Translations under genes and position numbers: made by a program
NCBI GenBank assembly: GCA_043804895.1
Contig: JAZDIN010000004.1
Location: 8,887-72,886, forward strand
Length of the DNA: 64,000 nt
Source of the DNA: Candidatus Altiarchaeota archaeon
GTDB taxonomy: Archaea > Altiarchaeota > Altiarchaeia > IMC4 > SCGC-AAA252-I15
Direction of reading: 5' to 3'
Notes under the pieces: model-generated
Databases searched by the model: none
What the model was told of the DNA's origin: nothing
What the model saw: only the letters and a program-made list of their open reading frames with translations
Shown here: positions 1 through 64,000 of the stretch, one piece after another
Layout: the number at the start of each line of letters is the position of its first letter
How positions within the stretch are numbered: position 1 is the first letter of the stretch

Positions 1-799
1 TAATCTCGGAGTTCAGTTTCTTCGCAAGCAGCTTAAACGACTTCACCTTCGGATCGTATTTCACAGGGAAGCCGCCGCCGATGTCGAGTATCTTAATCCT
101 CTGCCCCGCCCTCGTCTCAGCCTCCCTTATGATGTTGGCGGAAAGCTGCAGCGCCTGGATGTAGTTCTCGAAGTTCGTGCACTGGCTTCCTACGTGGAAG
201 CTCAACCCCTCAACGACGAGGCCCATGTCGAACGCCGCAAGTATGAGGTCCACCGCTTCGCCTGGGTGTGCCCCGAATTTCGGGGAGAGCTCGACCATGG
301 AGCCGGTGTTCGGGACCCTGAGCCTGAGGGCGATTCCGGTGTTTGGGGCGTGCCTTTTAATCTTCTTCAACTCCTCGATGTTGTCGAATGTGACCAGGGG
401 CTTGTACTTGTCGAGCGCTTCCAGCGTCTCGATGGGTTTTATCGTGTTCGCGTATATTATCTTGTCCCATATCCACTGCTGCCTTTGCCGGGCTGGCATG
501 CGTTTTATGTTCTCGTAGACTATCATGAACTCCGGCATGGACGCAACGTCGAAGCTTGAGCCCATGTCGAAGAGCGTCTTCACAATAGCTGGGTCAGGAT
601 TAGCCTTGACTGCGTAATACGCCTGAACGAGCGGCAGGTACTTTCTGAATTCCCTGTAGTTGCTTCTTATCCTCTCGTGGTCGATTACGAATATGGGGGT
701 CCCGTGTTCCCTTGCCAGATCCTTAAGAAGACTCCGCTTAGCGCGGCCGGCATGGTACACTCCGTTGCCCTCCCCGTTGCTTGTATCCTCAGCCTTCAT
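1..799 (-). CDS. PLP-dependent ornithine/arginine/lysine decarboxylase family (group IV, ODC-like). N-terminal ~266 aa only; the 3' end runs off the window.
   Basis: Absent from the supplied track because it is truncated. My own minus-strand translation from the ATG at 799..797 reads MKAEDTSNGEGNGVYHAGRAKRSLLKDLAREHGTPIFVIDHERIRSNYREFRKYLPLVQAYYAVKANPDPAIVKTLFDMGSSFDVAS...SFHVGSQ...ILDIGGGFP. YAVKAN (PLP lysine), HVGSQ and GGGFP are family motifs. The start lies 18 nt downstream of the hss stop. Confidence 0.8.
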   Translation of the reverse strand, partial: MKAEDTSNGEGNGVYHAGRAKRSLLKDLAREHGTPIFVIDHERIRSNYREFRKYLPLVQAYYAVKANPDPAIVKTLFDMGSSFDVASMPEFMIVYENIKRMPARQRQQWIWDKIIYANTIKPIETLEALDKYKPLVTFDNIEELKKIKRHAPNTGIALRLRVPNTGSMVELSPKFGAHPGEAVDLILAAFDMGLVVEGLSFHVGSQCTNFENYIQALQLSANIIREAETRAGQRIKILDIGGGFPVKYDPKVKSFKLLAKKLNSEI

Positions 800-816
800 T
801 TCCCTATTATTGCCCG

Positions 817-2280
817 TCACTGCACGAACAGGAAGTTCTTGAACTGCCATACATCTTCTGGGTCATATTCGTTTGCCTGGTTCTCCTTGAAGTACACCAG
901 CCTGTTCTTCAGCGGAGTCCAATCGGACGCTCCTGAATGGAATCTGCCCAAGTACGGCTTCGCTATCTTAAGCACGTAGTCGTGGGGGAGGTCGTCAGGA
1001 AGGCAGAACCCCTTCTTCGGATTCTCAATCATCCACATTACCGCCGCTATGACGCCCAACGCAACCTGTATTGTCGTCGCATTCTCCCCTGGAGCGAGCT
1101 TCCTCGACTCCTCTATTGAGAGTATGCTGCCGCACCACCATGAATTGTACGGGTGGCCCATGAGGAGTGCGCCGAGTATGTCCGCGCCGGAGGTTATCTC
1201 CGCATCGTCCATGACCCTCAGCCTCGACTGCATCTCGTAGTTGTTGCACCGAAGCTCATGCAACGACACGATGGTCGCATCACAGGGCATGTAGGCGTAA
1301 TGCACCGTCGGCCTGTAAACGGCTTGGCCCCCCTCCCAGACAGTCCACCTGTCGGAGATTCCGAACGCCTCCCCGTGCCTTATCACCATCCCCACAATTT
1401 CCTGGTTGGGTATCCATGAGCGAACCCACGTGTTCATCCCCATCTGGGCTAGCATAATCTGGTTCTTCGGCCCGGTCTGGGGAGCGTGTGCGAGCCTCGG
1501 GAGCTCATTCTCGTGCGTGCCCCAACCCATCTCCGCAGGGGCGGTGCCCTCCTCCCTGAGGCCTTCGATGCTCCATGTGCCGACGAATTCATCAACCTCC
1601 TTCGGTTTGTCTGATATTTGGGTGTCCCGTTCAGAGCAGTGGATGACTTTCACCCCCACCTCCATTGCGAGTTCCGGGAACCTCCGCTCCTTGATGAGCG
1701 TTCTCATCCTGTCTGGGTCTTTCACCTTCCCGTCCTTTACCATCCTTTCCGCTATGTCGATGAGCCCCTGTTTTGCGAAATGGGAGATGAGGCCTGGGTT
1801 GGCGCCGTGGTCTACGACGAAGGTAGTCGCGTCCTTCCAGTCTTTTGTGAGCTCCCTCAGCTTCATCTGCCTGAAGTAGAGCGACTTCTCATAGGGTGTT
1901 GCGGTGAACCTCTCACCGTACGAGTCCCACACTTCCACGGAGGTGTTGGCGTAAAGCACCTCATGGTCGTGACACCACTTGACTATCTCACAGCAGTCTA
2001 TGTTCCAGGCGAGGTCTATGAGTAGTCCGCCGGGGGACAAATGTTTGGAAAGTTCAGTGTCAAGGTTCTTGGGGGTTATCTTCCGCCTGTAGAATCTGAG
2101 GCCCTTCCTCGTCCACGGCTTCAGCTCCTTCGCTTTGTCCTTGAAGTCTAGTATCGTGACATTTTGGAGGGGCACCTTCACGTGCTTGAGGAGTATGGGC
2201 AGCGCGCACTTGGACACTGCACCGTAGCCGATTATCAGGACCTTGTTCTTGAACCCTATCGTTTTAACTTTTCTTACCAT
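817..2280 (-). CDS. hss: Homospermidine synthase, bacterial type (saccharopine dehydrogenase-like fold)
   Basis: 487-aa ORF with an N-terminal Rossmann motif (IIGYGAVSK). Blocks match my recollection of bacterial HSS: ERDTQ, AVYRPTVHYAYMPC, SLHE, WWCGSILSIEESRKLAPGENATTIQV, and a C-terminal VWQFKNFL. Confidence 0.85.
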   Translation of the reverse strand: MVRKVKTIGFKNKVLIIGYGAVSKCALPILLKHVKVPLQNVTILDFKDKAKELKPWTRKGLRFYRRKITPKNLDTELSKHLSPGGLLIDLAWNIDCCEIVKWCHDHEVLYANTSVEVWDSYGERFTATPYEKSLYFRQMKLRELTKDWKDATTFVVDHGANPGLISHFAKQGLIDIAERMVKDGKVKDPDRMRTLIKERRFPELAMEVGVKVIHCSERDTQISDKPKEVDEFVGTWSIEGLREEGTAPAEMGWGTHENELPRLAHAPQTGPKNQIMLAQMGMNTWVRSWIPNQEIVGMVIRHGEAFGISDRWTVWEGGQAVYRPTVHYAYMPCDATIVSLHELRCNNYEMQSRLRVMDDAEITSGADILGALLMGHPYNSWWCGSILSIEESRKLAPGENATTIQVALGVIAAVMWMIENPKKGFCLPDDLPHDYVLKIAKPYLGRFHSGASDWTPLKNRLVYFKENQANEYDPEDVWQFKNFLFVQ

Positions 2281-2324
2281 CTGTTGTCAAGGTTATGTGT
2301 CTTGAGGATTAATAACGTGTCTTG

Positions 2325-3356
2325 TCATCCCTTGTGCTGTGCTGCTGGTGGCTCGTGACCGTGGGTGAGGTACTCCTCCTTGAACATCTCCAACATTAGG
2401 AACGAATATGAGAGCAGGAGTGGGCCGACTACGATGCCGAGGACTCCGAAGTAGCTGACTCCGATGAAGAATCCTATGAGGGACACGAGTGGGTGCATCC
2501 TCGAGACCTTCAACTGGATGAACGGCCTCATTAGGCTGTCGGCGTTGGTGAGTATGGCTCCCCAGACGAGTATGCCGACTCCGGCGTAGATGTTGCCTGA
2601 GAGTATCTTCAGTATGCCTGCTGGGCCCCATATCATGGGGGTGCCGAAGAAGGGTAGCATGGATAATACGGACCCTACGAACCCCCAGAAAACCGGGTCC
2701 GGGATTCCGAAGAAGTGGAAGCCGGCCGCAAGGAGGGCGCCGTGTCCTATCCCCACAGCCACCTGACCTATGATGGTGCTTTTGGTGACGCTTGACACCT
2801 CCTGTGCGAGCCTCATCGTGTTCTTCTCGTTGAACGGGGATATGGATGCAGCTATCTTTCGGAGGTTGTGGTGGTTCACAAGCATGTAGTAGAAGATGAA
2901 GTACATTATGGTGATGTTGACGATGGTGTGGGTGAATCCAAGTATCATGGAGAATATCTGGTCGCGTATTAACTCCCCGATTTTCGGCAGCTGCCCCTTT
3001 AGCATGTCCCCGAGGTTGATGCCAGGGAACAGGCTGTTCGCCGCATCAAGCGACTTCGTCAGGGCGTCGACGTTGGATACCGCTGTTTTGACTTCGTTTA
3101 CGAGGAGGCCCATCAAGTAGAGGAACGGGAGCGTTATCAGGAATATGGAGAACACTATCACTGAGAGCGCGGAGAATGTTTTCCCCAGCCTCCATTTTTC
3201 AGTGAGCCTGATATAGAGGGGCTTGAAGAGGGTGTAGAGGATTATCGCCCCGAACAGCCCGTTGACGTACGGAATCGCGGCCCAGATGAGGAACGCCACC
3301 AGAGCAACAATCAAGGCGGACGCATACGTCCGTTTCAAGTCCATGCAATCACCCAT
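2325..3356 (-). CDS. AI-2E family transporter (PerM/UPF0118-like membrane protein)
   Basis: 343 aa and highly hydrophobic, with about 8 TM segments. Length and sequence pattern are typical of the AI-2E/PerM family. Confidence 0.7.
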   Translation of the reverse strand: MGDCMDLKRTYASALIVALVAFLIWAAIPYVNGLFGAIILYTLFKPLYIRLTEKWRLGKTFSALSVIVFSIFLITLPFLYLMGLLVNEVKTAVSNVDALTKSLDAANSLFPGINLGDMLKGQLPKIGELIRDQIFSMILGFTHTIVNITIMYFIFYYMLVNHHNLRKIAASISPFNEKNTMRLAQEVSSVTKSTIIGQVAVGIGHGALLAAGFHFFGIPDPVFWGFVGSVLSMLPFFGTPMIWGPAGILKILSGNIYAGVGILVWGAILTNADSLMRPFIQLKVSRMHPLVSLIGFFIGVSYFGVLGIVVGPLLLSYSFLMLEMFKEEYLTHGHEPPAAQHKG

Positions 3357-3436
3357 TACGTTATTATACTATGGACCGCACGACTAAAAGGCAACCTTAT
3401 ATACCCTCCTGCCAAATTATTCTCAGCAGGTGTGCC

Positions 3437-3691
3437 ATGAAAGCTAAGAAAAGTCCAAAGGAGAACAACCCGCCGCTGAAGCCGAAGACGCTGGTGAGCA
3501 TATACAAGGAGCTGGCCTTCGGAGACGATGTGCGCATAATAAAGGCGAAAGTCCCAAGCTACGACAAGAGGGAGAGCTCAATAATCTCAGACGGCCTTTG
3601 GGTCGGCGTCCCGACCGGTAAGGACAGATGGGGCGTGTGGATCTACAGGTACGACAAAAAAGGAGGCCTCACGAAGCTGAAGGACAGGTGA
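3437..3691 (+). CDS. Hypothetical small basic protein (84 aa from the internal ATG; the track ORF starts at 3371)
   Basis: ORF 3371..3691. MKAKKSPKENN at 3437 is the more plausible start. No recognisable motif. Confidence 0.4.
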   Translation: MKAKKSPKENNPPLKPKTLVSIYKELAFGDDVRIIKAKVPSYDKRESSIISDGLWVGVPTGKDRWGVWIYRYDKKGGLTKLKDR

Positions 3692-3695
3692 GGTT

Positions 3696-4040
3696 TCAGC
3701 CGACCCTGAAGTAGTCGTCTTCGACGCGGATTACGTCTTCAAGTTCGGTAGTGCTTACTTCGACTATCCTCGCATTCTCCAGCGCCTCCACCCTGTGTCT
3801 GACGCCTGGTTTTATTGTGACTGAGCTTCCTTCAGGCAGTATTTTTTCCTCTGAGCCTAATGTCAGCTTAACCCGGCCGGAGAGGACGTACATGGTCTCC
3901 TTCTTCTTCTCATGGTATTGTAGGCTGAGCCTGCACCCCCTCTTGACTTCCAGCAGCTTGCCAACGTACTCGCCCTCTAAGGCGAAGTGGACCTCGCGGC
4001 CCCAAGGCTTCTCAACGACCCTGACCCTGTTCAAATCCAT
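3696..4040 (-). CDS. Cupin-domain protein (type II phosphomannose isomerase-like cupin)
   Basis: 114 aa. The pattern KPWGREV...SLQYHEKKKETMYVLSG...PGVRHR matches the PMI-type cupin signature (WG.E, QYH..R.E.W.V..G). Confidence 0.65.
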   Translation of the reverse strand: MDLNRVRVVEKPWGREVHFALEGEYVGKLLEVKRGCRLSLQYHEKKKETMYVLSGRVKLTLGSEEKILPEGSSVTIKPGVRHRVEALENARIVEVSTTELEDVIRVEDDYFRVG

Positions 4041-4254
4041 TGGAATATATTAGGGGGAGGGAAAATAAGAGCCCGAACGGGGCGAATAAGTATAGGGTTA
4101 TGTGTGGGGATTCTTTGTTTAGGCTAAATTCTCTGTCTACTACTCGTCGTTAATGTGGGTGGTTTAAACGTTAATGAGATGTCAAGGAGGAGTTGGAATG
4201 TTGCCTGGCTGAAAAAATACTTTAATGGTCTAATCGGGTAATACTCTAAGAGGT

Positions 4255-5364
4255 TTGAAATTGGATTTGTCAGCTTTTGGATGGGATAATGAGTTTGAAA
4301 ACAGTTTCCAGCTTTTTAGGGAGATGGGACTTTTACCTGCTCGGATCATTGAACCTAACCGGCTTTTTTATAAGTTAATCTCCGAAAAAGGTGAAGTAAA
4401 TGGGAAATTATCCGGAAAATTCATTTACGACTGTCATTCCAAAGCTGATTTCCCTACAGTAGGGGATTGGATTGCGTTCAAACCAGACGTTCATAAGGGA
4501 TTTGTCTCTATTTCGGGGATGCTAGATAGGAGAAGCAAGTTCTCGCGAAAAGTCGCGGGCAAAACCTCACAGGAGCAGGTTATCGCAGCAAACATCGACA
4601 CGATCTTTGTCGTGAGCGGACTGGATAGGGATTTTAACCTAAGACGGCTCGAACGGTACATAGCCCTCGCAGCTGACAGTAACGCAGAACTAGTCTTTAT
4701 CTTAAACAAGGCGGATCTATGCAAGGATTTACGGAAAGTGACTTCAGAGGTTGAGGGACTGTTAAAAGATGCAAAGGTATACGTGTTAAGTGCTCTGAAT
4801 AATGAGGGTATGGCTCAGCTTACACCCCACCTCAAGGCCGGTAAAACAGTTGTTTTTTTAGGCTCTTCTGGAGCGGGCAAATCGACAATCATCAATCGCT
4901 TGTTGGGCGAAGAAAGGCAGAAAACGGGGGATGTCAGTACCCATGATGGGCGGGGAATGCATATTACAACCTCCAGAAGCCTCATATTATTGCCAAGCGG
5001 CGCCATAGTAATCGACACACCGGGTTTAAGAGAACTGCAGCTTCTATGTAGCGGTGAAGGCCTAAAGAACGCATTCTCAGACATCGAACAGTACGCTAGC
5101 GAATGTAAGTACAAAACTTGCACGCACACGAATGAGCAAGGATGCGCTGTCTTATTGGCAGTGTCTGAGGGCCGGATAACTGAGGGGAGATTGATTAACT
5201 ATCACAAATTAAAGCGGGAAATAACGTACAATCTTTCCCGGCATGAGAAACAATTCAAGAATAAGCGAGGGAAACGCTGGAAGACCGTAAGTAAACAATC
5301 GAAACTCCTCAAAAAAGACAAAGGAAGTATCCAAGAGGAATGGTTGGGGGCTGTCGACTATTGA
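4255..5364 (+). CDS. rsgA: Ribosome small-subunit biogenesis GTPase RsgA/YjeQ (circularly permuted GTPase)
   Basis: TTG start preceded by GAGG. Motif order is G4 NKADL, then G1 GSSGAGKST, then G3 DTPG, which is the permuted order. A C-terminal Zn cluster reads CKYKTCTHTNEQGC. The region looks AT-richer by eye. Confidence 0.85.
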   Translation: MKLDLSAFGWDNEFENSFQLFREMGLLPARIIEPNRLFYKLISEKGEVNGKLSGKFIYDCHSKADFPTVGDWIAFKPDVHKGFVSISGMLDRRSKFSRKVAGKTSQEQVIAANIDTIFVVSGLDRDFNLRRLERYIALAADSNAELVFILNKADLCKDLRKVTSEVEGLLKDAKVYVLSALNNEGMAQLTPHLKAGKTVVFLGSSGAGKSTIINRLLGEERQKTGDVSTHDGRGMHITTSRSLILLPSGAIVIDTPGLRELQLLCSGEGLKNAFSDIEQYASECKYKTCTHTNEQGCAVLLAVSEGRITEGRLINYHKLKREITYNLSRHEKQFKNKRGKRWKTVSKQSKLLKKDKGSIQEEWLGAVDY

Positions 5365-5443
5365 CCAGATCCGTGTACCCTATTTCCCCATCCCCAAATC
5401 CCCATGATTTTAAAGTCCTACGACCTACTCAGAAAGAGCATAT

Positions 5444-5528
5444 GACTACAGGCGCAGGGGAGGTAGTCATACAGAGTATCCCCACTTAAACTAAACATAC
5501 TGTCCAACACCTAATCGGGGCGACCTAT
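5444..5528 (+). repeat. R-family repeat, copy R1 (full length, with the 9-bp-stem hairpin)
   Basis: tatgactac (5441-5449) and gtagtcata (5463-5471) form a 9-bp stem around a 13-nt loop. Downstream come tcccc-acttaaa and the core aatcggggcgac (5513-5524). About 80% identical to R4 by eye. Confidence 0.75.
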
Positions 5529-6478
5529 TAAAGGTTTAGCGACTGGACTTTTAGGGTGACTTTATCGTCACTTTTGCATTCGTTTATCTCAATCGTGATA
5601 TGCGTGAGCTCGTGAACCTTCTTTAATCTTTCCTTGTAGTATTTGACAGAGTATTTCCTGGCTGTTACGACAGAGATTATGCTGGCGTATTTTTCATCTG
5701 CCACCTGTAATAGGTGCAAATCGCAGACTTTTGAGTCTCCATCGGATTCTATTATCTCTTTGATGTCATTTGATAAAGAAGAAACCATCTTGTGATCTAG
5801 CAATATACTCGCGGAGTCCCTCAATAGCAATGCCGACCATCGGGCTATTAAAAAAGCGCCAACCAGCCCCATAACAGGGTCCAGCCAGTTAAGGTTATAA
5901 TACTTTGCCCCGAGCAAGGCTGTTATGGCGAATACGGACGTCAATGAATCCGCGATTACGTGAAGGTATGCAGAACGGAAGTTCAAATCGTCATGGTTGT
6001 GATGCTCATGAGTATAGGGTGTTGATCCCCTATTGAGTATGGCTATGCATACAAGGTTGACTATAAGGCCGATTATTGCCACGGCAATTGCCTCGTTGTA
6101 GATAATGTTCAAGGGGTGTATAAGTCGTTCGACTGAAGTATAAGCCATTATCACCGCAACCAATCCAAGAATTAAGGCGCTAGAATAGGCTCCAAGTATC
6201 TCGATTTTCCATGTACCAAATGTGAAGCGAGCATTTTCAGATTGTTTCCTAGCCACTGTGTAAGCTATAACCGATATGCCTAATGCAAACGCATGGGTTC
6301 CCATATGCCAACCATCAGCCAATAAAGCCATGGAGTGAGTAAGCCATCCAAACAGAATTTCGGCAATCATCATCAGGAACGTGATTGCCACCACGATTAA
6401 CGCCACCTTCTCCAGACTTTTCTTGTCCCTATTGAAAGAATGATGATGCTGCCACTCCATTAAATGACTATGGTGCAT
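5528..6478 (-). CDS. Cation diffusion facilitator (CDF) family metal efflux transporter
   Basis: 316 aa with 6 TM segments. It has a His-rich N-terminus (MHHSHLMEWQHHH), a His-rich loop (HEHHNHDD) and a C-terminal cytoplasmic domain, the typical CzcD/ZitB architecture. Confidence 0.85.
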   Translation of the reverse strand: MHHSHLMEWQHHHSFNRDKKSLEKVALIVVAITFLMMIAEILFGWLTHSMALLADGWHMGTHAFALGISVIAYTVARKQSENARFTFGTWKIEILGAYSSALILGLVAVIMAYTSVERLIHPLNIIYNEAIAVAIIGLIVNLVCIAILNRGSTPYTHEHHNHDDLNFRSAYLHVIADSLTSVFAITALLGAKYYNLNWLDPVMGLVGAFLIARWSALLLRDSASILLDHKMVSSLSNDIKEIIESDGDSKVCDLHLLQVADEKYASIISVVTARKYSVKYYKERLKKVHELTHITIEINECKSDDKVTLKVQSLNL

Positions 6479-6537
6479 AACAACAACTTTGAATCAAATA
6501 AAATAAATCATGTATCGCATCGATATGCTTACCTACA

Positions 6538-7221
6538 TCACCTCTTCTCAGCCACGCCACGCACAAATGAAAGAATTCTATTCTTAGTTTGGCCTGTTTC
6601 TATGTGTGTGAACCCAGCTTTCTCGAGCATTGAGGGTAGTTCCCTAATATCGTTATGTTCCATTGTATGGCCAAGTAGGAAAGCGACAATGAGTCTGCCA
6701 CGTACGTTCTTCGGTGGTTCAAAATCTGCTATAAAGATATTCCCTCCAGGTTTCAGGACCCGATAAATTTCGGTAAATGCCTTCTGCTTAAGTTCGTCGC
6801 CGGGCAGGTGATGGATCATCAGGCAGCTGAGGACGATGTCGAAGTAGCTGTCTGGGAAGGTCAAACCTTCCACAACACCAACCTGAAAAGCTACATCTAA
6901 GCCAACTTTAATAGCTTTTTCTTTGGCGACCCCTATCATCTGGGGTGAAGCGTCGACGCCGTGGACTTCCCCACTTGGGCCAACTTTGTGTTTGGCTGCA
7001 ATTGTAAGGGTTCCTGTGCCGCAACCCACGTCGAGTACTTTGATTCCGGCAGATAGTTCGACCTTTTCAATCGCAGCCTCCGCTGTACTCATCTTCTCGC
7101 CGATTAGCCGAAGAAAAAGCGAGTTGAACGAGTCATACATATTAGCCCACTTTATGATCACCCCCTTTGTCTTTGGTGTCTTGGCGAAATTGGGGTTATT
7201 CATGTCTGTGTATCTCCTCAT
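6538..7221 (-). CDS. Class I SAM-dependent methyltransferase (UbiE/COQ5-like)
   Basis: Motif I VLDVGCGTGTL, post-I DASPQM, and LKPGGNIFI. Confidence 0.75.
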   Translation of the reverse strand: MRRYTDMNNPNFAKTPKTKGVIIKWANMYDSFNSLFLRLIGEKMSTAEAAIEKVELSAGIKVLDVGCGTGTLTIAAKHKVGPSGEVHGVDASPQMIGVAKEKAIKVGLDVAFQVGVVEGLTFPDSYFDIVLSCLMIHHLPGDELKQKAFTEIYRVLKPGGNIFIADFEPPKNVRGRLIVAFLLGHTMEHNDIRELPSMLEKAGFTHIETGQTKNRILSFVRGVAEKR

Positions 7222-7325
7222 TCAGGTTAAGTCTATCTAATCTCCATTTCCCACTCTATGGTTATTAGATATTACACTATAAACAAGGAAGTTCAAAGTC
7301 ATGAAAAATGTGCCCCCCCCTCTAG

Positions 7326-7389
7326 GTAGCGTAGTCACATAGAGTATCCCCCACCTAAAACGAACAGATTCTTCTAGTCCCGATCGGAG
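7326..7389 (+). repeat. R-family repeat, copy R2 (degenerate 5' hairpin, intact 3' part)
   Basis: The sequence gcgtagtcacatagagtatcccccacctaaaacgaacagattcttctagtcccgatcggag aligns with R1 and R4. It ends 1 nt before the stop codon of the ABC permease. Confidence 0.7.
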
Positions 7390-8160
7390 TTATACTTTCA
7401 TCTTCTTGAAGGCGTATGTTCCTATGGCTATCATCAGCGCCGAGAATAGGGTTAACGCAGCGAAATCCAATATCATCGGGAATGCTGAGACGCCAAGCAG
7501 CGCGCCCCTGAGGCCGTCGACTGCATAAGTCGCGGGGTCCAACATGGTGAGCGGGGCCAGCCAGGGTGGCAGGTTGTCTATAGGGTAGAGGGCTCCGGAG
7601 AGGAAGAACATTGGGAATATCACGAAGCTTATCACCAGTTGGAATCCTTCGGGGCTTTCCATCTGCGACCCGATGATGAGGCCTACGCTGACCATGCCGG
7701 CGGTCGTCATGAGCATGAACGCCAACGCTATGGGGACTGACACGACATTCATATGTAGGCCGCTCATCATCCCTGTCGCGGACAGTATGAACCCGATGGT
7801 GAGGAGGATGACGGCCTGTATCACCGTCTCGGTTGAGCCGCCGACGACCTTCCCTATGAAGATTGACGTCCTGGACATGGGAGAGACGAGGACTTCCTTC
7901 AGGAAGTCCACCTTCTTGTCCCAGATTATGTACACACCGAAGAAGATGGATGAGAAAAGGACCGCCTGCACCAGCACGCCAGGGTAGATGAACGTCTGGT
8001 AGTCCATTCCGTTGACTGATACGAATGAGCCTATCCCGCCGCCGAGGAGCACGAACCAGAGCAACGGGTTTATGACCGAGGACACGGCCCTCGACTTCTC
8101 CCTCATGAACACCTTGGACTCCCTGTACCAGAGCGCGTAAATCCCCTTAAGCTGTATCAT
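7390..8160 (-). CDS. ABC-2 type transporter permease
   Basis: 256 aa with 6 TM segments, immediately downstream of the ABC ATPase on the same strand. Confidence 0.75.
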   Translation of the reverse strand: MIQLKGIYALWYRESKVFMREKSRAVSSVINPLLWFVLLGGGIGSFVSVNGMDYQTFIYPGVLVQAVLFSSIFFGVYIIWDKKVDFLKEVLVSPMSRTSIFIGKVVGGSTETVIQAVILLTIGFILSATGMMSGLHMNVVSVPIALAFMLMTTAGMVSVGLIIGSQMESPEGFQLVISFVIFPMFFLSGALYPIDNLPPWLAPLTMLDPATYAVDGLRGALLGVSAFPMILDFAALTLFSALMIAIGTYAFKKMKV

Positions 8161-8166
8161 AATCCG

Positions 8167-9108
8167 TCATCCTCCGTTGTGCAGTTCATCCCTTATCGCC
8201 CTCCCAGTGTATTTCATGAAGACGTCGTCAAGGTTCGGGGAGCGCACCTCCACCGACTCGACCCTGCCGGCCGCGGCAAGAACATCCTGCAGGTGTAAGC
8301 CGGCGTCCTCGACAGTGAGGCTGTATCCGCCCTCGAACTTCTTCACGTCAGCGACGTAGTCTAATGCCTCCAGGGCTTTCACATTCAACTTCTTTGCTTT
8401 AAGCTTTATTATGTCTCCGCCGAGGTTCCTCTTCAACCTCTTCGGAGAGTCCAACACTGCGACCTTCCCGTGGTCTATTATCGCCAGCCTGTCGCACAGC
8501 CTGTCGGCCTCCTCCATGTAGTGGGTGGTGATTACGACTGTGATTTTCTCCTTCTTCGCTAGATCTGTTATGAACTCCCAGACGCGGTCCCTCGACTGCG
8601 GGTCCAATCCGATGGTCGGCTCATCAAGTAGCATGACCTTCGGGTGGTGTATCAGTCCCCTTGCGATTTCCAGGCGCCTTCGCATGCCGCCGGAATATTT
8701 TTTAACGATGTCGTCCTTCCTGCCTGTGAGTTCGACAAGCTCCAATGCGTCGGCAATCCTCTCCTCGCTCAACCTCCCTGGCATCCCGTAAAGCCACCCG
8801 TGCAATTTCAGGTTCTCGTATCCTGTGAGAAGCTCGTCTGAGCTTGGCTCCTGGAAGACTATCCCGATGGACTCCCTCACCCTCGATGGCTCTTTGACTA
8901 TGTCGAACCCGTTAACCAACGCAGTCCCTGAAGTCGGAGGAATAAGCGTCGTCAGCATGAGAAGGGCTGTGGTCTTTCCCGCGCCATTCGGACCCAAGAG
9001 GCCGAATATCTCGCCCTCCCTGACCTTAAGGTTGAGGTCGTCGACAGCCGTTATCCCCCCGTACCTCTTCGACAGGCTGACCGTCTCTATAGCGCGCATG
9101 GAAGCCAC
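8167..9108 (-). CDS. ABC transporter ATP-binding protein (DrrA/ABC-2 exporter type)
   Basis: Walker A GPNGAGKTT, signature SGGMRRR, Walker B VMLLDEPTIGLD, and an H-loop TTHYMEE. Confidence 0.9.
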   Translation of the reverse strand: MASMRAIETVSLSKRYGGITAVDDLNLKVREGEIFGLLGPNGAGKTTALLMLTTLIPPTSGTALVNGFDIVKEPSRVRESIGIVFQEPSSDELLTGYENLKLHGWLYGMPGRLSEERIADALELVELTGRKDDIVKKYSGGMRRRLEIARGLIHHPKVMLLDEPTIGLDPQSRDRVWEFITDLAKKEKITVVITTHYMEEADRLCDRLAIIDHGKVAVLDSPKRLKRNLGGDIIKLKAKKLNVKALEALDYVADVKKFEGGYSLTVEDAGLHLQDVLAAAGRVESVEVRSPNLDDVFMKYTGRAIRDELHNGG

Positions 9109-9152
9109 TCACCAGATTAGAACCGACTGATTAATAAGTCTGCCCTCAGATA

Positions 9153-11360
9153 GTGCAAACAAATGGCGAGTCACAGGGAAAGATGAGAGTGTTCGACAGG
9201 GACAGGTTTGTCGTCTTCAGCATATCCCTGACCCTTTTCATGCTGCAGGTACTCTACACGAGGATATTCTCAGTTGCCTTCTGGTACCACCACGTCGCCT
9301 TTGTCGTCAGCTTGAGCCTTCTCGGCCTTGGAGCAGGCGGAATGTTCTACCTGCTATTCCGTGAGAGGCTAGGTGCGGGAGTACTGCGGTGGTTGACGCC
9401 CCTACTCCCAGCCACCATACTCTTCGGCTTAGAGTTCGTCACCAACACCCCGCTCAACCAAGTGCAACCGTTCCGAGACGCCTACATGAACTGGGCGTTA
9501 TACTGTCTCCCAATCTCGCTGACATATGTTATCGGAGGCATGTGCCTCACCAACATATACTCAAAGAAGCCGGATGGGATTGGGCCCTTGTATGCGGCTG
9601 ACATGGCAGGCGCCTGTTTGGCGTGCGTTGCAGTCGTTCTAGCTCTGCCGGTTCTGGGGGGGGAGAACGCGGTGGCTTTCACGTCAATGATAGCATGCGC
9701 GCCTGCCCTGGCAGTGTTCCAGGGTTCGAGGAAGGTGATGTGCATTTTCGCCGCCTTCATGATAGTGACAGCCTTCCTGATGGGAAGCGGCGGTTTTGGA
9801 CTGCAACACCTCAAGGTCCCCATCGGGAAGGAGACGCTACTTGACACTAGATGGAACGTGTTCTCAAGAGTCGATTTGACTACTAAGGGCTATGTCTTCT
9901 GGAGCCCCGCCGACGGTTACAGGGACTTGAACGACAACATACCGAGCTTTGGATTGAGGATTGATGACGCGTCAAGGTCAACTATCCTCAGGAACGTCTC
10001 GGACCTCTCGTTCTTCGAATACGACCTGCCTTACGTGGGCTACAACCTTGGAGGGGGTAAGAGAACGGCGTTGGTGATTGGCTCCGGCGGTGGGGTCGAC
10101 GTCCTCGCAGCCTCGCACTTCAACTACACCGACATAACGGCTGTGGAGATAAACCCAGTCATAGTCGATTACGTGCGTGAGATGAACCCCGCAATCTACG
10201 ACAACCCGAAGGTGACGCTGGAAGTCGACAACGGACGGAGCTTCATCATGCGGACCCCCCGGAAGTTCGACCTGATAGGCCTCACTTTCGTCACAACCTA
10301 TGCTGCGATGAACTCAGGCTCCTACTCGCTCTCAGAGAACTTCGTCTACACTGCCGAGGCGATGGCGGACTACCTGGACCACCTCACGCCAGGAGGCGTG
10401 GTCTCCATCAGCCGCACATCCAGCTTAGGCGGAGCATTCAACGAAAGGTCGCGTCACCTGAGGATTATCGTCGAGACGCTTGGAGGAAGGGACATCGAAC
10501 ATCCTGAGGCTAATGTTATTATAGTGAACCACGGAGGGGCTGACACGATACTCGTGAAGGGGGAGCCTTTCACAAAAGACGAGCTAGAGGAACTGGAGGC
10601 GAGGGCTGGCAGGCTCGGGTTCAATGTGACGGCAGGGGACGACATATCGAAAGAGTTGGCAAACCTAGACCCTTACCTTCCGACCGACGACAGTCCGTTC
10701 TTCTTCAACTCGTGGATTGGAGACAGGCTGCTCTTGTCCCTATTGAAGGCGTCGACTCTGCTTTTTACATTATCCATCCTGGCCCCCCTAATCCTCAAGA
10801 GGGGATTAAGGGTTGTGGAGAACGCGCGGTTCATACTTTACTTCCTCACGATAGGAGCAGGTTATATGCTGCTTGAGATTCCGCTTGTGCAGAGGTTCTC
10901 GCTCCTTTTGGGTTCGCCCACCCTCTCATTCACTGTGATACTTTTCACGCTCCTTGCGTCAACTGGGTTGGGGAGCCTCAAGTCCGAGAAGATGGAGGGG
11001 AGAGCTGGTAGGGTTTTCGCATCCCTGGTTGCGCTCATAACACTCTACTGCCTCTTTTTGCCGTGGGTTGTGAGGGAGCTCTCAATCCTCCCACTTCCAG
11101 GAAGGATACTCGCAACAGCAACCCTACTCTCCCCCCTCGGTTTCCTTTTGGGTTTCTTCTTCCCTGCAGGGATTAGGCGGGCGGGTGGGAAAACAGACCT
11201 GGTGGCTTGGATGTGGGGCGTTAACGCGACCGCTTCGGTCATCGGAGCCAACGCCGCACCATACATCGCGATACAACACGGGTTCACTTCAGTTATGGCA
11301 CTGGCGATCCCAGTGTATACGATAGCCTACCTTATGCTTGGAAGGAAGACACTACTTTGA
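9153..11360 (+). CDS. Membrane protein with a central spermidine-synthase-like (class I MTase fold) domain flanked by polytopic TM domains
   Basis: 735 aa. The soluble middle carries VIGSGGGVDVLAA and ITAVEINP, flanked by multi-TM N- and C-terminal regions. The ATG at 9183 (MRVFDRDRF) may be the true start. Confidence 0.6.
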   Translation: MQTNGESQGKMRVFDRDRFVVFSISLTLFMLQVLYTRIFSVAFWYHHVAFVVSLSLLGLGAGGMFYLLFRERLGAGVLRWLTPLLPATILFGLEFVTNTPLNQVQPFRDAYMNWALYCLPISLTYVIGGMCLTNIYSKKPDGIGPLYAADMAGACLACVAVVLALPVLGGENAVAFTSMIACAPALAVFQGSRKVMCIFAAFMIVTAFLMGSGGFGLQHLKVPIGKETLLDTRWNVFSRVDLTTKGYVFWSPADGYRDLNDNIPSFGLRIDDASRSTILRNVSDLSFFEYDLPYVGYNLGGGKRTALVIGSGGGVDVLAASHFNYTDITAVEINPVIVDYVREMNPAIYDNPKVTLEVDNGRSFIMRTPRKFDLIGLTFVTTYAAMNSGSYSLSENFVYTAEAMADYLDHLTPGGVVSISRTSSLGGAFNERSRHLRIIVETLGGRDIEHPEANVIIVNHGGADTILVKGEPFTKDELEELEARAGRLGFNVTAGDDISKELANLDPYLPTDDSPFFFNSWIGDRLLLSLLKASTLLFTLSILAPLILKRGLRVVENARFILYFLTIGAGYMLLEIPLVQRFSLLLGSPTLSFTVILFTLLASTGLGSLKSEKMEGRAGRVFASLVALITLYCLFLPWVVRELSILPLPGRILATATLLSPLGFLLGFFFPAGIRRAGGKTDLVAWMWGVNATASVIGANAAPYIAIQHGFTSVMALAIPVYTIAYLMLGRKTLL

Positions 11361-11783
11361 ACTACCGAATCGTTCGTCCACGAATTCGCGGACGCTCCTG
11401 TCTTCGTGCGAGTCTTGGTAGAACGGCTTCTTCAGCCACTAAGCGAAATCACTTAGCGCGCCAGCTTTTGATAAGCTTTCCGCCCGCTAGGAGGGGCGAA
11501 ATCTGGGCTTGATGGACTTCCTGGAACTCCTTTTCCATATACTTAACTACGGGTTGCGGAAGCCTATAAATGTGATTTTTATACGCTAAATCTATTATCT
11601 AATTCAATGGAAGGGGGTTCCTACATCTATTGGACGGTTGAAGCAGATGAGTACTCTAGGGGGAATCCTATCCTACAGTTGTTGCTGTTGCTTAGGCTGC
11701 GAGCGTAGATTCGTCTAACATTCTACGGCTCGCATGTGATAAGATGCCAAGATTCTATTTTACACACGGGAGGTATGCGACAT

Positions 11784-11885
11784 CAACGACCAGCGGCCTT
11801 AGCCGCTGGTTTGATAAGCATGAAACCGCAATATTAGATGCATACATTAACCGCCCACCCAAAGGGGGGCGGTTTCATCGCTTAT
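11784..11885 (+). repeat. 102-nt structured element, copy X (divergent copy; its 3' end overlaps the leuA start codon)
   Basis: caacgac-cagcggc-ctta-gccgctg-gtttgataagcatgaaaccg...ccgcccacccaaaggggggcgg-tttcatcgcttat. It has the same length and two-domain fold as copies Y and Z, with compensatory changes. It is flanked by AT (11782-11783) and ends in AT (11884-11885). Confidence 0.75.
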
Positions 11886-13407
11886 GAATCAGTTCTGGTA
11901 CGACAGGAATGTCGAACCTAAGGGGAAGCCGAAGAGGATTCAGGTTTTTGACACCACGTTAAGGGATGGAGAGCAGACGCCGGGAGTCAACTTCACTGCC
12001 GAGGATAAGAAGGAGGTAGCCTCGGCCCTGTCGAAGCTGGGGGTGGACTTTATCGAAGCCGGATTCCCAATCTCAAGCGAGGGGGAGTTCAAGGCAGTTA
12101 AGGGGATAAAGGAGCTGGGACTCAAAAGCAGGATAGTCGGCCTCGCCCGCTGCGTCGGGAAGGACATGGACGCGGCGTTGGACGCTGGCGTAGACATGGT
12201 CCACATTTTCATAGGCACTTCGCCGATTCATAGGGAGTATAAGCTGAAGATGACGAGGGAGGAGATTCTGAAGAGGGCGCAGGAGAGCATACAGTATGTG
12301 AGGGACCACGGGGGTAAGGTGCACTTCAGCCCTGAGGACGCGTGCAGGACTGAGCTCGACTTCCTGAAGGAGGTGTGCGTGATGGCTGAGTCGAATAAGG
12401 TGGAACACATCAACATCCCGGACACAGTTGGCGTTATGACTCCTGCTGCGATGGGATGGCTCATCGCGGAGCTGAAGGGGGTTGTGAAGGTTCCTCTTGC
12501 AGTTCACTGCCACAACGACTTCGGGATGGCAGCAGCGAACACGATAACGGCGGTGATGTCCGGTGCGGTGATACCGCACGTCACAGTCAACGGCCTCGGG
12601 GAGAGGGCGGGCAACGCCGACCTAGAGCAGGTCGTCCTCGGGTGTAAGCTAATACACGGTGTGGAATCGAACGTGAACACGAAGAGAATATGGGAGACCT
12701 CAAGGCTCGTGGAACGGTTGAGCGGCATTAAGGTGATGCCGAACTTCCCGATAGTCGGAGGCAACGCGTTCGCCCACGAGAGCGGAGTCCACGTCCACGG
12801 AGTCCTCGCGAAGGCCGCCACCTACGAGGCCATCAAGCCTGAGATTGTGGGTGCGAAGAGGAAGCTCGTCCTCGGGAAGCTCGTCGGCAAACACGGAGTC
12901 AAGGACAAGCTGAACGCGATGGGGTTGAAGGTCACTGAAGAGCAGGCGAGGGACATAACACAGAAAGTGAAGGACCTAGGAGACAAGGGCAAGAGAGTCA
13001 CAGAGGAAGACCTGGCCGCGATAGCAGAGGACATGGTCGGAAAAGGCTCGAAGAAGGAGAGATTGGTAGAGCTGAAGGATATGACATTGCACATGGAGTA
13101 CGGAGTGAACCCGACAGCCACAGTCGCGCTCCTTGTAAAGGGCAGGGAGAAGTATGCTAGGGCCGTGGGCGTCGGCCCCGTGGATGCGACGTTGAACGCG
13201 ATAAGGGCCGCCCTCGGAGACAAGGACATACAGTTGGACGACTACCACCTCGACGCCATATCAGGAGGGTCAAATGCCCTCGCAGACGTGTCAATCAAAG
13301 TCAGCAAAAACGGGAAAAGCACCATGGCCCGGGGAGTACACGAAGACGTCGTAATGGCATCAGTACTCGCGTTCATCAACGGAGTCAACAGGATAATGAG
13401 AAAATAG
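11884..13407 (+). CDS. leuA: 2-isopropylmalate synthase / (R)-citramalate synthase family (LeuA/CimA)
   Basis: 507 aa. It has the FDTTLRDGEQTPGV catalytic N-terminus, HCHNDFGMA, NGLGERAGNA, and a C-terminal LeuA-dimer regulatory domain. The sequence alone cannot separate LeuA from CimA. Confidence 0.85.
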   Translation: MNQFWYDRNVEPKGKPKRIQVFDTTLRDGEQTPGVNFTAEDKKEVASALSKLGVDFIEAGFPISSEGEFKAVKGIKELGLKSRIVGLARCVGKDMDAALDAGVDMVHIFIGTSPIHREYKLKMTREEILKRAQESIQYVRDHGGKVHFSPEDACRTELDFLKEVCVMAESNKVEHINIPDTVGVMTPAAMGWLIAELKGVVKVPLAVHCHNDFGMAAANTITAVMSGAVIPHVTVNGLGERAGNADLEQVVLGCKLIHGVESNVNTKRIWETSRLVERLSGIKVMPNFPIVGGNAFAHESGVHVHGVLAKAATYEAIKPEIVGAKRKLVLGKLVGKHGVKDKLNAMGLKVTEEQARDITQKVKDLGDKGKRVTEEDLAAIAEDMVGKGSKKERLVELKDMTLHMEYGVNPTATVALLVKGREKYARAVGVGPVDATLNAIRAALGDKDIQLDDYHLDAISGGSNALADVSIKVSKNGKSTMARGVHEDVVMASVLAFINGVNRIMRK

Positions 13408-13411
13408 ACTG

Positions 13412-16400
13412 TCAGTATTTCCTGGGTCCTGACAGCATCTCGTCTGACACCCAGTAGGTTCTGGCTTCCATGTCAGGTTGTTGTTCAAGGATTTTTGCTT
13501 TCTCCAGCCGGTCCACAACGTCTATTATCTCCTTGGGGGTGTGCGGGAGGTCTTCGTTTTCTGAGGGGTTCTGCCAGTAGAGGTGCATGCACAGTCTTTC
13601 CAGGTGTCTTTGCCTTATGGTGTGCCACAGGTTCAGGCGGTGTCCGCTTAAAGTCTCTATGATCTTCACCATTATATCCTTAGTTTCGGCAGTGCCTCTC
13701 ACCTCCTCGCTTAGTATCTTGCCTAGGGTCTCCTGCGCAAGGTTTTCAAGGTTCTCGTCTCCTGGGAACTTTTTCGTCAGCGCGTAGTATCCTCGCGTGC
13801 CGACTGGGATTATTAGTCCCTGTTTCTTTAGGGATTGTACCACGTTGTTAACTTTGCTCTCGTCTATCCCCAGGTCTTGTGCCACTTCCTTGTTTATGCC
13901 CTCGCGTTTCATTATGCCCTGCCCGACGAGGAGCACGTTAGATATGACCTTGAGGACCGCCCTGGCGGCATAGGGGTTAGGGAACCGTGATATGCGTTCC
14001 TCGATCTCCGCCTCTCTGTCCTCCAGGGCAGGGTGTAGGACCATTGCCGGGTTCGGAACAGTAATTTCGTACATGTCCTTCAGTATGTGTACGTCGCGGT
14101 GGTCTTCATAAGACCTTGGCTTTTCCTTCAGGATGTGCGGGCTGATGGCGTCAGTCTCATGGTCTGCCTCCAGCAGTATACCAACGTGGCGTAGCTCGCG
14201 CAGCAAATCCCTCACGTAAGGGTTCATGACATCTTTTGTCTCCGGCAACCCTGGACAACCATTCGTCAGGCAGTCGGTGACGAGGTCATCTCTACCTACC
14301 GTGTGGTTCGGCTTGTTAGAGATTATGTTGATTATTAGACGGGCTGCCTCGAGTTTATCGTCCTTGACATTAAGCAGCAACCTCTCTAGCCTCATTTTAT
14401 TAACATTCTCGTTAGTCTGGTCCCATGAGGTTGTCTTACCATCGTCTGATTTTATGTCTCTGAGGAGGCATCCATCAGATACGCTTGGGCTTGTTTCAGG
14501 GTCGGTTACTACACCAAGCCGAGACAATTCCCTGAGGTCTGCCTTTATCCCTTCGATACGACCAGCTTCGGTGTCTGGGTATATGACCCCAAGTACCGGG
14601 TGTTTTGAGCAGAGTTCTGCCAATTTCTTTATCTCCAGGTGGCCGGTGAAGTGGCTTACAGCTTTTGCCAGCTCCTCCTCCACGTAGCTTAACCTCCTGT
14701 TGTTTATGGTTTCCGCGTTAACGTAGCGTTGGAAAGCGTGGAACGGGTGGGGGAAATCCGGTTGGGGGCGTCTCTTGTACGGGTTCGCAAAGACCTTCCC
14801 GTCCATGAGTATCATGTCCTTTTGCATGAGTTCCTTCCTTGTCATCTTGTGCGTTGATGATGCTGTGGTTGATGGTGTTGTGCTGACTTCTCCCTCGTCT
14901 TCTTCCTCGGGGTCTTTCCCGAGTATTCTTGTATACTCAACATAACTGATCGAGCCTTCTTTGTTAAGCTTTCCCACAACGACCATTGTCTTGTTCACGT
15001 CCTTCAGGTGTCTTGAGTCGATCAGCATCGTCGGGGGAAGCGAACCAGTCTGCCCGTAAAGTTTCTCTGCCCCGATTCTGTTAAGATTTTTGAGAGCATC
15101 AATGCTTGCGAGTCCCCTGTGTTTTCCGGAGCCGACCTTTCTGAGATAGTCTTCGACAAGACCCCACACCTTACTGCTCTTGCGCTCCCATGTGTCGAGA
15201 GTCTGGATCTCGTCTAGTGCCTCCTTCCTCGTTAAAAAGTCTATGAGTATAGGCTGTTTCGCTATCGCCCTGAAGTATTCTGTCGTGTCTATGCCCCTCT
15301 TCTTCAGGTCTTTGGCGTCGATCTTCTGCAGCTTCCTTATGCGCATGTTGACGTTTAGCGTCCCGTACGATTCGGTAAGTGCTCCGAAGTCGCTGGGTCT
15401 CCCAAGGAACACAGCCCTTAGTATGGACTCCTTTGTTGCATCTTCTCCTAGTTCAACGTCCGGCAGTTTTGAAAGGACTTCAGACATCTCCTCCGCTAGT
15501 TTCACCCCCCTGTCTATCCTCCCGAGGTCTGTGCATTCATCGATGTTTTTCGTGTTCTGGAGTATGTGTGTTAGGAATCCCATCTGGAAGTCGGATTCGC
15601 CGACGCCCCCCATTCTTTTGACTGCGGGAATGATCTTCTTTTCGATGTCCCTCGCCGCCGTTTTGCCTGTCATGAAAATCCTGAAGTTGTTGTTCCATTT
15701 CGCCAGATCTAACATCCTAAGGTATGCGTCCTCCCCGAGTTCTTTGCCTAAGTTGAGGGTCCAAATTCTTAGCACCCCCTCTATCACCCTCTCCGCTTCA
15801 ACCACGTCCACCTGTGGGGGGAGTGGTTTTGCTGGGATTTCTTCAGTGGTGGCGCCTTCACCTACTGTGAGAGTCTTATCTTCTGCAGGCTCGGCGGGAG
15901 CGGGCTTCGGAGGCTCGACCATGCCGATTATGACATCAAGCTGGTAGACTATGTCTTCTAAGATAGGCCTTGAGATTCGTTTATGTTCTTCCAGGTCATC
16001 TCTGTATTTTTGTTTTGGGATGAGTTCAGGGTCTATGCGGGGCTCTGATGATTTAAGATCCTTTTCTAATTGTTCTAATTGTGGGCTTAGAAAATGCCAG
16101 GCCGCTGTTTTTTGTCTTTTCTTTCGTGTGTCTGCTGTTAGGAACTCTAGTTGGTCTTGTTTGTCTTGCGGGATGAAGTTGGGGTGTAGGTAGGTGTCGA
16201 CTGATTCGCCGCCTCCTTTAGTCAGGTATGAGGTGGCTAGGATAAACTCGGCATATGCCCAGTCTCCCGCGTTGATGTGGTCTATCAGCCTCTGGGTCCT
16301 CTCCGAGTCACGGGACAGTGTCTTCCACTCTGGGAGTTTTTCTTTTTTTATTAGTTCGGCGCCGGCGGCGGCTCTGAAAGGCCCTTCCTCCTGCCTGAGG

Positions 16401-19400
16401 AGTGATGACAAATTCTCTAGGGTTGTTTTTTCTAGCCCCGCAACTACAGATAGTGTGTTGAACTCATCCTCCCTGCCGTCGGCTTTAAGCCAGAATGCGT
16501 CCTCAAGTACTGCCGTGGACTTCCCGTGCAGCTTCACGATTTCCGTGTGGTGTTCTCTGAGGAACTCGTCTGCGGAGGGGATGCTTCCCCTGTCAGCCCA
16601 GTTATAGTACCAGCCGGCCAATCCGAGGTCGCAGTTTTGAGGTAGTGTGTCCTCGAACTTCCTCTCCCCTTCGGATATGCCATGTAAGGCCGCCATTTTT
16701 TCCCCCATATTTTGTGGCGTCATATCGGTCAATGCTTCTCTGAGATGTGTGAAGTATTCGCCGTCAAGCAGTTGGAACCTGCCGACCTCTCGGATGTCCT
16801 GTGCGAATTGGCCTAGGTTGAGGACTCCCTTGATGACTTCGATTCTGCCCGCACCTACCACAGCCGATCTTAGCGTTTGGAGGGCTCTGACGACCGTCTC
16901 GGGCTTAGTGCCGCTGTGATTCTCTTTGAACTGTTTGATGAACTGTTGCGCTTCGCCGGTTGATGCGAAAAGCTTCGGGTTGTCGGACCAGATTCTGGAG
17001 AATTCCTCCCTGACTCCTCTGTCAAAGTCGCCAAACATCATATTCACTACCCTCGGCCTCTCCTCAGGGTGTATGCCCTCTGCCTCCCAGGAGCGGTCTC
17101 TTGCCTTTGTCAAGTCTGTGATGGTATTTTCCTGGTTCGCTAGTAAGGGCGTAAGGTGTTCGACGCCGGTGACCTTCAGTATGCTGTTGACTTCCCGGAG
17201 TGTGTTATCTCTTTTGGCTTCATCGTCTGAAATCGTTAGGATAACCTGGGCTTTCACACTCTCGTCGCCGCCTTTACCGAGCCTCCTCAATGCCTCCTCT
17301 GCAAGCTGCCACCGATTCTTTGGACCTGACCAGCGGGAGAGTTTTTCAAGATTTTCCGGTGTGAAAAAGTCTCTGTGCTCCCCCCCGACTAGGAGGCCCA
17401 GTATGCCACCCAGTTTACCTGCATTTTTCAGGGCGTGTAGGTGGTCTATTGTCCTTGGTTCCTCTTCGATGAGGTTACTGACAGTGTCGGAGGTGATTGC
17501 AGAGGTGTGTTCCGAGAGTAGGTTCAGATATTTCGCAGCCGACCCCTTCGAGGTCTCCTCAGCCCTCAGCAGGAGGGATGTAGTCCCTTCTGATGCTAGT
17601 AATGCACGCCTGTCAGGTTCAGAGTCCATGAACAGGTCGAAGTAATCTTGCACGTATGGTCTTTTGACCATCTCTTTCAGCGTGTCCCTGTAGTCTGGAT
17701 TGGTTAAACATGAGAAATATTTTAGAGCGTATTCTGCCTCCCTGCTGGAACCCTCTGGCATGTTCTCTGGCTGCTTTAGTTTAGTCCGGCCCTGGGCCGA
17801 CCTTAATAGGCGGTCCATCAACGGGCCCAGTATCTCCGGCTCCGCCTCCACTGTTTGCAGGAAGGCTTTACCAGTCTCTGATGTGGGTATGAGATACTCC
17901 TGCGCCCTCTCAATCCTATAGAAGCCTAATACGGTCTTGGGTGTGTCAGGCCCCATCCTTTCCAGCTGGTCCAAGTATTCTTGTGTTACCACCATGTCAA
18001 GACGGTCCATCCTATCCAGGGGTATCCTGTCAAGGGACTGGACATAGTCCACCATAAATTGTCTTTCAACGTTCCCCTTCTTTGAGATTAGCTCGTATAT
18101 CTCCGCCGGTATGTCCTTTTTTTCGCCTGGCTGGTCTTCTTTAACGAATAGTGTATTGATGTCTATGGATTCATCCCCTAAACCAGTGCCGCCGGTAACT
18201 CCCTCTGTCCAATATGCTGCTGAGAGTGGCTGATTCTCCCTGTTGAGCTTTATTACCCGGTCTATGAACTCGTTGAAGTGGTAGTTCATAGAAAGGCTCA
18301 CCCTGCCCTCCTGGACCTTAGCCAGCTTCTTGTCGACTTCCCTTTCTATGAGTCTCATACCGTCCAGGTTTTTTATATTCGTGGTGGCGGCTGGGAGTTT
18401 AGTCACAGCACCGTTTATCTCCTTAATCCATTTTAGCATCTGCTCCATCGAGTCTATGCTCCCCCACTGGTCCAACTCCTCCAGGGACAGGAGGAACGCG
18501 TTATTCGCTTCTTTCGCGTCTCCGAGTTGTTTTATGAAATTTGGGCTTTCTGGCTCGCCAGCGTTTACCGCGGATATTGCTTCTCTGAGCGAGGTCACAG
18601 GAGCTGAACTCCGTAGGACATAATGGAATTGTTCACGCATCTTTGTCATGTTGTCCGTTAGGCTGCCTAGAGCAATGACCGAATCATATGCCACGTCGAC
18701 AACGGCTGTGGAGTACAGCGTCTGTTGTTCGGGCTTAAGGGACAACACCCCCTTAACAACATCCATGAACTTCGCCGGGTTGATTTCCGATAGGGTATCC
18801 GGATGGAAAAAATCTTCGGGTTTGACTTCGGCTTCTGATTCTATCCCCTTAGTCCGTTCCAACACACCCTCGCGTACCGTCTCGAATGGTACGCCGGCCT
18901 TCAGCTTGGAGGCCATCTCCTCCATCACCTCTATCGCCGATTTGACGGTATCGGAGTCCCTTATTTTCGTCATACCGGCCCTAACGGTCTCCCTGGCGGT
19001 TATGTCCTCTTCTTTGATTGAACGTTCGATGATCTTATCGCTTTTCCAGTATTTCGTTCTTTTCCTCAGGTCCTTTAAGACGTGGTTGATTTCTTCACCG
19101 CCTTCAATCCTCTGGACGAATTCTTTTATCTCCCCGATAGCTGCTAGCACTATTATGTATCGTTCAACGCGGTCGTATGTTTCCTTCATTTGGGAGGAGT
19201 GCGTTCTAACTGCTGCGCTATACCCAAAGGCATCTGTCAGATGTTTCTGGGCCGCGTCAATGTCCTCAAACCCGATGGACGAAAGCGCCTGCTCCCGTAG
19301 GTCAGGTTTTAGGCGTAGGATGTAGGAGGGGTCGAATGACACTATTTTTCCGAGGACTGTCTTATCGTCTTGGGTGATGCTTGGCTCAGCGATTCTGAAG

Positions 19401-21277
19401 AGTAGGGACATGAATCTCCTCCTTGACGTTTCATCAGATTTTTCATGAGAAGTTAACGTATCGGAATAGGTCAGATTCACCCACCGGATTACGTGGTGGT
19501 TGGCTTTGTTTGCTATTTCCAGAGCACTGTCCTTTGTGTATGATTTATTGGTTTCCTGGTCTACTAGCACCCGCTCTTCACCGAATTTTACCCCGCGCAT
19601 CAGGAGGGCATATTCTGCCTGGATGAAAGACAACACCCTCCGCCTCATCTGCTTCTCATCCAACACGTCCACTGTAGGCCCCTCGCCCCCACCAAATGAG
19701 ACGGAGATTGGCATATTATCGCCACCTTCGTGTTCACGTAATTTAATGGTTGACAACAGCGTCTGCTCAGCCAGGCCTTTCTGCCTCGACTCTAATTGGG
19801 CAAGGTTGTCGATTGTCTCCTGCCTCGCGGCTGTAGCAAATTTAGGTTTCATGTGTTCAGGTATGGCAGCCAGCGACCTCACATAGGTTGGCATGAAAGG
19901 GAGCCCGCTGTTTTCTAGTATCAGTCCAAGGACTTCTGGTCGGCACAATCTGTCATCTACAGTCAACGCTGGTTGGCTGGAGGTGTCTATCTTAACAGCC
20001 GACTCCCAAAGTGCCTTAGCAACAAGTGGTGTCATCCTGTCAGAAAGTAACACGCCCATAAGGCTTGACATGTTCTCCTGGGCTTCTTTCAGGGTTACTG
20101 CCTCCCCATGGTCCTTTAAACGTTCTCCCATACCGTCCAGACCACGCTTTATTGACTTGACATAGTCTTCAGTGTCAGGGGGTAAGGGGGAGTCGACAAG
20201 GGCATCGGTTAGATTAGAGGCCCACCCTATCATTTTTAGTATGGGGACACCCATCCCCCATGCATTCAGCTGCCTGGAGACTTTTAAAATCTCCTTATTT
20301 GCAGCATCCAGTATTTTAAGCTTTTTCTGGAACGTCTTCGTCCCAGCTTCCTCGCCCGCAACATCAGTTAAACAGGCAGCCCATTTTTTCAAGATCTCCT
20401 CTTCACCCATATTCGAGGCGATTGTCCCGCCAAGATCTAGCACAGCCAAGGATGCATTTGTCAAGCTCCCCGCAGAATTTATTCCTACACCGAATAGCAG
20501 GGTTGTATAGAACTTTTTCTCCCCTTCCGCTAATTTTCCCTCATTCAGTAATTCGGACATGCGGGTAATAACACCCTTCCTCAAATCAAATACCTGACTG
20601 GGGTTTAGTGCCTCTTCGCTCTGGTTTGACCAGAATTCGGATGGGCTTACCTCCTGACCAGCGTCATACTTGCCTTTTACTTCCCGCATTTTTTTGACAA
20701 TACCGTGACCTGTCCGTTCAAAACGGAATCCGGCCCTCACCGCATCCAGTGCCTTACCTGCCCCATCTTGACTGAAACCAATCGCTTTCAAAGTATCAAC
20801 TGCCTCGTCTTCTTTCAGAAGGAGTAGAGAGTATGCTGATGGCGCAAACCTAAGCTCATCACCCATGAAAGTCGTGTCCAAGAGTAAATTGAACAACTGC
20901 TTGTCAGGTAGGCCCTTGGTTTTTGCACCCAATTCGAGTATTTCACCAACTATCACCTCGGACATTTTCTTGTCCATTTTTTCGGAGGCGAGGGAGTCGC
21001 TGAAACGCCATAAAAGCCATTTCAGATATTTTGGATTGCTCTGCTCAACTGCCTTGAGTACCTGGTCAAGTTTGACATCTGAATATTTTTCCTTAACCTG
21101 AAATTCGCCTTTTTTCACATAAACCGGTAGCGTGCCCTTAACCGGCCCATCTGCTTTTTCGAATACCTTCTGGATGTAGTCTATTATTCTTTTTCTTGTT
21201 TCCATGACTCCATCCATCAGTGGGGGGAGCCCTCCGCCATCACCCCAATGGTAGTACTTTGTAGGGCCTAGTGGCAT
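13412..21277 (-). CDS. Giant hypothetical protein (2621 aa), cytoplasmic and largely alpha-helical, with four C-terminal winged-helix-like modules
   Basis: A single uninterrupted 7.9-kb ORF. All + strand ORFs across it are short shadow ORFs. I see no signal peptide, TM segment, P-loop or HExxH. The C-terminal 450 aa shows a fourfold pattern ending LRELSRLGVV, LRELRHVGILL, VQSLKKQGLIIPVGTRGYYALT and VDRLEKAKILE. Confidence 0.8.
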   Translation of the reverse strand: MPLGPTKYYHWGDGGGLPPLMDGVMETRKRIIDYIQKVFEKADGPVKGTLPVYVKKGEFQVKEKYSDVKLDQVLKAVEQSNPKYLKWLLWRFSDSLASEKMDKKMSEVIVGEILELGAKTKGLPDKQLFNLLLDTTFMGDELRFAPSAYSLLLLKEDEAVDTLKAIGFSQDGAGKALDAVRAGFRFERTGHGIVKKMREVKGKYDAGQEVSPSEFWSNQSEEALNPSQVFDLRKGVITRMSELLNEGKLAEGEKKFYTTLLFGVGINSAGSLTNASLAVLDLGGTIASNMGEEEILKKWAACLTDVAGEEAGTKTFQKKLKILDAANKEILKVSRQLNAWGMGVPILKMIGWASNLTDALVDSPLPPDTEDYVKSIKRGLDGMGERLKDHGEAVTLKEAQENMSSLMGVLLSDRMTPLVAKALWESAVKIDTSSQPALTVDDRLCRPEVLGLILENSGLPFMPTYVRSLAAIPEHMKPKFATAARQETIDNLAQLESRQKGLAEQTLLSTIKLREHEGGDNMPISVSFGGGEGPTVDVLDEKQMRRRVLSFIQAEYALLMRGVKFGEERVLVDQETNKSYTKDSALEIANKANHHVIRWVNLTYSDTLTSHEKSDETSRRRFMSLLFRIAEPSITQDDKTVLGKIVSFDPSYILRLKPDLREQALSSIGFEDIDAAQKHLTDAFGYSAAVRTHSSQMKETYDRVERYIIVLAAIGEIKEFVQRIEGGEEINHVLKDLRKRTKYWKSDKIIERSIKEEDITARETVRAGMTKIRDSDTVKSAIEVMEEMASKLKAGVPFETVREGVLERTKGIESEAEVKPEDFFHPDTLSEINPAKFMDVVKGVLSLKPEQQTLYSTAVVDVAYDSVIALGSLTDNMTKMREQFHYVLRSSAPVTSLREAISAVNAGEPESPNFIKQLGDAKEANNAFLLSLEELDQWGSIDSMEQMLKWIKEINGAVTKLPAATTNIKNLDGMRLIEREVDKKLAKVQEGRVSLSMNYHFNEFIDRVIKLNRENQPLSAAYWTEGVTGGTGLGDESIDINTLFVKEDQPGEKKDIPAEIYELISKKGNVERQFMVDYVQSLDRIPLDRMDRLDMVVTQEYLDQLERMGPDTPKTVLGFYRIERAQEYLIPTSETGKAFLQTVEAEPEILGPLMDRLLRSAQGRTKLKQPENMPEGSSREAEYALKYFSCLTNPDYRDTLKEMVKRPYVQDYFDLFMDSEPDRRALLASEGTTSLLLRAEETSKGSAAKYLNLLSEHTSAITSDTVSNLIEEEPRTIDHLHALKNAGKLGGILGLLVGGEHRDFFTPENLEKLSRWSGPKNRWQLAEEALRRLGKGGDESVKAQVILTISDDEAKRDNTLREVNSILKVTGVEHLTPLLANQENTITDLTKARDRSWEAEGIHPEERPRVVNMMFGDFDRGVREEFSRIWSDNPKLFASTGEAQQFIKQFKENHSGTKPETVVRALQTLRSAVVGAGRIEVIKGVLNLGQFAQDIREVGRFQLLDGEYFTHLREALTDMTPQNMGEKMAALHGISEGERKFEDTLPQNCDLGLAGWYYNWADRGSIPSADEFLREHHTEIVKLHGKSTAVLEDAFWLKADGREDEFNTLSVVAGLEKTTLENLSSLLRQEEGPFRAAAGAELIKKEKLPEWKTLSRDSERTQRLIDHINAGDWAYAEFILATSYLTKGGGESVDTYLHPNFIPQDKQDQLEFLTADTRKKRQKTAAWHFLSPQLEQLEKDLKSSEPRIDPELIPKQKYRDDLEEHKRISRPILEDIVYQLDVIIGMVEPPKPAPAEPAEDKTLTVGEGATTEEIPAKPLPPQVDVVEAERVIEGVLRIWTLNLGKELGEDAYLRMLDLAKWNNNFRIFMTGKTAARDIEKKIIPAVKRMGGVGESDFQMGFLTHILQNTKNIDECTDLGRIDRGVKLAEEMSEVLSKLPDVELGEDATKESILRAVFLGRPSDFGALTESYGTLNVNMRIRKLQKIDAKDLKKRGIDTTEYFRAIAKQPILIDFLTRKEALDEIQTLDTWERKSSKVWGLVEDYLRKVGSGKHRGLASIDALKNLNRIGAEKLYGQTGSLPPTMLIDSRHLKDVNKTMVVVGKLNKEGSISYVEYTRILGKDPEEEDEGEVSTTPSTTASSTHKMTRKELMQKDMILMDGKVFANPYKRRPQPDFPHPFHAFQRYVNAETINNRRLSYVEEELAKAVSHFTGHLEIKKLAELCSKHPVLGVIYPDTEAGRIEGIKADLRELSRLGVVTDPETSPSVSDGCLLRDIKSDDGKTTSWDQTNENVNKMRLERLLLNVKDDKLEAARLIINIISNKPNHTVGRDDLVTDCLTNGCPGLPETKDVMNPYVRDLLRELRHVGILLEADHETDAISPHILKEKPRSYEDHRDVHILKDMYEITVPNPAMVLHPALEDREAEIEERISRFPNPYAARAVLKVISNVLLVGQGIMKREGINKEVAQDLGIDESKVNNVVQSLKKQGLIIPVGTRGYYALTKKFPGDENLENLAQETLGKILSEEVRGTAETKDIMVKIIETLSGHRLNLWHTIRQRHLERLCMHLYWQNPSENEDLPHTPKEIIDVVDRLEKAKILEQQPDMEARTYWVSDEMLSGPRKY

Positions 21278-21328
21278 GTGTTAGTATACGCAGGACAGCT
21301 TAATATCGGGGGACATTGTTTATCCGTT

Positions 21329-21340
21329 CTTTTATTTTTA
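21329..21340 (+). promoter_or_regulatory. Possible TATA-like box for ilvD, inside the 85-bp divergent intergenic region shared with the giant ORF
   Basis: cttttattttta is centred about 28 nt upstream of the ilvD ATG (21363). That spacing fits a leaderless or short-leader archaeal promoter. This is a by-eye call only. Confidence 0.3.
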
Positions 21341-21362
21341 CAGTCGTATATTCTCCCTGAAG

Positions 21363-23012
21363 ATGAGGTCTGACAGGATAAAGAGGGGCGTGGAGAGGAC
21401 TCCGAACAGGGCACTCCTTTATGCCACGGGCGTTAGTAGGAGGAGTATGGGTAAGCCGTTCATAGGCATAGCCTCGTCTTACACTGACCTTGTTCCAGGC
21501 CATGTTGACATGCGGCAGCTTGAGAGGTTCATAGAGCGCGGAGTCGAAGCCGGCGGAGGAACCCCTTTCATATTCGGCGTTCCGGCAATCTGCGATGGGA
21601 TAGCGATGGGCCACCAGGGGATGAAGTATTCTCTGCCGTCTAGGGAACTGATAGCTGATGAGGTCGAGTCGATGGCTGGAGCCAACGCGTTGGACGGGCT
21701 CGTCCTACTCACAAACTGCGACAAGGTAACGCCTGGGATGCTGATGGCTGCAGCGCGATTGGACATACCCTGCATTGTGGTGACTGCGGGGCCGATGTTG
21801 TGCGGGAGGAAAGATGGCGTGCGATTGGACTTGGTGAAGGACACGTTCGAGGCTGTGGGGAGATACCAGGCCGGGAAGCTGTCCGCCGGGGACGTCCACT
21901 CCCTTGAGGTTGAGGCCTGCCCGGGGTGCGGCTCATGCCAGGGACTGTACACCGCGAACACGATGGCATGCCTCACGGAGACAATGGGGATGAGCCTTGT
22001 CGGGTGCGCGACGGCGCTCGCGGTGTCCGCTAAGAAGAAGCGGATAGCGTACGAGAGCGGAGTCAGGATAGTGTCTCTTGTGAGGAAGAATCTCACAGCA
22101 AGGAGGATAATCACAAAGAAGGCTATATACAATGCGGTTGTTGTTGACAATGCGATGGGAGGCTCAACGAACACGACGCTCCACATACCAGCGATAGCGC
22201 ACGAAGCTGGGATAGAGATGGACTTCAACCTGTTCGACAAAGTCTCAAGGAAGACGCCGCACATAACGAACATAAGGCCAGCAGGGGAACACTTCATGGA
22301 AGACGTGGAATACGCAGGCGGAGTGCCGGGAGTACTCAACGTTCTCAAGGAGAGGCTGAAACCGAATCCGACAGTCAGCGGATACAACATAAAAAAGATC
22401 GCGGAAAGGGCGAGGGTAATCAATCACGACGTCATAAGGCCGCTAGCCAGAGCCTACCACAGGGAAGGTGGCATAGCGGTGCTAAAGGGGAACCTCGCAC
22501 CCCTCGGCGCAGTAGTCAAACAGACTGCAGTCACTGAGAAGGCGTTGAGAATCAAAGGCCCAGCCAAAGTCTACGACAGGGAAGAGGATGCAATGGCAGC
22601 CATACTGGGAGGAAAGATAAAGGCAGGCGACGTCGTAGTCATAAGATACGAGGGCCCCAAGGGAGGCCCAGGGATGAGGGAGATGCTCAGTCCCACAGCG
22701 GCCATAGCCGGGATGGGACTTTCCGAATCGGTTGCGCTCATAACAGACGGAAGATTCTCAGGAGGAACGAGAGGCCCCTGCGTCGGACACATAAGCCCGG
22801 AAGCCGCCGACTGCGGGCCGCTAGCGTACGTGCAGAACGGGGACACGATACTAGTGGACATACCCGCGAGGAAGCTGGAACTGCTGGTGCCTGCGAAGGA
22901 GCTGGATAAGAGGAGGAAAACCTGCAAGGTAAAAAAGACAACAGCGAAAGGCTGGCTCCTAAGATACAGCAAAATGGTCCAAAGCGCAGCCAAAGGCGCG
23001 ATACTGGAATAG
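21363..23012 (+). CDS. ilvD: Dihydroxy-acid dehydratase
   Basis: 549 aa with [52 protein letters not shown], and a C-terminal [11 protein letters not shown]. Confidence 0.92.
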
Positions 23013-23435
23013 TCAGAGGTATTTCTCGAACTCGGCCCACTGCTCCGCTGAATATCCCCCGTTCTCCTTCAGCCAGGATAGGGTATAGATATACCCCTCG
23101 ACATTCAGCCACCGACCATAGTCTACTGGCCTGGAAGCCATAATGTATTTACGAGACAGCTGCGATAATAAGACATTCAGTTTCTCACTACCCAGCGGGT
23201 CTAGCATCTCCCTAGCAACTTTTTGAGAAAGGTTTACGTCATGTGTCTTACCTAGCACATGGTAATACAGTATTTTGCTCGGAAGTTCTGACAATAGTAG
23301 TCTATCCTCATCCCCACTGGCTACGGCACCTATATGAGATTTCCCCCTTGTTACATCGTATAGTGGAGAATGTACTGTGTTTTCATCAGTGATGGAAACA
23401 GTATCAATACCCTCATCATACAGTGGCTTTTCCAT
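23013..23435 (-). CDS. Hypothetical protein (140 aa)
   Basis: The ORF abuts the ilvD stop (convergent) and lies 11 nt downstream of the 244-aa ORF. No motif recognised. AT-richer by eye. Confidence 0.5.
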   Translation of the reverse strand: MEKPLYDEGIDTVSITDENTVHSPLYDVTRGKSHIGAVASGDEDRLLLSELPSKILYYHVLGKTHDVNLSQKVAREMLDPLGSEKLNVLLSQLSRKYIMASRPVDYGRWLNVEGYIYTLSWLKENGGYSAEQWAEFEKYL

Positions 23436-23446
23436 ACCCTCGTGAC

Positions 23447-24181
23447 CTATTCCCGGGTTGTTACTACGGCTGCGCCAGGGTTTTTCACCCTGACTTCCTT
23501 TAAAAGTTCCCTGAACTCAGAATCTCTCTTCGAAAGCACTATTGGTGTCCTATCCACAACAGCCCGTAGAGTCTGCATATATCCTCGAATGTCGCCTAAG
23601 AGGGCAATGCGATAGGCTTGGGTTGGCAACACCTCAACCTCCATACACTCTAGCCATGTCTTGAAAGATATGTCCTCGCAGACAGTAGGTAATCCTCTAA
23701 AGCCTTCAGTCAACTCCGAGATATAGGCCCGTTTATACTTCTTTACATGTTCAAATGTCGTTCTCAACTCCGTATCACGTAACCGAGCAGGCAACTTCTG
23801 GACCCTTGTTTTGATATCCTCATACCGGTAAGGGTCTGTGATGACGTCCTCCAAGACTAAGACCGTCTTATCATGTTTCTTTCTTATCTCGTCCATACGT
23901 GCAAACGACCATTCTTCATTTACTCGACCACCATGCGGACCGTAGATGAAGTAGACTGGCTGGTCCAGCTCCTGCAGGAACTTGTCCTGTGTGCCATGAC
24001 TTCGGCGGTAAAAATACTGCGCCTGAAGGGTGCCATTTCTGGCTAGAAGCTCATACAACATGTCCAGCTTCTTCTGGCGCCTAACCTCCCCTACCTCCAT
24101 CGGCTGCCTAAGCCCAACATAATTTTCTTTTCCAAATTCATCTCTGGATAGGCCTGGAACAACTAACTCTTTTTGCCCCAT
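23447..24181 (-). CDS. Hypothetical protein (244 aa)
   Basis: The ORF fills the interval. No motif recognised. Confidence 0.55.
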   Translation of the reverse strand: MGQKELVVPGLSRDEFGKENYVGLRQPMEVGEVRRQKKLDMLYELLARNGTLQAQYFYRRSHGTQDKFLQELDQPVYFIYGPHGGRVNEEWSFARMDEIRKKHDKTVLVLEDVITDPYRYEDIKTRVQKLPARLRDTELRTTFEHVKKYKRAYISELTEGFRGLPTVCEDISFKTWLECMEVEVLPTQAYRIALLGDIRGYMQTLRAVVDRTPIVLSKRDSEFRELLKEVRVKNPGAAVVTTRE

Positions 24182-24214
24182 GTTTAATACAATACATCAT
24201 GTAAATAATATTCA

Positions 24215-25717
24215 ATGGAACACAAGGTCATTCTGGTAATCCGTGACGGTTGGGGTTATCGGGCGGAGTGTGAGGATAATGCGATAGTCCAGACTCCTAC
24301 CCCCAACACGGACAAGCTGATGGCCGAATACCCTAATGTGCTGTTGAACGCCTGCGGCGAGGCGGTCGGCCTCCCGGACGGCTACCAGGGGAACAGCGAG
24401 GTCGGCCACATGACCATCGGCTCAGGGAGGATAATGTTCCAGTCTATGGCACGGATTAACAAGGCCATAAAGGACGGGAGTTTTTTTACATTAGCTGAGT
24501 TGGTGGCTGCTGTAGAGAACTGCAAGAAAAATCACACGCGCCTTCACGTCATCGGACTCCTGCAGGTTGAGGGGGTGCACAGTCACACAGACCACCTGTA
24601 TGCGATACTTGAGTTGTGCAGGAGGATGGAGTTCAAGGACGTTTTGGTCCACGTCATCACAGACGGGAGGGACTCCCCAGTCACAGACAGCCTAAAGCAT
24701 GTGAAGATCTTGGAGGATAAGTTCAATGAACTTGGATTCGGCTCCATCGCCACATTCTCTGGAAGATACTATGCGATGGACAGGGACAAAAGATGGGAGA
24801 GGACGAGGAAGGCCTACGACTGCATCGTGAAAGGGGAGTGTGAGGAGTTCCAGGACGCTGAGGCGCAGATTCGGCAATGCCATGGGAAGGGTGAGACTGA
24901 CGAGTTCATAGTCCCGAGGAGGATGAGAGGGTATGAGGGGGTAAAAGAGAACGACTCGTTCATATTCTACAACTTCAGGACTGATAGGACAAGGCAGCTG
25001 ACGAAAGCCATAGTCGAGGATAAATTCGAAGGGTGGGAGCGGAGGCCGCTCAAGGTCTACTTCGTGGCTATGACGCAGTATTACACTCCGATGAACGCTA
25101 AGGTCGCGTTCAATGAGCAGCCGCTCACCAACCTCCTGGGCGAAGTAATGAGCAGAAAAGGAGTGAAGCAGCTGAGAATCAGCGAGACTGAAAAATACGC
25201 TCATGTCACGTTCTTCTTCAACGGACAGGTTGAGAAACCGTACGATGGAGAGGATAGGGTTCTCATAAACTCACCGAAGGTCGCAACATACGACCTCAAA
25301 CCTGAGATGAGCGTGTATGAGGTGACTGACAAACTGGTGAAGGAGATAAAGACTAGGAGATACGATTTCATCGCAACCAACCTCGTCAACTGCGACATGG
25401 TAGGCCACACCGGGATAGTTGAGGCGATAAAGAAGGCCGTCGCGGCGGTGGATGAGTGTGTGGGGAGGATTGTTGAGGCTGGACTGGAAGGAGGCTATAC
25501 TATCATAATATTCGCAGACCATGGGAACGCTGAAGACCAGACCCCCGAGTGGAGGACAAGCCACACCACCAACCCCGTACCATGCATACTAGTGTCAAGG
25601 TTGGAGAATGTGAAACTGAAAGATGGGAAAGGCCTCAGGGACATCGCCCCCACCGTGCTGGAGTTACTGGGCGTAGAGAAGCCGGCGGAGATGACAGGGG
25701 AAAGCCTACTTGAGTGA
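24215..25717 (+). CDS. gpmI: 2,3-bisphosphoglycerate-independent phosphoglycerate mutase (GpmI type)
   Basis: 500 aa with VILVIRDGWG, GNSEVGHMTIGSGR and ADHGNAE. Length and motifs fit the bacterial-like iPGM rather than the ~410-aa archaeal ApgM. Confidence 0.85.
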   Translation: MEHKVILVIRDGWGYRAECEDNAIVQTPTPNTDKLMAEYPNVLLNACGEAVGLPDGYQGNSEVGHMTIGSGRIMFQSMARINKAIKDGSFFTLAELVAAVENCKKNHTRLHVIGLLQVEGVHSHTDHLYAILELCRRMEFKDVLVHVITDGRDSPVTDSLKHVKILEDKFNELGFGSIATFSGRYYAMDRDKRWERTRKAYDCIVKGECEEFQDAEAQIRQCHGKGETDEFIVPRRMRGYEGVKENDSFIFYNFRTDRTRQLTKAIVEDKFEGWERRPLKVYFVAMTQYYTPMNAKVAFNEQPLTNLLGEVMSRKGVKQLRISETEKYAHVTFFFNGQVEKPYDGEDRVLINSPKVATYDLKPEMSVYEVTDKLVKEIKTRRYDFIATNLVNCDMVGHTGIVEAIKKAVAAVDECVGRIVEAGLEGGYTIIIFADHGNAEDQTPEWRTSHTTNPVPCILVSRLENVKLKDGKGLRDIAPTVLELLGVEKPAEMTGESLLE

Positions 25718-25882
25718 ACCTGCCCTTTCTTTTTTCGCTTGTTCCCAGAGTTTCTGTAGGAGTGGGCTTAGGCCCATTTTGCTCATGGTTTTGAACTGTT
25801 CCTCCGTGAGTTTCAGCACTGACGTTCCGTCTTTGATTAGGATGTAATGTTCGTCCTTGTTCTCGTACAATTCAATCGCCAT
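25706..25882 (-). CDS. Possible small protein (58 aa), below the track cutoff
   Basis: My translation reads MAIELYENKDEHYILIKDGTSVLKLTEEQFKTMSKMGLSPLLQKLWEQAKKERAGSLK. It fills the gap between gpmI and mtnA and overlaps the gpmI 3' end by 12 nt. Confidence 0.3.
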   Translation of the reverse strand: MAIELYENKDEHYILIKDGTSVLKLTEEQFKTMSKMGLSPLLQKLWEQAKKERAGSLK

Positions 25883-25884
25883 TT

Positions 25885-26880
25885 TTATCTCCTTCTTCCT
25901 GGTTTTTTAATGCCGTCCTCGGTTATGAATCCTGTCACGTACCTTGAGGGGGTGACGTCGAAGGCCGGGTTCATGGTGGGGCAGTGGTCGTAGGTGATGC
26001 GAACCTTCGTCACCTGGCCCGTGCCGTCGATTCCCTCAACACAGGATACTTCTTCGGAAGCCCGCTCCTCTATTGGAATCTGCCTGCCGCCTGGGCATTT
26101 CATGTCGAATGTGCTGGATGGAGCGGCCACATAGAATGGGATTTTGTTCTCTTTCGCGAGGACTGCCTTCTCGTATGTGCCGATTTTGTTCGCGAAGTCG
26201 CCGTTCAACGCTATCCTGTCAGCGCCGACGAGGACGAGGTCGACCTTCTCAGATGCCATGAGGTGGCCTGCCGCGTTGTCTGCGATGAGTTTGTGCGGTA
26301 TGCCCTCCTCTTTCAGCTCCCATGCCGTTATCCTCGCGCCTTGGAGGCGCGGTCGTGTCTCGTCAACATATACTGTTATCCTTTTCCCGCCTCTGTGGGC
26401 GACGCGGATGGGTGCGAGGGCTGTGCCCCAGTCTACGCACGCGAGCGCTCCTGCATTGCAGTGGGTGAGTATCCTCATCCCGTCTTTTATGAGTTTCGCG
26501 CCGTGTGCTCCGATTCTCCTGCACCGTTCGGCTGATTCGTCTGCGTATGCGTCCGCCTTCTTGTTAGGAGTACCCTTGTTTTTCATGTAGTAGTCTAGTC
26601 CGTCCTTGAGGTCGTATGCCGTCGGCCGTGTTGAGAGGAGTTTCTTGTACGCTTTTTTGGTTGGGTATCGGGTCAGTTGGGCGAGTGCCATCCCGTAGCA
26701 GCCTGTGGCGCCGATTGCCGGGGCTCCGCGGACTGCCATCGTCTTGATTGCGTCGCATACTTCGTCCACGGTCTTGAGTTTGATTATGCTGAACTTGTGT
26801 GGGAGGAGCCTCTGGTCTATCATCATCACAGCCTTCCCTTCCATCCAAACGCTGCGATAGTTCTTACCCTCGATTTTCAT
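25885..26880 (-). CDS. mtnA: Methylthioribose-1-phosphate isomerase / ribose-1,5-bisphosphate isomerase (aIF-2B-like, MtnA family)
   Basis: 331 aa with IDQRLLPHK, VRGAPAIGATG, THCNAG, VDETRPRLQG and VGADRIA. Confidence 0.8.
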   Translation of the reverse strand: MKIEGKNYRSVWMEGKAVMMIDQRLLPHKFSIIKLKTVDEVCDAIKTMAVRGAPAIGATGCYGMALAQLTRYPTKKAYKKLLSTRPTAYDLKDGLDYYMKNKGTPNKKADAYADESAERCRRIGAHGAKLIKDGMRILTHCNAGALACVDWGTALAPIRVAHRGGKRITVYVDETRPRLQGARITAWELKEEGIPHKLIADNAAGHLMASEKVDLVLVGADRIALNGDFANKIGTYEKAVLAKENKIPFYVAAPSSTFDMKCPGGRQIPIEERASEEVSCVEGIDGTGQVTKVRITYDHCPTMNPAFDVTPSRYVTGFITEDGIKKPGRRR

Positions 26881-26900
26881 CGGTTATTCTTATGGTTATG

Positions 26901-27779
26901 TCATAAAAAACGTAGCACCGTCAGCGCAGCCAGAAGCCATACTACGATGCCTGCTGCGTAGCTGAGTATAACGGCCTCGATTGCGTTCTTTGGTCTGGTC
27001 TGGTAGACTGTGGACACGGAGAGTGCCAGGAGGGCGAAGTTGGATAGGATGAAGATTGTGTGGGCCATGACCTTGACTGTCGAGAGGGTGGATGCCATGA
27101 AGTTTAGGTCAAGCATCTTGGCTGCAAGACCTTTGGAGCCGATAAATAGTACGATTACTAATGCGAGCGCGTAGACTGTTAGGCCCAAGGCAAGGGTGGA
27201 TATTATGCTGGAGGTAACGCATGTGAATGCCTTCTCGACTGCGGCTTCGCGCACTCCGACCGAGTCCGTGGATATGTGGAGGATGAGCGTGAACGCGACT
27301 ATGAAGAATATGACGATGACGGGAAGGGCGACTACGAGGAATGGAGAGCTTAGGAGTAATCCGGCTGCTGAGGATAGGATTGCGAGCGCGGCTGCGGAGA
27401 GGATGGCACGGAGGAGGGTTCGGTCTTCCTCTGAGGGGGTCTTCGGCTTGCCGTATTCCTCGTACTTCTTCGCATCAACGAGGCGTTGGAGGTGGTCGAG
27501 GTATTCTTTGCTTTGGAGGAGGTCGAGCATCTGCCTTTCGGAGTCGATGTCCTTTTTCTTGGCCGTGAGATCGTGACATATTATGGCGTGTTTCTCCTGG
27601 CTTACCCTCCCAGCCTTAAGCTGCCGGTCCGCAGCCTCAAGCGACCTTACAACCCGGGAGAGCTCCCTTTCAAGGAGGATTATGTTGGCTTTCTTCAGGT
27701 CTGACATCTCCTCCTCAGGTTTGTCTTCCAGTTTCAGGAGCCTCTTAGCCTTCTGCATGAACTCCTCATCTGATATCAT
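26901..27779 (-). CDS. Membrane protein with an N-terminal coiled-coil region and about 5 C-terminal TM segments
   Basis: 292 aa. The first 130 aa are charged and heptad-like, followed by hydrophobic helices. Confidence 0.55.
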   Translation of the reverse strand: MISDEEFMQKAKRLLKLEDKPEEEMSDLKKANIILLERELSRVVRSLEAADRQLKAGRVSQEKHAIICHDLTAKKKDIDSERQMLDLLQSKEYLDHLQRLVDAKKYEEYGKPKTPSEEDRTLLRAILSAAALAILSSAAGLLLSSPFLVVALPVIVIFFIVAFTLILHISTDSVGVREAAVEKAFTCVTSSIISTLALGLTVYALALVIVLFIGSKGLAAKMLDLNFMASTLSTVKVMAHTIFILSNFALLALSVSTVYQTRPKNAIEAVILSYAAGIVVWLLAALTVLRFL

Positions 27780-27783
27780 TTAA

Positions 27784-28251
27784 TCACACCAAACCCTTCG
27801 AGAACTGCACGGCCTTTTCCTTGTATCCCCCGCTTGAGAAGTCGGGGGCCTTAAGCTCAAGGGAGGATACCGGCTTGCAGCCGGACGCCTCCTCCATCGC
27901 CTTCAAAGTCCCAGCCCCGCCTGAGCCGCCTTCGGTGCAGTAGAACGCGGTCTTTTTGAACTTCCCCTTGTTTTGGGTGAGGTACGTTCTCACCGGAGTC
28001 GAGACGGTGAACGCCCACAATGGCGTTCCGATTATGACTAGGTCGTATTGGGATGGGTCTTTGACTGTTTCCTTTATCTTCGTCAGCTTCCCTCTCATCG
28101 CATCCCTGCCAGCGATCATGTAGCCTAATACGCCTGAGCGGTCTTTGGTGTCGAATATCTCCTCCACGTCGCATCCGAGCGTCTTGGCAATCTCTTCCCC
28201 GACTTTCTTCGTCAATCCTGTCCGTGAATAATATACTACGAGGGCTTTCAT
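27784..28251 (-). CDS. Flavodoxin-family protein
   Basis: 155 aa. MKALVVYYSRTGLTKK is a typical flavodoxin-like FMN-binding N-terminus. It overlaps the upstream ADH by 4 nt. Confidence 0.7.
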   Translation of the reverse strand: MKALVVYYSRTGLTKKVGEEIAKTLGCDVEEIFDTKDRSGVLGYMIAGRDAMRGKLTKIKETVKDPSQYDLVIIGTPLWAFTVSTPVRTYLTQNKGKFKKTAFYCTEGGSGGAGTLKAMEEASGCKPVSSLELKAPDFSSGGYKEKAVQFSKGLV

Positions 28252-29246
28252 AGTTTTATTACCACCTTCATTGACTTGTCAGCCTCCGCGACTAGCCTGA
28301 ACCCGATGCCTATCTCATCCAGGGTGAGCCTGTGGGTTATCATGCCGTGGACGTTCACTTTCTTCTTCGCAATCAGTTTCAGGGACTCCTCAAGGTCACC
28401 AGGGCCTGCCCCGTATGATGTCATCAGAGTTATCTCATTCCGCCAGAATTCGTTGATGGGAACTGGGAGGCTGTACCCGGGCGCCGGGACTGCAAAGTAC
28501 ATTATCTTCCCGCCTCGGTCCACTGACTTGAGGGCCTGCACCGCAGCTGACTGCGCCCCGGTGCAGACTATGACCTTGTCTGAGGGGTGCTCTTCCGGCT
28601 TGAATCCTCTGGCATCCAACGCCTCGTCTGCTCCGAATTTTTCAGCCATTTTCAACCGGTATCCGCTCACGTCGGTTGCGACTATCCTTTTAGCTCCTTG
28701 GAGTCTGCCGAGCATTATGTGCATCAACCCTGAGATTCCGCTCCCAAGCACCAGTACTCTGTCTCCTTTGCCGACCCCCATCAGCCTCTGCCCCCGGAGA
28801 ACGCATGCGAGGGGTTCTATTAATGTGCCGTCCTCGTATGACATCCCCTTCGGCAGGGGGTAGACTCCGTTTTCCACGTTGATCTTAGGAACACGGATAT
28901 ACTCTGAGAATCCTCCTGGGTCGAAGTTCGTCTTGCGCAGGGTCTCGCAGGATGTGTGGTGTCCTCTCCGGCAGTAATCGCATTTGTTGCATGGGACATG
29001 ATGTGACACGAACACGCGGTCCCCTTTACGATATTTCCTTACCCCCCTGCCTACTTCAACTATCTCGCCAGTGACCTCATGGCCGAGTATCCTCGGCGCA
29101 GTCTTAATCCGATACCATTCCATGACATCTGAGCCGCAGATGCCGGACGCCATAGTCTTCAGCAGTAACTCGCCGTCTCCAACCACGGGCTTAGGCCTCT
29201 CCTCGACCCTCACGTCGCTGTTCTTGTAGTAGACTCCGACACGCAT
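28248..29246 (-). CDS. Zn-dependent alcohol / threonine / sorbitol dehydrogenase family (MDR superfamily)
   Basis: GICGSDV and GHEVTGEIVEVG (catalytic Zn), C..C..C structural Zn (CNKCDYCRRGHHTSC), and VLGSGISG (NAD binding). Confidence 0.8.
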   Translation of the reverse strand: MRVGVYYKNSDVRVEERPKPVVGDGELLLKTMASGICGSDVMEWYRIKTAPRILGHEVTGEIVEVGRGVRKYRKGDRVFVSHHVPCNKCDYCRRGHHTSCETLRKTNFDPGGFSEYIRVPKINVENGVYPLPKGMSYEDGTLIEPLACVLRGQRLMGVGKGDRVLVLGSGISGLMHIMLGRLQGAKRIVATDVSGYRLKMAEKFGADEALDARGFKPEEHPSDKVIVCTGAQSAAVQALKSVDRGGKIMYFAVPAPGYSLPVPINEFWRNEITLMTSYGAGPGDLEESLKLIAKKKVNVHGMITHRLTLDEIGIGFRLVAEADKSMKVVIKL

Positions 29247-29249
29247 AGG

Positions 29250-30026
29250 CTACCCTTTCTTGAAGACTTCCAACGCTTCCTTAGGCTTAGCCTTCTCGTG
29301 GACGACAGCACGCACAGCCTTTATCATCGCGACTGGATTTTCGGACTGGAAGATGTTGCGGCCCATGTCCACGCCAACCGCGCCTGCGTGCATCGCGTCG
29401 TAGGCCATCTTCAGCGCCTCCTCCTCTGGGACCTTCTTCCCTCCTGCAATGACTATTGGGACAGGGCATGTGTCGACGACCCGCTCGAACCCCTCCACAT
29501 AGTATGTCTTCACTATGCTGGCTCCAAGTTCAGCAGCCATCCTCGAGGCGAGGGCCATGTATTTCGCGTCGCGGACCATCTCCTTCCCGACCGCTGTCAC
29601 GGCGATGACGGGGATGCCATATCTCATAGCATCGTCGACGACTTTTGTGAATCCGAGTAGGGTATCGCGTTCGAAGTCAGCCCCCACCAGTATGGAGAAG
29701 GCGACTCCGGCCACGTTCAACCTAATCGCATCCTCCATGGATGCGACAACACCCTCGTGGAGTAGCTCCTTCCCGATTATGCTCGTCCCGCCTGAGACTC
29801 GAAGGACGATTGGCACATCCACATTCGGGTCGACGTAGTTCCTCAACGCACCGCGAGTTAACATCAACGTGTCAGCGTACGGGAGGAGCGGGTCAACCAT
29901 CGCCTTAAAATCATCCAACCCAGTCGTAGGCCCCATGAAGTAGCCGTGATCTACTGCCAGCATCACCGTGCGCCCGGTCTTCGGCTTAATTATCCTTGAC
30001 AAACGATTCCTCAAACCCCAGTCCAT
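29250..30026 (-). CDS. Class I aldolase of the DhnA/FbaB/ADH-synthase (AroA') family
   Basis: 258 aa with MLAVDHGYFMGP, GVAFSILVG, a Schiff-base region IVKTYY, and GVDMGRNIFQ. Confidence 0.8.
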   Translation of the reverse strand: MDWGLRNRLSRIIKPKTGRTVMLAVDHGYFMGPTTGLDDFKAMVDPLLPYADTLMLTRGALRNYVDPNVDVPIVLRVSGGTSIIGKELLHEGVVASMEDAIRLNVAGVAFSILVGADFERDTLLGFTKVVDDAMRYGIPVIAVTAVGKEMVRDAKYMALASRMAAELGASIVKTYYVEGFERVVDTCPVPIVIAGGKKVPEEEALKMAYDAMHAGAVGVDMGRNIFQSENPVAMIKAVRAVVHEKAKPKEALEVFKKG

Positions 30027-30027
30027 A

Positions 30028-30231
30028 TCAACCCTCCTTCCTCACTATAACGTATCCCCTCCCATCCAGCCAGTGGTGGAACTGCCAGGCCATGCACTTC
30101 CTGCACTCGGCCCTCGTCCTCTCATACTCGACCGAACCCTCCTTATGATGGTTCATCTTAAGCTGCACAGGACATTTAATGTCCCTACAGTACTCCCTCT
30201 TCTGATAGTCAACGTAACCTGAGATAGGCAT
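30028..30231 (-). CDS. Small Cys-rich (putative Zn-binding) protein, 67 aa. The track ORF extends to 30327 through a repeat.
   Basis: MPISGYVDYQKREYCRDIKCPVQLK...AECRKCMAWQF. The upstream 32 codons of the track ORF (MDFMLSNISEGTRLTIPPKRSKELCPQLYLSK) are encoded by repeat module M3, which recurs at 45365-45426. I therefore take the start as the ATG at 30231. Confidence 0.5.
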   Translation of the reverse strand: MPISGYVDYQKREYCRDIKCPVQLKMNHHKEGSVEYERTRAECRKCMAWQFHHWLDGRGYVIVRKEG

Positions 30232-30242
30232 TTTCGAGAGAT

Positions 30243-30304
30243 ATAGCTGAGGGCATAACTCTTTAGACCTCTTAGGGGGTATAGTGAGCCTTGTGCCCTC
30301 AGAT
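30243..30304 (-). repeat. Hairpin module M3 (62 nt), copy B
   Basis: Its reverse complement aligns with 45365-45426: atctgagggcacaaggc...ttatgccctcagctat. The terminal arms ctgagggca and tgccctcag pair. Confidence 0.75.
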
Positions 30305-30351
30305 ATATTCGAGAGCATAAAATCCAAGTCAAGAAGGTTATGCTCTCGACT
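30305..30351 (-). repeat. Hairpin module M1 (47 nt), copy B
   Basis: The reverse complement, agtcgagagcataaccttcttgacttggattttatgctctcgaatat, has a perfect 12-bp stem (tcgagagcataa / ttatgctctcga). It aligns with 45264-45310. Confidence 0.75.
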
Positions 30352-30397
30352 ATAATATAGTAAGGACGGTTACGTTAAAAATAGGCGACCACAGCCT

Positions 30398-30452
30398 GTG
30401 ACTGAGAGCCGCTGCTCTCAGACACATTCAGCAACCATTGGCTGCTGAATAT
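30398..30452 (+). repeat. Hairpin module M2 (55 nt), copy B
   Basis: gtgactgagagccgctgctctcagacacattcagcaaccattggctgctgaatat forms two hairpins joined by the conserved acacattc. It aligns with 45311-45364, with compensatory changes in both stems. Confidence 0.75.
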
Positions 30453-30554
30453 CAACGACTGCCGGCTAAAGCCGGCAGTTTGATACGCCGGAAACTACCT
30501 AGTCGAGAGGACTCCCTGAGGGTGTCCCCTGAAGGGGACAGTTTCCGAGCGTAT
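30453..30554 (+). repeat. 102-nt structured element, copy Y (intergenic, directly abutting M2)
   Basis: caacgactgccggctaaagccggcagtttgatacgccggaaact...gtcccctgaaggggacagtttccgagcgtat. The first 45 nt or so and the last 25 nt or so are near-identical to copy Z. It is preceded by TAT and ends in TAT. Confidence 0.8.
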
Positions 30555-30766
30555 AAAGGCTGCGGTATTCTCGGATTCAGCAAGTATGCACTCACGCAAC
30601 ATACTGCCGAATCCTCGAACGGGACGACCCCCATATTTTCCTCAGTCTAGGTGGTCTTAGCTTCGTTCTATTAAAGATAGCGTAAGATTGTTAGGAGATT
30701 CCAGGATATACCTATTGATGGTTTTGATTTACCCTACCAACAGAAAAGGACAGCGATCAACAGAAA

Positions 30767-31339
30767 CTATGTTCTCATTAGAAATAGGAGTAGGAGTATT
30801 GGTGAAAAAATTATTATGACAAGACAAATATCCCCCAGAACATATGCAAGGAACGATCGCCAAAAGCTTATTTGATGCAATTTACTTAGCCCAATGATTT
30901 GAAGCACTCCCATATATGCGTAGGATATGTGACTCACATAGGGTATGCTCATCAACAAAAGGTGGGGGGTCGCACCATAACTGAATGCTTTATAAGTCTC
31001 CGAAAAGTTACCACTCCCACCTAGAATTCTTGTAAAAACGTGTATCAACCCCGATGTGAAGAACGTGGCGATAAAAAATACAATATATAAAAAAGAGGTG
31101 TTAATTAACACGATTATAGTGACGTGACCACTACTGCTGAAATTTTGGACAATCACAGTTACTACAAAGTCGATCAACATAGCGATCGGCAATAAAACAA
31201 ACAAATAGCTGACGGCTTTTTTTATACCCTCCTCTGAATGAATCTCAGTCCAACAAGTGTTTGGTTCAAACAATATTGATTTAACTCTTGGAATAAAAGC
31301 CATAACAGTAGAGTGCTTTGCTTTGCCTTTAGTTTTCAC
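30767..31339 (-). CDS. Yip1-domain-like polytopic membrane protein
   Basis: 190 aa, or 178 aa from MAFIPRV at 31303. A short N-terminal segment is followed by 5 TM helices, and the pattern resembles the Yip1/DUF1282 family. AT-rich. Confidence 0.5.
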   Translation of the reverse strand: MKTKGKAKHSTVMAFIPRVKSILFEPNTCWTEIHSEEGIKKAVSYLFVLLPIAMLIDFVVTVIVQNFSSSGHVTIIVLINTSFLYIVFFIATFFTSGLIHVFTRILGGSGNFSETYKAFSYGATPHLLLMSIPYVSHISYAYMGVLQIIGLSKLHQISFWRSFLAYVLGDICLVIIIFSPILLLLFLMRT

Positions 31340-31546
31340 GATAAATACTTGTGTTCTTATATTTTAGTACCTGTGTGTTTATGAGGTGTTTCTAAATGAG
31401 TTTTCAGCACGATCTCCTGAAACTCCGCTATTCTCCCTTTGCTAGAATAGTCCGGCTACTTCTTACCGCCTTTTTCCCATCCTCCGTCACTCACTTTTTA
31501 TCCTCTTAGGATAGAGGTTAAAAACGATTATTTCATTTTCTTGAGG

Positions 31547-31594
31547 TTCCCCCACCTAAATCGAACAGAGTGTTCTAGTCCCGGTCGGGGCGAA
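31547..31594 (+). repeat. R-family repeat, copy R3 (3' part only)
   Basis: ttcccccacctaaatcgaacagagtgttctagtcccggtcggggcgaa aligns with the 3' half of R4. Confidence 0.7.
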
Positions 31595-31714
31595 GTTATC
31601 CAATTCCCTAATATATGTCGGTTATGACGTCCTTAGCTTGTACTGTCTGAGCCTCCTGAGAGATTTGAACACTTTGTACGAGGTAATGTTTTTACCCCTA
31701 CAAAATGCCTAATT

Positions 31715-31757
31715 TGTAGTCATATTTTTGTAGTCATATTTAAACTTGTAGTCATAT
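31715..31757 (+). promoter_or_regulatory. Three direct copies of tgtagtcatat immediately upstream of the Fic ORF
   Basis: Copies lie at 31715-31725, 31729-31739 and 31747-31757. The 9-mer gtagtcata is the 3' arm of the R-family hairpin, and its complement tatgactac overlaps the Fic stop at 32705-32713. Confidence 0.6.
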
Positions 31758-31758
31758 A

Positions 31759-32709
31759 GTGTTATTGATGCACATTGAGGTTCAGGAGCGCGGCGGGAAG
31801 AAGTTCATTTATGTGGCTCATTCCTTCCGTCATGGGGGTAAAGTTAGGAAGTTGAGGAAATATCTAGGAGTCAACCTTAGTGGAAAGGAGATATCTTCTT
31901 TGAGGCCTGCTGCTGAGAAGGCGCTGATGTGGCGGGCTGAGGCGAGTAAGAGCATCCGCGACCCCCTGAAGACTGTTTTGTCTCCTCAGGAGATGGCGTC
32001 TATCAAGTCCTTGATTGGAAAGCACGACATTAAGATAAGCCATCTGTCTGAAAAACAGTGGGTTAGATTCACCGAACTCTTCGCATATGATACTAACGCC
32101 ATAGAAGGGTCAACAGTGGATTTGGCCGAAGTCAAAGGCATATTGGAGAGAGATAAGTGGCCTGACAAGGCGAAGGATGAGATTGCTGAGACATATGGGG
32201 TGTCTGACGCAGTCAAGTTGATTAGGAGGACTAAAGAACACCTGTCAATCGAGTTGATAATGGAACTACACAAAATTGTTTTCAAGAACTCTAAAGGGTT
32301 CGCGGGTAGGCTGCGCCCACCTGGAGTAGAAGTAGTGGTCACAAACCGTTTTGGAGAGATCATCCATAGAGGCGCACCCCAAAAACATGTCTTGAAACTT
32401 CTAAAGGAACTCGTGGAATGGTACGCAGAAAACAAGAAACGATACCACCCTATTGTCCTTGCAGCTGTCGTCCACAACCACTTCGAAAACATCCACCCAT
32501 TTGAGGATGGAAACGGGAGGGTTGGAAGACTCCTATTGAACAACATACTACTTAAGCACGACCTCCCCCCAGTTAACATTGAATTAAAAAACAGAAAAGG
32601 GTACTACGCTTCTTTACAAGCGTACGAAAAGGCGGGTAATCTCAGACCAAGTATAGAGTTGGTATTAACGTCCTATGACAGACTCAAGAAAACCCTGAGG
32701 AGTATATGA
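31759..32709 (+). CDS. Fic-domain protein (AMPylase / Fido family)
   Basis: Carries the canonical Fic motif HPFEDGNGRVGRLL. The ATG at 31768 (MHIEVQERGG) is the more likely start; the track starts at the GTG at 31759. Confidence 0.85.
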   Translation: MLLMHIEVQERGGKKFIYVAHSFRHGGKVRKLRKYLGVNLSGKEISSLRPAAEKALMWRAEASKSIRDPLKTVLSPQEMASIKSLIGKHDIKISHLSEKQWVRFTELFAYDTNAIEGSTVDLAEVKGILERDKWPDKAKDEIAETYGVSDAVKLIRRTKEHLSIELIMELHKIVFKNSKGFAGRLRPPGVEVVVTNRFGEIIHRGAPQKHVLKLLKELVEWYAENKKRYHPIVLAAVVHNHFENIHPFEDGNGRVGRLLLNNILLKHDLPPVNIELKNRKGYYASLQAYEKAGNLRPSIELVLTSYDRLKKTLRSI

Positions 32710-32789
32710 CTACATGCCCCAGAGGCGTAGTCATACAGAGTTTCCCCCACCTAAACCGAACAAACTGTTCGAGTCCCGATCGGGGCGAC
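32708..32789 (+). repeat. R-family repeat, copy R4 (best-preserved copy)
   Basis: tatgactac (32705-32713) and gtagtcata (32727-32735) form the hairpin. Then come tttcccccacctaaa, the hairpin cgaaca-aac-tgttcg, and gagtcccgatcggggcgac followed by a T6 run. Confidence 0.8.
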
Positions 32790-32930
32790 TTTTTTCAAGG
32801 GGGTACTAGTTCTGTTATAATTTATTTTTAGCTTATTTGGTTAGGGTTCATTTGTTAATGTGAGGGGGTTTGAACCTTAAAGTTGTAGTCTTGATGTAAT
32901 TACCGCTTGCCAGCAGTGCAAACACGCCTG

Positions 32931-34520
32931 TTAGGAGTGGATGATGTTGGCTGCCAAAACCCCGAAGCCCACCATTGTGCAGATTATTATTGTTAAGACG
33001 GTTAAAGTCACCAGCGCAATTCCCAGTATTATGATTTTTACCTTGTTTATTCTTTTTTTAGGGGGTAAAAGGTAGTAGGTACCGATGACAGTTGTCAGAA
33101 ATATCGATACACCGAAGACGATCGTCGCAACCACAAAAACCAATCCCCCGAATATCATGGTGTTAGTGTTTGGACCGTTGGGGACCTCAACGATCGCAAA
33201 TGTGCTCAAATGAGGAGCAAGCGCAGCATAACGGCATATGTTGCTGTCACAACTAATCTTCCAACTAGGAAGTTTTTCCCAGGATTTTTTATCCTCATTA
33301 TATATTGCAACAGCAACCCCTTTTGCATTAGCAGCGTCTGAGGCTTGCTTACCTAAAAGAAGTTTAGTAAATGAATCCCAGCTATAACCTTGAGGCTTAT
33401 ATTTGGCAGCATCAGATTTTGTTTCTAAGTATTTAAATAAATCTTGCTGGGATTTAAGCTGCTCTGCAGTAACCTTAGACTCAGATTCAGAGTAGGCATA
33501 ACTATGTCTTGTCGTTGAGAATTCTATAAGTGCCTGCGAATAATCTTCATAAGGCTGATCATTATTCTTAGTGTTCACAACAAGCATCTTATCAACCTGC
33601 TCGCCATTTTTACTAGGATAATCAGGAGCTCTGTTTGCGCCCCTATAATTCTGCCAATCTTTTCCATAAATAACAGAAACATCCATGGTAGCATCATCAG
33701 TAGGTTGTTTTAAAGTAGTGGTAATCCGGGTGACTGTTGCACCCTCAGGCAATGTGGCGCTTACATCGTCCCCTGATTTTCTATTTTTTATATTATATTC
33801 TACATTAATCTTTGGCAAAGATTCTCCAATACCTTGCTGTTTTAAAGTGTCTGCTGAAACTGAATTTCCATCTTCATCTGAAATCTTTCCAGCAGGCAAT
33901 TGAACTGCTTGCCCCACCCAGTCATCTATTGCAGAGCCAATAATTTGCTGAGCCTGAGCTATTTGTTGTTCCTGTTCTTCCTGAGATGCAATTCTCTTTA
34001 TGCACCGGCTATTTTCCCAGGAGCAGATATAGAATGTGGCGCAACTGTTGAGGCATTTCTGCTTTGCATCATCTTGTTGCTGCGATTGCGTCGTGGTGGT
34101 TCTGGGTTGGGTTGTTGTGGTCTTAAACAAGGTAGTGCTAGGCGGTTGCGGCTGTGTTGAGGTGGTGGTCCTGATCCTTTTTATGCACTGGTGATTCTCC
34201 CAGGAACAGACATAGAATGATGCGCAGCTGTTGATGCATTTAGTCCGATCATAATTTTCATCATAGGTGCAGCCCCCGGTTATGCTGTACCTGGCCCCAT
34301 ATTCTGCCGCACCAGCCCGACACTGCGCAACACCGTTAGCAACCAATTGTTGACATGAAGCTTGGTCAGGGAAATATTTCGGCCCCCAGCATTCCTTGTA
34401 ACCCTGTATAAAACAACAGCCTTCGAATTTCCACGGCCCCTCTCCAGAAACGGCAGAAAAACCTCCACTCATTAAAAGTCCAAACACAACTATGATGGAA
34501 AAAAGTTTTTTCTGTTTCAT
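32931..34520 (-). CDS. Secreted / membrane-anchored Cys-rich surface protein
   Basis: Signal peptide MKQKKLFSIIVVFGLLMSGGFSAVSG. The module C.NSCA.FY.CSWEN..CIKRI is duplicated, separated by T/Q-rich linkers (TTTSTQPQPPSTT, TTTTQPRTTTTQ). There are two C-terminal TM helices. Confidence 0.7.
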   Translation of the reverse strand: MKQKKLFSIIVVFGLLMSGGFSAVSGEGPWKFEGCCFIQGYKECWGPKYFPDQASCQQLVANGVAQCRAGAAEYGARYSITGGCTYDENYDRTKCINSCASFYVCSWENHQCIKRIRTTTSTQPQPPSTTLFKTTTTQPRTTTTQSQQQDDAKQKCLNSCATFYICSWENSRCIKRIASQEEQEQQIAQAQQIIGSAIDDWVGQAVQLPAGKISDEDGNSVSADTLKQQGIGESLPKINVEYNIKNRKSGDDVSATLPEGATVTRITTTLKQPTDDATMDVSVIYGKDWQNYRGANRAPDYPSKNGEQVDKMLVVNTKNNDQPYEDYSQALIEFSTTRHSYAYSESESKVTAEQLKSQQDLFKYLETKSDAAKYKPQGYSWDSFTKLLLGKQASDAANAKGVAVAIYNEDKKSWEKLPSWKISCDSNICRYAALAPHLSTFAIVEVPNGPNTNTMIFGGLVFVVATIVFGVSIFLTTVIGTYYLLPPKKRINKVKIIILGIALVTLTVLTIIICTMVGFGVLAANIIHS

Positions 34521-34609
34521 ATCTGCTTTCTAGCCACAATTACCTATTAAACTACACTATTAAAAACAATCTTAATCTCATGAAACTGTGAAACCACATT
34601 ATGACATAT

Positions 34610-34714
34610 GACTACAAAAACCTAAGAGGTAGTCATACAAACTCAAATGTCACCAGTTTGCGTCTATCGTTTTCTTTGGGGATTCGAACAAACAATTCGA
34701 GTCCCAATCGGGGC
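34610..34714 (+). repeat. R-family repeat, copy R5 (hairpin and 3' core conserved, middle diverged or expanded)
   Basis: tatgactac (34607-34615) and gtagtcata (34629-34637), then cgaacaaacaattcgagtcccaatcggggc ending 1 nt before the stop of the class II aldolase gene. Confidence 0.7.
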
Positions 34715-35263
34715 TCATCGACAGTATACCCTTTGTATCAGTTTGAACGCCTCCTCGAGTGTGGCGCCTACTGCGACGACTCCGTGCCGTCGTATCACAA
34801 TGTAATTTGATTTTCCGAGAGCCTCCACGACGTCCCTCGCCTGACTTAGTGTTCCGTAGGGGTGGACCCGGTCTGTGACGACGAGGCCTAGGGGGTTTTT
34901 GACTGCCAGGCTGTCGTGGGCGTGTATCACCGCGTTCACCTTCGGATACTTCTGGTATATGAGCCAGTGCATCGGAACCTCAGAGGACGGCTCAACTGAA
35001 CCCACCACATGGGCGGTCCTGTTTTTGAATTCGCGGACTTCGACTATACCCCCCGGAGTTAACTGGCCTTTGTTTTTTCCGCCGGGGGTGATTAACATCC
35101 CCTTCTCTGTTCTGACGCTGATGTTGCCTGCGTTCTCGGGGGTGAGGCCCATCTCGTTCAGCTTCCTGCCTACGGCGACGATGGATTCGGCTGCACTGCC
35201 ACCAGCTGAGAATTTACTTAGGAACTTTGTCCTGAACTTCCTGCCAACGTACTCCTCAGCCAT
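34715..35263 (-). CDS. Class II aldolase/adducin-family protein (FucA / MtnB-like)
   Basis: 182 aa with GNISVR, SSEVPMH and AVIHAHD (Zn-binding His pattern). Confidence 0.8.
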   Translation of the reverse strand: MAEEYVGRKFRTKFLSKFSAGGSAAESIVAVGRKLNEMGLTPENAGNISVRTEKGMLITPGGKNKGQLTPGGIVEVREFKNRTAHVVGSVEPSSEVPMHWLIYQKYPKVNAVIHAHDSLAVKNPLGLVVTDRVHPYGTLSQARDVVEALGKSNYIVIRRHGVVAVGATLEEAFKLIQRVYCR

Positions 35264-35302
35264 CGTAGTTATTAATGGGATAGTCTTAATACATTCTCCA
35301 AA

Positions 35303-36547
35303 ATGAGCGAAGTAAAGGATATGAAGCTAGCTGGGAGCGGCCGCCTGAACATCGAATGGGCTGAAGCTCACATGCCGGTATTGATGGGCATAAGGGAGGA
35401 GTTTGAGAAGAAGAAGCCACTGAAGGGAGTCAACGTCGGGTTCGCGCTGCATGTGACTAAGGAGACTGCAGTTTTAGTCGAGACCCTCATCGCAGGCGGC
35501 GCTAAGGTCTCAATCACCGGATGCAATCCCCTGTCAACCCAAGATGACGTCGCGGCAGCCCTTGCGAAGGCCGGAGTCGACGTGTACGCATGGCGCGGCG
35601 AGACGACCGAGGAGTATTACGCTAACATCAACAAGGTATTGGACCACAAGCCGAACATCACCATAGACGACGGGGCTGACTTGATATTCACGATACACAA
35701 GAGCAGGACTGACTTATTAAAAAACATCAAGGGAGGTTGCGAGGAGACGACGACTGGGATAATACGACTCCGCGCGATGGAGAAGGACGGCGTACTAAAG
35801 TACCCTGTGATGGCGACAAACGACGCTGACACGAAACACATGTTCGACAACCACTACGGCACAGGCCAGTCCACAATCGATGGCATACTGCGCGCGACGA
35901 GTATGCTGTTCGCAGGCAAAGTCGTCGTAGTCGCAGGATACGGATGGTGCGGCCGCGGAGTCACGACAAGGGCGAAAGGCATGGGCTCACAGGTCATAGT
36001 CACTGAAGTCGACCCGATACTCGCATTGAGGGCTGCCATGGACGGATACGGCGTCATGACCATGGACGACGCATCATGCATGGGAGACCTCTTCATCACA
36101 ACAACGGGGGACAGGGATGTAATAGTCAAAAGACACTTCCAGAAGATGAAATCCGGGGCGATAGTCTGCAACTCAGGCCACTTCAACATCGAAATAGACA
36201 TAGCTTCATTGGAGTCGCTTGCGAAGAGCAAGAAGACCATAAGAAACAACGTCGAAAAGTACCAGCTGAAGGACGGCAGACACATCTACCTGCTCGCCGA
36301 AGGCCGCCTAGTGAACCTAGCAGCCGCGGAAGGCCACCCCTCAGAGGTCATGGACATGTCCTTCGCAAACCAGGCCATGGCATGCAAATACATCAACGAG
36401 AACAAGCTGAAAGCCGGAGTCCACAAGATACCGAGGGAAATCGACGAGATGGTAGCCAGGATGAAACTCAAGACCATGGGCATCAACATCGACCAACTAA
36501 CCGAGAAACAGAAGGAATACCTCAGCTCATGGGATGAAGGAACCTAA
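35303..36547 (+). CDS. ahcY: S-adenosyl-L-homocysteine hydrolase
   Basis: 414 aa with [35 protein letters not shown] (NAD binding), GHFNIEID and [13 protein letters not shown]. Confidence 0.93.
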
Positions 36548-36555
36548 GGTTACTC

Positions 36556-38895
36556 TCAGACGACTGAAGGCCCGTTTTGCTTTTGCAGTTCCCTGAAGAA
36601 GGAGTCTATCTTCCCCAAGTCAACGCCATCAGAGAAGTACTTATCAAACAACGGCTCAACCTGGCCTTTGGCGCCGTGATAGTCCGAATCGCCCCCATGT
36701 TGCCAGGAGTCATATCCAGCTGATTTGAAACGGTCATGGTGAAGCATTCTGTCTACTGTATACCCCTCCTGCCACTTAGGGATGCCATACTCCTGGATTT
36801 TTGGTTCAAGCTGCAGGCGCATGGTATCCCGGGCGAGCATATCCCTCAACTCCTCGGGGCTCTTATGTTCCCCGGCAGAACTGAGTTCCCTGAAGAATGC
36901 ATCTATCTTTCCCAGGTCGACTCCGTCAGCGAAGTATTTATCAAACAGCGGGTCTACCTGGGCTTTGGCGCCGTGATAATCAAAACCTTCCGGACCCTGC
37001 CAGCGGGGTTTACCTGTTTTCAGGCCCGTATAATCTGTGGACTGGAACTTCTCGACTATCATCTTGTCGACTACATACTCCTTTTGCCACTGAGGGATTT
37101 TATAGTCCTGTATGAATTTTTCAAGTTGCAAATGCATGGTTTCGTGGACTATCGTGTTCTTCAACTCCTTTGGAGTTTTCAACTCCCCATTAGAATTGTA
37201 GAGGTTATCAAGTATCTGGCGAGTCTTCAGGTTATAACTACCGCCCACCCCATAGTCAGTTAGAACGATTTCAGAGGGGAGTACAACCTTTTCCCCGAAT
37301 ATACCGGCTAAATCCTTGAAGTATTTGCCCAGGGTCGCCCAATATTCCTGCGTTATCTTTGATTCCTCAGCTAAGAACTTGTTAGAGTCATGCTCTTTCT
37401 TTATTGCAGCCTCTATTTCAGGCGTTGTCGACTGCTTACTAACTCCGGAAGGCAGCTTAAGGCCTAAACCTTTGCCATATACTTCTTCTTTCCCGAATAC
37501 TTCGGCCAATTCGTCGATGTATTCGCCCAAATTCTGCCCATACTGCTGCATCATCTTTGATTCAGCATCCAAGAATCTGTTGGGAGTATACTCGCCTTCA
37601 AGAGGCAGGTTGGGAGGTGGGTCCCAGAAGTATCTGTTCTGGGCGTAGAGCATGTTCTTTACAACCCCTATTTGACTTTCTAAATCTGATTTAAAATTAA
37701 GCCCAACTGCAGCTTCGTTCTTTCCCTGGGGATTGTTGATGCCCGCAAACTCGGCGAAGTTTTTGTCCTTCCTGTGCTCGAACAGCTCTACGATGCCGAT
37801 AAGACCTTTATTGCCGTCTACGTCATACGGTCTGCAAAGCGTCCCGACCAGTTGGTCGACACCTATCCCCTTCTCCTTCGCGTTGTCAACCACGGACTCC
37901 CACATCTTAAGGCCTAGGAAGTATAGGGGGTGATCCTCACGATAGTTTAACTGCGGTTCCAAACCCAGTTTCCGTATGATTGTCTCGTCCATGTATGATG
38001 CGAAGCCCTCATGGGTGAGGCTCGAGTCGGAGAGGCCGTTGGGGTGGTCCTTGTTTAGCCGGACTATTGTATGTTCGTCCTCCAGTATTATCCTCTTTTC
38101 ACTCCGGAGTTCACTGTAGATTGAACGGACCCGCCTATCATCAAGTTTGACTTCAGACCCTTCAAAGTTCTTCGGTACGTTTTTTTTATTTTCCGCCTCT
38201 ATTGCGTTATTCCGGATGTGGCTTCCCTCATGGATAAACCCGTCAAGGACGCCAACCAATGGCTGTTCCTCATTAGGCCTGTAGAAGACAGCCTCCCCGT
38301 CTGCAGCTACACCGTGTTTCGCTGCGAATTCTGCTGTCCGGTCACGCGTACCCCGGATACTTTGGGCTATGTCGGTCAGGCCGTATTTTTCATTCCCAAG
38401 GAGTTCGGCCATGTCTGTTAGCCGCTGGAGGAAGGTGCTGTTGATTACCTCTCCTCCACTATGGCTTGCTTTTTCGCCTTCCGCATACCATAGTCTTCTA
38501 AGATTATCCTTGTCTTTGAGCATTCTCTCTAGGGTCCCTTTGTATGATTCTCCTTCCTTCATTTCCCGTATGAGTCTAACATGGAATAGAGAAACGTGGA
38601 AATCCTCTTTTGAAGCCGTGTACATGCCGATATCCAAGCCGCTTTCATCCTTGAGGAGGCGATTTGCTATGGCAGGGATGACCTCCAATGCCTGCTCACG
38701 TGGTAGACAGAGTATATTCTTAACCAATTCTGGTAATTTGTCCGTAGGAGTCGTATCTGGAGAAGTAACTCGCTGTATGGCATCAGCAATCTTCAATTTC
38801 CTGCTCCTCTCATCCAGTTCATCGATTAGGGGGTTTCTAGCTGTTATATTGGAATCACCCTCTTTATGGGGGTTTTCTATTACTTTCGGGCTCAT
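36556..38895 (-). CDS. Large hypothetical protein with two HExxH motifs (putative Zn-metallopeptidase-like) and a C-terminal tandem duplication
   Basis: 779 aa, with FIHEGSHI near aa 230 and IVHETMHL near aa 588. The last ~190 aa are two ~95-aa repeats (PKELKNTIVHETMHLQLEKFIQDYKIPQWQ...DYHGAKAQVDPLFDKYFADGVDLGKIDAFFREL versus PEELRDMLARDTMRLQLEPKIQEYGIPKWQ...DYHGAKGQVEPLFDKYFSDGVDLGKIDSFFREL). The duplication is also visible in the DNA (36560-36880 versus 36880-37200). Confidence 0.7.
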   Translation of the reverse strand: MSPKVIENPHKEGDSNITARNPLIDELDERSRKLKIADAIQRVTSPDTTPTDKLPELVKNILCLPREQALEVIPAIANRLLKDESGLDIGMYTASKEDFHVSLFHVRLIREMKEGESYKGTLERMLKDKDNLRRLWYAEGEKASHSGGEVINSTFLQRLTDMAELLGNEKYGLTDIAQSIRGTRDRTAEFAAKHGVAADGEAVFYRPNEEQPLVGVLDGFIHEGSHIRNNAIEAENKKNVPKNFEGSEVKLDDRRVRSIYSELRSEKRIILEDEHTIVRLNKDHPNGLSDSSLTHEGFASYMDETIIRKLGLEPQLNYREDHPLYFLGLKMWESVVDNAKEKGIGVDQLVGTLCRPYDVDGNKGLIGIVELFEHRKDKNFAEFAGINNPQGKNEAAVGLNFKSDLESQIGVVKNMLYAQNRYFWDPPPNLPLEGEYTPNRFLDAESKMMQQYGQNLGEYIDELAEVFGKEEVYGKGLGLKLPSGVSKQSTTPEIEAAIKKEHDSNKFLAEESKITQEYWATLGKYFKDLAGIFGEKVVLPSEIVLTDYGVGGSYNLKTRQILDNLYNSNGELKTPKELKNTIVHETMHLQLEKFIQDYKIPQWQKEYVVDKMIVEKFQSTDYTGLKTGKPRWQGPEGFDYHGAKAQVDPLFDKYFADGVDLGKIDAFFRELSSAGEHKSPEELRDMLARDTMRLQLEPKIQEYGIPKWQEGYTVDRMLHHDRFKSAGYDSWQHGGDSDYHGAKGQVEPLFDKYFSDGVDLGKIDSFFRELQKQNGPSVV

Positions 38896-38981
38896 TGTTA
38901 GTTATCGGGAGGGTCTTGGATAAAAGCGCAGTGAGGCTGTTTTTATACCAATATTCAGTATTATATGGGAGTGTGATTTTG

Positions 38982-39542
38982 ATGGCTGATGATAAGGTTA
39001 TGATTGGTGAGTATTTGGGGACTATCGAGGAGTTCATGCCCGGGGAGGGCACTTACGCTGAGGATGGGAAGATTTACGCTGCTAAGATGGGTCATAAGGC
39101 CGTGGATCCGGCCAGGCATGTTGCCGAGGTTAAGGGCAAGGATTTGCCGAGCCTGAAGGTGGGCCAGACTGTCTTCGGGGAGGTGGCGACCGTGAAGACC
39201 AGCACGGTTACTGTTATTGTCGGCAAGATTCAGGCTCAGAAGGGCATCATAGACGAGAAGACGCTGATTTATGTCTCAAACATCTCTGACAAGTATGTGG
39301 ACAAGCCTGAGGACTATTTCGCAATAGGCGACATAGTGAAGGCTAGGGTGATTAGGATGGACCCGGGGCTCATAGACATTTCGACCAAAGGCGACTTCGG
39401 GGTTGTGAAGGCCTTTTGCAAGAGCTGCAGGCACCCGCTTGCGAAATCCAAGAAGCATGAGGAGAGGCTAGAGTGTCCGTCGTGCGGCCGCGTTGAGAAG
39501 CGGAAGATGGCAGTGGATTACGGTAATGTGAGTGAGTTTTAA
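38982..39542 (+). CDS. csl4: Exosome complex RNA-binding protein Csl4
   Basis: MADDKVMIGEYLGTIEEFMPGEGTY..., an S1-like centre, and a C-terminal zinc ribbon (CKSCRHPL...CPSCG). It is followed by rpoL, as is typical in archaea. The track ORF starts earlier, at 38895. Confidence 0.8.
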   Translation: MADDKVMIGEYLGTIEEFMPGEGTYAEDGKIYAAKMGHKAVDPARHVAEVKGKDLPSLKVGQTVFGEVATVKTSTVTVIVGKIQAQKGIIDEKTLIYVSNISDKYVDKPEDYFAIGDIVKARVIRMDPGLIDISTKGDFGVVKAFCKSCRHPLAKSKKHEERLECPSCGRVEKRKMAVDYGNVSEF

Positions 39543-39543
39543 G

Positions 39544-39801
39544 ATGGAATTCAAGATTGTTGAGAAGAAGAAGGATGTTGTGGTTTTAGAGTTCGATGAG
39601 AAGGACGTTCCTGTCGCGTTGGTTGGGGCGCTCTTGAGGAACGACGTTGACGCGTACTGGTATGAGCCGCACCCGCTGAAGAAGGGTTTCAGGGTGCACA
39701 TCGAGGCTGAGGACGCGATGAAGGAGCTGAAGAAGGCCGTGTCAGACCTTGATTCTGAGTGGACGCAGTTTAGGAAGGCTGTGGAATCCAAACTTAAATA
39801 G
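39544..39801 (+). CDS. rpoL: DNA-directed RNA polymerase subunit L (Rpo11)
   Basis: MEFKIVEKKKDVVVLEFDEKDVPVALVGALLRNDVD...HPLKKGFRVHIEA is the typical RpoL pattern. An alternative start lies at 39532. Confidence 0.75.
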   Translation: MEFKIVEKKKDVVVLEFDEKDVPVALVGALLRNDVDAYWYEPHPLKKGFRVHIEAEDAMKELKKAVSDLDSEWTQFRKAVESKLK

Positions 39802-39819
39802 CTTCTGCTATGTATTATC

Positions 39820-40161
39820 ATGGAGGGGAAGGAACACCGACATATGGTGGAGGACATTGTGGTCACCCCGTTTTTCAGAAGGTATAGGGGCCACATGCCT
39901 GCGACCATAAAGCTCCATGCGGAGGTCAGGGAGGAGAAGAGGGACGTTGTCCTTGAGTCGAGGATTGCAGGCTATGATGAAGGGGATGTGAGCGTGTCGG
40001 CGACGCCGAACACGATTGATGTGACGCTTGTCCTTGAGAAGAATTCTACTGGGGATATCAAGTTCCACAACAGTTATTTCACTCCTTGCCCGATTGATGC
40101 TGATAGGATTAGGGTGGAACATAAGAACGGGCTGTTGAGGGTTGTCGCGCCTAAGAAGTAA
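39820..40161 (+). CDS. Small heat-shock protein-like (alpha-crystallin / Hsp20 domain)
   Basis: 113 aa. The C-terminal half, ...DVSVSATPNTIDVTLVLEK...DADRIRVEHKNGLLRVVAPKK, resembles the Hsp20 beta-sandwich and its end motif. Confidence 0.5.
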   Translation: MEGKEHRHMVEDIVVTPFFRRYRGHMPATIKLHAEVREEKRDVVLESRIAGYDEGDVSVSATPNTIDVTLVLEKNSTGDIKFHNSYFTPCPIDADRIRVEHKNGLLRVVAPKK

Positions 40162-40201
40162 CTTATATACCATTGGATATATGTTTTAATGTGGTGACGT
40201 C

Positions 40202-40537
40202 ATGGACGAGCGCAACATAGTCAACCTACTACTGCACGAGAAACCGGCAGGAATAATACTCAGCCTCAAGGCTAAGGAGAAGAAGTATCCGACCGTGCTC
40301 TCAAAGGAAAACGACTGCACTTACACCCACACCCTGAAGATAGTGGAGGAGCTGAGGGTATACGGCCTCGTCGAATTCGAAAAGGACGGGAGGATAAAGT
40401 ACGTGAAGCTGACCGAACTTGGAGAAGACGTGGCCCACGAGCTTGAAGGACTCGTAAGGTACCTTGAGAGGATATCCAAAGCGCCGAAAGCGGAAAAATG
40501 GAAGGCCAACCCTGCTTCTGAGGAGAAGGATGAATAG
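40202..40537 (+). CDS. Winged-helix DNA-binding protein
   Basis: 111 aa. YPTVLSKENDCTYTHTLKIVEELRVYGLVEFEKDGRIKYVKLTELG follows an HTH-plus-wing pattern. Confidence 0.6.
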   Translation: MDERNIVNLLLHEKPAGIILSLKAKEKKYPTVLSKENDCTYTHTLKIVEELRVYGLVEFEKDGRIKYVKLTELGEDVAHELEGLVRYLERISKAPKAEKWKANPASEEKDE

Positions 40538-41078
40538 CACGCAAACGACGCTCCCCCCACTATCGGTAGACTCTGGGTTAGAATCACTGGGGGTCACGGC
40601 ACTAATTCTCGGAGCCATAGCACTGGTGTACGCATACCGCCTCACAAACACGAAAAACGGGCTCGAATCCCAGATACTCAAGGACAAGGCGCTTTTGAAC
40701 AGGATACGCCAGGAAATAAAGGCTGAGAGGGAGACATTGGACAGGCTGAGAGCCGACGCGAAACAGTTCTTGGATGACAGGGTCGGGCAGGAGATGAAAA
40801 AGACCGGCTCAGCCAAAGAAGTGAAAAAGGAAGGCCTCAGGCAGGAGTATTGGGGTCGCATCAGCCAGATGAGCGGAAAGGTTGAGGATCCGGAGCTGAA
40901 GAGGCTTATGGGCGAGAAGGCTGAGATACAAAGCATGATAGAGATCACGAAGACGAAATACCACACGAGGGCGATAGACGAGAAGAGCTTCAGCAACATA
41001 ACCGAAGGTTACCAGAAGAGGCTAATCGAGATTGAGGCTAGGATAAGCAAGCTTAAGGATGGAGAAAACAGAAGCTGA
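40530..41078 (+). CDS. Single-pass membrane protein with a long coiled coil
   Basis: MNSTQTT..., then the TM segment LGVTALILGAIALVYAY, then about 140 aa of charged heptad-like sequence. It overlaps the wHTH gene by 8 nt and the KaiC-like gene by 20 nt. Confidence 0.55.
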   Translation: MNSTQTTLPPLSVDSGLESLGVTALILGAIALVYAYRLTNTKNGLESQILKDKALLNRIRQEIKAERETLDRLRADAKQFLDDRVGQEMKKTGSAKEVKKEGLRQEYWGRISQMSGKVEDPELKRLMGEKAEIQSMIEITKTKYHTRAIDEKSFSNITEGYQKRLIEIEARISKLKDGENRS

Positions 41079-41820
41079 GCGCTGCCCGACAGGCGTCGAC
41101 GGATTGGACGAGCTCATTGACGGCGGCTTCCCGCGCGGGAGGGTGATACTCGTCGCAGGAGACTGCGGGACCGGCAAGAGCATACTCGCGACCCAGTTCC
41201 TGGTGAACGGCATCTTAAAGTACGGGGAACCTGGGATACTCGTGAGCCTAGAGCAGACGCCGAAACTAATAAAAGTAGACATGGAGTCGATGGGGTTCGA
41301 CCTCCAAAAACTAGAAGACGACGGCAAGCTCATCATAATAGACGCGAGCCTCTCGGGGATGGCGTTCAAGGAGAAGAGCAAGTACATGCTCACCCCAGAG
41401 CAGTTCAGCATAGACAGCATAACCGCACTCATAAACGACTCAGCGAAGGAGATAAACGCGAAAAGGGCGGTTGTGGACAGCTTCTCCGCCTTGGACACGC
41501 TCCTTGAGACGAAGAGAAGCCAGGTTGGAATCAGCCTGAAGGAGGACGTGAGGAGGGCGATACTCGGCATCAACTACAAGCTCCAGAGCATGGGTCTGAC
41601 CTCGATACTGATAAGCGACATAGTCGATGACGGAAAACTAAGCAAACACGGCATAGAGGAGTTCATGGTCGACGGCGTCATCACACTACACTACAACACC
41701 ACAGGCCCGGATGCGGGCAGGCACCTCATAATCAAGAAGATGAGGAACACGAAACACAACGAGAACATAAACACCATAGAGTTCGTGAAAGGTAAGGGCA
41801 TAAAAATCAAGGGGTTTTGA
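41059..41820 (+). CDS. KaiC-like / RecA-superfamily ATPase (single domain)
   Basis: GVDGLDELIDGGFPRGRVILVAGDCGTGKS (Walker A) and a Walker B-like LIIIDA. 253 aa. Confidence 0.8.
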   Translation: MEKTEAERCPTGVDGLDELIDGGFPRGRVILVAGDCGTGKSILATQFLVNGILKYGEPGILVSLEQTPKLIKVDMESMGFDLQKLEDDGKLIIIDASLSGMAFKEKSKYMLTPEQFSIDSITALINDSAKEINAKRAVVDSFSALDTLLETKRSQVGISLKEDVRRAILGINYKLQSMGLTSILISDIVDDGKLSKHGIEEFMVDGVITLHYNTTGPDAGRHLIIKKMRNTKHNENINTIEFVKGKGIKIKGF

Positions 41821-42289
41821 CCTTCTTCTTCCTGCTCGTGCTCACGAGCATGTTCCAACCGAACCCCACACGCTCCAGATAGTTGCTGAACGTGAGGGAA
41901 TCGGAGAGTATCAGGGCGCGGCCCTTCCCAAGCCCCGCAGTTATCTCACGCTCCCTCTTCAAAAGGCCGAATCGTACGAGCTTCGGGATGATTTTGTTCT
42001 CTAGGGTGCTTTTGCTGTATTTGTTCCTGTCAAGGAAATCGTGTATCTCCTTCTTCGTCACCCAGTCCCGCTCCAAAACGAGCGCTATGAAATCGCAGGC
42101 GACCTTATGGTACACGGGCTGATACCTTCGGGGGAATATGAAGTCGACGACCTCGCCCACATCCCAGAACACCGCCTTATCCAAGCCGCCCTTCTTCTTC
42201 AACTCCACCCCATAATGCGGCGGAAGCCACAAACTCTCAGAAGCGGGAATACCGCTGCTGGCCGGAGGCTTCGGAGCCGGATTAGCCAT
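41807..42289 (-). CDS. Hypothetical protein with a winged-helix-like C-terminal half
   Basis: The track ORF extends to 42343, but that ATG overlaps head-to-head with the ATG of the divergent gene at 42342. MANPAPKPP at 42289 is the more plausible start. TKKEIHDFLDRNKYSKSTLENKIIPKLVRFGLLKRE looks like a wHTH. Confidence 0.5.
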   Translation of the reverse strand: MANPAPKPPASSGIPASESLWLPPHYGVELKKKGGLDKAVFWDVGEVVDFIFPRRYQPVYHKVACDFIALVLERDWVTKKEIHDFLDRNKYSKSTLENKIIPKLVRFGLLKREREITAGLGKGRALILSDSLTFSNYLERVGFGWNMLVSTSRKKKVKTP

Positions 42290-42341
42290 GAAATGAATTA
42301 ACTGCTGCCAGTATTTAATCACGTGATACGGGAGTATTAAC

Positions 42342-43013
42342 ATGCCCAGACAGAAGAGTAGAGGAATAAACGATGACTTGGACGGGCTTGTCGGAGAAAT
42401 GGGAGGAGTAATTCAACAACTTGAGTTCATAGAAAGGAAACTCGGCCTTCCGAGGGACAGTTGCGCTGCACATGAGCTTGTTGTGATTCCTACTGAAGAG
42501 CTGAAAGAACGGATGGGCAACGCTGATGACTTAATGAAACGGTCGAGGGGCAGGCTTCGTGTAGGATACCGGAAACCTACGAAGGGAGATAAAGAAAAGG
42601 GAATAAACCCGGAAAGTTGGCGGTGGGATATATTGACTGTGCCACCTAAAACCCTCGAAGCCAATGTCAAGACAGCAAACATCGTGAAACTGGTTTATTC
42701 AGGCCCGGGCGTGCATGAAAACAGGAGCAACTTCCTAGTAGCTGACCCGGAACGGGTGAAACTCAACCTCCTGTTCCTCAATTTCGAGTTCAAAGAGGGG
42801 AGATGGCCTTTCGATATAAGAGACTGCGGAGACCTGGCAGCAGAAAACCCTGATAAGATTCAGGCGGTGATGCACCCGATATACAGGGGGAGGGCACACA
42901 GAGAGGATACCACGCTGGACACCGTCCGGACGGATTTGGAAAAACTCACGGTGGAGGAAGCCAAAGAATTCCTGGAAAAATTCCCCAGGCACCTAAAGTT
43001 CGAACTGGATTAG
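42342..43013 (+). CDS. Hypothetical protein (223 aa)
   Basis: The ORF fills the interval. No motif recognised. Confidence 0.5.
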   Translation: MPRQKSRGINDDLDGLVGEMGGVIQQLEFIERKLGLPRDSCAAHELVVIPTEELKERMGNADDLMKRSRGRLRVGYRKPTKGDKEKGINPESWRWDILTVPPKTLEANVKTANIVKLVYSGPGVHENRSNFLVADPERVKLNLLFLNFEFKEGRWPFDIRDCGDLAAENPDKIQAVMHPIYRGRAHREDTTLDTVRTDLEKLTVEEAKEFLEKFPRHLKFELD

Positions 43014-44719
43014 GCACCACCCGAGATCTCGTATAGAATGAATCCTTCTCCTGTCGTTGCGTCGGTTTCTGTTCTTATTATCTTAAGGTGTTCGTCCTCT
43101 TGGCCGCGGGTTATCTTGTAGGATGCCATGTCGTTGACGATTGTCCCGACTGGGATGCCTTCTGGCCTGAGGATTAGGCCACGGGAGGATTGTGTCAATC
43201 CTGTGACGTCTTTGGTTTCGCTCGGGTCCGCAGCCCTTATCATGATGTACTTGACTCCTTCTTGGGAGAGTTTTGCTGAGGATTCTCCTGAAGGCATCCA
43301 CAGTAGGTTGTGTATTCCGGTGTTTATCTTGTTAGGGGTTGAGACTGCCTTAAGGCCTGAGACGACTTCGGCCATGTACCCGCGGTCCCATGCTGTGAGT
43401 ATGGTGCCGCCTTTGTTGTTTCCGCCGAGCCATTTTAGCAGGGAATACTCCGCTTCCGTGACTATCCTGTCAGCATCGACCGAGTATGTGTAGGCTGCGT
43501 TCACTGCCGCCCCGACGAGGAGGACTGTCACCAGGAGGGGAAGCATCTTGTCCTGCTTTTTCCCAGCCCACAAGAGGTAGAGCAACACGGAGCCTCCTGT
43601 TAGGAATACGGCGGCGTATACGAGCCTGGTGGTTGTGAGAATTAGCATGAGGGCGAAGACTGATATAGAGAAGGCCAGGGTCGCCTTGAATTTGGCTTTG
43701 TTTTTCCAGGCGCCCCAGTCAGCGATGGCATACGCGACTAGTATTGCGACTCCGATGTCTGAGATTCTGGTTCCGCGGTCCATGACAGACGCTATCAACA
43801 GGCCCACCACTGTCAAGGTGATGCCGATTGTGTCCTTGCGCTTGTAGGCTGCGACGGCAGCGAATGGCATGAGGAAGATTAGTATGTTGCACCTCAGCCA
43901 TATGTTGAGTAGGTTGGTTGGCAGCACATCCCCGCTCCCCATCCTACCTTGAGGTAGGCCTTTCAATGCGCCCTCAACCAAGGAGGGGACCATGAACTGT
44001 CCGACTGTGAGCATTCCGATGGCGAGGAGGAGTAGGAATACTTTATAGGCTGAGTCCTTGCTGTGCGTGCGCCATATTTTAGGCGACATATGCTCAAGTA
44101 GCCTGTAACCGACATATACCGCTGCGACACCGACCGCAACCTTAATGGACTCGTTGATGTAGAGCGCATGGTAGATTAACGCCGCATAAGCTGCGGCGCA
44201 GAGGATGGCGCCCCGACAACCGGACTTGAAGGCCTTGACTGTAAGCACCAGGCTTGCGACAACAAGCGCAAGTTGTAGGTGGTCGTGCGTGAATCCTACG
44301 AGTGAGATTGCCAGCGGCTCGACCATGCCACCGTATACGATTCCTGCTGCGAAGCCAGTCCTCTGGTCGTAGAGTTCCCTCACAAGGAAGTAGAGTAGAG
44401 CGGCAGTCAACGCCGATAGGGCTGCTGAGGTGAGGAGTACGCCGTACAATGACGCTCCATAGGGCAATAACGCGCCAACAGCTCGCAAAATCCACACCGT
44501 CGGGTCAGCCAACTTATAGGCAGGCAGTTTCGTGCCTTCCATGACGCCGACATAAAACCAGGTCTCAACAGAGTTCACAGCATGCCATCCGAAACGCAAC
44601 TGGAACAGGAGATCCAACAGGAGCCTGACAACAAACGATGCGATGAACACTACAAGAGCAGCAACCAATGCACCCTTCCCTAAAAGACCATCAAGTATTG
44701 ACGTGACCTTAGGCTTCAC
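43010..44719 (-). CDS. Polytopic GT-C-fold-like membrane glycosyltransferase (possibly a short AglB/STT3-like or PMT-like enzyme)
   Basis: 569 aa with about 12 TM helices and a soluble C-terminal domain. TAWDRGYM resembles the WWDYG motif of oligosaccharyltransferases. The assignment is tentative. Confidence 0.45.
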   Translation of the reverse strand: MKPKVTSILDGLLGKGALVAALVVFIASFVVRLLLDLLFQLRFGWHAVNSVETWFYVGVMEGTKLPAYKLADPTVWILRAVGALLPYGASLYGVLLTSAALSALTAALLYFLVRELYDQRTGFAAGIVYGGMVEPLAISLVGFTHDHLQLALVVASLVLTVKAFKSGCRGAILCAAAYAALIYHALYINESIKVAVGVAAVYVGYRLLEHMSPKIWRTHSKDSAYKVFLLLLAIGMLTVGQFMVPSLVEGALKGLPQGRMGSGDVLPTNLLNIWLRCNILIFLMPFAAVAAYKRKDTIGITLTVVGLLIASVMDRGTRISDIGVAILVAYAIADWGAWKNKAKFKATLAFSISVFALMLILTTTRLVYAAVFLTGGSVLLYLLWAGKKQDKMLPLLVTVLLVGAAVNAAYTYSVDADRIVTEAEYSLLKWLGGNNKGGTILTAWDRGYMAEVVSGLKAVSTPNKINTGIHNLLWMPSGESSAKLSQEGVKYIMIRAADPSETKDVTGLTQSSRGLILRPEGIPVGTIVNDMASYKITRGQEDEHLKIIRTETDATTGEGFILYEISGGA

Positions 44720-45234
44720 TCTAACCCGACAACCCCACCGCTGTTGAAAATTGCATTGAATGTCGCCTCCCTGACAGCAGCCAGGTACTTCTCCCGTTCG
44801 GCTGTCTTCTCTATCTGGAGAGCGTACAACGCGTCAGTGACCCCGGCATCGATTATGAGGGCTTCTATGTTCGCCAGCATCTCAATGTACAGTTTACGCT
44901 CTATCGAGGCCTTCTGCATCACTGAGAGAGGCCTTAAACCCTCACCCAAAGCGGAGGGTATGAGGGAGACGCTGAGTATCTCCGCGTCGTCTGTGCTGGA
45001 GCCTGAGCCTGCGAGCGTTGTGCCGTACTTCTTCCACTCGAGGATGGATAGGTTGTTGACGCCGAGATTCTTCAGAGACTTCAACACCTCATCCAGGTTC
45101 TCGCTCCTAATCTGGAGGCTCACCTCCCTACCGACGAGAGAGAACTGGAGTATGCCCTCATGGGGTATGCTCTTGAATAGGTCGCACGAGTCCCCTGAGA
45201 ATGAGCCGCCCAAGGCGACCTTATGGCCTTTCAC
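44716..45234 (-). CDS. Hypothetical protein (172 aa), overlapping the start of the GT-C-like gene by 4 nt
   Basis: The ORF fills the interval. No motif recognised. Confidence 0.5.
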   Translation of the reverse strand: MKGHKVALGGSFSGDSCDLFKSIPHEGILQFSLVGREVSLQIRSENLDEVLKSLKNLGVNNLSILEWKKYGTTLAGSGSSTDDAEILSVSLIPSALGEGLRPLSVMQKASIERKLYIEMLANIEALIIDAGVTDALYALQIEKTAEREKYLAAVREATFNAIFNSGGVVGLE

Positions 45235-45263
45235 GCTATCCTATAGGGGGTGCAGGGTATTAT

Positions 45264-45310
45264 ATTCGAGAGCATAACCTTTTTGACTTGGATTTTATAC
45301 TCCCGAATAT
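45264..45310 (+). repeat. Hairpin module M1 (47 nt), copy A
   Basis: attcgagagcataacctttttgacttggattttatactcccgaatat. Its stem has 2 mismatches relative to copy B. It is preceded by tattat. Confidence 0.75.
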
Positions 45311-45364
45311 GTGGCTGAGACATATGTCTCAGACACATTCGACAGCCAATAGGCTGTCGCATAT
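45311..45364 (+). repeat. Hairpin module M2 (54 nt), copy A, lying between M1 and M3
   Basis: gtggctgagacatatgtctcagacacattcgacagccaataggctgtcgcatat, with hairpins ctgagac/gtctcag and cgacagcc/ggctgtcg. In the other locus M1 and M3 are directly adjacent. Confidence 0.8.
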
Positions 45365-45426
45365 ATCTGAGGGCACAAGGCTTATGATACCCCCTAGGAA
45401 TTCTAAAGAATTATGCCCTCAGCTAT
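45365..45426 (+). repeat. Hairpin module M3 (62 nt), copy A
   Basis: atctgagggcacaaggcttatgataccccctaggaattctaaagaattatgccctcagctat, with terminal arms that pair. Confidence 0.75.
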
Positions 45427-45440
45427 AAATCCGGCCGACT

Positions 45441-46040
45441 TCACAGCGCGGAGGCCGCAATGGTCAGTATCCCCTTCTTTATGAACTCGACCGCTATCGC
45501 GGCGAGGAGTAGACCCATTATCCTTGATGATATTGCCATCCCCTTCTCGCCTAGGAGAATTCGCAGCGGCTCTGACATCTTCAGGATAAGCCAGACCACG
45601 ACAATGGCGAATATTGCGGCAATGAGCGAGGGTATGTAACCGTATTCGGCCACCATTATCATCGTAGTGGTTAGGACCCCAGGCCCGGTTATCAGCGGCA
45701 CTCCGATAATCATGATGGACGCGTCAACGTCAACCTCACGCTTCTTGTCGTAGAGGTTGCCGAGTATGAAGTTAATTGAGATGACCAGGAGGACTATGCC
45801 GCCTGCCACTTGGAAGCTTGAGATGCTTACCCCAAGGATTGAGAGGAGCACAGGGCCTATCACTAGGAACACGAGCATGGTGATTCCCGCAATCTCGGTC
45901 GCATGATTTATGGCATCAGCCTTCTCCTTATCTGTGAATTTCTTGGATATGCCAAGGAAGTAGGCCACGCTTGTGAAAGGGTTCATGATAACCAGGAACG
46001 ATATGAAGATGTGGCCTAGTTCGTGAGACATGAAATCCAT
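45441..46040 (-). CDS. MarC-family (UPF0056) integral membrane protein
   Basis: 199 aa with 6 TM segments and an N-terminal FLVIMNPF motif typical of MarC. Confidence 0.8.
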   Translation of the reverse strand: MDFMSHELGHIFISFLVIMNPFTSVAYFLGISKKFTDKEKADAINHATEIAGITMLVFLVIGPVLLSILGVSISSFQVAGGIVLLVISINFILGNLYDKKREVDVDASIMIIGVPLITGPGVLTTTMIMVAEYGYIPSLIAAIFAIVVVWLILKMSEPLRILLGEKGMAISSRIMGLLLAAIAVEFIKKGILTIAASAL

Positions 46041-46094
46041 AGCCTAATTACATGTCAGAACGCCTTATTAAGCTGTCTTTGAGAGTATTAGGCG

Positions 46095-46688
46095 ATGGCC
46101 TACCATTACAGGAACCTTGTTTTGGAGACCTCTGAGGACGTCTACAAGCCTGCTGAGGACTCCCTGCTTTTAGCCGGGAACGTTGTTGTAGAGGGGGGTT
46201 CAGTGCTTGACATTGGGACCGGGACAGGCATACAGGCCCTGAACGCGGCTAAGGACGCTGAGTACGTCGTCGGAGTCGACATCAACCCCGCTGCTGTCGA
46301 GCTGGCGAGGAGGAACGCGCAAGCCAACGGCATAGGGAATGTTAAGTTCATTGTAAGCGACCTGTTTGAGAACGTCGAAGGCAGGTTCGACACAGTCATA
46401 TTCAACCCCCCATACCTCCCAGTAAGCGAGGATGGGAGCCTCGCGAAAGCCTGGAGCGGAGGACACGACGGCGTGGAAGTCATCGACAGGTTCATCAAAC
46501 AAGTCAAAGGCCACCTCAACCAAAGGGGGAGGGTATTCCTCCTTGCATCTTCAGTGAACAACCTAGACGACGTGCTGGTGGAGTTTGGAGGGGAATGCCT
46601 TCAAGCGAGGGTCATTGCAAAGGAGAAGTTGTTCTTCGAGGAGCTGTGCGTCGTGTCCGCCTTTTTAAGCGGCGGGAATAATGTTTAG
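46095..46688 (+). CDS. HemK/PrmC-like N5-glutamine (or related) methyltransferase
   Basis: VLDIGTGTGIQAL (motif I) and the catalytic motif VIFNPPY. Confidence 0.75.
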   Translation: MAYHYRNLVLETSEDVYKPAEDSLLLAGNVVVEGGSVLDIGTGTGIQALNAAKDAEYVVGVDINPAAVELARRNAQANGIGNVKFIVSDLFENVEGRFDTVIFNPPYLPVSEDGSLAKAWSGGHDGVEVIDRFIKQVKGHLNQRGRVFLLASSVNNLDDVLVEFGGECLQARVIAKEKLFFEELCVVSAFLSGGNNV

Positions 46689-48264
46689 CATGGAAAAATA
46701 TCTTTTTTCTCTTGGAGTGATTTTACTGCTGGCATCTAACGCGTGCGCTGACGAGTACCTCAAATCCACATGTCAGTCGATACTCACGAACGACTACATC
46801 AACCTGATAAGGGTCGACGACGCGAACAATGACGGGAAACCGGACATCCTAGTGGGTACGTCAGTGAACGGCATACTATATGATTATATTTACCAGGGTG
46901 CCGAGTGCACAGGCGACTGGAGCGCAAGAAACAACGGAGGATGGAGCTTCGACACCCCCGGCGACGTTAAAAGCTTCCAAGTCACCGACCTAGACAACGA
47001 CGGGGTAAAGGATATCGTGATGAACTCAGCACCATCGACGCGCTCAAAAAGCGGCCCCAGACCAACAGAATACGTGATGGTTATCAAGGCCATCAAAGGC
47101 AACTACGCCGAATTCTGGAACTTCAACACAGAGTGCGGACTCACAAACAGCGTGTATGCTGCTGACGTGGACGGAAGCGGCAAAGGCAATGTCATAATGG
47201 GTACTCAGAGTAACAAGGTCTGCGTCCTACAGGACAACACCAAACAGAAAAACCCAGTCCTTTGGAGCTACCTCACCCCTTACCAGGGCATGATGGTCAA
47301 CTTTGTGAAAGCCACCGACATAGACGGCGACGGGAACATTGAAACCGTAGCGCTCTCAAGCAAATACCTGGACGCCTACATCTACGCGCTCGATAAGAGC
47401 GGGAAATTGAAGTGGGAGTCGAGGATAGACAAGGGAGTCCATAAGGCAGCCCTGCCTTCGAACATAATGGATGTCGCAGACCTGGACGCAGACAACCAAT
47501 ATGAGACCATAGTCGGCACATACGGGAACGGCGTTGTAGTCCTAGACAGCAAAGGCGCGGTAAAATGGAGCTACAATACCCCGACCCTAGTGTCAAGCAT
47601 ACTCGTAACAGACATAGAAGGAGATGGAAAAAAGGACGTCATGGTGGGTTCAGCCCCGAACGTCATCGCACTCGACTGGAGCGGAGCAGTAAAGTGGACG
47701 TGGACTAGCCCAATCAAAAACGGCACAATAAACAGCATGTCAGCCTATGACGTCGACGGCGACGGCAAACAGGAGATAGCAGTCGGCACAACCAAGTACC
47801 TGTACGTCATCGACCACGACGGCACACTGAAGGGAAGCTGGAAGTACACCATCGAAATACAGGGGATAACGAAAGCCTACGAGGAACGAGACGCGGACGC
47901 GGCCGCAGTCTACATGGGCGACCTAGACTCAGACGGCGAGGTTGAGATAACAGCAGCCTGGAACTGGGAGCAGGGGACGATAGTAGGCAACCAGTACAGC
48001 ACCACACTACGCGTGTACGAGATAAACAAGGACTACCAGCCAACAACGACCGAAACCCTGCCTAAGGCGACGGTAACGACGTTAGCTAAGCAGCAGATTA
48101 TAACAGAGGAAGAAGATACGACAACCAGCACAATCGCAGAAGAGACGCAACCCGAAGAAGAAGAGGAGAAGGGAGGGATATGCGGCCTACCGATGCTGCT
48201 CGCAGTCCTGGCGTTAGCAGCGGCAGTCATGATGAAAGTTCCACTGGCTATAAGGAGGGATTGA
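46681..48264 (+). CDS. Secreted FG-GAP/VCBS-like beta-propeller repeat protein with a C-terminal TM anchor
   Basis: Signal peptide LFSLGVILLLASNACA. There are repeated D.DGDG / D.N.DGK.D Ca-binding-like loops (DANNDGKPD, DLDNDGVKD, DVDGSGKG, DIDGDGNIE, DIEGDGKKD, DVDGDGKQE, DLDSDGEVE). A T/E-rich linker leads to the tail GGICGLPMLLAVLALAAAVMMKVPLAIRRD. Confidence 0.75.
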   Translation: MFSMEKYLFSLGVILLLASNACADEYLKSTCQSILTNDYINLIRVDDANNDGKPDILVGTSVNGILYDYIYQGAECTGDWSARNNGGWSFDTPGDVKSFQVTDLDNDGVKDIVMNSAPSTRSKSGPRPTEYVMVIKAIKGNYAEFWNFNTECGLTNSVYAADVDGSGKGNVIMGTQSNKVCVLQDNTKQKNPVLWSYLTPYQGMMVNFVKATDIDGDGNIETVALSSKYLDAYIYALDKSGKLKWESRIDKGVHKAALPSNIMDVADLDADNQYETIVGTYGNGVVVLDSKGAVKWSYNTPTLVSSILVTDIEGDGKKDVMVGSAPNVIALDWSGAVKWTWTSPIKNGTINSMSAYDVDGDGKQEIAVGTTKYLYVIDHDGTLKGSWKYTIEIQGITKAYEERDADAAAVYMGDLDSDGEVEITAAWNWEQGTIVGNQYSTTLRVYEINKDYQPTTTETLPKATVTTLAKQQIITEEEDTTTSTIAEETQPEEEEEKGGICGLPMLLAVLALAAAVMMKVPLAIRRD

Positions 48265-48788
48265 TGTCAGAGCGAGGACTAGTTGAGTCGGCCTTGTTCG
48301 TTGCTGGGGGGAACCTCACCCCTGAGAAGCTGGGTAAGATCTGCAACATAGACCCGAAGAGGGTGAGGGAGATTGCAGATGACCTTGCGCGAGAGTATTC
48401 GCAGCGCGACGGCGGCGTGGAGGTGTTCAAATCAGAAAAAGCCTACGGGATGCGAATGAAACCCGAATACGAGGAGTCAGTCACCCAACTCATACCAGAG
48501 ACGGACATGCCGAAGGCCATGCTCAAGACCCTAGCCATGATAGCCTACGAGCAGCCGATAAAACAATCCTACCTCGTGAAAATACGCGGCAACCGCGTCT
48601 ACGACTACATGAAAAAACTGGAGGAAATCGGATTCATAGAACGCAAAGACGAAGGCCACACGAAGATACTCACCACAACAGTGAAATTCAGGCAGTATTT
48701 CAGGATAAACGACGCCAAAGAACTCGTCAAAAAGACCCCCGAACCCGAGGAGCCACAGCAGACGAAACTCGAAGAGACGGTTAAATAG
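48264..48788 (+). CDS. scpB: Segregation and condensation protein B
   Basis: MSERGLVESALFVAGGNLTPEKL...LKTLAMIAYEQPIKQSYLVKIRG...FIERKDEGHT is the tandem wHTH ScpB pattern. The start overlaps the upstream stop (TGATG). Confidence 0.8.
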   Translation: MSERGLVESALFVAGGNLTPEKLGKICNIDPKRVREIADDLAREYSQRDGGVEVFKSEKAYGMRMKPEYEESVTQLIPETDMPKAMLKTLAMIAYEQPIKQSYLVKIRGNRVYDYMKKLEEIGFIERKDEGHTKILTTTVKFRQYFRINDAKELVKKTPEPEEPQQTKLEETVK

Positions 48789-48812
48789 GGCTTATGCGTA
48801 TTATTTAGTTGG

Positions 48813-49406
48813 GTGATGTTGATGATACTTGCTGCGTTAGGTTTGATGGGCGTTTTGCTTTTAGGCGTTGTCGGATTAGTGGTGGTTTTCGGCGTAGCTG
48901 TTGTGATTATCTACAACGGCCTCGTCGGCCTCAGGAACCAGTGTGAGAACGCTTGGAGCCAGATTGACGTTCAGTTGAAGAGGAGGAACGACCTGATACC
49001 GAACCTAATAGAGACTGTCAAAGGCTACGCGAAGCATGAGAGGGAGACGTTCGAGCTCGTCACCCAGGCGAGAGCCTCCATGGCGAACGCGAAGACAGTG
49101 AAGGAGAAGTCCGCTGCCAACAACATCCTAACCGGGGCGCTGAAAACCCTGTTCGCCGTCGCTGAGAACTATCCGCAACTGAAGGCTAACGAGAACTTCA
49201 TCCAGTTGCAGGAGGAGCTGACGACCACTGAGAACAAGATATCGTATGCGAGGCAGTTCTACAACGACTCTGTGATGCGATACGACACCAAGAGGCAGAC
49301 GTTCCCGAGCAACATCGTAGCCGGGATGTTCCGCTTCGTTGACAAAGACTACTTCGAAACCGCAGAAGCAGAGAAGGCCGTTCCGAAGGTCGACTTCAGC
49401 AAGTAA
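48813..49406 (+). CDS. lemA: LemA-family protein
   Basis: An N-terminal TM segment, then [32 protein letters not shown]...[13 protein letters not shown]...EN.ISYAR..YN. Confidence 0.85.
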
Positions 49407-50323
49407 TGGAAAAGATAAGCTTCTACGACCAGATTGAGAGGAACAAGAGGTACTCCTGGGCGCTGGTCATAGCGGTGCTAGCCATGTTGGCCGTGATGTC
49501 GGTGGTGTTCTCGCTAGTATTCGCGAGAGCCTACGGCATAGGGGGCATGTTCCTGTTCCTCATGTTCTCCACCCTCTTCAACATAGGGTACATACTCGTC
49601 ACCTACTACAAGTCCGCTGAAATCGCCCTAATGTCCGTGAACGCGCAGCCAGCGGAGGGGGAGAAGTACAAGCAACTGAACAACATCGTAGACGAGATGA
49701 CCATCGCGGGGGGAGTCCCGAAGCCGAAGGTCTACGTGATGCCCTCACCTGACATAAACGCGTTCGCAACAGGAAGGGACCCCCAGCACAGCGTAGTGTG
49801 CGTGACAGAAGGGTGCCTTACAAAGCTTAACAGGCAGGAGCTCCAAAGCGTCATAGCCCATGAGATGACCCACGTAAGAAACTACGACATAAGGTTCGTG
49901 ACCCTCGTCGCAGTCATGGTCGGCCTGGTGTCGATAATGGCCCACCTCTTCCTCAGGAGCATGTGGTACTCCGGAGGCGGCGGCAGGAGGGACAGAGGAG
50001 GCGGACTCATGATAGTCCTCATGCTCGCTGGGGTGATTCTATCGATTGTGGCGCCGCTTATTGTGAAGCTCGTGCAACTGGCCATCTCAAGGAAGAGGGA
50101 GTACATGGCCGACGCCGGAGCAGTCGAACTGACCAGATACCCGGCAGGGATGATAGGAGCACTGGAGAAGATAAGAGACAATTACAAGGCCGGATTGAAG
50201 ACGAAGGTCGACGAGACCGTCGCCCCCATGTTCCTCGCCGACCCCACCAAAGGCAGATTCTGGGACATGTTAGAAACCCACCCACCAATAGAAGACAGGA
50301 TAAAAGTGCTGAAAGCGATGTAG
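49406..50323 (+). CDS. M48-family (HtpX-like) zinc metallopeptidase, translationally coupled to lemA
   Basis: HEMTHV (HExxH) and a downstream REYMAD glutamate. There are 4 TM segments, and the start codon overlaps the lemA stop. Confidence 0.8.
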   Translation: MEKISFYDQIERNKRYSWALVIAVLAMLAVMSVVFSLVFARAYGIGGMFLFLMFSTLFNIGYILVTYYKSAEIALMSVNAQPAEGEKYKQLNNIVDEMTIAGGVPKPKVYVMPSPDINAFATGRDPQHSVVCVTEGCLTKLNRQELQSVIAHEMTHVRNYDIRFVTLVAVMVGLVSIMAHLFLRSMWYSGGGGRRDRGGGLMIVLMLAGVILSIVAPLIVKLVQLAISRKREYMADAGAVELTRYPAGMIGALEKIRDNYKAGLKTKVDETVAPMFLADPTKGRFWDMLETHPPIEDRIKVLKAM

Positions 50324-50363
50324 AGGATTCAAACACGCAGTCCCAAGGATTAACTGATAAGCT

Positions 50364-50732
50364 ATGTTCTACGGGAGGAATATACCAGCAGCGTTGATGA
50401 GAAGTGGGTTAGAGGATAGGCTGCTTAGGGTGTGCGAGGAGGAGGACTTGTCCTACCTGGCATTGTTCGGCTCCTATGCTAGGGGGAAGGCGAAACCAAG
50501 GAGCGATTTGGACATAGCGATAGAGTATGAGAAAGGCGCGGATAAGACACTCTTTGACTTGATTTCATTGGAGGAGAGGTTGCGGAGGCCTTTCAGGAGG
50601 AAAGTCGACCTTGGGATTCACGATACCATAAGCCCGCACGTGATAGATAACGTCAGGAAGGACATGAGGGTCATATATCAACGACTGCCGGCTAAAGCCG
50701 GCAGTTTGATACGCCGGAAACTGCCTAGTTGA
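50364..50732 (+). CDS. Minimal nucleotidyltransferase (MNT antitoxin); its C-terminus is extended by insertion of element Z
   Basis: LFGSYARGKAKPRSDLDIAIE matches the GS...D.D NTase motif. The last 17 aa, QRLPAKAGSLIRRKLPS, are encoded by the 102-nt element and recur in the spurious ORF 30438..30650. Confidence 0.75.
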   Translation: MFYGRNIPAALMRSGLEDRLLRVCEEEDLSYLALFGSYARGKAKPRSDLDIAIEYEKGADKTLFDLISLEERLRRPFRRKVDLGIHDTISPHVIDNVRKDMRVIYQRLPAKAGSLIRRKLPS

Positions 50733-50780
50733 GTGGAGTACATGCAACTGTCCCTTGGAAGGGACAGTTTCCGAGCGTAT
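50679..50780 (+). repeat. 102-nt structured element, copy Z (inserted at the MNT/HEPN junction)
   Basis: caacgactgccggctaaagccggcagtttgatacgccggaaact...gtcccttggaagggacagtttccgagcgtat. It is flanked by TAT (50676-50678) and ends in TAT (50778-50780). Removing it restores an overlapping gene pair. Confidence 0.85.
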
Positions 50781-51111
50781 GAGAAACGATAAGGCCTACA
50801 TCAAACACATATATGATACGATAATTGATTTGGAGGGGTTCACAAAGGACGCGACCCTAACGGATTTCCTTAAAGACACGGAGAAACAATACGCTGTGAT
50901 ACGGGCCTTTGAGGTCATAGGCGAGGCCTCCAAGAACATAAGCGCTGAATTCAAAAAGAAGCATCCTGGTGTGCCGTGGACGAAGATGTCTGCGATGAGA
51001 GATAATTTGATACACGGATACTTCGGAGTCAACCTTGAGTTGGTCTGGAGCACAGTGAAGGTGAACATACCAGAGATAAAGAACAGGATAAAAGCGCTGA
51101 AGGCGAGGTGA
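50779..51111 (+). CDS. HEPN-domain protein (DUF86 type), toxin partner of the MNT
   Basis: MRNDKAYIKHIYDTI... with the R(x)4-6H motif RDNLIHGY. The track ORF starts 24 nt upstream, inside the element. Confidence 0.75.
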   Translation: MRNDKAYIKHIYDTIIDLEGFTKDATLTDFLKDTEKQYAVIRAFEVIGEASKNISAEFKKKHPGVPWTKMSAMRDNLIHGYFGVNLELVWSTVKVNIPEIKNRIKALKAR

Positions 51112-51162
51112 ACTGAACTAAGGCACATGACTTGTGCCAGCGCTTCGTGGGCGGTATTTATT

Positions 51163-51181
51163 CATGTATTTGCATGTATTT
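51163..51181 (+). promoter_or_regulatory. Tandem direct repeat catgtattt x2 (10-bp period) just upstream of the RHH gene; operator-like
   Basis: ttCATGTATTTgCATGTATTTatgcaATG, with copies at 51163-51171 and 51173-51181. The ATG is at 51187. Confidence 0.35.
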
Positions 51182-51186
51182 ATGCA

Positions 51187-51333
51187 ATGGTTAGGATGAC
51201 TTTCGCCATACCGGACGACTTGAAGAGGAGACTGGATAGGAGGAAGGATATCAACTGGCCTGAGGTGTTTAGGGAGGCTATGGAGAGGCGGCTGGACACC
51301 CTGGAGAAGATGCGCAGCAGAGAGGGTGTGTGA
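51187..51333 (+). CDS. Ribbon-helix-helix (CopG-like) small protein
   Basis: MVRMTFAIPDDLKRRLDRRKDINWPEVFREAMERRL follows the RHH beta-strand-plus-helix pattern. The track ORF starts at 51127. Confidence 0.5.
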   Translation: MVRMTFAIPDDLKRRLDRRKDINWPEVFREAMERRLDTLEKMRSREGV

Positions 51334-51638
51334 ATATGGCCTGTATCACGGTTAACGTTGACCAGTCGCTGAAGGAGAGGATGGAACGGTTCAGCTGGAT
51401 AAACTGGTCTGAGGTAGGCAGGCAGGAAGCCTTAAAACGGGACATCCTCGAAGGATACATACAAAACGGGAAAGTCTCGGCCGAAGACCTCCGATTCTGC
51501 GAGACAATAGACTGGCACCCGGTGGATGAACTGCCCATCAAAGGAGAATACGCCAAAAAACTGAAAGAAATCGAAAGAGGCCCCCACAGTCGGGGCATGA
51601 ACGTGAAGGAGTTGAAGGAGTGGGTTGAGGCCCGATAA
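51330..51638 (+). CDS. RHH-like putative antitoxin (paralogous N-terminus to the preceding gene)
   Basis: ITVNVDQSLKERMERFSWINWSEVGRQEALKR parallels FAIPDDLKRRLDRRKDINWPEVFREAMERR. It overlaps both neighbouring genes by 1-4 nt. Confidence 0.5.
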   Translation: MNMACITVNVDQSLKERMERFSWINWSEVGRQEALKRDILEGYIQNGKVSAEDLRFCETIDWHPVDELPIKGEYAKKLKEIERGPHSRGMNVKELKEWVEAR

Positions 51639-51913
51639 TGTTTGAGTTCTCAGTCTCCGACGAACTCTCCGAGAAATTAGGGGTTATAAAAAAGAAAGAC
51701 AAGGCCCTGTTTCTGGCTGTTGGAAAGAAGATGCTCCAAATAGCATCATCAGACCCGGCCACAGTACAACACTACAAGAACCTCCGGGGCGACCTAAGCC
51801 ACCTGAAGAGAGTGCACGTTGGCAGTTTCATCCTCACCTTCAAAGTAAAAGATGACTTAATCATCTTCGAGGACTTGGAACACCACGACAAAGCATACGA
51901 GAGAGGCGGGTAG
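51638..51913 (+). CDS. RelE/ParE-family toxin
   Basis: 91 aa. The pattern ...YKNLRGDLSHLKRVHVGSFILTFKVKDDLIIFEDLEHHDKAY matches the RelE/StbE C-terminal consensus (L.G.L.G..R.RVG.YR..Y......I.I....HR...Y). Confidence 0.65.
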   Translation: MFEFSVSDELSEKLGVIKKKDKALFLAVGKKMLQIASSDPATVQHYKNLRGDLSHLKRVHVGSFILTFKVKDDLIIFEDLEHHDKAYERGG

Positions 51914-51948
51914 TATTTATACATCATCTGTCCTTTCTATAATCTGCT

Positions 51949-52773
51949 ATGAGGATTGGTCTTGCGACGTACGCGTTCCCGGATTTGAGTGTGGTTGATG
52001 CTGTTAAGATGTGCCTCAGGTACAGCGATCATGTGCACATCTCCCCGATTTACCCGAAAGTAACGGATGATGAGATGGATGAGCTCATCGAACTTCGCGA
52101 ATACTTCGGCGCGGATTTCTCTGTGCATGCCCCGTTCCCGACGCAGGGGGAGATGGCAGACCTCGGGACGAAAAAAGGGCACGAACTGTTCAAAAGCTCC
52201 GTAGAGTTCGCCTCAAGGCTGGAGTCTGACAGGATAGTCTTCCACAGCTCAGACAGGGACAGGAAGGATGACATGATAAGGCACTCCAGGGAGCTTGTGA
52301 AGATGTGCGCAGAGTACGGGATGCTGGCGTGCTTCGAGAACAGGGCTGAACAAGAGAGCCACATAAGGAACAGAGACGACTTCCTCAGCTTCATAGAGGA
52401 CGTGCCTGGGGCGAAATTCTGCTTTGACACAAGCCACTACTACATGTGGAACAAGGACATTAACTCGCTCGCGAAGACGATAGGCGATATCGCAGACCAC
52501 ATAGGCATAATACACCTAGTCGACACGTTCCCAGGCCAGGATGCCCACATGCTCCCAGGCTACGGGGAGATATCCCTCCGGCACCTGACGCCAGTGTTCA
52601 TGAAAATCCCAGACCTCGTAAACACACCATTCATCTTCGAAGACCAGGAACCGTACGAGTACGAGAAGGGCATACTCAACCTCAGGCATGCATTCGTCAG
52701 CAAAAAAGGCATGATGGACCGAAACAAAGACGCCAGCAAAGAAGCTCTAAGAGGAGAGGGAAAACTAGATTAG
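51949..52773 (+). CDS. Sugar phosphate isomerase/epimerase (xylose-isomerase-like TIM barrel) family
   Basis: 274 aa. The distribution of VHAP, FHS, ENR and HLVD is typical of the AP-endonuclease-2/TIM-barrel family. Tentative. Confidence 0.6.
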   Translation: MRIGLATYAFPDLSVVDAVKMCLRYSDHVHISPIYPKVTDDEMDELIELREYFGADFSVHAPFPTQGEMADLGTKKGHELFKSSVEFASRLESDRIVFHSSDRDRKDDMIRHSRELVKMCAEYGMLACFENRAEQESHIRNRDDFLSFIEDVPGAKFCFDTSHYYMWNKDINSLAKTIGDIADHIGIIHLVDTFPGQDAHMLPGYGEISLRHLTPVFMKIPDLVNTPFIFEDQEPYEYEKGILNLRHAFVSKKGMMDRNKDASKEALRGEGKLD

Positions 52774-52818
52774 GTATTTAAGACTTTATGCGCTATTTTG
52801 TTGTAGTTGAGGTGATTT

Positions 52819-53787
52819 GTGATGATTGCAGTTTCTGGTTTGGGCAGGCTCAGGGTGATACAGTATTTCACCATGTCGTTGGTCTTCGGCGTCATAGCTG
52901 GCATACTCGCCCTAGTCCTTTGGTACAGCGGAGCTAGCGGCCTTGGGGGCCTCACGTTCGCGATAGTGCTGTCGTTCATCATGCTTTTCGTTCAGTGGCT
53001 AATCGGCCCCTGGCTTATCAAGATGATGACGAAGATGAAAGAGGTTAAGCCTGAGGAGGCTCCTGAGTTGCATGAGATTGTGGGTAGACTCGCCAAACAG
53101 GCTGGGGTACCGAAGCCGACCCTGTACGCCGTCAACGACCCGACCCCAAACGCGTTCGCATTCGGTAGGACGCAGAAGTCAGCAGGAATAGCAGTGCACA
53201 CCGGCCTCATGAGCATCCTCAACAAGGATGAAGTTGAGGGAGTATTAGCCCATGAGATAGGGCATATCAAACACCGCGACGTCCTCGTTATGACGATGGC
53301 GAGCGTCCTGCCCATAATGCTATACTTTATCGTAATAGTTATGGGGTCTGGGAGGGATAGGGACCGCGGAATCGGCGGCTCGCTCTTCGTATTCCTCGGC
53401 GCGCAGTTCGCAAGCTTCCTAGGCCAGCTTCTGGTGATGTGGCTTTCAAGGCAGAGGGAATACTACGCTGACGCGTACAGCGCCTACGCGACAGGGAAGC
53501 CGACCGCTCTCATGAGCAGCTTAGCCAAGATTACTTACACAATGCCAGCTAACGTGGAAAAGAATCCTGCGATGTCAGCCTTCTACATCAGCGACCCGAA
53601 ACCTGAGGAGAAGAAAGGCATGGCAGAGATAATCAACGCCATAGGCCAGGGGAACGAGCGGATGCTCGTGCAGAGTATTGAGAAGGAGAAGAAACACGGA
53701 TTCATGGAAGTCTTCATGACCCACCCGATGACAGCGAAGAGACTAGACGCGCTCATGAAAATACGAAAGGATATGGCAGTGTCCTAG
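52819..53787 (+). CDS. htpX: Protease HtpX homolog (M48 zinc metallopeptidase)
   Basis: HEIGHIKHRD (HExxH), QREYYADAY, and 4 TM segments. The ATG at 52822 is an alternative start. Confidence 0.85.
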   Translation: MMIAVSGLGRLRVIQYFTMSLVFGVIAGILALVLWYSGASGLGGLTFAIVLSFIMLFVQWLIGPWLIKMMTKMKEVKPEEAPELHEIVGRLAKQAGVPKPTLYAVNDPTPNAFAFGRTQKSAGIAVHTGLMSILNKDEVEGVLAHEIGHIKHRDVLVMTMASVLPIMLYFIVIVMGSGRDRDRGIGGSLFVFLGAQFASFLGQLLVMWLSRQREYYADAYSAYATGKPTALMSSLAKITYTMPANVEKNPAMSAFYISDPKPEEKKGMAEIINAIGQGNERMLVQSIEKEKKHGFMEVFMTHPMTAKRLDALMKIRKDMAVS

Positions 53788-55085
53788 TATCTGACCAACT
53801 CCTGATACATCGCCATATACCTTTCCGCCAGCTTTTGAGGGGAGTATTCAGAAATGACAAGCTGCCTACCGTTCTCGCCAAGACGACGTGACAACTCAGG
53901 GTCGCCAAGGAGCCTCAACATGCCCTCAGATAGTCCACTTACGTCACCTTTTTCAACTAGGATTCCTGTCTCAAGGTGCCTTACTATTTCAGGTATGCCA
54001 CCAGTCGCGTACGCGACCACAGCCTTCTTCATGGCAAGAGACTCCAATCCAACCAAACCAAGGGCCTCGCTGTATGATGGGAAGACCACATGGTCGGATG
54101 CTGCGTACATATTCCTGAGGCGTTTTTTATCTGCTGTGGGCAAAACCAGGACAATATCATCCAGCTTGTTCTGGTGTATGAAGTCAATCAGCTCTTCATA
54201 GTATTGTGTGCCGTGATCTGGTCCGACAATCACCGCCTTGAATGTGCCCCCGAATTTTTCCCTCAGAGATATGCACGCCTTGACGAAATCCAACTGCCCC
54301 TTAGGTCTGACTATCCTCGACGGATACAGTATTATCTTCTCATCCTTGACGCCTATCTCCCCCTTGAAGGATAGAGCATCCACGCCGGGCGCGTCCGGGT
54401 CGAAGAATGTGGAGTCGCACATGCTACCAATAACGACTGTATCTGAGCCTAATAGTCTGGCTGAGGGTATACTAACTCCCGTCTTACGGTCTGCAAGCTT
54501 TAGGATGGCCGAGGTTAATATTTTAGTCGCGAAAGCCATGAGACTTCTGCCAGTATATGGCGGAGTCTCAGCGTGAGAAGTGACCACGAGGGGAACGTGC
54601 TTTAGCAATGCAGGGATACAGGACGCGCTGATTGTCGGATTCACTACTGAATGGAGATTCACGACATCGATTTCCTCCTCTCTGAGCACGTCGTTTATCC
54701 GTCTGCTTAATATAACAGTCCTTCGAATACGGTTGGAAAAATCCCTATCAGTCATGTAAACTGGATGCAATGTAAGAGAGCTCCCCCCAAGAGATTCAGT
54801 CCTCCCTTCCGAGGTCGGGTCATTAGTCCTGTAGACTAAGTGTATGTTGACGCTGTTGTCCTTTAACAAAGCCGCGTTGAGGCCTTTAAGATAGGTTTCT
54901 GTACCGCCGACTCTTTCAAATGACGCCACAACCTCGAGTATGTTCATGTGCAGTTTCTGCTTGTGGCCCATGAGTTTCGCCCATTCCCTACCAGCCGGTT
55001 CGGGGAGTATCGTGAAGTCCAGCTGATCCCCATCCTTTGGTATCTGGACCGGCACATCCAACCGCTTATGGGCCATAACAGTCAA
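53784..55085 (-). CDS. Glycosyltransferase family 4 (GT-B)
   Basis: 433 aa. The C-terminal E(x)7E region reads FPSYSEALGLVGLESLAMKKAVVAYATGGIPE. Confidence 0.8.
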   Translation of the reverse strand: MTVMAHKRLDVPVQIPKDGDQLDFTILPEPAGREWAKLMGHKQKLHMNILEVVASFERVGGTETYLKGLNAALLKDNSVNIHLVYRTNDPTSEGRTESLGGSSLTLHPVYMTDRDFSNRIRRTVILSRRINDVLREEEIDVVNLHSVVNPTISASCIPALLKHVPLVVTSHAETPPYTGRSLMAFATKILTSAILKLADRKTGVSIPSARLLGSDTVVIGSMCDSTFFDPDAPGVDALSFKGEIGVKDEKIILYPSRIVRPKGQLDFVKACISLREKFGGTFKAVIVGPDHGTQYYEELIDFIHQNKLDDIVLVLPTADKKRLRNMYAASDHVVFPSYSEALGLVGLESLAMKKAVVAYATGGIPEIVRHLETGILVEKGDVSGLSEGMLRLLGDPELSRRLGENGRQLVISEYSPQKLAERYMAMYQELVRY

Positions 55086-55233
55086 TTATTGGGAATTGTA
55101 AGGAGAAATATGAGGATACATCCATGGTTTTGAAGATCACTAGGAGGAGTCATGAATAGCTTAAAACAAGTTATGTGACTTTCTCATTAGGATAGGAAGG
55201 GAGATGGCAGCATCCTGAGAATATCTTATTTTT

Positions 55234-55261
55234 ATAGTTATATTTAATAGTTATAGTTATG
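55234..55261 (+). promoter_or_regulatory. Three copies of ATAGTTAT directly upstream of, and overlapping, the vapB start; operator-like
   Basis: tttttATAGTTATAtttaATAGTTATAGTTATGg, with copies at 55234, 55247 and 55253. Confidence 0.4.
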
Positions 55262-55459
55262 GCAACTAGTGTAATGGTTAACGAGAGCACCCTCCAAATG
55301 CTTAGGGAATTGAAGGCTAGATTCCATGCCAAAAGCTATGATGAAACGCTCATGAAACTGGTGATGGAAACGACTAATGTCCCGGACTCAAAGTTCGGCA
55401 CGCACCCAAAGTTAAGGCCTTTCACGAAAGAGGACCGGAGCGTATTCCATGAGCTCTAG
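55259..55459 (+). CDS. vapB: VapB-type antitoxin
   Basis: 66 aa, overlapping the downstream PIN gene by 11 nt. Confidence 0.6.
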   Translation: MATSVMVNESTLQMLRELKARFHAKSYDETLMKLVMETTNVPDSKFGTHPKLRPFTKEDRSVFHEL

Positions 55460-55838
55460 ATACGTCATAGACTCATACGCCTGGATAGAGTACTTCAGGG
55501 GAAGCAAGGCCGGAGGGGCATCAAGGGAATACATCGAAAGCGGAGGCGCTATGACACCCACAATCGTGTTGGCGGAACTGTCAGACAAATACCGCAGGGA
55601 AAAAATAGACTCCTTAGATGAAGACCTGTTTTTCATAAAATCCAAGTCGCAGATACTCTCCTTAGATGAGGAAACAGCGATACTGGCCGGAGGACTGAAC
55701 AGTTCAATGAAGAAGGAAGTCAACGGCTGGGGCATGGCCGACTCGATAATCCTGGCCACGACCAGAAAACACAAAGCCAAAGTAGTGACCGGAGACGAAC
55801 ACTTCAGAAAACAGACGGAAGCCGTCATGATAGAGTAG
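55449..55838 (+). CDS. vapC: PIN-domain ribonuclease toxin VapC
   Basis: VIDSYAWIEY (first acidic residue), ...AELSDKY..., DSIILATTRKHKAKVVTGDEHF (third and fourth acidic residues). Confidence 0.8.
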   Translation: MSSRYVIDSYAWIEYFRGSKAGGASREYIESGGAMTPTIVLAELSDKYRREKIDSLDEDLFFIKSKSQILSLDEETAILAGGLNSSMKKEVNGWGMADSIILATTRKHKAKVVTGDEHFRKQTEAVMIE

Positions 55839-55850
55839 GAGGATACGCTC

Positions 55851-56160
55851 TACCTGTCTCGGCCGCGCCCCTCGGGGAGGGGGTCAGGAAGATGTGGCCG
55901 AGACAATGGTCTCGGACACACGCCAGAGAGGCAAGGCCAGTTAGAGGCATTTATACAGGGTAATGCATTAGTGCCGTCGAAGACGGCACAATCCGTTTCG
56001 GGAGGGTCAGGAAGAACTTGAAACTGGGGATGTGGCCTAGCGCTTTGCGCTAGGACATCAGACAGGAGCGATAATATCGCTCCTGCTGAGGGCGGTAGCC
56101 CTCCGCGGTTAAGGTGTGAGGGGGGGTTCGTGCGTTTTAACATATTTGTCCGCCCCACCG
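55851..56160. ncRNA. Candidate structured non-coding RNA(s), class unassigned (SRP RNA, RNase P RNA or novel); strand undetermined
   Basis: About 300 nt, GC-rich, between vapC and lhr. At least 7 local hairpins: ccgagac/gtctcgg, gcatt/aatgc, gtgccgtc/gacggcac, cctagcg/cgctagg, caggagcgat/atcgctcctg, gaggg/ccctc and cccctc/gagggg. A tandem internal motif occurs. The only ORF (55850..56158, minus) has a low-complexity P/G/R/L-rich translation. Confidence 0.35.
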
Positions 56161-56310
56161 GTGTTCCCTCATCGAGTGACTCGGGCTGCCGGTCGCCAGA
56201 CTTGTTTAGTCATTGTTGACGGCAGAACCATCACCCCTCAAATAGTTATGTGTTTTACCCTATTTTAATTTGTCGGTTTACTTGGGGTAACTGAGCGAGC
56301 GGGTGTTTAT

Positions 56311-58905
56311 TTGCTTGGAGTTTCCTATTTTGACGTTATGGTTGAGGTGCAGGGAGAGCCGTATGCTCGTGAGGATATTCTGAGGGAGTTGCATCCTTTG
56401 GTGAGGGAGTGGTTCAAGAGGAAGCATGGGGAGTTCTCGCTGCCGCAGCTTTATGCGATCCCTAACATCATGCATGGGAGGAGCACTCTGGTGTCGGCGC
56501 CGACTGGTAGTGGGAAGACGTTAACTGCTTTCATGAGCGTGTTGAACAAGCTGGTGGAGTTTTCGCTTATCGGTGATTTGGAGGAGAGAGTATACTGCGT
56601 CTATGTGTCGCCTTTGAAGGCTTTGAACAACGACATACGGAGGAACTTGGAGGAGCCGCTTCGGGAGTTGAATGAGTTGCACGGCAGCGACTTGGGCATT
56701 AGGGTGATGGTGAGAACTGGTGACACGCCGACTAGCCAGAGGGCTGCGATGTTGAAGAAGCCGCCGCACATACTCATTACCACCCCTGAGAGTCTGGCGT
56801 TGATTCTGTCCTCCCCGAAGTTCAGCCTGAAGCTTCAGGGTTTGAAGTGGCTTATAGTTGATGAGGTTCATGCGTTGGCTGAGAACAAGAGGGGGGTTCA
56901 ACTGAGTCTTACCATGGAGCGGCTTCAGAATCTGGCTGGGAGGTTCACGCGCATCGGTTTGAGCGCGACCATACACCCCCTGGAGAGGGTGGCCGAGTTT
57001 GTGGTCGGTTGTGAGGGGGGTAAGGTGAGGGATTGTAGGGTCGTTGACGTGAGGTACATGAAGGGTTTGGACATTAAGGTGTTGTGCCCGGTTAGGAATC
57101 TTGTTTCCGCGTCGCAGGATGAGGCTCACCACGCGTTGTATTCGCTTTTGGATAGTCTGATTCAGGAGCATAAGACGACGCTTGTTTTCACGAACACACG
57201 CGCTGCGACTGAGAGGGTGATAAACCATTTGAAGACGAAGTATCCTGGCAGGTATATGGGTGATATTGGGGCGCACCACAGTTCGTTGAGCGCTGAGCAC
57301 AGGCTTGACGTTGAGGAGAGGTTGAAGAGGGGGGAGTTGAAGGTTGTGGTGTCGTCGACTAGCCTTGAGCTTGGGATAGACATCGGTTACATCGATTTGG
57401 TGGTCCTGCTCGGTTCGCCGAAGAGCGTGGCGAGGGCGCTGCAGAGGATTGGGCGCTCGGGGCATAAGCTGCATGACAAGGCTAAGGGGAGGATTGTCGT
57501 GATGGACAGGGACGACCTTGTCGAGTGTTCGGTGCTTTTGAAGAACGCTGTTGAGGGGAAGATTGATGAGATACACATACCCGAGAACTGCCTTGACGTC
57601 CTGGCTCAGGAGCTTTATGCGACAGCGATAGCGAACGTCGAGAATATTGATAACGTTTATGAGATGGTGAGGAGGAGCTTCTGTTTCAGGAGCCTCAAGA
57701 GGGAGGAGTTCGACTCGGTACTGCATTATCTTTCCGGAGAGTACGTCACCCTTGAGGAGAGGAACGTGTATGCGAAGATTTGGGTAGATGAGGGAAGGAT
57801 GCTGATGGGGAAGAGGGGGAGGATGGCTCTGCCGATTTATGCGATGAACCAGGGCACGATACCTGAGGAGTCGTACGTCACAGTGAAGGTCGGCGACATC
57901 CCGGTCGGGAAATTGGATGAGGGGTTCGTGGAGAGGCTGAAGAGGGGGGACATATTCACGCTCGGTGGGAACCTCTACAGGTTCAACTTCTGCAGGGGGA
58001 TGGTGTGCCAGGTCGCTCCAGACAGCGGGCCGCCGACTGTGCCTTCGTGGTCGAGCGAGTCGCTGCCTTTAAGCTACGGGCTCGCTCTGGAGATTCAGAG
58101 GTTCAGGCGGCTTATGGAGGAGAGGATGGGCAAGCCGAAAGATGAGGTGATGTCGTGGCTTAAGTCTTACCTCTATGCCGACGACAACGCTGTCGGGAGC
58201 ATATACGATTATTTCAGGGAGCAGTACAGGTATTCCCTCATACCTCATGATGGGAGGATTCTCATAGAGTATAACCAGGCGTTCAAGAAGAGGTATATAA
58301 TATTCCACACGCTCTACGGCAGGAGGGTGAACGATGCCCTCTCCAGGGCGATAGCTTATGTTATTTCGAAGAAGGAGCGCAAGAACGTCATGATAGGCTT
58401 ATCAGACAACGGATTCTACCTGAGCATCCAGGGGAAGGTGCAGGCTTATAATGCGTTCAAGAGCCTGAAGAGCGGGGATTTGAGGGGAGTTCTCGTCGAG
58501 GCCGTAGACAAGACGGACGTCCTGTCCAGGAGGTTCCGCCACTGCGCTGTGAGGAGCATGATGATGCTTAGGAATTATAAGGGGTTGAGGAAGTCCGTGG
58601 GGAGGCAGCAGATGGGGGGGAAGATTCTCCTCAGCTTCGTTAAGAAGCTAGACCAGAAGTTCCCGATACTTGAGGAGGCGAGGAGGGAGGTCCTCGAGGA
58701 CCTCATGGACGAGGAGAACGCCAGGGGCGTGCTGTCAGGGATTGAGGAGGGGAGGATTGGGGTCGTGGAGGTCAATACCGACATACCGACACCGTTTGCC
58801 ATGGACCTCATAGGCCGCGGATACATGGACGTTCTGCGGGCAGAGGAGAGGCATGAGTTCATAAGGAGGATGCACGAGGCATTGCTTGAGAGGATTAGGG
58901 AATGA
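56311..58905 (+). CDS. lhr: Lhr-type ATP-dependent DEAD/DEAH-box helicase (Lhr-core)
   Basis: SAPTGSGKT (Walker A), IVDEVHAL (DEVH), SATI, VFTNTR, HHSSLS, and QRIGRSGH (motif VI). 864 aa with the Lhr WH/domain-4 length. An alternative start is at 56338. Confidence 0.85.
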   Translation: MLGVSYFDVMVEVQGEPYAREDILRELHPLVREWFKRKHGEFSLPQLYAIPNIMHGRSTLVSAPTGSGKTLTAFMSVLNKLVEFSLIGDLEERVYCVYVSPLKALNNDIRRNLEEPLRELNELHGSDLGIRVMVRTGDTPTSQRAAMLKKPPHILITTPESLALILSSPKFSLKLQGLKWLIVDEVHALAENKRGVQLSLTMERLQNLAGRFTRIGLSATIHPLERVAEFVVGCEGGKVRDCRVVDVRYMKGLDIKVLCPVRNLVSASQDEAHHALYSLLDSLIQEHKTTLVFTNTRAATERVINHLKTKYPGRYMGDIGAHHSSLSAEHRLDVEERLKRGELKVVVSSTSLELGIDIGYIDLVVLLGSPKSVARALQRIGRSGHKLHDKAKGRIVVMDRDDLVECSVLLKNAVEGKIDEIHIPENCLDVLAQELYATAIANVENIDNVYEMVRRSFCFRSLKREEFDSVLHYLSGEYVTLEERNVYAKIWVDEGRMLMGKRGRMALPIYAMNQGTIPEESYVTVKVGDIPVGKLDEGFVERLKRGDIFTLGGNLYRFNFCRGMVCQVAPDSGPPTVPSWSSESLPLSYGLALEIQRFRRLMEERMGKPKDEVMSWLKSYLYADDNAVGSIYDYFREQYRYSLIPHDGRILIEYNQAFKKRYIIFHTLYGRRVNDALSRAIAYVISKKERKNVMIGLSDNGFYLSIQGKVQAYNAFKSLKSGDLRGVLVEAVDKTDVLSRRFRHCAVRSMMMLRNYKGLRKSVGRQQMGGKILLSFVKKLDQKFPILEEARREVLEDLMDEENARGVLSGIEEGRIGVVEVNTDIPTPFAMDLIGRGYMDVLRAEERHEFIRRMHEALLERIRE

Positions 58906-59606
58906 TGGACTCTGTTGAGATTCTGCCCGGTTTTCACGCGGTCGGCCTCACGTTGCACGTTCCAGAGCATGAGGCCCTTGCCTTCGCTGACTTGCACCTC
59001 GGATTCGAGGAGGCATTGAACAGGCAGGGCGTGCTGGTGCCCAGGTTCCAGTACGCTGACATCGAAGCGCAACTTAGGGAGGCATTGGATAAGACAAGAC
59101 CGCGGACGGTGATAATCGACGGCGACTTAAAGCATGAGTTCGGGCCTGTGAGCCCACGGGAGTGGGCTGAGGTGGTGAGGTTTCTCGGAGAGGTTGGAGA
59201 TTATGAGTCAGTGCTTGTGAGAGGCAACCATGACAGGGTCATCGGGCCTGTCGCAGGGAGGGTGAGGGTGGTCGAGAGCCTCAAGTTAGGCACTACGCTC
59301 TTCGTTCATGGCCACGAAGTCCCGAAGGAGATTAAGGGAGTCAGGACTTTAGTGGTGGGCCACGAGCATCCGTGCATCAGCCTCAGGGAGGAGGGCCGCA
59401 TCGAAAAGGTGAAGTGCTTCCTTGTTGGAAGATGGAAGAGTAGGAACTTGATTGTGCTGCCTTCGATGAACTTCGTTACTGAAGGAACTGACGTGCTCAC
59501 TGAGAGGCCGCTGAGTCCACTCCTCCAGGAGGATATTGGGAAGTTCAAAGCATACGGGGTGGATAAAGGGGAGATACTCTACTTCGGCAGACTCGAAGAA
59601 ATCTAG
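58902..59606 (+). CDS. Metallophosphoesterase (Lhr-associated MPE)
   Basis: DLHLG, GDLKHEF, GNHD, and HGHEV...GHEHP. It overlaps the lhr stop by 4 nt. Confidence 0.75.
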   Translation: MMDSVEILPGFHAVGLTLHVPEHEALAFADLHLGFEEALNRQGVLVPRFQYADIEAQLREALDKTRPRTVIIDGDLKHEFGPVSPREWAEVVRFLGEVGDYESVLVRGNHDRVIGPVAGRVRVVESLKLGTTLFVHGHEVPKEIKGVRTLVVGHEHPCISLREEGRIEKVKCFLVGRWKSRNLIVLPSMNFVTEGTDVLTERPLSPLLQEDIGKFKAYGVDKGEILYFGRLEEI

Positions 59607-59740
59607 GTTCTGCCGAGCAAGCAAGACTTACAGGCCCCCCTTACCGTGATGCAGTCTTTGCAGCACCGTTTACCGCACATGGTGCACGAATAGGAGGCTC
59701 CGACCTTCCCGCAGACGTCGCAGAGTCCGGCCACTTCCAT
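59603..59740 (-). CDS. Small Cys-rich zinc-ribbon protein (45 aa), below the track cutoff
   Basis: My translation is MEVAGLCDVCGKVGASYSCTMCGKRCCKDCITVRGACKSCLLGRT, with four CxxC pairs. It fills an otherwise empty gap. Confidence 0.5.
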   Translation of the reverse strand: MEVAGLCDVCGKVGASYSCTMCGKRCCKDCITVRGACKSCLLGRT

Positions 59741-59755
59741 TTTAAGAAAGAACTA

Positions 59756-60178
59756 TTATTGAGCCTTGGCGAACTTCATCTTCTCAGCCTTCACCGTAAC
59801 GGTGGGGAGCTGCATCGGCGAGGGGAGCTGCAGTTTCCTTGAGAGTGCCAGCGCCTCGACTATGCTCTCCTGTATCACGGAGTTGGAGAGTTCGCGTATT
59901 ACTTCGTTGTTTATCTCTATCTTGTCCTTCAGGTCTGAGACGACGGTGTCCAGTTTAGGGTGGGTGTACCACATCGACCCCTCAAGGTGGATGCTCCCTA
60001 TTTCAGGCTCGAACCTCACGTCGTAGCTGAAGTTCACGTGGAGGTATTCGCCTATCCTCTTGTCCTTCCCCCTCTTCATGGAAAGGAGGGTGGAATTGGC
60101 CTTCACCTCTATGCTCTTCACGTCCTTGTCCTTGCGTTCCCCGCTCAGTTTGTTCAGCTTAACGTTGAAAACCGTCAT
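59756..60178 (-). CDS. Hypothetical protein (140 aa)
   Basis: The ORF fills the interval. No motif recognised. Confidence 0.55.
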   Translation of the reverse strand: MTVFNVKLNKLSGERKDKDVKSIEVKANSTLLSMKRGKDKRIGEYLHVNFSYDVRFEPEIGSIHLEGSMWYTHPKLDTVVSDLKDKIEINNEVIRELSNSVIQESIVEALALSRKLQLPSPMQLPTVTVKAEKMKFAKAQ

Positions 60179-60215
60179 CGTACAACTTAATATGCAACCA
60201 TCATTTAAAAATGCG

Positions 60216-60917
60216 TCAGGCAGGCCGTATGTATATCTCCCCGAAAAGCTGCTCCTGGGTCAGAATCACCCTCTGGCTGTTGGAGAGGTGGAGGATGCTC
60301 ATGAACGTGTACAGTATCTCATCCCTGGTCTTCGCCATCTCGCTGAAGAGGGCTACGTCCCTTCCGGACAGTATGCCCATAATCTTACTGTAAGTGTCCT
60401 CTATGAGCTCGATTATGTTCACCTCAGACTCTAGGATTAGTTCGGTGACGCCAACCTCCTGCTTGTTTGAAGCCCTCAATGTCATGCGCTCGAAGGTCTT
60501 CGTCCGCTCTGTGAGGGCGTCCTGTATCGCCTCAATAAGCTCGTTCGCAGTTATGCGCCTAGTCAGTACCCTCGCAGGCTTGATTGAGATGGGGTAAGGC
60601 TCCACGTCCCCGCCCAGGAGCGCAGCCACGGGATAGTCTGAGTTGAATATGAAGTTCAACGATGTTGCGAAGTCGGCATACTCCTCCTTGTCTGGCGTGA
60701 GAATCTCGGCCTTCATCCTAAGCAGGACGGAGCAGACGAGGACGACGTTCGCAGGAATCCGGAAGTTCATCTCCCTCATCTCGTCAACCGTCTGGGAGTA
60801 TCTTGTCGCAAGCTCGAGTATGTCAACATTCCAGGGGTCCATCCCTTTGAGGACTCCATAGAGTATGTCCCTCCACGCCACGTCCTCCGATCCCATCAGT
60901 TCGTCAAGATTATCCAT
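60216..60917 (-). CDS. scpA: Segregation and condensation protein A (kleisin)
   Basis: MDNLDELMGSEDVAWRDILYGVLKGMDPWNVDILELATRYSQTVDEM...FRIPANVVLVCSVLLRMKAE, with a C-terminal wHTH (VALFSEMAKTRDEILYTFMSILHLSN). The track ORF begins 23 codons upstream. Confidence 0.75.
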   Translation of the reverse strand: MDNLDELMGSEDVAWRDILYGVLKGMDPWNVDILELATRYSQTVDEMREMNFRIPANVVLVCSVLLRMKAEILTPDKEEYADFATSLNFIFNSDYPVAALLGGDVEPYPISIKPARVLTRRITANELIEAIQDALTERTKTFERMTLRASNKQEVGVTELILESEVNIIELIEDTYSKIMGILSGRDVALFSEMAKTRDEILYTFMSILHLSNSQRVILTQEQLFGEIYIRPA

Positions 60918-61040
60918 GGCCAAAACCATATAAAAGCCAACACACCCCTGTGGAATAATATATGGCGAAAGGACAATAAAAACCATCTAAAGTCGCCGGT
61001 TTTATAAACCAGAAAGAGCCAAGGGCACGGAGTAAAAGGC

Positions 61041-61958
61041 TTAGATCTCTATATTTACTCCCATCGTTAGATTACGCAAAGAACTAGCACTAAGGTATCT
61101 GCCCAGTTCATCAAGCCTATCTAAACTTGCGCGTAGTTCTACTTCACTCACATTAATTTCTCTAACTGTCGGCTTGGCTAATAGTTGGGTAAAATTTATA
61201 CCCCGGGTGGTTGGCCCCTTTTCAGAGCTAAATTCTTTTAAGATGGCACGATCCACTAGCGCTTTTCTTCTTGCATCGTCGTTAGTACGTAGGGTATAAA
61301 CAGTGTTTTGCACCAGATGGGGGGCCGACAAGCCAGGTAATTGGCAGCTGAGCATGATTTTCTTAGAGTCGACAGTAGTTCCGTAAAGTCTCTCCATTAG
61401 CGAGAGGTCTGGGAGCGGGTTCCATTTGCGAACTTCGTGGTAAATGAGGAATGCGCCGCGATTGTTCAAGAGCGCACCCATAAGCGCGAATGGAAGGGTG
61501 CCACGATGTAGAGGAACTGGCTCAAAAGACGCACTCCAATCATATTGGAAGGGATGCTCAGGCCCTAAAGCAGCATCTCTTAGTGAAAAGGAAGTAACAC
61601 CGGTCCCTTTTTCCTTCGCATGGTCAGTGATTGATTCGGAGATGTCAGTATAGTGCACCCTGTTGCCAGCGCTTGCGAGAGCTTGCGCGACTTCTCCAGA
61701 GCCTCCAGCGAAAAAGAGTATTGTGCTGCGCTCTATTCCGAGTTTTTCATTTAAGTCGGGGTCTACGGGGTGAATGTTTTGACTATCGGAAAAATATAGA
61801 ATCCTAGTGCCATCCTCCCAGCTAGTGCCTCTCCCATGTCGGAGGATTAGATTAAGGTCTGGAATTTTTAGCAAACGCTCGCGGTTAGTGACATTGCCTT
61901 CTAATACCCCTGGGAGGTAATCAATCAAAAACTCGCGTACAGGTCTTTGACTTGCCAT
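61041..61958 (-). CDS. Putative class I SAM-dependent methyltransferase-like protein
   Basis: 305 aa. ILFFAGGSGEVAQALASAGNRVHYTDIS resembles motif I plus the acidic post-I residue. AT-richer by eye. Confidence 0.5.
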   Translation of the reverse strand: MASQRPVREFLIDYLPGVLEGNVTNRERLLKIPDLNLILRHGRGTSWEDGTRILYFSDSQNIHPVDPDLNEKLGIERSTILFFAGGSGEVAQALASAGNRVHYTDISESITDHAKEKGTGVTSFSLRDAALGPEHPFQYDWSASFEPVPLHRGTLPFALMGALLNNRGAFLIYHEVRKWNPLPDLSLMERLYGTTVDSKKIMLSCQLPGLSAPHLVQNTVYTLRTNDDARRKALVDRAILKEFSSEKGPTTRGINFTQLLAKPTVREINVSEVELRASLDRLDELGRYLSASSLRNLTMGVNIEI

Positions 61959-62088
61959 ACTATAATGATAAATATGCCTTGGAGGTATAAATGACAGGCA
62001 GGTAGTCTGCCGTCCACTAACCTTGTTAGCGCCAGTCTACATCCGACTAACGGTTTTTATTTGCCTTCTACAATACATTACCCATTGA

Positions 62089-63083
<995 letters not shown>

Positions 63084-63084
<1 letters not shown>

Positions 63085-64000
63085 TGGATAGGACCGGCCT
63101 AGTCTACCATCAGGGGTGCCTTAGGCACATACCGGCGAGAGGCAACCCGGAGGTTCCTGAGCGTATCTCAGGGACGTTCGATTACTTCAGGGAGAGTGGA
63201 CTCCTCGGCAGGCTCACGCTCCTGACTCCTGAACCCGCCTCTGTCGAGGACATCCTGAGAGTCCACAGCCAGGAGCACCTTGACTACGTGAGAAACACGA
63301 GCGAGTTAGGGTATGGGGAAGAGGACCTTGTGAACAGCGACATATACATCAGCCAGTACACGTACGAGGCCGCCCTACTTGCCGCGGGTGGGGTGATACT
63401 CGGAGCAGAATCAGTATGGGAGAAAACAGTGGAAAACTGCTTCTGCCTTGTGAGGCCCCCCGGCCATCATGCATCCAGCTTCCCGTCAGGGTTCTGCTAT
63501 TTCAACAACGTCGCAGTCGCGGTAAGGCATGTGCAAGGGGGGTATGGCATCAAGAGAGTCGCAATCTTCGACTGGGATGCGCACGCAGGCAACGGGACGA
63601 TGAGGCTCTTCTACCAGGACCCGAGTGTGCTCACAATCTCAGTGCACCGCGACCCCAACTACTTCTACCCAGGGGAGGGATTCGCAGACCAGATAGGCGA
63701 GGGAGAAGGCCGAGGATATTGCATGAACATCCCAGTACAGTATGGCACCGGGGATGCGGACTACATGTTCGCACTCGATGACTTCGTCCTGCCAGTGTTG
63801 CGAAAATACAAGCCTGAGATGATTTTCGTCTCAGCAGGCCAGGACAGCCGGGTCGACGACACACTCGGCGGATTGAACGTCACAGACGACGGCTACGTGA
63901 CGATGACGAGTAAGCTCATGGAAGCTGCGGCCGAACTTTGCGAAGGCAAACTCATCCTCACCCTAGAGGGCGGATATAATCTAGATGCCCTCCCCAAAAC
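63084..64000 (+). CDS. Histone deacetylase-family amidohydrolase (AcuC / acetylpolyamine amidohydrolase-like); the 3' end runs off the window
   Basis: Absent from the track because it is truncated. My translation reads [15 protein letters not shown]...[10 protein letters not shown]...[10 protein letters not shown]...[12 protein letters not shown]...SAGQDS. The start overlaps the gap stop (TGATG). Confidence 0.85.

Follow-up and report, generated by a model that had tools for sequence, protein, structure and literature searches.

The window, a 64-kb stretch of Candidatus Altiarchaeota DNA, contains a gene of the Fic family (FICD-like, class II) that is enclosed by two copies, R3 and R4, of a short repeat termed R. 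The Fic protein encoded between these copies is 100% identical to the NCBI entry 'Fic family protein [Candidatus Altiarchaeota archaeon]', and the AdoHcyase adjoining the second of the two repeat-bearing islands shares 84–89% identity with Candidatus Altiarchaeota MAG proteins. The first-pass annotation had listed five copies of R, all on the + strand, and a sequence search of the 64-kb window together with an nhmmer scan (profile of the R core built from 17 cores) returned exactly these five at the same positions and no further one. The restriction of R to islands, also claimed there, was borne out: the copies lie in two stretches of low GC content at 4–8 kb (0.44–0.48) and 30–34 kb (0.42–0.43), against about 0.50–0.55 in the window outside them, and a core-profile scan of the window and related loci found cores confined to island segments.

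Related loci are designated here by L numbers. A search with the hairpin pattern retrieved 28 metagenome contigs, among which hairpin and core occur together in L010, L016, L018, and L029 and an R5-type version in L011, L013/L017/L020, and L023; L013, L017, and L020 are orthologous to the R5 locus of the window. As L010, L016, L018, L023, and L029 were selected by exact arms, the conservation of the arms in these contigs is by construction. L032, L033, and L039 were retrieved via homologues of the Fic protein, independently of the motif. Wider searches yielded little: a strict core pattern (TCCCCCACCTAAANCGAACA, probably too strict) gave one chance match, in a Limnocylindria MAG, across 185,579 species-representative genomes, blastn against plasmids and phages gave one chance match only, viral contigs contained one chance hairpin from which the core was absent, and in the literature searched no paper was found tying Altiarchaeota to such repeats.

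The features of the two islands are as follows.

5410 to 5440, + strand: left-over Fic 3' coding sequence preceding R1 (gtcctacgacctactcagaaagagca, compared directly with gtcctatgacagactcaagaaaaccctgaggagta at the end of the Fic gene)
5441 to 5471, + strand: R1 palindrome TATGACTAC-N13-GTAGTCATA, Fic boxes paired as in an operator, no Fic gene adjoining; arms identical to those of R4 at 18/18 positions
5468 to 5526, + strand: R1 core, putative cassette-end repeat (nhmmer E 2.8e-10)
7331 to 7339, + strand: residual 3' arm of R2, variant GTAGTCACA, the same variant as in the promoters of L034 and L038
7337 to 7395, + strand: R2 core (nhmmer E 7e-16), right border of island 1
31540 to 31596, + strand: R3 core without hairpin (nhmmer E 8.5e-17), bounding the Fic cassette upstream and marking the start of homology with L018
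31716 to 31756, + strand: three direct GTAGTCATA boxes (at 31716, 31730, and 31748) around a TATA-like TTTAAA, read as a putative Fic promoter and operator
31768 to 32709, + strand: Fic-family gene, FICD-like, class II (Pfam Fic 1.2e-19; PDB FICD E 1e-26)
32705 to 32735, + strand: R4 palindrome, with the Fic stop codon TGA inside its 5' arm (taTGActac)
32732 to 32792, + strand: R4 core, the best-preserved copy (nhmmer E 1.7e-19), downstream boundary of the Fic cassette
34607 to 34637, + strand: R5 palindrome, similar to the 3' flank of a second, L023-like Fic subtype and located upstream of a 529-aa - strand gene
34638 to 34715, + strand: R5 spacer (an extra ~45 nt) and 3' half of the core (34683 to 34715; nhmmer E 1.2e-6), right border of island 2

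Two of these features, the three direct boxes at 31716–31756 and the remnant of about 30 nt of Fic 3' coding sequence before R1, had not been described in the first-pass annotation.

Nine-base boxes of the Fic gene

The window contains three exact copies of the palindrome TATGACTAC-N13-GTAGTCATA (0.02 expected), in R1, R4, and R5, where 9-bp arms had been described. The loops had been called unrelated but equal in length, and indeed the arms are identical between copies at 18/18 positions while the loops agree at 5–6/13 and always measure 13 nt; the cores of R1 and R4 are 77% identical, and arm identity of 18/18 at such divergence has a probability of p ~0.01. R2 keeps only the variant 3' arm and R3 has no hairpin, in agreement with the degraded or missing hairpin reported for both. 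What has to be revised is the inclusion of the hairpin in the repeat: the arms are real, but they are not generic to R and constitute instead a cis-element specific to the Fic gene.

The exact 9-mer GTAGTCATA is found ten times in the window (0.3 expected), including the three direct copies in front of the Fic gene, which are arranged in the order box 1, 5 nt, box 2, TTTAAA, box 3, 11 nt and ATG. This series of boxes, TATA-like element, and start codon is accompanied by the downstream palindrome in L010, L018, L032, L033, and L039 as well, and L023 shares this layout, its middle box being degenerate and the other two exact. A palindrome, that is, an inverted pair of GTAGTCATA spaced 22 bp from centre to centre, stands at the 3' end of the Fic gene in every locus with a Fic1-type gene (L010, L018, L023, L029, L032, and L033), the products of which share 80–83% (L010, L018, L029, and L032), 76% (L033) or 63% (L023) amino acid identity with the Fic protein of the window. 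In the three loci obtained independently of the motif, the arms are 98% identical and the loops 32%, with a spacer that is always 13 nt long.

More distant homologues, at 61–63% identity (L034/L037 and L038, the last with a Fic protein labeled Aenigmarchaeota), are devoid of the 3' hairpin. The promoters of L034 and L038 contain an inverted pair (TGTGACTAC-N13/14-GTAGTCACA) together with a TATA-like element, and some 10 nt separate a third box from the ATG; when such homologues are included, boxes flank a TATA-like element and precede the ATG in nine loci. Each of two paralogues has a palindrome of its own around its own TATA box, CCTACATTT…AAATGTAGG in Fic2 and GTATCGGATAG…CTATCCGATAC in Fic3.

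Since the Fic promoter contains this 9-mer as direct repeats, the palindrome is better read as a sequence motif than as an RNA stem. The 3' arm of L033 (GTAGCCATA) favours recognition of this kind, as its change breaks the base pairing and yet makes it identical to box 2 of the L033 promoter. The distance of about 26 nt from the TATA-like element to the Fic ATG suggests a leaderless or short-leadered transcript, so that box 3 would not be transcribed. As the motif accompanies a cassette of one gene and changes from paralogue to paralogue, an operator bound by Fic itself is the simplest reading, and from these sequence comparisons we infer that the palindrome is a DNA operator, probably serving autoregulation by Fic.

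The Fic protein contains the motifs HPFEDGNGR and TNAIEG, and its AF2 model (pLDDT 89) shows a FICD-like Fic domain (Foldseek 4u07, E 3e-12). For the N-terminal ~62–65 aa AF2 predicts a three-stranded beta-sheet and a helix, with residues 1–62 at pLDDT 92. A Foldseek search with the model of this domain gave no significant structural match, the best being MoSub1, a PC4-like ssDNA binder (E 0.38), followed by a second weak match to the arm-binding domain of HPI integrase (3jtz; TM 0.47, E 0.89). DNA binding by the predicted beta-sheet domain is plausible.

A precedent for a Fic operator is provided by CccR of Yersinia pseudotuberculosis, an autorepressing Fic protein with a DNA-binding domain (PMC9755527). 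Like CccR and 3eqx/SoFic ('Fic domain containing transcriptional regulator'), the archaeal protein combines a Fic enzyme with a putative operator in its own promoter, in which the boxes surround the TATA-like element immediately ahead of the start codon. It differs from proteins of the CccR type in that the putative DNA-binding part is an N-terminal beta-sheet plus helix instead of a C-terminal HTH, and in that its gene has an additional inverted box pair at its 3' end.

Some palindromes have outlived their gene. R1 and L016 retain 30–50 nt of Fic 3' coding sequence upstream of the palindrome (positions 2434–2563 of L016 align by blastn to 32663–32792 of the window at 81.5%), and R1 is therefore regarded as the relic of a decayed Fic cassette and L016 as a remnant of one. 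R5 is probably the leftover of another, as its flank resembles the 3' flank of an L023-type Fic gene. The perfect arms of these orphan copies suggest that their palindromes continue to be selected, for instance as binding sites in trans.

The core at the borders of gene modules

The core of R comprises about 55 nt (…AGTTTCCCCCAC…CGAACA…TTCGAGTCCCGATCGGGGCGA), with a mean column identity of 71% over the 17 aligned cores. Cores without a hairpin follow a variety of unrelated genes and have the same orientation as these: Fic2, AbrB/RelE, and NUDIX in L018; Fic2, a TBP paralogue, a 165-aa protein, and secreted peptidases in L010; and an AAA_14/DUF4143 gene and Fic2 in L032. In L018 the stop codons of RelE and Fic2 fall at the very start of the core (CATAAGTT). 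Three cassette-like intervals of the window have genes antisense to the core, and three of the cores in it end at genes of the - strand: the 3' end of the R1 core is 1 nt from the stop codon of a convergent cation-efflux (CDF) gene (5528–6478, from ORFs and Pfam), the altered 3' end of R2 (TCGGAGTTA) overlaps the stop codon of an ABC-2 permease gene (7390–8160), and the GGGGC end of R5 abuts that of a class II aldolase gene (34715–35263).

Cores are spaced at 1.9, 1.2, and 1.9 kb in the window, while L010 has six sites in 6 kb and L018 five to six, all on the same strand. Judged by an attC-type criterion these are clusters, with at least two sites less than 4 kb apart, in a single orientation, that separate cassettes.

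When related loci are aligned, their homology stops exactly where the core ends on its 3' side. At the junction formed by Fic1, hairpin, and core, identity is 71–80% before the core 3' end and 19–31% after it, with one exception (window versus L033, 56%), and at the junction of Fic2 and core the corresponding values are 63–69% and 11–26%. The blastn blocks of the Fic1 module extend from the last ~12–20 nt of the upstream core as far as the downstream one; homology of the window with L010, L018, L032, L033, and L039 stops at 32778–32800, in the R4 core. The Fic1 leader directly follows the Fic2-associated core in L032, and three different cassettes each are placed in between in L010 and L018. 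The upstream cores of the latter two (L010_b and L018_d) have an unrelated 5' part and only …GCGCGATCGGGGCGA in common, which suggests that the element shared by the junctions is formed by the last ~12 nt. The two cores on either side of Fic1 have identical variant ends (CCCGAAGGGAGCAC) in the L029/L039 lineage. The loci are thus modular, with junctions at the core 3' end, and the content of their arrays differs between relatives.

The proposal that R marks an att-site-like boundary therefore holds as regards the place where homology breaks. Recombination as its mechanism goes a step further, by analogy with known systems, and the core would then be the target of a site-specific recombinase whose gene lies elsewhere. 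Neither the ~40 ORFs of the window nor the related loci scanned yielded an integrase, transposase or reverse transcriptase, and no integron integrase (IntI) was detected among the scanned ORFs of the window, L010, L016, L018, L029, L032, and L033. The loci compared showed no circular cassette, no empty site and no non-Fic cassette re-used exactly in two contexts.

RNA, tRNA and mobile-repeat readings of R

It is unlikely that R encodes or belongs to a structured RNA (3'-UTR element, terminator or small RNA), with a 9-bp RNA stem and the C-rich CCCCCACCU as an anti-Shine-Dalgarno-like seed. Such an RNA would suit the many cassettes in which the core lies just 3' of the stop codon in sense orientation, and R4, which a T6 follows, has a stable fold by itself (-32.4 kcal/mol, z -5.2); R5 also folds better than shuffles, but more weakly (z -2.7), and R1, R2, and R3 do not. 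Two small hairpins (CGAA…TTCG and GUCCC-NNUC-GGGGC) display weak covariation (6/500 shuffles, one G-C to U-A change), but the long hairpin derived from R4 is not above shuffles (47/500 and 137/500) and has no covariation support. A consensus fold was rejected, RNAalifold giving -0.16 kcal/mol for the 17 cores, and Rfam returned nothing at the gathering threshold and nothing at E<=1 on R4. The likeness of CACCU to the 16S tail, pointed out in the first-pass annotation, did not survive the comparison of copies, among which the segment varies (CACCT, CACTT, CGCCC, CATTA, CGGAA, and CCCAA). Besides, the same 9-mer works as direct repeats at promoter positions that would not be transcribed, and the change in the L033 arm destroys the pairing of the stem. 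Two further candidates were discarded: an intrinsic terminator, as the T6 follows R4 only and R1, R2, R3, R5, and most related copies are without a T-tract, and a small ORF in R, the frames of which are broken by stops and indels in R1 and R5.

It is very improbable that the core derives from the 3' end of a tRNA, of which it would retain the T-loop and the 3' strands of T-stem and acceptor, and that tRNA-targeting integrative elements, accumulating in tandem, have used it as att site, a reading that would entail a tRNA gene ending in ...TTCGAGTCCCGATCGGGGCG / GTTCGAGTCCCGATCGGGGCG. As at archaeal att sites in tRNA 3' ends, the copies are direct repeats that bound inserted DNA, and the last ~21 nt of the core (TTCGAGT-CCCGA-TCGGGGC-G), resembling a T-loop plus acceptor 3' strand, have what we take to be the layout of a T-loop-class att identity block, which counts in its favour. 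Against this, ARAGORN found 0 tRNA or pseudo-tRNA genes in the window and 17 related loci, a result that gives no support to viewing R4 as a tRNA-length unit with a tRNA-like 3' end. The units are very small (0.6–4 kb, up to six per array) and have no integrase, the pattern is missing from viral contigs, and the conserved block is both longer than a tRNA end and unlike one, running 30 nt further 5' with no tRNA-like arms. A T-stem in front of the TTCGAGT loop was rejected, the preceding sequence being AACTG, AGTG, AAAAA, etc. and not TCGGG, the complement of CCCGA. For annotation, caution is advised against calling R elements tRNA-like RNAs.

There is also little likelihood that the core spreads into AT-rich intergenic DNA as a selfish, non-autonomous element of MITE or REP type and stands at module borders incidentally: it is short, imperfectly palindromic (GTTTCCCC…GGGGCGAC), and present in several diverged copies in intergenic DNA only, but in L010, L018, and L032 it always has the same orientation to the gene in front of it, the alignments reveal no target-site duplication or clear terminal inverted repeats, presence or absence of the core alone in conserved DNA is never seen, gene and core always differing together, and no transposase or RAYT is nearby.

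A probable composite repeat and a possible cassette system

The reading that we hold to be somewhat probable is that R is a composite of two independent cis-elements, a Fic operator palindrome and a cassette-end core, in the accessory islands of Altiarchaeota. The Fic cassette would be autoregulated via the 9-mer boxes flanking its TATA-like element, to which the N-terminal beta-sheet domain of Fic would bind, and the inverted pair downstream of the gene may act as an auxiliary operator or roadblock. The core 3' end (…CGATCGGGGCGA) would be the joining point of gene modules; if so, the islands are tandem arrays of the form leader, gene(s) and core, and these arrays may represent functional analogues of the attC-bounded cassettes of integrons.

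The resemblance to integron arrays, including CALINs (attC clusters without integrase) and archaeal integrons (PMC9668308), concerns several traits: gene(s) and an imperfectly palindromic repeat of 50–60 nt succeed one another in tandem and in one orientation over units of 0.6–4 kb, accessory genes, those for toxin-antitoxin systems among them, abound in the cargo, modules meet at the 3' end of the repeat, and the content of the arrays varies between related genomes. A canonical integron attC was nonetheless rejected, as the 17 aligned cores are missing the motifs R'' (RYYYAAC) and R' (GTTRRRY) and end in GGGGCGA. Moreover, the core is conserved in sequence and not in fold, whereas attC sites are recognised by structure conserved above sequence, the cassettes described here have promoters of their own, and no IntI was found in the ORFs scanned. 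In the survey of archaeal integrons, Altiarchaeota appear only as the root of a tree and are not named among the integron-bearing taxa (Ghaly et al., 2022; PMC9668308).

A bolder proposal, which is possible but doubtful, is that Altiarchaeota possess an undescribed, non-integron cassette system in which modules made up of their own promoter, gene(s), and a ~55-nt core are inserted, lost and shuffled at …CGATCGGGGCGA, with Fic cassettes as conserved anchors or addiction modules that have boxes resembling arm sites on both sides. The arm-type sites of lambda-family integrases, bound by an N-domain with a three-stranded beta-sheet, are comparable in that several boxes of 9–10 bp, direct and inverted, occur on both sides of a recombination-like unit; the weak likeness of the Fic N-domain to the arm-binding domain of HPI integrase (3jtz) is not significant and serves as a lead only. 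In contrast to these integrases, the protein has a Fic catalytic domain and no recombinase domain.

If the core is a true recombination site, it would represent a second kind of archaeal platform for the capture of cassettes, distinct from attC/IntI integrons, in a deep-branching, uncultured, and ecologically abundant lineage, and would explain how the variable islands of these archaea are assembled. The Fic part of the repeat, for its own sake, offers a testable case of an archaeal AMPylase-type toxin with its own putative operator, which has been kept together with the gene in contigs assigned to different archaeal phyla, and the N-terminus of this protein may contain a new beta-sheet DNA-binding domain.

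Palindromes and leader motif of the Fic genes

In the related loci L032 and L010, Fic paralogues each have a perfect palindrome of their own on both sides of the TATA box:

L032 4956-5918, Fic paralogue
L032 8395-9303, Fic paralogue
L010 6060-7022, Fic paralogue

The palindrome reads CCTACATTT…AAATGTAGG in Fic2 and GTATCGGATAG…CTATCCGATAC in Fic3, and Fic2 has a second, mini-palindrome (GTACATTGTAC) about 20 nt 3' of its stop codon. The motif GGGATT(C/T)GAACAC is conserved in the Fic leaders of the window (31660-31680), L010, L018 and L032; it resembles an inverted piece of CGAACA…TTCGAGTCCC in the core of the R repeats and GGGGATTCGAAC of R5.

Other repeats and large reading frames of the window

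Beside R, the window contains two or three further intergenic repeat families, rich in hairpins, with copies 87-92% identical (e.g., CTGAGGGCA…TGCCCTCAG, CGAGAGCATAA…TTATGCTCTCG, and CTGCCGGCTAAAGCCGGCAG…GTCCCCTGAAGGGGAC). These families have no Rfam match and are unrelated to R. They include the pairs:

30242-30357 and 45258-45427, inverted
30449-30554 and 50675-50780, direct

A single ORF of 2621 aa with strong AT skew occupies 13412-21277 (-). Another, at 36556-38895 (-), has no Pfam or NCBIfam match and contains internal direct repeats of 100-120 nt (36587-37581; 71-79% identity; spacing 198-297 nt), which indicate a repeat-domain protein.

Island cargo and the Fic cassette in two contigs

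The variable islands encode additional TATA-binding-protein paralogues (L010 5239-5835; L034 977-1546), of which that in L010 forms a cassette followed by the core. Within island 1 of the window, a bacterial-type RsgA-like GTPase gene (4255-5364) lies immediately ahead of R1; its homologue at L018 1-815 (75% DNA identity) adjoins the Fic array of that locus.

The Fic gene and a nearby ATP-cone segment share 84-86% DNA identity between L034 and L038:

L034 4855-5926 and L038 4858-5926
L034 1598-2374 and L038 4072-4870

These contigs differ in GC (0.48 and 0.38, respectively), and the contig of lower GC has a Fic protein that is labeled Aenigmarchaeota. These observations suggest either a binning error or that the cassette was recently transferred from one phylum to another.

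Follow-up and report, generated by a model that had tools for sequence, protein, structure and literature searches.

Short palindromic repeat modules of conserved structure form intergenic clusters in an Altiarchaeota genome

What occupies the intergenic space between the MarC gene (45441-46040, minus strand) and the next gene in this archaeal genome, and is one of its components, M2, a module that moves on its own, as a preliminary description of the locus proposed? In the window (the whole stretch of DNA analysed here, 64 kb), the coordinates and junction sequences given previously all match. Between the MarC stop and the start that follows it lie 206 nt (45235-45440), as described, and the GTG start at 45234 is backed by a 66%-identical ortholog with an identical N-terminus. 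The gap has a far better predicted fold than shuffled sequence, with z-scores of -5.8 for the minus strand and -5.3 for the plus strand. Within it lie three modules that belong to one family of short palindromic repeats with conserved structure, arranged in the order M1-M2-M3 at 45258-45427 on the plus strand (Table 1).

Table 1 Repeat modules and structured elements located in the 64-kb window.
Feature	Position	Strand	Description
M1a	45258..45310	+	Hairpin with foot TATAT, 12-bp stem TCGAGAGCATAA/TTATACTCCCGA, 17-nt loop CCTTTTTGACTTGGATT and 3' ATAT
M2a	45311..45364	+	54-nt two-hairpin module; missing from the 30-kb copy of the doublet
M3a	45363..45427	+	Hairpin with stem CTGAGGGCA(C)AA/TT(A)TGCCCTCAG and 32-nt interior
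M1b	30305..30357	-	92% identical to M1a; perfect 12-bp stem, G.A foot on the minus strand
M3b	30242..30306	-	89% identical to M3a; joined to M1b via ATATAT ('empty' junction)
M2b	30396..30452	+	75% identical to M2a; 40 nt from M1b, in opposite relative orientation
E102a	30449..30555	+	102-107-nt structured element; starts within the terminal ATAT of M2b
E102b	50675..50781	+	Between MNT (50364-50732) and HepT (50779-51111); terminates at the HepT ATG
E102c	11780..11886	+	Divergent (~66%) copy; terminates at the ATG of a LeuA-like gene (11884)
M2 hairpin 1 alone	55892..55921	+	ATGTG-G-CCGAGAC-AATG-GTCTCGG-A-CACAC
Weak M2-like two-hairpin unit	56030..56104	+	GTGG-CCTAGCGC-TTT-GCGCTAGG-ACAT, then CAGGAGCGAT-AAT-ATCGCTCCTG

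The 45-kb cluster and a second cluster near 30 kb carry two ~90%-identical copies of an M1-M3 doublet. Direct joining of M1 to M3 at the 30-kb locus, reported previously, was confirmed (30357-30242, minus strand), and a pairwise alignment of 45245-45440 (plus) with 30228-30370 (minus) contains a single clean gap of 54 columns, which is M2a (45311-45364). In this alignment the similarity begins at TATTATA and stops at CAGCTATA. A 31-nt core of M1 has two matches against 0.00 expected by chance. A precise gain or loss of M2 sets the two M1-M3 loci apart, M2a lying exactly within the central ATATAT spacer of the inverted doublet at the filled site. The second M2 copy has no locus of its own: M2b belongs to the 30-kb cluster, where it is inverted relative to M1b and M3b and fused to a 102-nt element.

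M1, M3 and the first hairpin of M2 have a common layout, foot-G-YYGAG...CTCRR-A-foot with a G.A mismatch, and the basic unit of the family is a YYGAG-stem hairpin with this mismatch placed just above a 3-5-bp foot that is either AT-rich or GTG/CAC. A scan for the layout with a foot of at least 3 bp returned five instances (M3b, M2a hairpin 1, the copy at 55893, M3a and M1b) against 0.01 in shuffles. The 1x1 G.A mismatch above the foot is present in all five, as well as in the copy on contig L009 described below; M2b has A.A instead. M1 and M3 are two paralogous units of this layout, forming an inverted doublet of related hairpins (17- and 32-nt loops) joined by ATATAT. On the strand bearing the G.A mismatch, their arms read TATAG-TCGAGAGCATAA for M1 and TATAG-CTGAGGGCATAA for M3; the doublet carries 17-nt inverted outer arms that have 14 of 17 nt in common (TATAG-YYGAGRGCATAA). 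On the minus strand, M3a reads TATA-G-CTGAGGGCATAA...TTGTGCCCTCAG-A-TATA, with G.A at the foot, and two positions of the M1a stem that are A.C on the plus strand are G.U on the minus strand. Choosing the functional strand from such G.U versus A.C asymmetry was tried and given up, as the 5 to 2 ratio in favour of the mRNA strand is not significant with so few cases.

M2 is distinct from these units: its 54 nt comprise one YYGAG hairpin and another in which conservation is limited to the structure. In M2a, hairpin 1 (45309-45338) reads (AT)GTG-G-CTGAGAC-ATAT-GTCTCAG-A-CAC(AT) and hairpin 2 (45337-45362) reads ATTC-GACAGCC-AATA-GGCTGTC-GCAT, after which the module terminates in AT. The consensus of the three full copies (M2a, M2b and L009) is (AT)GTG-G-[CTGAGA..]-loop-[..TCTCAG]-A-CAC(AT), continued by ATTC-[7 bp]-loop-[7 bp]-G(A/C)AT-AT. 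Across these copies, hairpin 2 has four pairs with both bases changed, and the paired fraction of cells is 95%, a value that falls to 23-48% when the registers are slid by 1-3 columns. Compensatory change had been described for both hairpins; it holds for hairpin 2, with its four doubly changed pairs, but the difference in hairpin 1 amounts to one extra base pair. Similarly, ACACATTC, first described as a conserved linker, is invariant but not a free linker, being base-paired in both halves: CAC(AT) pairs with (AT)GTG to close hairpin 1, and ATTC pairs with G(A/C)AT to give an 11-bp hairpin 2.

GTGG or GTGA stands 5' of hairpin 1 in five of five copies, with GTG pairing with the downstream CAC, and the motif GTGR-stem-loop-stem-ACA occurs four times, always on the plus strand, against 0.28 occurrences in shuffles. 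In the window, a covariance model of M2 matches just four places, namely the two full copies, the solitary hairpin 1 at 55892-55921 and, weakly, 56030-56090; in the solitary copy, the change from CTGAGAC to CCGAGAC is compensated within the hairpin. M2a and M2b are 75% identical, compared with ~74% identity to the L009 copy. These equal distances, together with the invariance of hairpin 1 and ACACATTC, argue for long-term selection on the motif, and the pattern fits an ancient motif kept by purifying selection more closely than a selfish element with recent activity.

A metagenome scan with the M2 core pattern CTGAGA-N(4-10)-TCTCAGACACATTC returned five loci. One of them, L009 (SDBU01012199.1, 9.4 kb, 46% GC), carries GTGGCTGAGATTTTCGTCTCAGACACATTCACAAGACAAAGTCTTGTGAATAT immediately after TAT, and matches M2 outside the search pattern as well, in the upstream TATGTGG, in a fully compensated 11-bp hairpin 2 and in the 3' GAATAT; it scores 80 bits with the M2 covariance model. 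The contig belongs to Altiarchaeota, as assigned from its PGK and neighbouring genes, and has no DNA similarity to the window besides M2. The repeat family populates some intergenic regions of the genome studied here and of at least one other Altiarchaeota lineage, and M2 is conserved across the two organisms. On L009, M2 lies inside a ~215-nt hairpin cluster and is nested in a larger inverted repeat, CCAACAGGAGAATAT...ATATTCTCCTGTTGG. The gap between the PGK stop and a conserved small membrane ORF is 253 nt on this contig versus 23-36 nt in five relatives (L015/L016, L012, L017 and L011; PGK identities 79, 79, 76, 74 and 69%), in which a promoter-proximal GATTATAGGTAAG motif is retained at the site. 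This is a second, cleaner filled-versus-empty case: the lineage-specific cluster in L009 and the short gaps of the relatives at the orthologous site show that whole hairpin clusters are gained DNA. Because M2 is found between M1a and M3a, beside E102a in the orientation opposite to that of M1b and M3b, and in L009 without M1 or M3, its status as a module independent of M1 and M3 is supported.

Another locus returned by the scan, L008, holds a possible M2 homolog near a contig end. An IS982-like IS adjoins this M2-like element and has TATAT on both sides, which indicates that such AT-rich spacers can serve as IS targets. The matches L006 and L007, both without the GTGG foot, and L010, which sits within a eukaryotic LINE-like endonuclease ORF, were rejected as chance matches to the core. 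The ~70 kb sampled from five other Altiarchaeota genomes contained no modules and few long gaps.

The 102-nt element, E102, is likewise conserved in structure. In its copy at 30 kb, which lies antisense between two minus-strand genes, ATCAA/TTGAT closes one hairpin; next comes a long helix, TACGC-GGAAACT.../...AGTTTCC-GCGTA, that contains an inner hairpin. E102b supplies the last ~19 aa of MNT in an MNT-HepT toxin-antitoxin pair, and the divergent E102c retains every helix via eight doubly compensated pairs. Over the three copies, 97.8% of cells are paired, a value reached by none of 500 shuffles. The start codon is the exact end of two of the three copies, its A being the last base of the outer helix.

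The window thus contains two M1-M3 doublets, two full and two partial copies of M2, and three copies of E102. Structured clusters are located at 11361-11883, 30228-30766, 45235-45440 and 55829-56310 (-0.34 to -0.41 kcal/mol per nt), with E102b adding a structured stretch at 50660-50800; the remaining gaps of the window are ordinary. Five of six clusters lie between co-directional genes, and the modules are all intergenic except E102b, which overlaps the 3' end of MNT. Both M1-M3 and E102 are found in either orientation relative to the flanking genes. Gene order at the 45-kb locus is MarC-TerC-172 aa in relatives and MarC-[M3-M2-M1]-172 aa in the window, where the gap between MarC and the 172-aa gene contains no TerC remnant. 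The MarC protein of the window is 100% identical to one encoded on a 141-kb contig of an Altiarchaeota MAG, and its next relatives are at most 78% identical. A comparison of orthologous sites at this locus was abandoned, as relatives with 65-78% amino acid identity and TerC at that place have intergenic DNA that is not alignable.

Pfam searches of ~58 ORFs, essentially all those of the window, identified no transposase, integrase, HUH/Y1 protein (including the PF01797 type), TnpA or TnpB. The window contains no tRNA genes and has no Rfam match at gathering thresholds, with only two weak, irrelevant matches at E <= 5. A metagenome scan with the 23-nt M1 loop and a viral scan with the E102 pattern each gave 0 matches, phage and plasmid collections gave no relevant match, and six-frame translations of the repeats had no match among 5.8 billion proteins; no homologous repeat was found outside Altiarchaeota in the collections scanned. 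A genome-contig scan with the M3-stem pattern gave one match, an unrelated perfect palindrome beside a tRNA in a Paceibacterota MAG, which we attribute to chance. The possibilities that the modules are C/D boxes, K-turns, tRNA fragments or ribozymes were discarded on sequence inspection, the required motifs being absent.

In kind, the modules are a variant of the well-known small palindromic repeats of prokaryotes, for which the literature searched gave no account in Altiarchaeota. We favour, with a probability of about 0.55, the reading that they form a modular palindromic repeat system of the REP/BIME-REPIN or MITE kind that is new for this phylum. REP, BIME and REPIN sequences are a classic feature of bacterial genomes with a dedicated domesticated transposase, and occur in tens to hundreds of copies per genome, often as inverted doublets; we know of no equivalent described for archaea. 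Like REPs and BIMEs, the Altiarchaeota modules are short imperfect palindromes in extragenic space, carry a conserved purine mismatch in the stem and form clusters between co-directional genes, inside operons; as in BIMEs, they alternate in orientation and build mosaic clusters with short linker motifs. In E. coli REPs, a conserved stem mismatch is needed for RAYT binding (PMC3479197). Hairpin 1 of M2 has a GTGG tetranucleotide at its 5' foot, and in some REP families the GTAG foot is relaxed to GTRG/GTGG (PMC3733652). REPIN doublets are better conserved than singlets (PMC3116915), and the copies of the M1-M3 inverted doublet are ~90% identical versus 75% for the M2 copies. Unlike in REPs, however, the GTG of the M2 foot is paired with CAC instead of being single-stranded, M1 and M3 have ATAG at this place together with 12-bp-plus-foot stems and 17- and 32-nt loops, and the module feet are AT-rich rather than GC-rich. 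M1 (53 nt) and M3 (65 nt) are also longer than classical REPs (20-40 nt), M2 hairpin 1 measuring 30 nt including its foot. No RAYT is seen among the window ORFs, in contrast to REP/RAYT systems, in which the repeats flank a single-copy RAYT (HUH-Y1) gene; RAYT-class Y1 proteins have been reported in bacteria only, archaea having only IS200-type TnpA (PMC6006769).

As small non-coding intergenic repeats that differ by presence or absence, the modules also resemble archaeal MITEs (Sulfolobus SM1-SM4, Halobacterium) and the IS200/IS605-derived PATEs of Haloquadratum. PATEs and the ends of IS200/IS605 elements have subterminal hairpins, and insertion occurs beside a specific 4-5-nt sequence without duplication. 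An M2 preceded by ATAT and ending with ATAT would fit such an insertion, and M2 has a hairpin at each end, although these two hairpins are unrelated in sequence, unlike the similar left and right hairpins of IS608-type elements. In contrast to the archaeal MITEs (listed in PMC10969869) and PATEs, M2 has neither terminal inverted repeats nor a known parent IS; the M1-M3 doublet, despite its inverted outer arms, has no known parent IS either. Furthermore, the module copies are old and diverged, with compensatory changes, and do not resemble the near-identical products of a transposition burst.

Under the repeat-system reading, the modules would most likely be non-autonomous DNA elements, either of the REP/BIME-REPIN type or MITEs. 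Their copying, at the level of DNA, would rely on an enzyme that recognises hairpins and is encoded elsewhere, or else on template switching at the hairpins. Preferred landing in (GA)ATAT spacers beside existing hairpins would let clusters grow by accretion, and inserted modules would be transcribed to yield stable RNA hairpins inside operon transcripts. Counted against this reading are the small copy number (only 2-4 copies per module within the 64-kb window), the lack of a transposase, integrase or HUH/Y1 gene among the ORFs scanned, the divergence of the M2 copies, the lack of modules in the ~70 kb sampled from five relatives and module boundaries that give no unambiguous target duplication. 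Of the original proposal that M2 is an independently mobile module, independence stands on three unrelated contexts and the exact indel, whereas mobility is something we infer. A more specific and rather doubtful version would make the system an archaeal counterpart of REP/BIME-REPIN, in which the G.A-foot hairpins and M2/E102 were spread by a hairpin-specific single-stranded DNA enzyme and persisted across genera through co-option as operon RNA hairpins; such an enzyme might be an HUH-Y1 protein distinct from the known RAYT classes, or a protein of unrelated type.

Two other models deserve consideration, the first of which reverses the direction of the M2 event. Under a deletion model, M1-M2-M3 (or M2-M3) would be the ancestral arrangement, and the 30-kb copy would have lost M2 through slippage or recombination at the flanking ATAT. 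The 4-nt ATAT at both ends of M2a suits microhomology-mediated loss, and the 64 kb contain no near-identical copy from which M2a could have come. Moreover, the M2-like unit at 56030-56090 is directly followed by a short hairpin whose stem resembles that of M3, CTGAGGGC-GGTA-GCCCTC, with no TAT between the two, which hints that M2-M3 adjacency may recur. Yet M2 occurs without M1 and M3 in L009 and, in the other orientation, beside E102 at 30 kb, which argues that it is not an obligatory part of an M1-M2-M3 unit, and the PGK site of L009 records the gain of a whole cluster. Because there are only two doublets, parsimony does not decide the direction of the event; on balance, we regard deletion as possible but on the unlikely side.

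A second alternative holds that the modules are selected host signals in RNA or DNA (mRNA stabilisers or processing sites, terminators or insulators, or protein-binding palindromes), with the M2 difference reflecting indel turnover. The REP hairpin in the malE-malF spacer of E. coli exemplifies an intercistronic stabiliser, and, as in cis-regulatory or stabiliser RNAs, the hairpins described here are stable, lie within one transcription unit, show helix-preserving covariation and, in the case of E102, end at start codons. Two organisms have the same hairpin 1 sequence and the same ACACATTC, whereas hairpin 2 shows free covariation, and the eight compensated pairs of E102, the exact ending of two of its three copies at a start codon, the position of five of the six clusters between co-directional genes and the strong folding z-scores are all consistent with such a function. 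By contrast with cis-regulatory RNAs, M1-M3 and E102 take either orientation relative to the flanking genes, the same module stands beside unrelated genes, and no Rfam family is matched even at E <= 5. Moreover, E102b disrupts the end of the MNT gene, and orthologous sites in close relatives are without clusters. Taken alone, this explanation seems to us unlikely, slightly more so than deletion. Nevertheless, a host function is a serious rival or complement to the repeat-system reading, and it is compatible with mobility, bacterial REPs being both.

The boundaries of M2 bear on a further model, advanced in the preliminary description, in which M2 is bracketed by a 3-bp TAT duplication. This was not borne out: the filled site carries a 4-nt repeat, ATAT, and the 5' flank of M2b is gcCT, followed by GTGA. 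ATAT is its own reverse complement, so that a flanking direct repeat is indistinguishable from the foot of the hairpin itself. Fold predictions place ATA/TAT-type closing pairs beyond the 1x1 mismatch of each hairpin, the 5' AT of M2 can pair with the AT after CAC, and its 3' GAAT pairs with ATTC. The 5' flanks of the M2 copies are ATAT, GTAT, GCCT, AGAT and GGAT, with AT in four of five and TAT in two of five. As for whether E102 follows the same rule, E102a and E102b have (A/T)AT on the 5' side, where E102c has GAC. TAT is found at the 3' end of every M2 and E102 copy (the 3' GAATAT of M2b overlapping the start of E102a), yet it lies within conserved helices there. Palindromic foot pairing and the failure of the non-palindromic flanks (CCT at M2b, GAC at E102c) leave a 3-bp target duplication unsupported, and AT-palindromic 'duplications' beside hairpins are no evidence of target-site duplication; insertion of M2 beside a preferred ATAT is possible. 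Cut-and-paste movement of M2 as a classical MITE by a DDE transposase is improbable, despite ATAT on both sides of M2a and TAT on both sides of the L009 copy, TAT/TATA flanking the M1-M3 doublet at both loci and TATAT flanking the IS982-like element of L008, since M2 lacks complementarity between its two ends (ATGTGG... and ...GAATAT), those of its flanks that could be informative fail, and no DDE transposase is encoded in the window.

If the modules are indeed a repeat system of the REP/BIME-REPIN or MITE kind, hairpin repeats common to two Altiarchaeota lineages would extend REP-type biology to an uncultivated archaeal phylum. They would also make it easier to study how compact genomes come to expand their intergenic DNA, and would explain local losses of synteny such as the cluster that replaces TerC and the E102 copy inside a toxin-antitoxin pair. 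M2 and E102 would then supply ready models for annotating these genomes.

Comparison of window positions 45235-46094 with contigs of relatives (L002, L003, L004 and L005) shows that the gene order of the relatives, MTS followed by CitMHS-MarC-TerC and the 172-aa gene, is broken in the window. Specifically, CitMHS and TerC are both absent from the window, tblastn recovered no remnants of either gene, and the expected TerC position is occupied by the hairpin cluster. The window further contains approximately 6 kb of additional genes, located between the M48 peptidase gene (49406-50323) and Lhr (56311) and including an MNT-HepT toxin-antitoxin pair. This pair is split by one copy of E102, a strongly structured 102-107-nt repeat with 8 doubly compensated pairs, and the same copy encodes the C-terminal tail of MNT. 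Two of the three E102 copies terminate exactly at the start codon of the gene that follows (ATG at 11884 for the LeuA-like gene and at 50779 for HepT).

Hairpin modules were also examined on two further contigs. In L009, from another member of Altiarchaeota, the 15-bp inverted repeat CCAACAGGAGAATAT / ATATTCTCCTGTTGG encloses M2, the 54-nt two-hairpin module, together with two more small motifs; several hairpins of this cluster terminate in GTGG-AT on the mRNA strand, and a two-hairpin unit at 2223-2288 is weakly E102-like (19.8 bits). In the metagenome contig L008, an M2-like element lies 85 nt from an IS982-like insertion sequence that interrupts a gene, carries 24-nt terminal inverted repeats and has TATAT at both flanks, which suggests that AT-rich spacers such as that of L008 are insertion sequence targets.

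Coordinates of repeats, non-coding elements and large open reading frames.
Feature	Sequence	Positions	Strand
IS982-like DDE transposase IS	L008	29-1008	
M2-like two-hairpin element	L008	1094-1146	
Hairpin cluster, ~215 nt	L009	2090-2342	
E102 copies	window	11780-11886, 30449-30555, 50675-50781	
Second modular repeat family	window	5436-5529, 7304-7398, 31530-31599, 32700-32794, 34602-34714; also 31700-31758	
Conserved non-coding block upstream of Lhr helicase gene	window	~56115-56235	+
Same block	L002	1506-1680	-
Same block	L003	3826-4003	-
Giant ORF, 2621 aa	window	13412-21277	-
Internal direct repeats within ORF 36556-38895 (minus strand)	window	36587-37003 and 37282-37581	

In the block upstream of Lhr, 100% identical stretches (TGCGTTTTAACAT, TGTCCGCCCC, CGGTCGC and ATTGTTGACGGC) are shared across genomes whose protein identity is only ~65%. 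RNAalifold predicts a long-range helix for this block and Rfam contains no match to it; the block is a candidate for a leader or an ncRNA. Among the large ORFs, the 2621-aa ORF has no Pfam match at E <= 1e-4. Inside the 779-aa ORF, likewise without a Pfam match, a 120-nt segment is directly repeated at 297-nt spacing with 79% identity, and a 102-nt segment at 198-nt spacing with 71% identity; this ORF probably encodes a repeat-domain protein.

A second modular repeat family in the window is unrelated to M1-M3. Its first module, missing from some copies, comprises the 10-mer GTAGTCATAT as an inverted repeat (ATATGACTAC...GTAGTCATA) and is followed by the module CCCCCACCTAAA-CGAACA..TGTTCG-AGTCCCGATCGGGGCGA, the two being separated by an insert in one copy. 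In the gaps harbouring this family, the minus strand gives by far the more stable fold, at -45 versus -28 and -22 kcal/mol. Immediately upstream of the Fic gene (31759), TTGTAGTCATAT occurs in three direct copies, an arrangement resembling binding-site iterons. The second repeat family and the Fic gene coincide with two stretches of reduced G+C (0.42-0.48 at 30001-34000 and 4001-8000, versus ~0.52 elsewhere); the 30-kb hairpin cluster sits at the left margin of the 30-34-kb one, and both stretches may represent acquired islands.

Follow-up and report, generated by a model that had tools for sequence, protein, structure and literature searches.

A small repeat of 102 nt, here designated copy Z, has inserted into the 14-nt overlap between the MNT (antitoxin) and HEPN (toxin) genes of a toxin-antitoxin pair, in the 64-kb stretch of Altiarchaeota DNA that we analysed (the window; Table 1). 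Comparison with homologous loci strongly supports this insertion, and copy Z is a member of a previously undescribed family of mobile elements from a lineage of Altiarchaeota, which are 102–103 nt long, non-coding and strongly self-complementary. We assign a probability of about 0.8 to an overall explanation in which an element family mobilised in trans gave rise to copy Z in the MNT/HEPN overlap, MNT was read through the element until a TGA arose within it, and translation of HEPN was lowered.

Table 1. Coordinates, in the window, of the element copies and of the genes and structures associated with them. A slash marks the point of insertion.
Feature	Position	Strand	Remarks
uORF2	11744–11887	+	47 codons, 13 before the insertion; reads through the whole of c3
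Third, diverged copy (c3)	11784–11885	+	In the leuA start codon (AT/G), in frame within uORF2
Second copy (c2)	30453–30554	+	Intergenic, followed by AAAGG; frame 0 fully open
Present MNT ORF	50364–50732	+	122 aa; core 50364–50678 plus the 17-aa element-encoded tail
GAGGG, likely original Shine-Dalgarno of HEPN	50666–50670	+	Read from the sequence
Copy Z	50679–50780	+	102 nt; 88% identical to 30453–30554; removal restores a family-typical MNT end and the 14-nt overlap
5' hairpin	50683–50706	+	10 bp, loop UAAA; both partners differ between copies in 3 of 10 pairs
Basal stem, 5' arm (AUACGCCGGAAACUG)	50709–50723	+	Pairs with 50765–50780; 4 of 15 pairs covary
In-element TGA stop of MNT	50730–50732	+	
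Basal stem, 3' arm (CAGUUUCCGAGCGUAU)	50765–50780	+	Ends with the A and U of the HEPN start codon
HEPN (HepT-like) toxin ORF	50779–51111	+	110 aa; N-termini of homologs support the ATG at 50779
Orphaned original MNT 3' end	50781–50792	+	GAG AAA CGA TAA (EKR and stop), now within HEPN codons 1–5

As the earlier note had proposed, removal of positions 50679–50780 gives the sequence GTC ATA TAT GAG AAA CGA TAA, with MNT ending in VIYEKR and its stop codon overlapping the HEPN gene, for a shared stretch of 14 nt that contains the HEPN ATG (ATGAGAAACGATAA). The reconstructed MNT has 108 aa, like its nearest homologs. The present gene, also as described before, acquires a 17-aa tail from the element (QRLPAKAGSLIRRKLPS) and stops at the TGA within it, leaving a gap of 46 nt to the HEPN ATG.

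Nearly all of the closest MNT homologs are 108 aa long and end in (V/I)IYEK(R), without a tail, and HEPN homologs start with M(K/R)(K/N)DKAYL, the HEPN of the window starting with MRNDKAYI. The adjacent arrangement with MNT first and overlapping frames was found in loci L013, L014 and L016, all with a 14-nt overlap at the DNA level, and in the reconstructed locus, and it is interrupted in the present window. At two of the homologous loci the overlap is identical to that reconstructed here, the surrounding region reading gagggtagtctATGAGAAACGATAAaacc in L013/L014 and gagggtcatatATGAGAAACGATAAggcc in the reconstructed window. The comparison with related MNT/HEPN loci suggested by the earlier note thus revealed empty sites, at the family rather than the strain level, because no closely related ortholog of the locus was found in the databases; the nearest homologs are 57–67% identical (57% for the next-best MNT and 67% for the HEPN of L013/L014).

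The missing strain-level empty site is also the sole argument for regarding the 102 nt as ancestral to this MNT/HEPN subfamily, in the role of a leader or spacer, a reading to which we give practically no credence. The tail-less YEK(R) ends of nearly all recovered homologs contradict it, as do the orphaned EKR codons and stop, which still stand in frame directly after the element, and the presence of the same element sequence at unrelated loci. An ancestral leader is refuted by the homolog termini together with the 14-nt overlaps in homologous loci, and the insertion originally suspected is borne out.

HepT/MntA modules are type VII toxin-antitoxin systems of the HEPN/MNT type, in which HepT is neutralised through AMPylation by MntA. 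The two genes interrupted here are typical of these modules, with MNT first and HEPN downstream, catalytic motifs present and homologs that overlap by 14 nt; they differ from them in that the element divides the overlap, and in that a foreign 17-aa tail replaces EKR in MNT. Both proteins are full length. MNT contains a nucleotidyltransferase domain (PF01909/PF18765 in Pfam, E ~1e-12), is matched by PDB 1WOT (E 1.7e-5) and retains an intact catalytic motif, GSYARGKAKPRSDLD (GSx10DxD, in agreement with the pattern GSx(9–13)DxD). The 122-aa form is annotated as such in NCBI (P0001, MFH1054666.1). HEPN shows a HepT-like domain (PF01934 in Pfam, E 8e-27), an intact Rx4H motif (RDNLIH, in agreement with Rx4–6H) and neither frameshifts nor extra stops. 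The gaggg that precedes its ATG is likewise present upstream of the HEPN ATG in L013/L014. Separately, a 34-nt repeat (D8) is shared by the 3' ends of HtpX and HEPN, and it is most likely due to chance, since each C-terminus is typical of its own family.

Five copies of the element are known: three in the window, one on a JGI metagenome contig (L005), intergenic and followed by AAAGG, and one recognised only as protein, in P0276. Copies Z and c2 can be aligned by blastn with an E value of 3.5e-26, copy Z scores 122–137 bits with models R1 and R2, and c3 scores 65 bits (E 9e-16) with a covariance model built from copies Z and c2. The boundaries of copy Z can slide to the left by up to 3 nt, owing to the TAT repeat. 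The copies measure 102–103 nt, and three of the four DNA copies are exactly 102 nt, or 34 codons, long; three of the four also run in the same direction as the gene next to them. Open frames were seen in c2 and L005 (frame 0) and in c3 (the frame of uORF2), whereas copy Z has TGA where c2 has CGA. P0276, a protein from an Altiarchaeota MAG, contains an internal, in-frame 34-aa segment 71% identical to frame 0 of c2. For annotation, this means that an element can be the source of a chimeric C-terminus, as in the 122-aa GenBank MNT, or of an unusual internal segment, as in P0276.

A gapped pattern built on the blocks common to all copies retrieved 10 loci from genome and metagenome collections, only L005 being a true copy, and none from viral contigs. 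The exact 20-mer AGTTTGATACGCCGGAAACT of the element had no match in the genome and metagenome collections, nor did blastn of the element match anything in plasmid and phage collections. Rfam yielded no match over the 64 kb at the gathering threshold, the best permissive match reaching 25.8 bits against a threshold of 60, and neither tRNA nor tmRNA genes were found in the window. Two further candidate copies were discarded: a short match at 42446–42464 lies within a coding ORF and is attributed to chance, and a weak model match at 45302–45431 belongs to a different repeat family. A C/D-box sRNA was ruled out, as there are no conserved C or D boxes. We regard the element as a new family within a familiar class of small selfish repeats, and not as a new kind of system.

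Copy c3 is a second proven insertion, because four related Altiarchaeota loci (L001, L002, L017 and L018) show the empty site at leuA; these loci, ~54 kb in total, contain no copy of the element. The leuA gene starts at 11884, its ATG overlapping the TGA of uORF2 (ATGA), and the ORF of this biosynthetic gene is intact despite c3. Two independent empty-site comparisons at base-pair resolution therefore show that small structured repeats of Altiarchaeota can enter coding and start-codon sequences with the reading frames preserved, because the elements are 34 codons long and regenerate the split bases.

The predicted fold of copy Z has a minimum free energy of −54.6 kcal/mol (z = −7.9), a stability well beyond chance and equalled by none of 200 shuffled sequences, and z values for the element range from about −7 to −8. 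This fold, consisting of a 10-bp hairpin and a 15-bp stem, is kept by compensatory changes, with both sides altered in 7 of 25 pairs and 97% of the cells paired across the copies, as compared with ~30% in slid controls. The six 3'-terminal nucleotides pair with element positions 31–36 in all copies. In copy Z, this places the A and U of the HEPN ATG in the basal stem, opposite U50710 and A50709, in line with the pairing described in the earlier note.

All four DNA copies are preceded by AYAT and followed by a purine and then A. Flanking TAT triplets at 50676–50678 and 50778–50780 had been taken for a 3-bp target duplication; the triplets are indeed present around copy Z, but such a duplication is not established for the family, because the triplet to the left of c3 is CAT, against TAT on its right, and the two ends share no more than AT when all copies are considered. 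A 2-bp duplication and the absence of any duplication are equally compatible with the empty sites. At the protein level, P0276 and MNT have the same junction, Y/...Y/EK. Terminal inverted repeats are absent: the first 16 nt and the reverse complement of the last 16 agree at 1–7 of 16 positions, for four choices of boundary and in all copies. Pfam identified no transposase among the ~45 main ORFs of the window, which also contains no Y1 transposase (TnpA) and no cognate autonomous IS with the same ends; the left-end 9-mer of the element occurs in the window only at the three copies. The element is thus presumably non-autonomous and would be mobilised in trans, by an enzyme whose gene lies in another part of the genome. 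Among archaeal phyla, Altiarchaeota rank first in median IS content, and no IS family is more abundant in archaea than IS200/IS605 (PMC13343696). A Helitron/IS91-like mode, with insertion between A and T, an element reading 5'-TC...TA-3' and a hairpin 11 nt from its 3' end, agrees with all four junctions, although it is indistinguishable from the alternatives.

We propose that the element integrates just after AYAT, with a purine as the next base; since the element itself ends in TAT, the interrupted sequence would be regenerated for two to three bases. Entry at ATATAT/GAGAAA, within the 14-nt overlap, would have rebuilt the HEPN ATG from the terminal AT of the element and the old G. MNT would then have been read into the element, at first probably right through it, keeping its EKR end and the overlap, because the element comprises 34 codons and frame 0 is open in sister copies. 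A later change from CGA to TGA would have stopped MNT after 17 element-encoded residues; this C-to-T change is probably secondary because c2 has CGA and P0276 has Arg, a polarity drawn from three sequences.

The cost of opening the start region was computed, for naked RNA only, as 14.9 kcal/mol with the element and 9.1 kcal/mol without it. Translation of HEPN is most likely reduced, because the putative Shine-Dalgarno, 6 nt from the ATG before the insertion, now lies 108 nt upstream, and because the A and U of the start codon are held in the 15-bp stem. It is also reasonable to expect, as had been predicted, that the translational coupling between MNT and HEPN is altered, which fits the computed rise in opening cost. 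Initiation at HEPN would require the ribosomes that translate MNT to melt both the 5' hairpin and the stem's 5' arm, because these ribosomes terminate just past that arm. The balance would be shifted toward the antitoxin, a harmless change that would explain the survival of the insertion. For toxin-antitoxin biology, the locus would represent a natural experiment in which a type VII toxin is uncoupled from its antitoxin.

Some of the same observations would also suit an insertion that silenced the toxin outright, with HEPN untranslated, the pair decaying and the element acting as a plain disrupting mutation. The displacement of the Shine-Dalgarno by 102 nt, the paired AUG, the computed increase of 5.8 kcal/mol in opening energy and an MNT stop located 46 nt upstream, rather than overlapping, all point in that direction. 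We nevertheless find silencing possible but rather unlikely, because MNT and HEPN are full length, with their GSx10DxD and RDNLIH motifs intact and HEPN free of frameshifts or extra stops, and because ribosomes translating MNT must unwind the 5' arm of the stem. Removal of the 102 nt from the RNA, as a bulge-helix-bulge intron or a self-splicing or self-cleaving RNA, would restore a 108-aa MNT overlapping HEPN; precise excision would repair both reading frames, the sense strand is highly structured, and most DNA copies have the sense orientation. However, a bulge-helix-bulge (a 4-bp helix between the 5' end of the intron and the start of the 3' exon, flanked by two 3-nt bulges) cannot be drawn on the sequence, which leads us to reject such an intron: the 5' end, CAAC..., finds no complementary bases in the 3' exon (GAGAAAC / GAATCAG) and stays single-stranded in the fold. 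Even at E values up to 10 there was no match to a ribozyme or intron family, the intergenic copies need no splicing and the P0276 copy is annotated as translated, so that any form of removal from RNA is highly improbable.

Conversely, the element might be more than a tolerated insert, namely a mobile, structure-based translational coupler that lands preferentially, or persists only, at AYAT/G starts overlapping an upstream ORF and rebuilds the AUG from its own 3' end, initiation then requiring an upstream ribosome to open the stem. In two of the four DNA copies, the end coincides exactly with a start codon (HEPN at 50779 and leuA at 11884); both are in sense orientation and have an upstream ORF that overlaps the start and reads into or through the element. 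Such endings exceed the expectation of a simple random-target model (P ~0.007, a rough and post hoc value), which hints at something beyond passive tolerance; additionally, the AU-pairing stem is kept by covariation and leuA, a biosynthetic gene, has an intact ORF despite its insert. We consider this coupling role doubtful, given that c2 and L005 are intergenic and followed by AAAGG instead of a start codon, that the P0276 copy lies in the middle of an ORF and that the sample is of four to five copies. Moreover, selection alone can produce the start-codon pattern, because ATG is built into AYAT/G and coding sequence is most tolerant of inserts at the C-terminal ends of ORFs. If the coupler reading were true, archaea would have their first counterpart of the in-frame Rickettsia palindromic elements, with a regulatory consequence.

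The element invites comparison with several known systems. Prokaryotic MITEs, including those of Sulfolobus (SM) and Halobacterium, are listed in PMC10969869, and the Correia/NEMIS repeats of Neisseria are a further example. Like classical MITEs, which are below 300 bp, the element is small (102–103 nt), non-coding, structured and multicopy (three in the 64 kb, besides L005 and P0276); it is co-transcribed with its neighbours, has a short AT/TA junction repeat and would putatively be able to alter the expression of flanking genes. Unlike them, it has no terminal inverted repeats and no known cognate IS, its 3' end pairs with a stretch located 31 nt in from the 5' end, and the stem does not include the 5' hairpin, which stands apart.

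PATEs derived from IS200/IS605, and REP/RAYT repeats, move by HUH single-strand transposition. The element resembles them in the lack of inverted termini, the subterminal hairpins near both ends and the conserved tetranucleotide AYAT directly 5' of the left end (four of four copies), and it would need no target duplication. It differs in that only 5 nt (CAACG) separate the left boundary from the foot of the hairpin, too short for the pairing of guide and cleavage site of IS608, whose canonical geometry is thereby ruled out; in that the sequence 5' of the right hairpin, where a guide tetranucleotide would be expected, varies (TGCA, AGGG, ATTA); and in that the window has no TnpA. IStrons, chimeras of an IS and a group I intron (PMC4227781), are likewise mobile elements whose insertions within genes become harmless, but they are self-splicing and kilobases long, whereas our element shows no sign of a ribozyme and would be rendered harmless by its in-frame length and base regeneration.

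The closest behavioural analogues are the Rickettsia palindromic elements (RPEs; Ogata et al. 2000), palindromic inserts that are in frame and translated (reviewed in PMC10969869). RPEs, of which Rickettsia has ten families, are non-autonomous, ~100–150 bp long and found in frame in protein-coding genes, where they are translated as an extra peptide. In comparison, our element has 34 codons, frame 0 open in two copies, and copies kept in frame inside P0276, within uORF2 (c3) and as the C-terminal fusion of 17 codons to MNT. The host is here an archaeon instead of an alphaproteobacterium, two of the only five known copies are intergenic, and insertion at AYAT/R with regeneration of the ATG is a feature of the element and no described property of RPEs. 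No sequence relationship is apparent from the Rfam, plasmid and phage searches, which gave no match. For the biology of mobile elements, the copies described here add an archaeal family that behaves like RPEs and lacks inverted termini.

Removal of 50679-50780 (copy Z of the repeat element) yields a 108-aa MNT, the antitoxin, which ends in ...DMRVIYEKR* and overlaps the ATG of HEPN, the toxin gene, by 14 nt. Nearly all of the nearest MNT homologs are also 108 aa long, with the C-terminus ...EM(R/K)VIYEK(R)*, and in the DNA of loci carrying homologous pairs (L013/L014 and L016) MNT and HEPN overlap by exactly 14 nt (L013, ...ctgagggtagtctATGAGAAACGATAAaacc..., versus ...catgagggtcatatATGAGAAACGATAAggcc... 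in the window with the element deleted). These loci serve as family-level empty sites, the closest other homologs being 57% (MNT) and 67% (HEPN) identical, with no close ortholog. The orphaned codons GAG AAA CGA TAA persist directly 3' of the element, still in the MNT frame. Homolog lengths, ends, overlaps and orphaned codons thus agree with the proposal of the earlier note that copy Z is an insertion rather than an ancestral leader, for which the evidence is strong at the family level. The HEPN start codon was confirmed by the same 14-nt overlaps and by homolog N-termini (M(K/R)(K/N)DKAYL versus MRNDKAYI in the window), which gave no support to an alternative in-frame TTG start at 50755, within the element.

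Coordinates of genes, element copies and other features (window numbering unless another source is named)
Feature	Position	Strand	Description
MNT ORF	50364-50732		122 aa; nucleotidyltransferase domain PF01909 + PF18765, E about 1e-12
HEPN ORF	50779-51111		110 aa; HepT-like, PF01934, E 8e-27
Copy Z	50679-50780	+	MNT/HEPN overlap
Copy c2	30453-30554	+	intergenic; 88% identical to Z
Copy c3	11784-11885	+	leuA start codon/uORF2; 65 bits, E 9e-16 with Z+c2 model
Copy L005	265-367 of a 3-kb JGI metagenome contig		intergenic; c3-type
Copy P0276	residues 262-295 of a 448-aa protein		inside ORF; known only as protein
Conserved leuA-upstream uORF region	11607-11743; L001 9824-9966; L002 322-461; L017 4561-4701; L018 7964-8087		
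Third intergenic repeat	5436-5529, 7304-7398, 31530-31599, 32700-32794, 34602-34649		

The 102 nt now separate the MNT core (...VIY, end 50678) from the G of the HEPN ATG. As previously described, MNT acquires 17 element-encoded codons, QRLPAKAGSLIRRKLPS, up to a TGA at 50730-50732, leaving 46 nt before the HEPN ATG. This tail is likely tolerated, because it replaces only the last three MNT residues and the match to PDB 1WOT stops near residue 98. Both genes (MFH1054666.1 and MFH1054667.1, on a 141-kb contig of a Candidatus Altiarchaeota MAG) retain intact motifs, GSYARGKAKPRSDLD in MNT and RDNLIH in HEPN.

The likely Shine-Dalgarno sequence GAGGG (50666-50670) lay 6 nt from the HEPN ATG before insertion and lies 108 nt away now, and opening the start region (-12 to +12 relative to the AUG) is computed to cost 14.9 kcal/mol with the element, against 9.1 kcal/mol without it. 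Ribosomes ending MNT at 50730-50732 would nevertheless have melted the 5' hairpin and the 5' stem arm, freeing the AUG, so some translational coupling may persist, probably at lower efficiency. A lower toxin:antitoxin ratio would do no harm, and this would account for the tolerance of the insertion.

Downstream of HEPN, three small ORFs (51127..51333, 51330..51638 and 51638..51913) overlap one another by 1-4 nt; the first has a ribbon-helix-helix-like N-terminus, and none had a Pfam match at E 0.01. They may be further toxin-antitoxin-like genes, in which case the MNT/HEPN region would be a small accessory islet. The module is also bracketed by a 34-nt direct repeat, 82% identical (50288-50321 and 51076-51109), at the 3' ends of an HtpX-like gene and HEPN. 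This is most likely due to chance, since the encoded C-termini, THPPIEDRIKVLKAM and NIPEIKNRIKALKAR, are each typical of their own family.

The predicted fold of copy Z has two parts, a 10-bp hairpin at 50683-50706 and, around a variable apex, a 15-bp stem in which 50709-50723 pairs with 50765-50780; its MFE is -54.6 kcal/mol (z = -7.9). In this computed fold the A and U of the HEPN ATG form the last two pairs of the basal stem, as the earlier note had it. Across the four DNA copies, standard pairs occupy 97% of cells and both partners have changed in 7 of the 25 pairs (for instance, ACUGCCGGC/GCCGGCAGU to ACCAGCGGC/GCCGCUGGU, and GAUACGCCGG.../...CCGAGCGUAU to GAUAAGCAUG.../...CAUCGCUUAU), while sliding the partners by 1-3 columns reduced pairing to ~30%, indicating that what the family maintains is a nucleic-acid structure, which may act as RNA or as single-stranded DNA. 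No Rfam family matches the element.

L005 was recovered with a gapped pattern made from blocks common to all three window copies, and was its sole genuine match in genome and metagenome collections; when the window and ~66 kb of related loci were scanned with a model of the four DNA copies, no further copy appeared. P0276 (MFH1055970.1, Candidatus Altiarchaeota MAG) emerged when c2, translated in frame 0, served as query in an exhaustive protein search; it reads ...LRKY|QRPSAEAAGLIRRKLPSRVESMRLPPEGDSFRAY|EKTV..., the segment being 71% identical to the query. This protein, in which no known domain was found, probably belongs to the same genome as the window, because its accession series matches that of the window proteins.

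A length of exactly 102 nt, or 34 codons, is shared by three of the four DNA copies. Frame 0 has no stop codon in c2 or L005, and in P0276 it is translated. Copy Z has TGA in place of the CGA of c2 and the Arg of P0276. From these three sequences, the parsimonious order is that MNT at first read through the entire element, regaining EKR* and the overlap, and that a later C-to-T change truncated it. The closest behavioural analogue is the Rickettsia palindromic elements (RPEs), a class of palindromic repeat that is translated as part of ORFs after in-frame insertion (PMC10969869); our element likewise enters ORFs in frame. The same review lists archaeal MITEs only from Sulfolobus, Halobacterium, Haloquadratum, Desulfurococcus and a few other genomes. 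We conclude that the element is a new family of small, structured, non-autonomous mobile repeats with RPE-like in-frame behaviour in an Altiarchaeota genome.

Judged by sequence comparison, c3 is a second proven insertion, likewise on a start codon. It ends ...GCTTAT|GAATC, its terminal AT and the next G forming the only possible start codon of leuA (507-aa 2-isopropylmalate synthase). Four related Altiarchaeota loci (L001, L002, L017 and L018) encode LeuA of the same length, 78-81% identical, without the element (empty site ...GGGAGGGATGACGTATGAACCAG... in L001 versus ...GGGAGGTATGCGACAT[102 nt]GAATCAG... in the window). The leuA ATG of these relatives is overlapped by a short uORF, which in L001, L017 and the reconstructed window has 13 codons and a stop that itself shares bases with the ATG (ATGA). 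The window version, uORF2, has 47 codons, open throughout, with c3 in frame inside it and the ATGA overlap kept. Upstream of this second short uORF, all five Altiarchaeota loci conserve a uORF of 33-35 codons, ending ...SGNPxLxLLLLL(R/K)xR(A/V)*, with five to six consecutive Leu codons and its stop within a conserved 13-bp hairpin, GCGAGCGUAGA...UCUACGGCUCGC. This archaeal region resembles a leucine leader-peptide/attenuator-type arrangement; all examples of the kind returned by a literature search were bacterial.

All four DNA copies have AYAT on the left (ATAT, ATAT, ACAT, ATAT) and a purine then A on the right (GA, AA, GA, AA). AAAGG directly follows both c2 and L005, whose inferred pre-insertion sites, TATATAAAGG, are TATA-box-like. 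The TAT repeat that suggested a 3-bp target duplication is present at copy Z (50676-50678 and 50778-50780), but a duplication of 3 bp is not general, since the flanking triplets of c3 differ (CAT left, TAT right) and only AT is common to all ends. Three readings suit the junctions equally well. One is a 2-bp duplication. The second, IS200/IS605-like, places the element 3' of a specific AYAT target with no duplication, although the 5-nt spacer of the element does not suit the guide geometry of IS608; the third, Helitron/IS91-like, reads the element as 5'-TC...TA-3' and puts it between A and T. Terminal inverted repeats are absent for all boundary choices (1-7 of 16 matches), and in every copy the last 6 nt at the 3' end are paired with element positions 31-36. 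Within the window, the left-end 9-mer is confined to the three element copies and no transposase was found. Altiarchaeota reportedly have the highest median IS content of archaeal phyla (PMC13343696), so candidate mobilising enzymes are plentiful.

The window contains 139 intergenic AYAT sites and five AYATG gene starts, and the probability of at least two of the four DNA copies falling on start codons is about 0.007, a rough, post hoc value that assumes both kinds of site to be equally tolerated. This excess could reflect a genuine preference of the element for start-codon/upstream-ORF junctions, which we consider unlikely. Selection is the most economical account, and would suffice because AT|G is part of the target and its AT is restored by the element, while upstream ORFs tolerate change at their 3' ends and translation from upstream melts the structure.

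Other repeats occur nearby. A second, unrelated family (30242-30357 and 45258-45427, in inverted orientation, 87-92% identity) comprises several hairpin modules (CGAGAGCATAA..., CTGAGGGCA...GCCCTCAG and a CTGAGAG...CTCTCAG-ACACATTC-hairpin) with ATAT-like spacers between them; c2 lies ~95 nt downstream of one such repeat, within a 740-bp hairpin-rich intergenic region. A third repeat of ~95 nt is found at four or five sites between the ends of genes (families D1, D2 and D4), and consists of a hairpin, TATGACTAC...GTAGTCATA, then CCCCACCTAAA(C/T)CGAACA...GATCGGGGCGA. Around the L005 copy, the motif GTTAGGCACTAC occurs three times, twice upstream of the element (143-160 and 239-256) and once inside the start of a deoxyhypusine synthase-like ORF (492-505).

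Follow-up and report, generated by a model that had tools for sequence, protein, structure and literature searches.

Several described systems resemble parts of the locus analysed here. The bacterial REP/BIME repeats and the REPINs, which are linked to the transposase RAYT (TnpA-REP, HUH-Y1), are short extragenic palindromic hairpins of 25-60 nt with a conserved foot, GTAG or CGTC, and variable, covarying stems. They are built into mosaics with other short modules, occur in tens of copies per genome and have neither terminal inverted repeats nor target duplication. In REPINs, two hairpins form an inverted pair. PATEs are minimal gene-less derivatives of IS200/IS605 elements in haloarchaea and cyanobacteria. 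They consist of two subterminal hairpins and nothing more, insert precisely and in one orientation without target duplication at a specific target tetranucleotide, and spread in patchy bursts over related genomes. Classical MITEs carry terminal inverted repeats and are flanked by target-site duplications. In the Thermoproteales, bulge-helix-bulge tRNA introns have reportedly been transposed, and related short structured sequences in different tRNA introns and beside tRNA genes suggest that introns were gained from mobile sequence. Among the structured RNAs, bacterial 6S RNA, the Y RNAs and 4.5S SRP RNA are extended hairpins that are closed by a terminal helix of both ends and have conserved sequences in their internal loops. 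To our knowledge, the Altiarchaeota have no cultured model, and essentially no non-coding RNAs have been described in them besides the universal ones.

The window analysed here is a stretch of 64,000 nucleotides from a Candidatus Altiarchaeota archaeon genome (contig JAZDIN010000004.1). In the initial annotation, the sequence 55851-56160 in the gap between vapC and lhr was drawn as a single GC-rich, hairpin-dense, non-coding block of about 300 nt. It is probable that this block is the junction of two unrelated things, a species-specific repeat mosaic (55851-56113) and a conserved element of about 125 nt (56114-56242). The block would consist mostly of recent selfish DNA.

Composition of the spacer between vapC and lhr

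The hairpin density of the block proved to be real. As plus-strand RNA, the segment 55840-56115 folds with a minimum free energy of -126.7 kcal/mol, compared with -98.1 kcal/mol for shuffled sequences (z -5.7). On the minus strand the energy is -120.7 kcal/mol (z -7.4), and none of 200 shuffles was as stable on either strand. The GC enrichment that had been claimed for the whole block holds for 55800-55950 only (0.60-0.65). Beyond this segment the GC content is 0.52-0.57 and barely exceeds that of the coding flanks, and the block is richer in GC than the AT-rich lhr promoter region (0.40). A layout of two similar units had also been described and is present, consisting of GGG(A/G)GGGTCAGGAAG, a spacer of 0 or 15 nt, ATGTGGCC, a hairpin of 7-8 bp and GACA. 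The units lie at 55882-55918 and 56004-56057, not at 55891-55927 and 56012-56065 as annotated. The sequence ggccgagaca lies at 55896-55905 and not at 55904-55913; the alternative pairing proposed for it is possible, as an additional GTCTCGG at 55855-55861 can take up CCGAGAC. The parts of the gap and its flanking genes are the following.

55449-55838, plus strand: vapC, PIN-domain toxin, left flank (Pfam PIN, E 5.5e-16)
55854-55864, plus strand: lone additional 3′ arm of hairpin B of the module (CTGTCTCGGCC; reverse-complement match to module GGCCGAGACAG), source of the alternative pairing
55868-55882, plus strand: small hairpin CCCCTC-GGG-GAGGGG, overlapped by backbone copy 1
55874-55891, plus strand: backbone segment, copy 1 (GGGGAGGGGGTCAGGAAG; identical word at 56000-56014 and C15:7704-7718)
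55892-55940, plus strand: double-hairpin module, copy 1, ATGTGG(CCGAGAC aatg GTCTCGG)ACACAC with a decayed second hairpin behind it (94% over 54 nt to C15:7708-7761)
55941-55999, plus strand: backbone segment, TTAGAGGC..TAATGCATT-a-GTG(CCGTC gaa GACGG)CAC-AATCCGTTTC (86% to C33:5285-5328; colinear with C15:7621-7700)
55971-55989, plus strand: 8-bp hairpin within the preceding segment
56000-56029, plus strand: backbone segment, copy 2, GGGAGGGTCAGGAAG-AA-CTTGAAACTGGGG, the empty form of the site (at C15: GGGTCAGGAGG(ATGTGG..GTCGCGT)CTTGGAACTGGGG)
56030-56089, plus strand: double-hairpin module, copy 2, of a second subfamily, ATGTGG(CCTAGCGC ttt GCGCTAGG)ACAtcaga(CAGGAGCGAT aat ATCGCTCCTG)CTGA (hairpin B about 90% to C62:2079, C3:50515 and C7:32915)
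56088-56114, plus strand: backbone tail, hairpin GAGGGC-ggta-GCCCTC followed by CGCGGTTAAGG, adjoining the conserved element (CCGCGGTT(T/A)AG also at C15:7857-7867)
56338-58905, plus strand: lhr (Lhr-core helicase), right flank (start placed by orthologue N-termini)

The backbone in the block amounts to 1.5 tandem copies of a repeat of about 170 nt, the only other copy of which is C15:7620-7870. Each backbone copy bears one double-hairpin module, and the core of module copy 1 is common to about 14 further loci in the genome. A comparison with the equivalent regions of relatives had been proposed as a check on the block. Upstream of lhr in five relatives, 56116-56239 alone is conserved, at 73-77% identity, and 55839-56115 is wholly absent. 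The genes vapC and vapB (55259-55459) and a glycosyltransferase gene are also missing at the corresponding position in the relatives. The segment 55851-56113 is a species-specific mosaic of non-coding palindromic dispersed repeats, which probably has no function of its own. The mosaic probably entered the variable spacer along with vapBC and the glycosyltransferase gene. The earlier proposal of a composite member of a repeat family is essentially borne out for 55851-56113, but the family is that of the TGTGG/ACACAC double hairpins and not that of a TAT-delimited 102-nt element. The supposed resemblance of the minus-strand end of the block (..gagcgtat) to the terminus of the latter comes down to the 9-mer GATACGCTC, which occurs 19 times in the genome, mostly within genes, at chance level.

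The very strong folding on both strands, and the location in a non-coding gap between co-directional genes, would fit a single novel structured small RNA spanning all of the approximately 300 nt as a unit transcript between vapC and lhr. This is very improbable, as the segment 55851-56113 is missing from the equivalent spacer of five relatives, two of them of the same genus, and resolves completely into pieces that are repeated elsewhere in the genome. Its hairpins, being perfect palindromes, fold equally on either strand. Furthermore, the right-hand 45 nt are part of an element with its own closing helix, the partner strand of which lies outside the block, and the boundary at 56160 cuts across this element. 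The suggestion of a novel sRNA finds no support for the block as drawn, which is missing in the relatives. The conserved structured element starts at 56114, covers the last 45 nt or so of the block and ends at 56242, beyond the annotated coordinates. The other identity suggested for the block, that of a divergent SRP or RNase P RNA, has nothing in its favour except size and stem density and is refuted. Both RNAs, whose presence elsewhere in the genome was to be checked, are there in full length: archaeal SRP RNA (RF01857) at C31:9143-9417, with 151.7 bits against a cut-off of 96.5 over model positions 1-317, and archaeal RNase P RNA (RF00373) at C58:9820-10111, with 81.5 bits (cut-off 84; E 3.5e-23). 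Neither model matched in the window, nor in 55700-56450 at E<=10. This agrees with the absence of SRP and RNase P signatures from the block that had been noted at the outset.

The Rfam searches covered the whole window at gathering thresholds, the gap at E<=10 and 12 orthologous loci at E<=1. They yielded no identity for the block and only noise in the gap. A DUF805b match (19.3 bits) coincides with the 3′ end of vapC and is not usable, and a CRISPR-DR16 match (14 bits) is merely hairpin B. The models of C/D-box and H/ACA guide sRNAs gave a sole match, sR30 (10.2 bits), within vapC, and a scan of the window for tRNA and tmRNA genes gave none. The open reading frames 55850-56158 (minus strand) and 56116-56268 (plus strand) match no Pfam family. 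For annotation, GC-rich, hairpin-dense gaps in these genomes should not be taken as single RNAs.

The double-hairpin modules and their insertion

The modules belong to a family with the layout TGTGG-(hairpin B)-ACACAC-(hairpin C)-(N)GTG, which is 51-60 nt long and has about 25 copies in the genome. A hairpin-aware scan found 30 TGTGG-hairpin-ACA sites in the genome versus 12 in the reversed genome, and about 23 of the 30 sites have both hairpins in the complete layout, their stems covarying. Within a module the hairpins have the same orientation in every case, and the orientation of the modules relative to neighbouring genes is mixed. The ends, TGTGG.. and ..CGTG, form no inverted repeat. Across genomes the copies are patchy, with 15 counted here, 14 in a single genome from another family and 0-4 elsewhere (controls 0-2). 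The exact module core pattern had zero matches in 185,579 species genomes.

The site GGGTCAGGAAG-AA-CTTGAAACTGGGG, which is empty in unit 2 (56000-56029), is filled at C15 by a 59-nt module. At C7, a 51-nt module interrupts hairpin B of an element with three hairpins, which is intact at C62 and C3. Compared with these two loci, the junction of the C7 insert shows one ambiguous T only and no target duplication. That insertion is precise follows from the empty and filled forms of the site and from the nested insertion. By these comparisons, the modules are shown to be small non-autonomous mobile elements, which insert precisely and the same way round, with neither terminal inverted repeats nor visible target duplication.

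Like the REP/BIME repeats, the modules are short hairpins scattered over extragenic sites, with a foot that is conserved and stems that vary, present in about 23-25 copies in a fixed TGTGG / ACACAC frame. They are likewise combined into mosaics with other short modules and lack terminal inverted repeats and target duplication. The differences lie in the archaeal host, in the foot (TGTGG/ACACAC/GTG), in the tandem, direct arrangement of the hairpins where REPINs have an inverted pair, and in a strong enrichment at tRNA genes, with one copy within a tRNA intron. A cognate RAYT or Y1 transposase was also not found in this genome (G000, 88.7% complete), where a search for the Y1/HUH family PF01797 at E<=0.01 gave no match and the positive controls were detected. 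With the PATEs the modules share the two subterminal hairpins with nothing else, the precise oriented insertion without target duplication (C7 versus C62/C3; C15 versus 56000-56029) and the burst-like, patchy spread over related genomes. In contrast to the PATEs, no specific target tetranucleotide could be assigned to them, and a parental IS200/IS605 element with matching ends did not emerge from the search. No such element was found in G000, and the Y1_Tnp locus L064 of the other burst genome, G039, has no TGTGG..GACACA hairpin in the approximately 1.5 kb examined on each side. The modules also differ from a classical MITE, as the nested insertion shows neither terminal inverted repeats nor target-site duplication.

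Our verdict is that the modules are a new family of a known kind of selfish repeat. Their spread would most likely proceed by single-strand, hairpin-guided transposition of the IS200/IS605 or REP-BIME kind, with the transposing enzyme presumably supplied in trans. The modules provide a clean archaeal case of a REP/BIME- or PATE-like repeat with demonstrable insertions, one nested and one seen as filled versus empty site.

A conserved extended hairpin at 56114-56242

The right-hand part of the gap contains a conserved element followed by two AT-rich boxes. No strand is assigned to the element or to the boxes.

56114-56242, no strand assigned: conserved single-copy extended hairpin of about 125 nt, helices P1-P6 (covariance-model match of 107-108 bits)
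56118-56125 with 56232-56239: helix P1 of the element, GAGGGGGG pairing with CACCCCTC
56240-56250, no strand assigned: AT-rich box 1, at a fixed distance from P1
56260-56270, no strand assigned: box 2, TATA-like (CTATTTTAATT), its distance from P1 likewise fixed

Of 61 Altiarchaeota genomes, 17 gave a match in the covariance-model search, a single one each, with E-values down to 2e-25. Four metagenome contigs also carry the element, which brings the number of copies to 21; a pattern scan of the metagenomes had returned 21 exact matches, just four of them true homologues. The element is largely confined to one Altiarchaeota family, with two weak matches in two further families within its order, and its ancestral arrangement is htpX-element-lhr. 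Its structure is reflected in the alignment, where 92.8% of the cells are paired and 15 pairs are altered on both sides. None of 500 shuffles was as good, and slid controls reached 32-52%. This result holds with 17 sequences and on either strand, and the fold of the copy in this genome modestly beats its shuffles (z -2.1). Since the indels in the alignment are not multiples of three and the open reading frames have no Pfam match, the element is taken as not coding. It matched no Rfam family by sequence or covariance model, in the gap at E<=10 or in the 12 orthologous loci at E<=1. We propose the element as a new candidate small-RNA family whose predicted structure is supported by compensatory changes.

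The element probably encodes a small structured RNA, the 5′ and 3′ ends of which would be paired in P1. In architecture only, it is like 6S RNA, the Y RNAs and 4.5S SRP RNA, being a single-copy extended hairpin with conserved internal-loop sequences and a terminal helix from both ends. Unlike these RNAs, it has no sequence or covariance-model similarity to Rfam families and no SRP helix-8 motif. Most copies have no ACA tail 3′ of the closing helix. A 5S rRNA reading was ruled out, as the covariation fits an unbranched rod rather than a three-way junction. A GA..UGA pair resembling a K-turn occurs on the minus strand in the apical hairpin of about 10 of 17 copies; it has no 3-nt bulge, and a K-turn is not claimed.

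In each of the 17 genomes a TATA-like octamer begins 20-25 nt past the CTC of P1, where the AT fraction at +26..+30 is 0.91 versus a background of about 0.55, and the position of the box is unchanged in the four metagenome copies. The copies also share a second AT-rich box, at +1..+10, and P1 ends with a pyrimidine-G step. The SRP RNA gene of the genome has an identical two-box promoter layout. Boxes 1 and 2 resemble a promoter, which may be bidirectional. Our tentative choice, at somewhat below an even chance, is transcription of the minus strand from the TATA box, the centre of which would lie at -26; promoter spacing and gene context favour this strand. The plus strand is possible with lower probability. 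It is favoured by the wobble counts (53 G-U versus 16 A-C cells), by helix P5, which in this reading requires G-U pairs in most genomes, and by the A-rich polarity of box 2, which is that of the tRNA promoters of the genome read rightward. The smaller remaining share of probability falls to neither strand being a discrete RNA gene. Consensus folding (-25.6 versus -23.5 kcal/mol) and mean single-sequence energies (-49.7 versus -47.6) do not discriminate the strands. BRE-like flanks, folding energy, wobble counts and TATA polarity give conflicting strand signals for the element.

tRNA genes, lhr and the alternative routes

Seven of the 25 module copies lie inside tRNA genes or at most 150 nt from them, where 0.18 would be expected (P about 4e-10). 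One copy occupies the 134-nt intron of a tRNA-Thr(GGT) gene in the orientation of the tRNA, and three directly follow tRNA 3′ ends, also in tRNA orientation. We know of no such clustering at tRNA genes among the properties of IS200/REP elements, and it leaves room for an RNA-level or integrase-linked route. The modules could have spread by RNA or tRNA-linked machinery instead of an HUH-type DNA transposase. They would then be putative bulge-helix-bulge intron-like elements, excised and re-inserted by splicing endonuclease, ligase and reverse transcription, or passenger pieces of tRNA-targeting integrative elements. The tRNA-associated copies, above all the intron copy and those behind the 3′ ends, speak for such a route, as does the failure to find a Y1 transposase in the 88.7%-complete genome. 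However, copies stand in either orientation to flanking genes, also between convergent or antisense genes (C15), and one module was inserted into the hairpin of another in an intergenic spacer. We regard the route as unlikely. The likeness to the transposed introns of the Thermoproteales lies in related short structured sequences occurring in tRNA introns and beside tRNA genes; in contrast to those introns, the modules are mostly intergenic, in either orientation, and one is nested in another repeat. Hairpin-guided DNA transposition is preferred for the modules, and their unusual affinity for tRNA genes and introns bears on the origin of archaeal tRNA introns.

For the conserved element, the neighbouring lhr gene raises the question of a function in cis, as a plus-strand 5′ leader of riboswitch-like type or as a promoter-associated sequence, with the AT boxes being the lhr promoter. 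Among the first 13 genomes, 7 have this gene next after the element, as do two of the metagenome contigs, L070 and L075. The ATG of lhr lies at +31..+33 in G005-G007, exactly one promoter length past box 1, which implies a leaderless mRNA. This assignment agrees with the wobble pairs, which favour the plus strand, and with box 2, the polarity of which is like that of rightward tRNA promoters. Four genomes (G008, G010, G019 and G027), however, have a convergent right-hand gene ending at +27..+58, the neighbour is leuA-like in G004, L076 and L077, and a small unrelated gene takes the place in G012; the element and both boxes are kept in all of these. The lhr genes of two other families (G023 and G024) have no such element upstream. 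There is no conserved plus-strand promoter upstream of the element, the left edge of which adjoins a 265-nt repeat mosaic in this genome. As the neighbours vary and include convergent right-hand genes, a fixed 5′ leader and a fixed 3′ tail can both be dismissed for the element, and a role in cis for lhr does not seem likely. An RNA from the element would probably serve as a protein-binding scaffold and not as an lhr leader.

A more far-reaching reading joins both parts of the block. The conserved element would represent an unknown class of archaeal small RNA with its own, possibly bidirectional promoter, acting in trans, for example as a protein-sequestering RNA or RNP scaffold of the 6S/Y-like rod-and-bubble type, and the modules would be mobilised independently of Y1/HUH enzymes with a preference for tRNA genes. 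Taken jointly, these proposals are distinctly unlikely. If they were true, the modules would show in action how tRNA introns, and the structured spacers beside tRNA genes, come about in archaea. The element itself adds to the Altiarchaeota a well-supported new candidate family of RNA structure, with a covariance model and a defined range of genomes. For lhr, the start codon is the ATG at 56338, which gives the conserved N-terminus MVEVQGEPYA, and not the TTG at 56311 of the mechanical list of open reading frames.

The gap between vapC and lhr

The Altiarchaeota MAG under study (G000; 1.58 Mb, 71 contigs, 88.7% complete) contributes the window from its contig C4 (C4:8887-72886). The gap between vapC and lhr is 499 nt long and contains the block at 55851-56160.

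Genes flanking the gap
55449-55838: vapC, left flank (Pfam PIN, E 5.5e-16)
from ATG 56338: lhr, right flank, placed by its conserved N-terminus

The start of lhr is TTG 56311 in the mechanical ORF list, whereas the conserved N-terminus of the orthologues (M-V/I-E-x-Q-K-E-P-Y) places it at ATG 56338.

The initial annotation described the block as a GC-rich, stem-dense RNA candidate with two units of the same layout. The stems are borne out by folding. On the plus strand 55840-56115 reaches -126.7 kcal/mol, compared with -98.1 +/- 5.0 for shuffled sequences (z -5.7), and on the minus strand -120.7 kcal/mol (z -7.4); none of 200 shuffles equals the fold on either strand. Equal folding of both strands is expected, since the stems are perfect DNA palindromes. 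The elevated GC content (0.60-0.65) is confined to the left end of the block. Both units exist, 8-9 nt away from the positions first assigned to them (unit 1, 55882-55918; unit 2, 56004-56057). The 102-nt element is a TAT-delimited repeat of the same genome; the likeness of its terminus to the end of the block on the minus strand comes down to the 9-mer GATACGCTC, of which the genome has 19 occurrences, most of them within genes. The proposal of a divergent SRP or RNase P RNA had to be abandoned, because both genes are located on other contigs (SRP RNA, C31:9143-9417, 151.7 bits; RNase P RNA, C58:9820-10111, 81.5 bits, full model length, E 3.5e-23) and Rfam shows nothing in the gap. Rfam 15 gave no match in the whole window at gathering thresholds and only noise in 55700-56450 at E<=10, and a search of the window with ARAGORN yielded neither a tRNA nor a tmRNA. 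The score of the RNase P RNA is slightly below the Rfam gathering cut-off of 84, so that standard annotation would miss this gene.

The lhr orthologues of seven relatives were collected and their upstream regions compared. The genes upstream of lhr vary by genome (htpX, glyA, a methyltransferase gene and others), and a glycosyltransferase gene with vapBC is found there in G000 alone. In a BLAST search with 55839-56340, the segment 55839-56115 left no trace in the seven upstream regions. The segment 56116-56239 is conserved upstream of lhr, with identities of 77% in G003, 74% in G006 and 73% in G001, and is present in G005 and G007 too. To judge from these sequences, the repeat mosaic at 55851-56113 is specific to G000. 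Most of the feature, as originally drawn, is a new family of otherwise ordinary selfish DNA; of greatest interest is the conserved element beside it (56114-56242), which lies largely outside the block.

The htpX-lhr interval is a variable spot (window 52819-56340 compared with the relatives' loci L027, L041 and L045). At these three loci the conserved element follows htpX after 18-170 nt; in G000 the two are separated by the insertion of a glycosyltransferase gene on the minus strand, of vapBC and of the repeat mosaic. Directly upstream of the conserved element of G003 (L030, ~2215-2300) the unit cagaagactg(g/a)aaa is repeated in tandem about five times. The location of this array at the position of the G000 mosaic again suggests that insertions are tolerated at the left edge of the conserved element.

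Hairpin modules of the mosaic

In BLAST and nhmmer searches against the genome, unit 1 proved to be one instance of a module that recurs at many loci. The layout of the module is (A)TGTGG-[hairpin B, 6-9 bp]-ACACAC-[hairpin C, 7-10 bp]-(N)GTG. Its frame is constant, and the stems vary among copies through compensatory changes, as in the hairpin B variants CCGAGAC/GTCTCGG, CTGAGAC/GTCTCAG, GCTAGCGC/GCGCTAGC and CGTAGCC/GGCTACG. A hairpin-aware scan found 30 sites, about 23 of them with the full two-hairpin layout, versus 12 in the reversed genome. The module of unit 2 (56030-56089) represents a second subfamily, with a hairpin B like that of copies on C62, C3 and C7. The sequence around and between the two modules is repeated as well (TTAGAGGC .. 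TAATGCATT-hairpin .. GGGAGGGTCAGGAAG .. CTTGAAACTGGGG .. CCGCGGTTAAG); this backbone runs in the same order at C15:7620-7870, and part of it matches C33:5285-5328. The internal tandem motif noted initially therefore consists of 1.5 tandem backbone copies, each carrying one module.

The modules are mobile: the sequence directly records two insertion events. The backbone of unit 2 reads GGGTCAGGAAG-AA-CTTGAAACTGGGG; at C15 a 59-nt module separates these two words, and in unit 1 the word GGGTCAGGAAG is followed by a module that is 94% identical. At C7:32915-33000 a three-hairpin element, intact at C62:2079-2140 and C3:50515-50575(-), is split in the 3' arm of its hairpin B by a 51-nt module (TGTGGCCGAGCC..GCTCACGCGTG). 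The junction of this nested insertion leaves one ambiguous T, which means that there is neither a target duplication nor a terminal inverted repeat. The modules lie in mixed orientation relative to neighbouring genes, and the C15 copy is antisense between two genes; this favours a DNA-level element over a cis-acting mRNA signal. The 102-nt elements (window 30453-30554 and 50676-50781) have their first hairpin with its flanks, TATCAACGAC-[CTGCCGGC taaa GCCGGCAG]-TTTGAT, in common with the three-hairpin elements on C62, C3 and C7, so that the repeat families of this genome are mosaics from a common pool of hairpin modules.

Seven of 25 module copies are located in a tRNA gene or within 150 nt of one, where 0.18 would be expected (binomial P ~4e-10). 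One copy lies within the 134-nt intron of tRNA-Thr(GGT), three directly follow tRNA 3' ends in the orientation of the tRNA, and another, in opposite orientation, lies within the predicted 256-nt intron of tRNA-Ser(CGA).

Example module loci for the tRNA association
C48:4100
C48:12209
C33:5170
C4:79518 (beyond the window)
C25:40233
C4:94200
C3:36580

Many of the tRNA genes predicted by ARAGORN in G000 have introns of unusual length, 44-256 nt (Met 118, Thr 134 and 80, Ser 87 and 256, Leu 85). The program found 26 tRNAs only, and some may be missed owing to non-canonical introns.

The frame TGTGG-N16-24-GACACAC is patchily distributed, with 15 occurrences in G000, 14 in G039, a genome of the same order and another family, and 0-4 in each of the remaining 59 Altiarchaeota genomes (controls, 0-2). 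The G039 copies represent an independent burst, with 14 nearly identical copies of TGTGGCAGAGGCTTCGCCTCTGACACAC on 14 contigs. The exact module core was absent from 185,579 species genomes. In their mode of working the modules are most similar to REP/BIME or PATE elements, but they differ from these in tandem orientation, foot sequence, affinity for tRNA genes and the Y1 HUH transposase, the enzyme expected of the REP/PATE type, which is not detectable in G000. G039 has an IS200-type Y1 transposase gene (L064:1441-1919, 68.7 bits), but the ~1.5 kb inspected to each side of it contain no module hairpin. For these two reasons we can only infer how the modules move.

The conserved element next to lhr

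The six-genome alignment of the conserved element folds as an unbranched series of helices, P1-P6, with the closing helix GAGGGG(C)/(G)CCCCTC. Covariance models derived from the alignment were searched across the order (49 genomes) and the phylum (61 genomes). Exactly one copy per genome was found in 13 genomes of the order, and one per genome in 17 of the phylum, nearly all in the window's own family (E down to 2e-25); metagenome contigs hold four further copies. Among 12 sequences 92.8% of the cells pair, and 15 of the 32 pairs have changed on both sides. No measure was reached by any of 500 shuffles, and sliding the partner lowers pairing to 32-52%. When the set is enlarged to 17 sequences, the excess over shuffles persists, whichever strand is taken. 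This covariation supports the structure. The 12 orthologous loci gave no Rfam match at E<=1, no family was found for the short ORF across the element, and the alignment contains non-triplet indels.

Ancestrally, the element seems to have stood between htpX and lhr. Both flanks vary: htpX lies directly upstream in G004, G012 and G001. On the downstream side seven genomes have lhr; G004, L076 and L077 carry a leuA-like gene there, and in G008, G010, G019 and G027 the neighbour is convergent and ends at a distance of 27-58 nt. An independent unit fits these variable flanks better than a leader or trailer. Its resemblance to rod-shaped small RNAs is one of architecture only.

Promoter-like flank and strand

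Every copy of the conserved element has two AT-rich features to the right of P1, and its left flank is featureless. Counted from the end of P1, box 1 is an AT-rich stretch at +1..+10 (AT fraction 0.76-0.81), and box 2 is a TATA-like octamer starting at +20..+25, with an AT fraction of 0.91 at +26..+30 against a background of ~0.55. Read leftward, the boxes would constitute a canonical archaeal promoter, with the TATA centre at ~-26, an AT-rich -10 and a pyrimidine/G start precisely at the first base of P1. The SRP RNA gene of G000 has the same two-box layout. Such a promoter would explain why the boxes are kept beside convergent genes, why box 2 is kept where the ATG of lhr is just 4-12 nt beyond, and how a 265-nt mosaic can harmlessly abut the left edge. 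We give transcription from the minus strand slightly less than an even chance.

Other observations speak for the plus strand. It has 53 G-U versus 16 A-C cells, P5 needs G-U pairs in most genomes, with one position alternating between G-U, G-C and A-U, and the A-rich polarity of box 2 is that of the G000 tRNA promoters read rightward. We consider plus-strand transcription somewhat less likely than minus-strand transcription. The energies of consensus folding (-25.6 versus -23.5 kcal/mol) do not decide the strand, and a bidirectional promoter would reconcile part of the conflict. We regard it as unlikely that the conserved element is a cis element instead of a discrete RNA gene.

In the apical hairpin (window ~56164-56186) the plus-strand sequence TC..(G)ACTC, which is GAGTC..(A/G)TGA on the minus strand, is retained in about 10 of 17 copies. 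If the minus strand is the RNA, this would give tandem sheared G-A pairs beside a short stem, a possible protein-binding motif that would not be a canonical K-turn. In G005-G007 a TATA-like box ends ~22 nt before the ATG of lhr, which suggests that the lhr mRNA of these genomes is leaderless.
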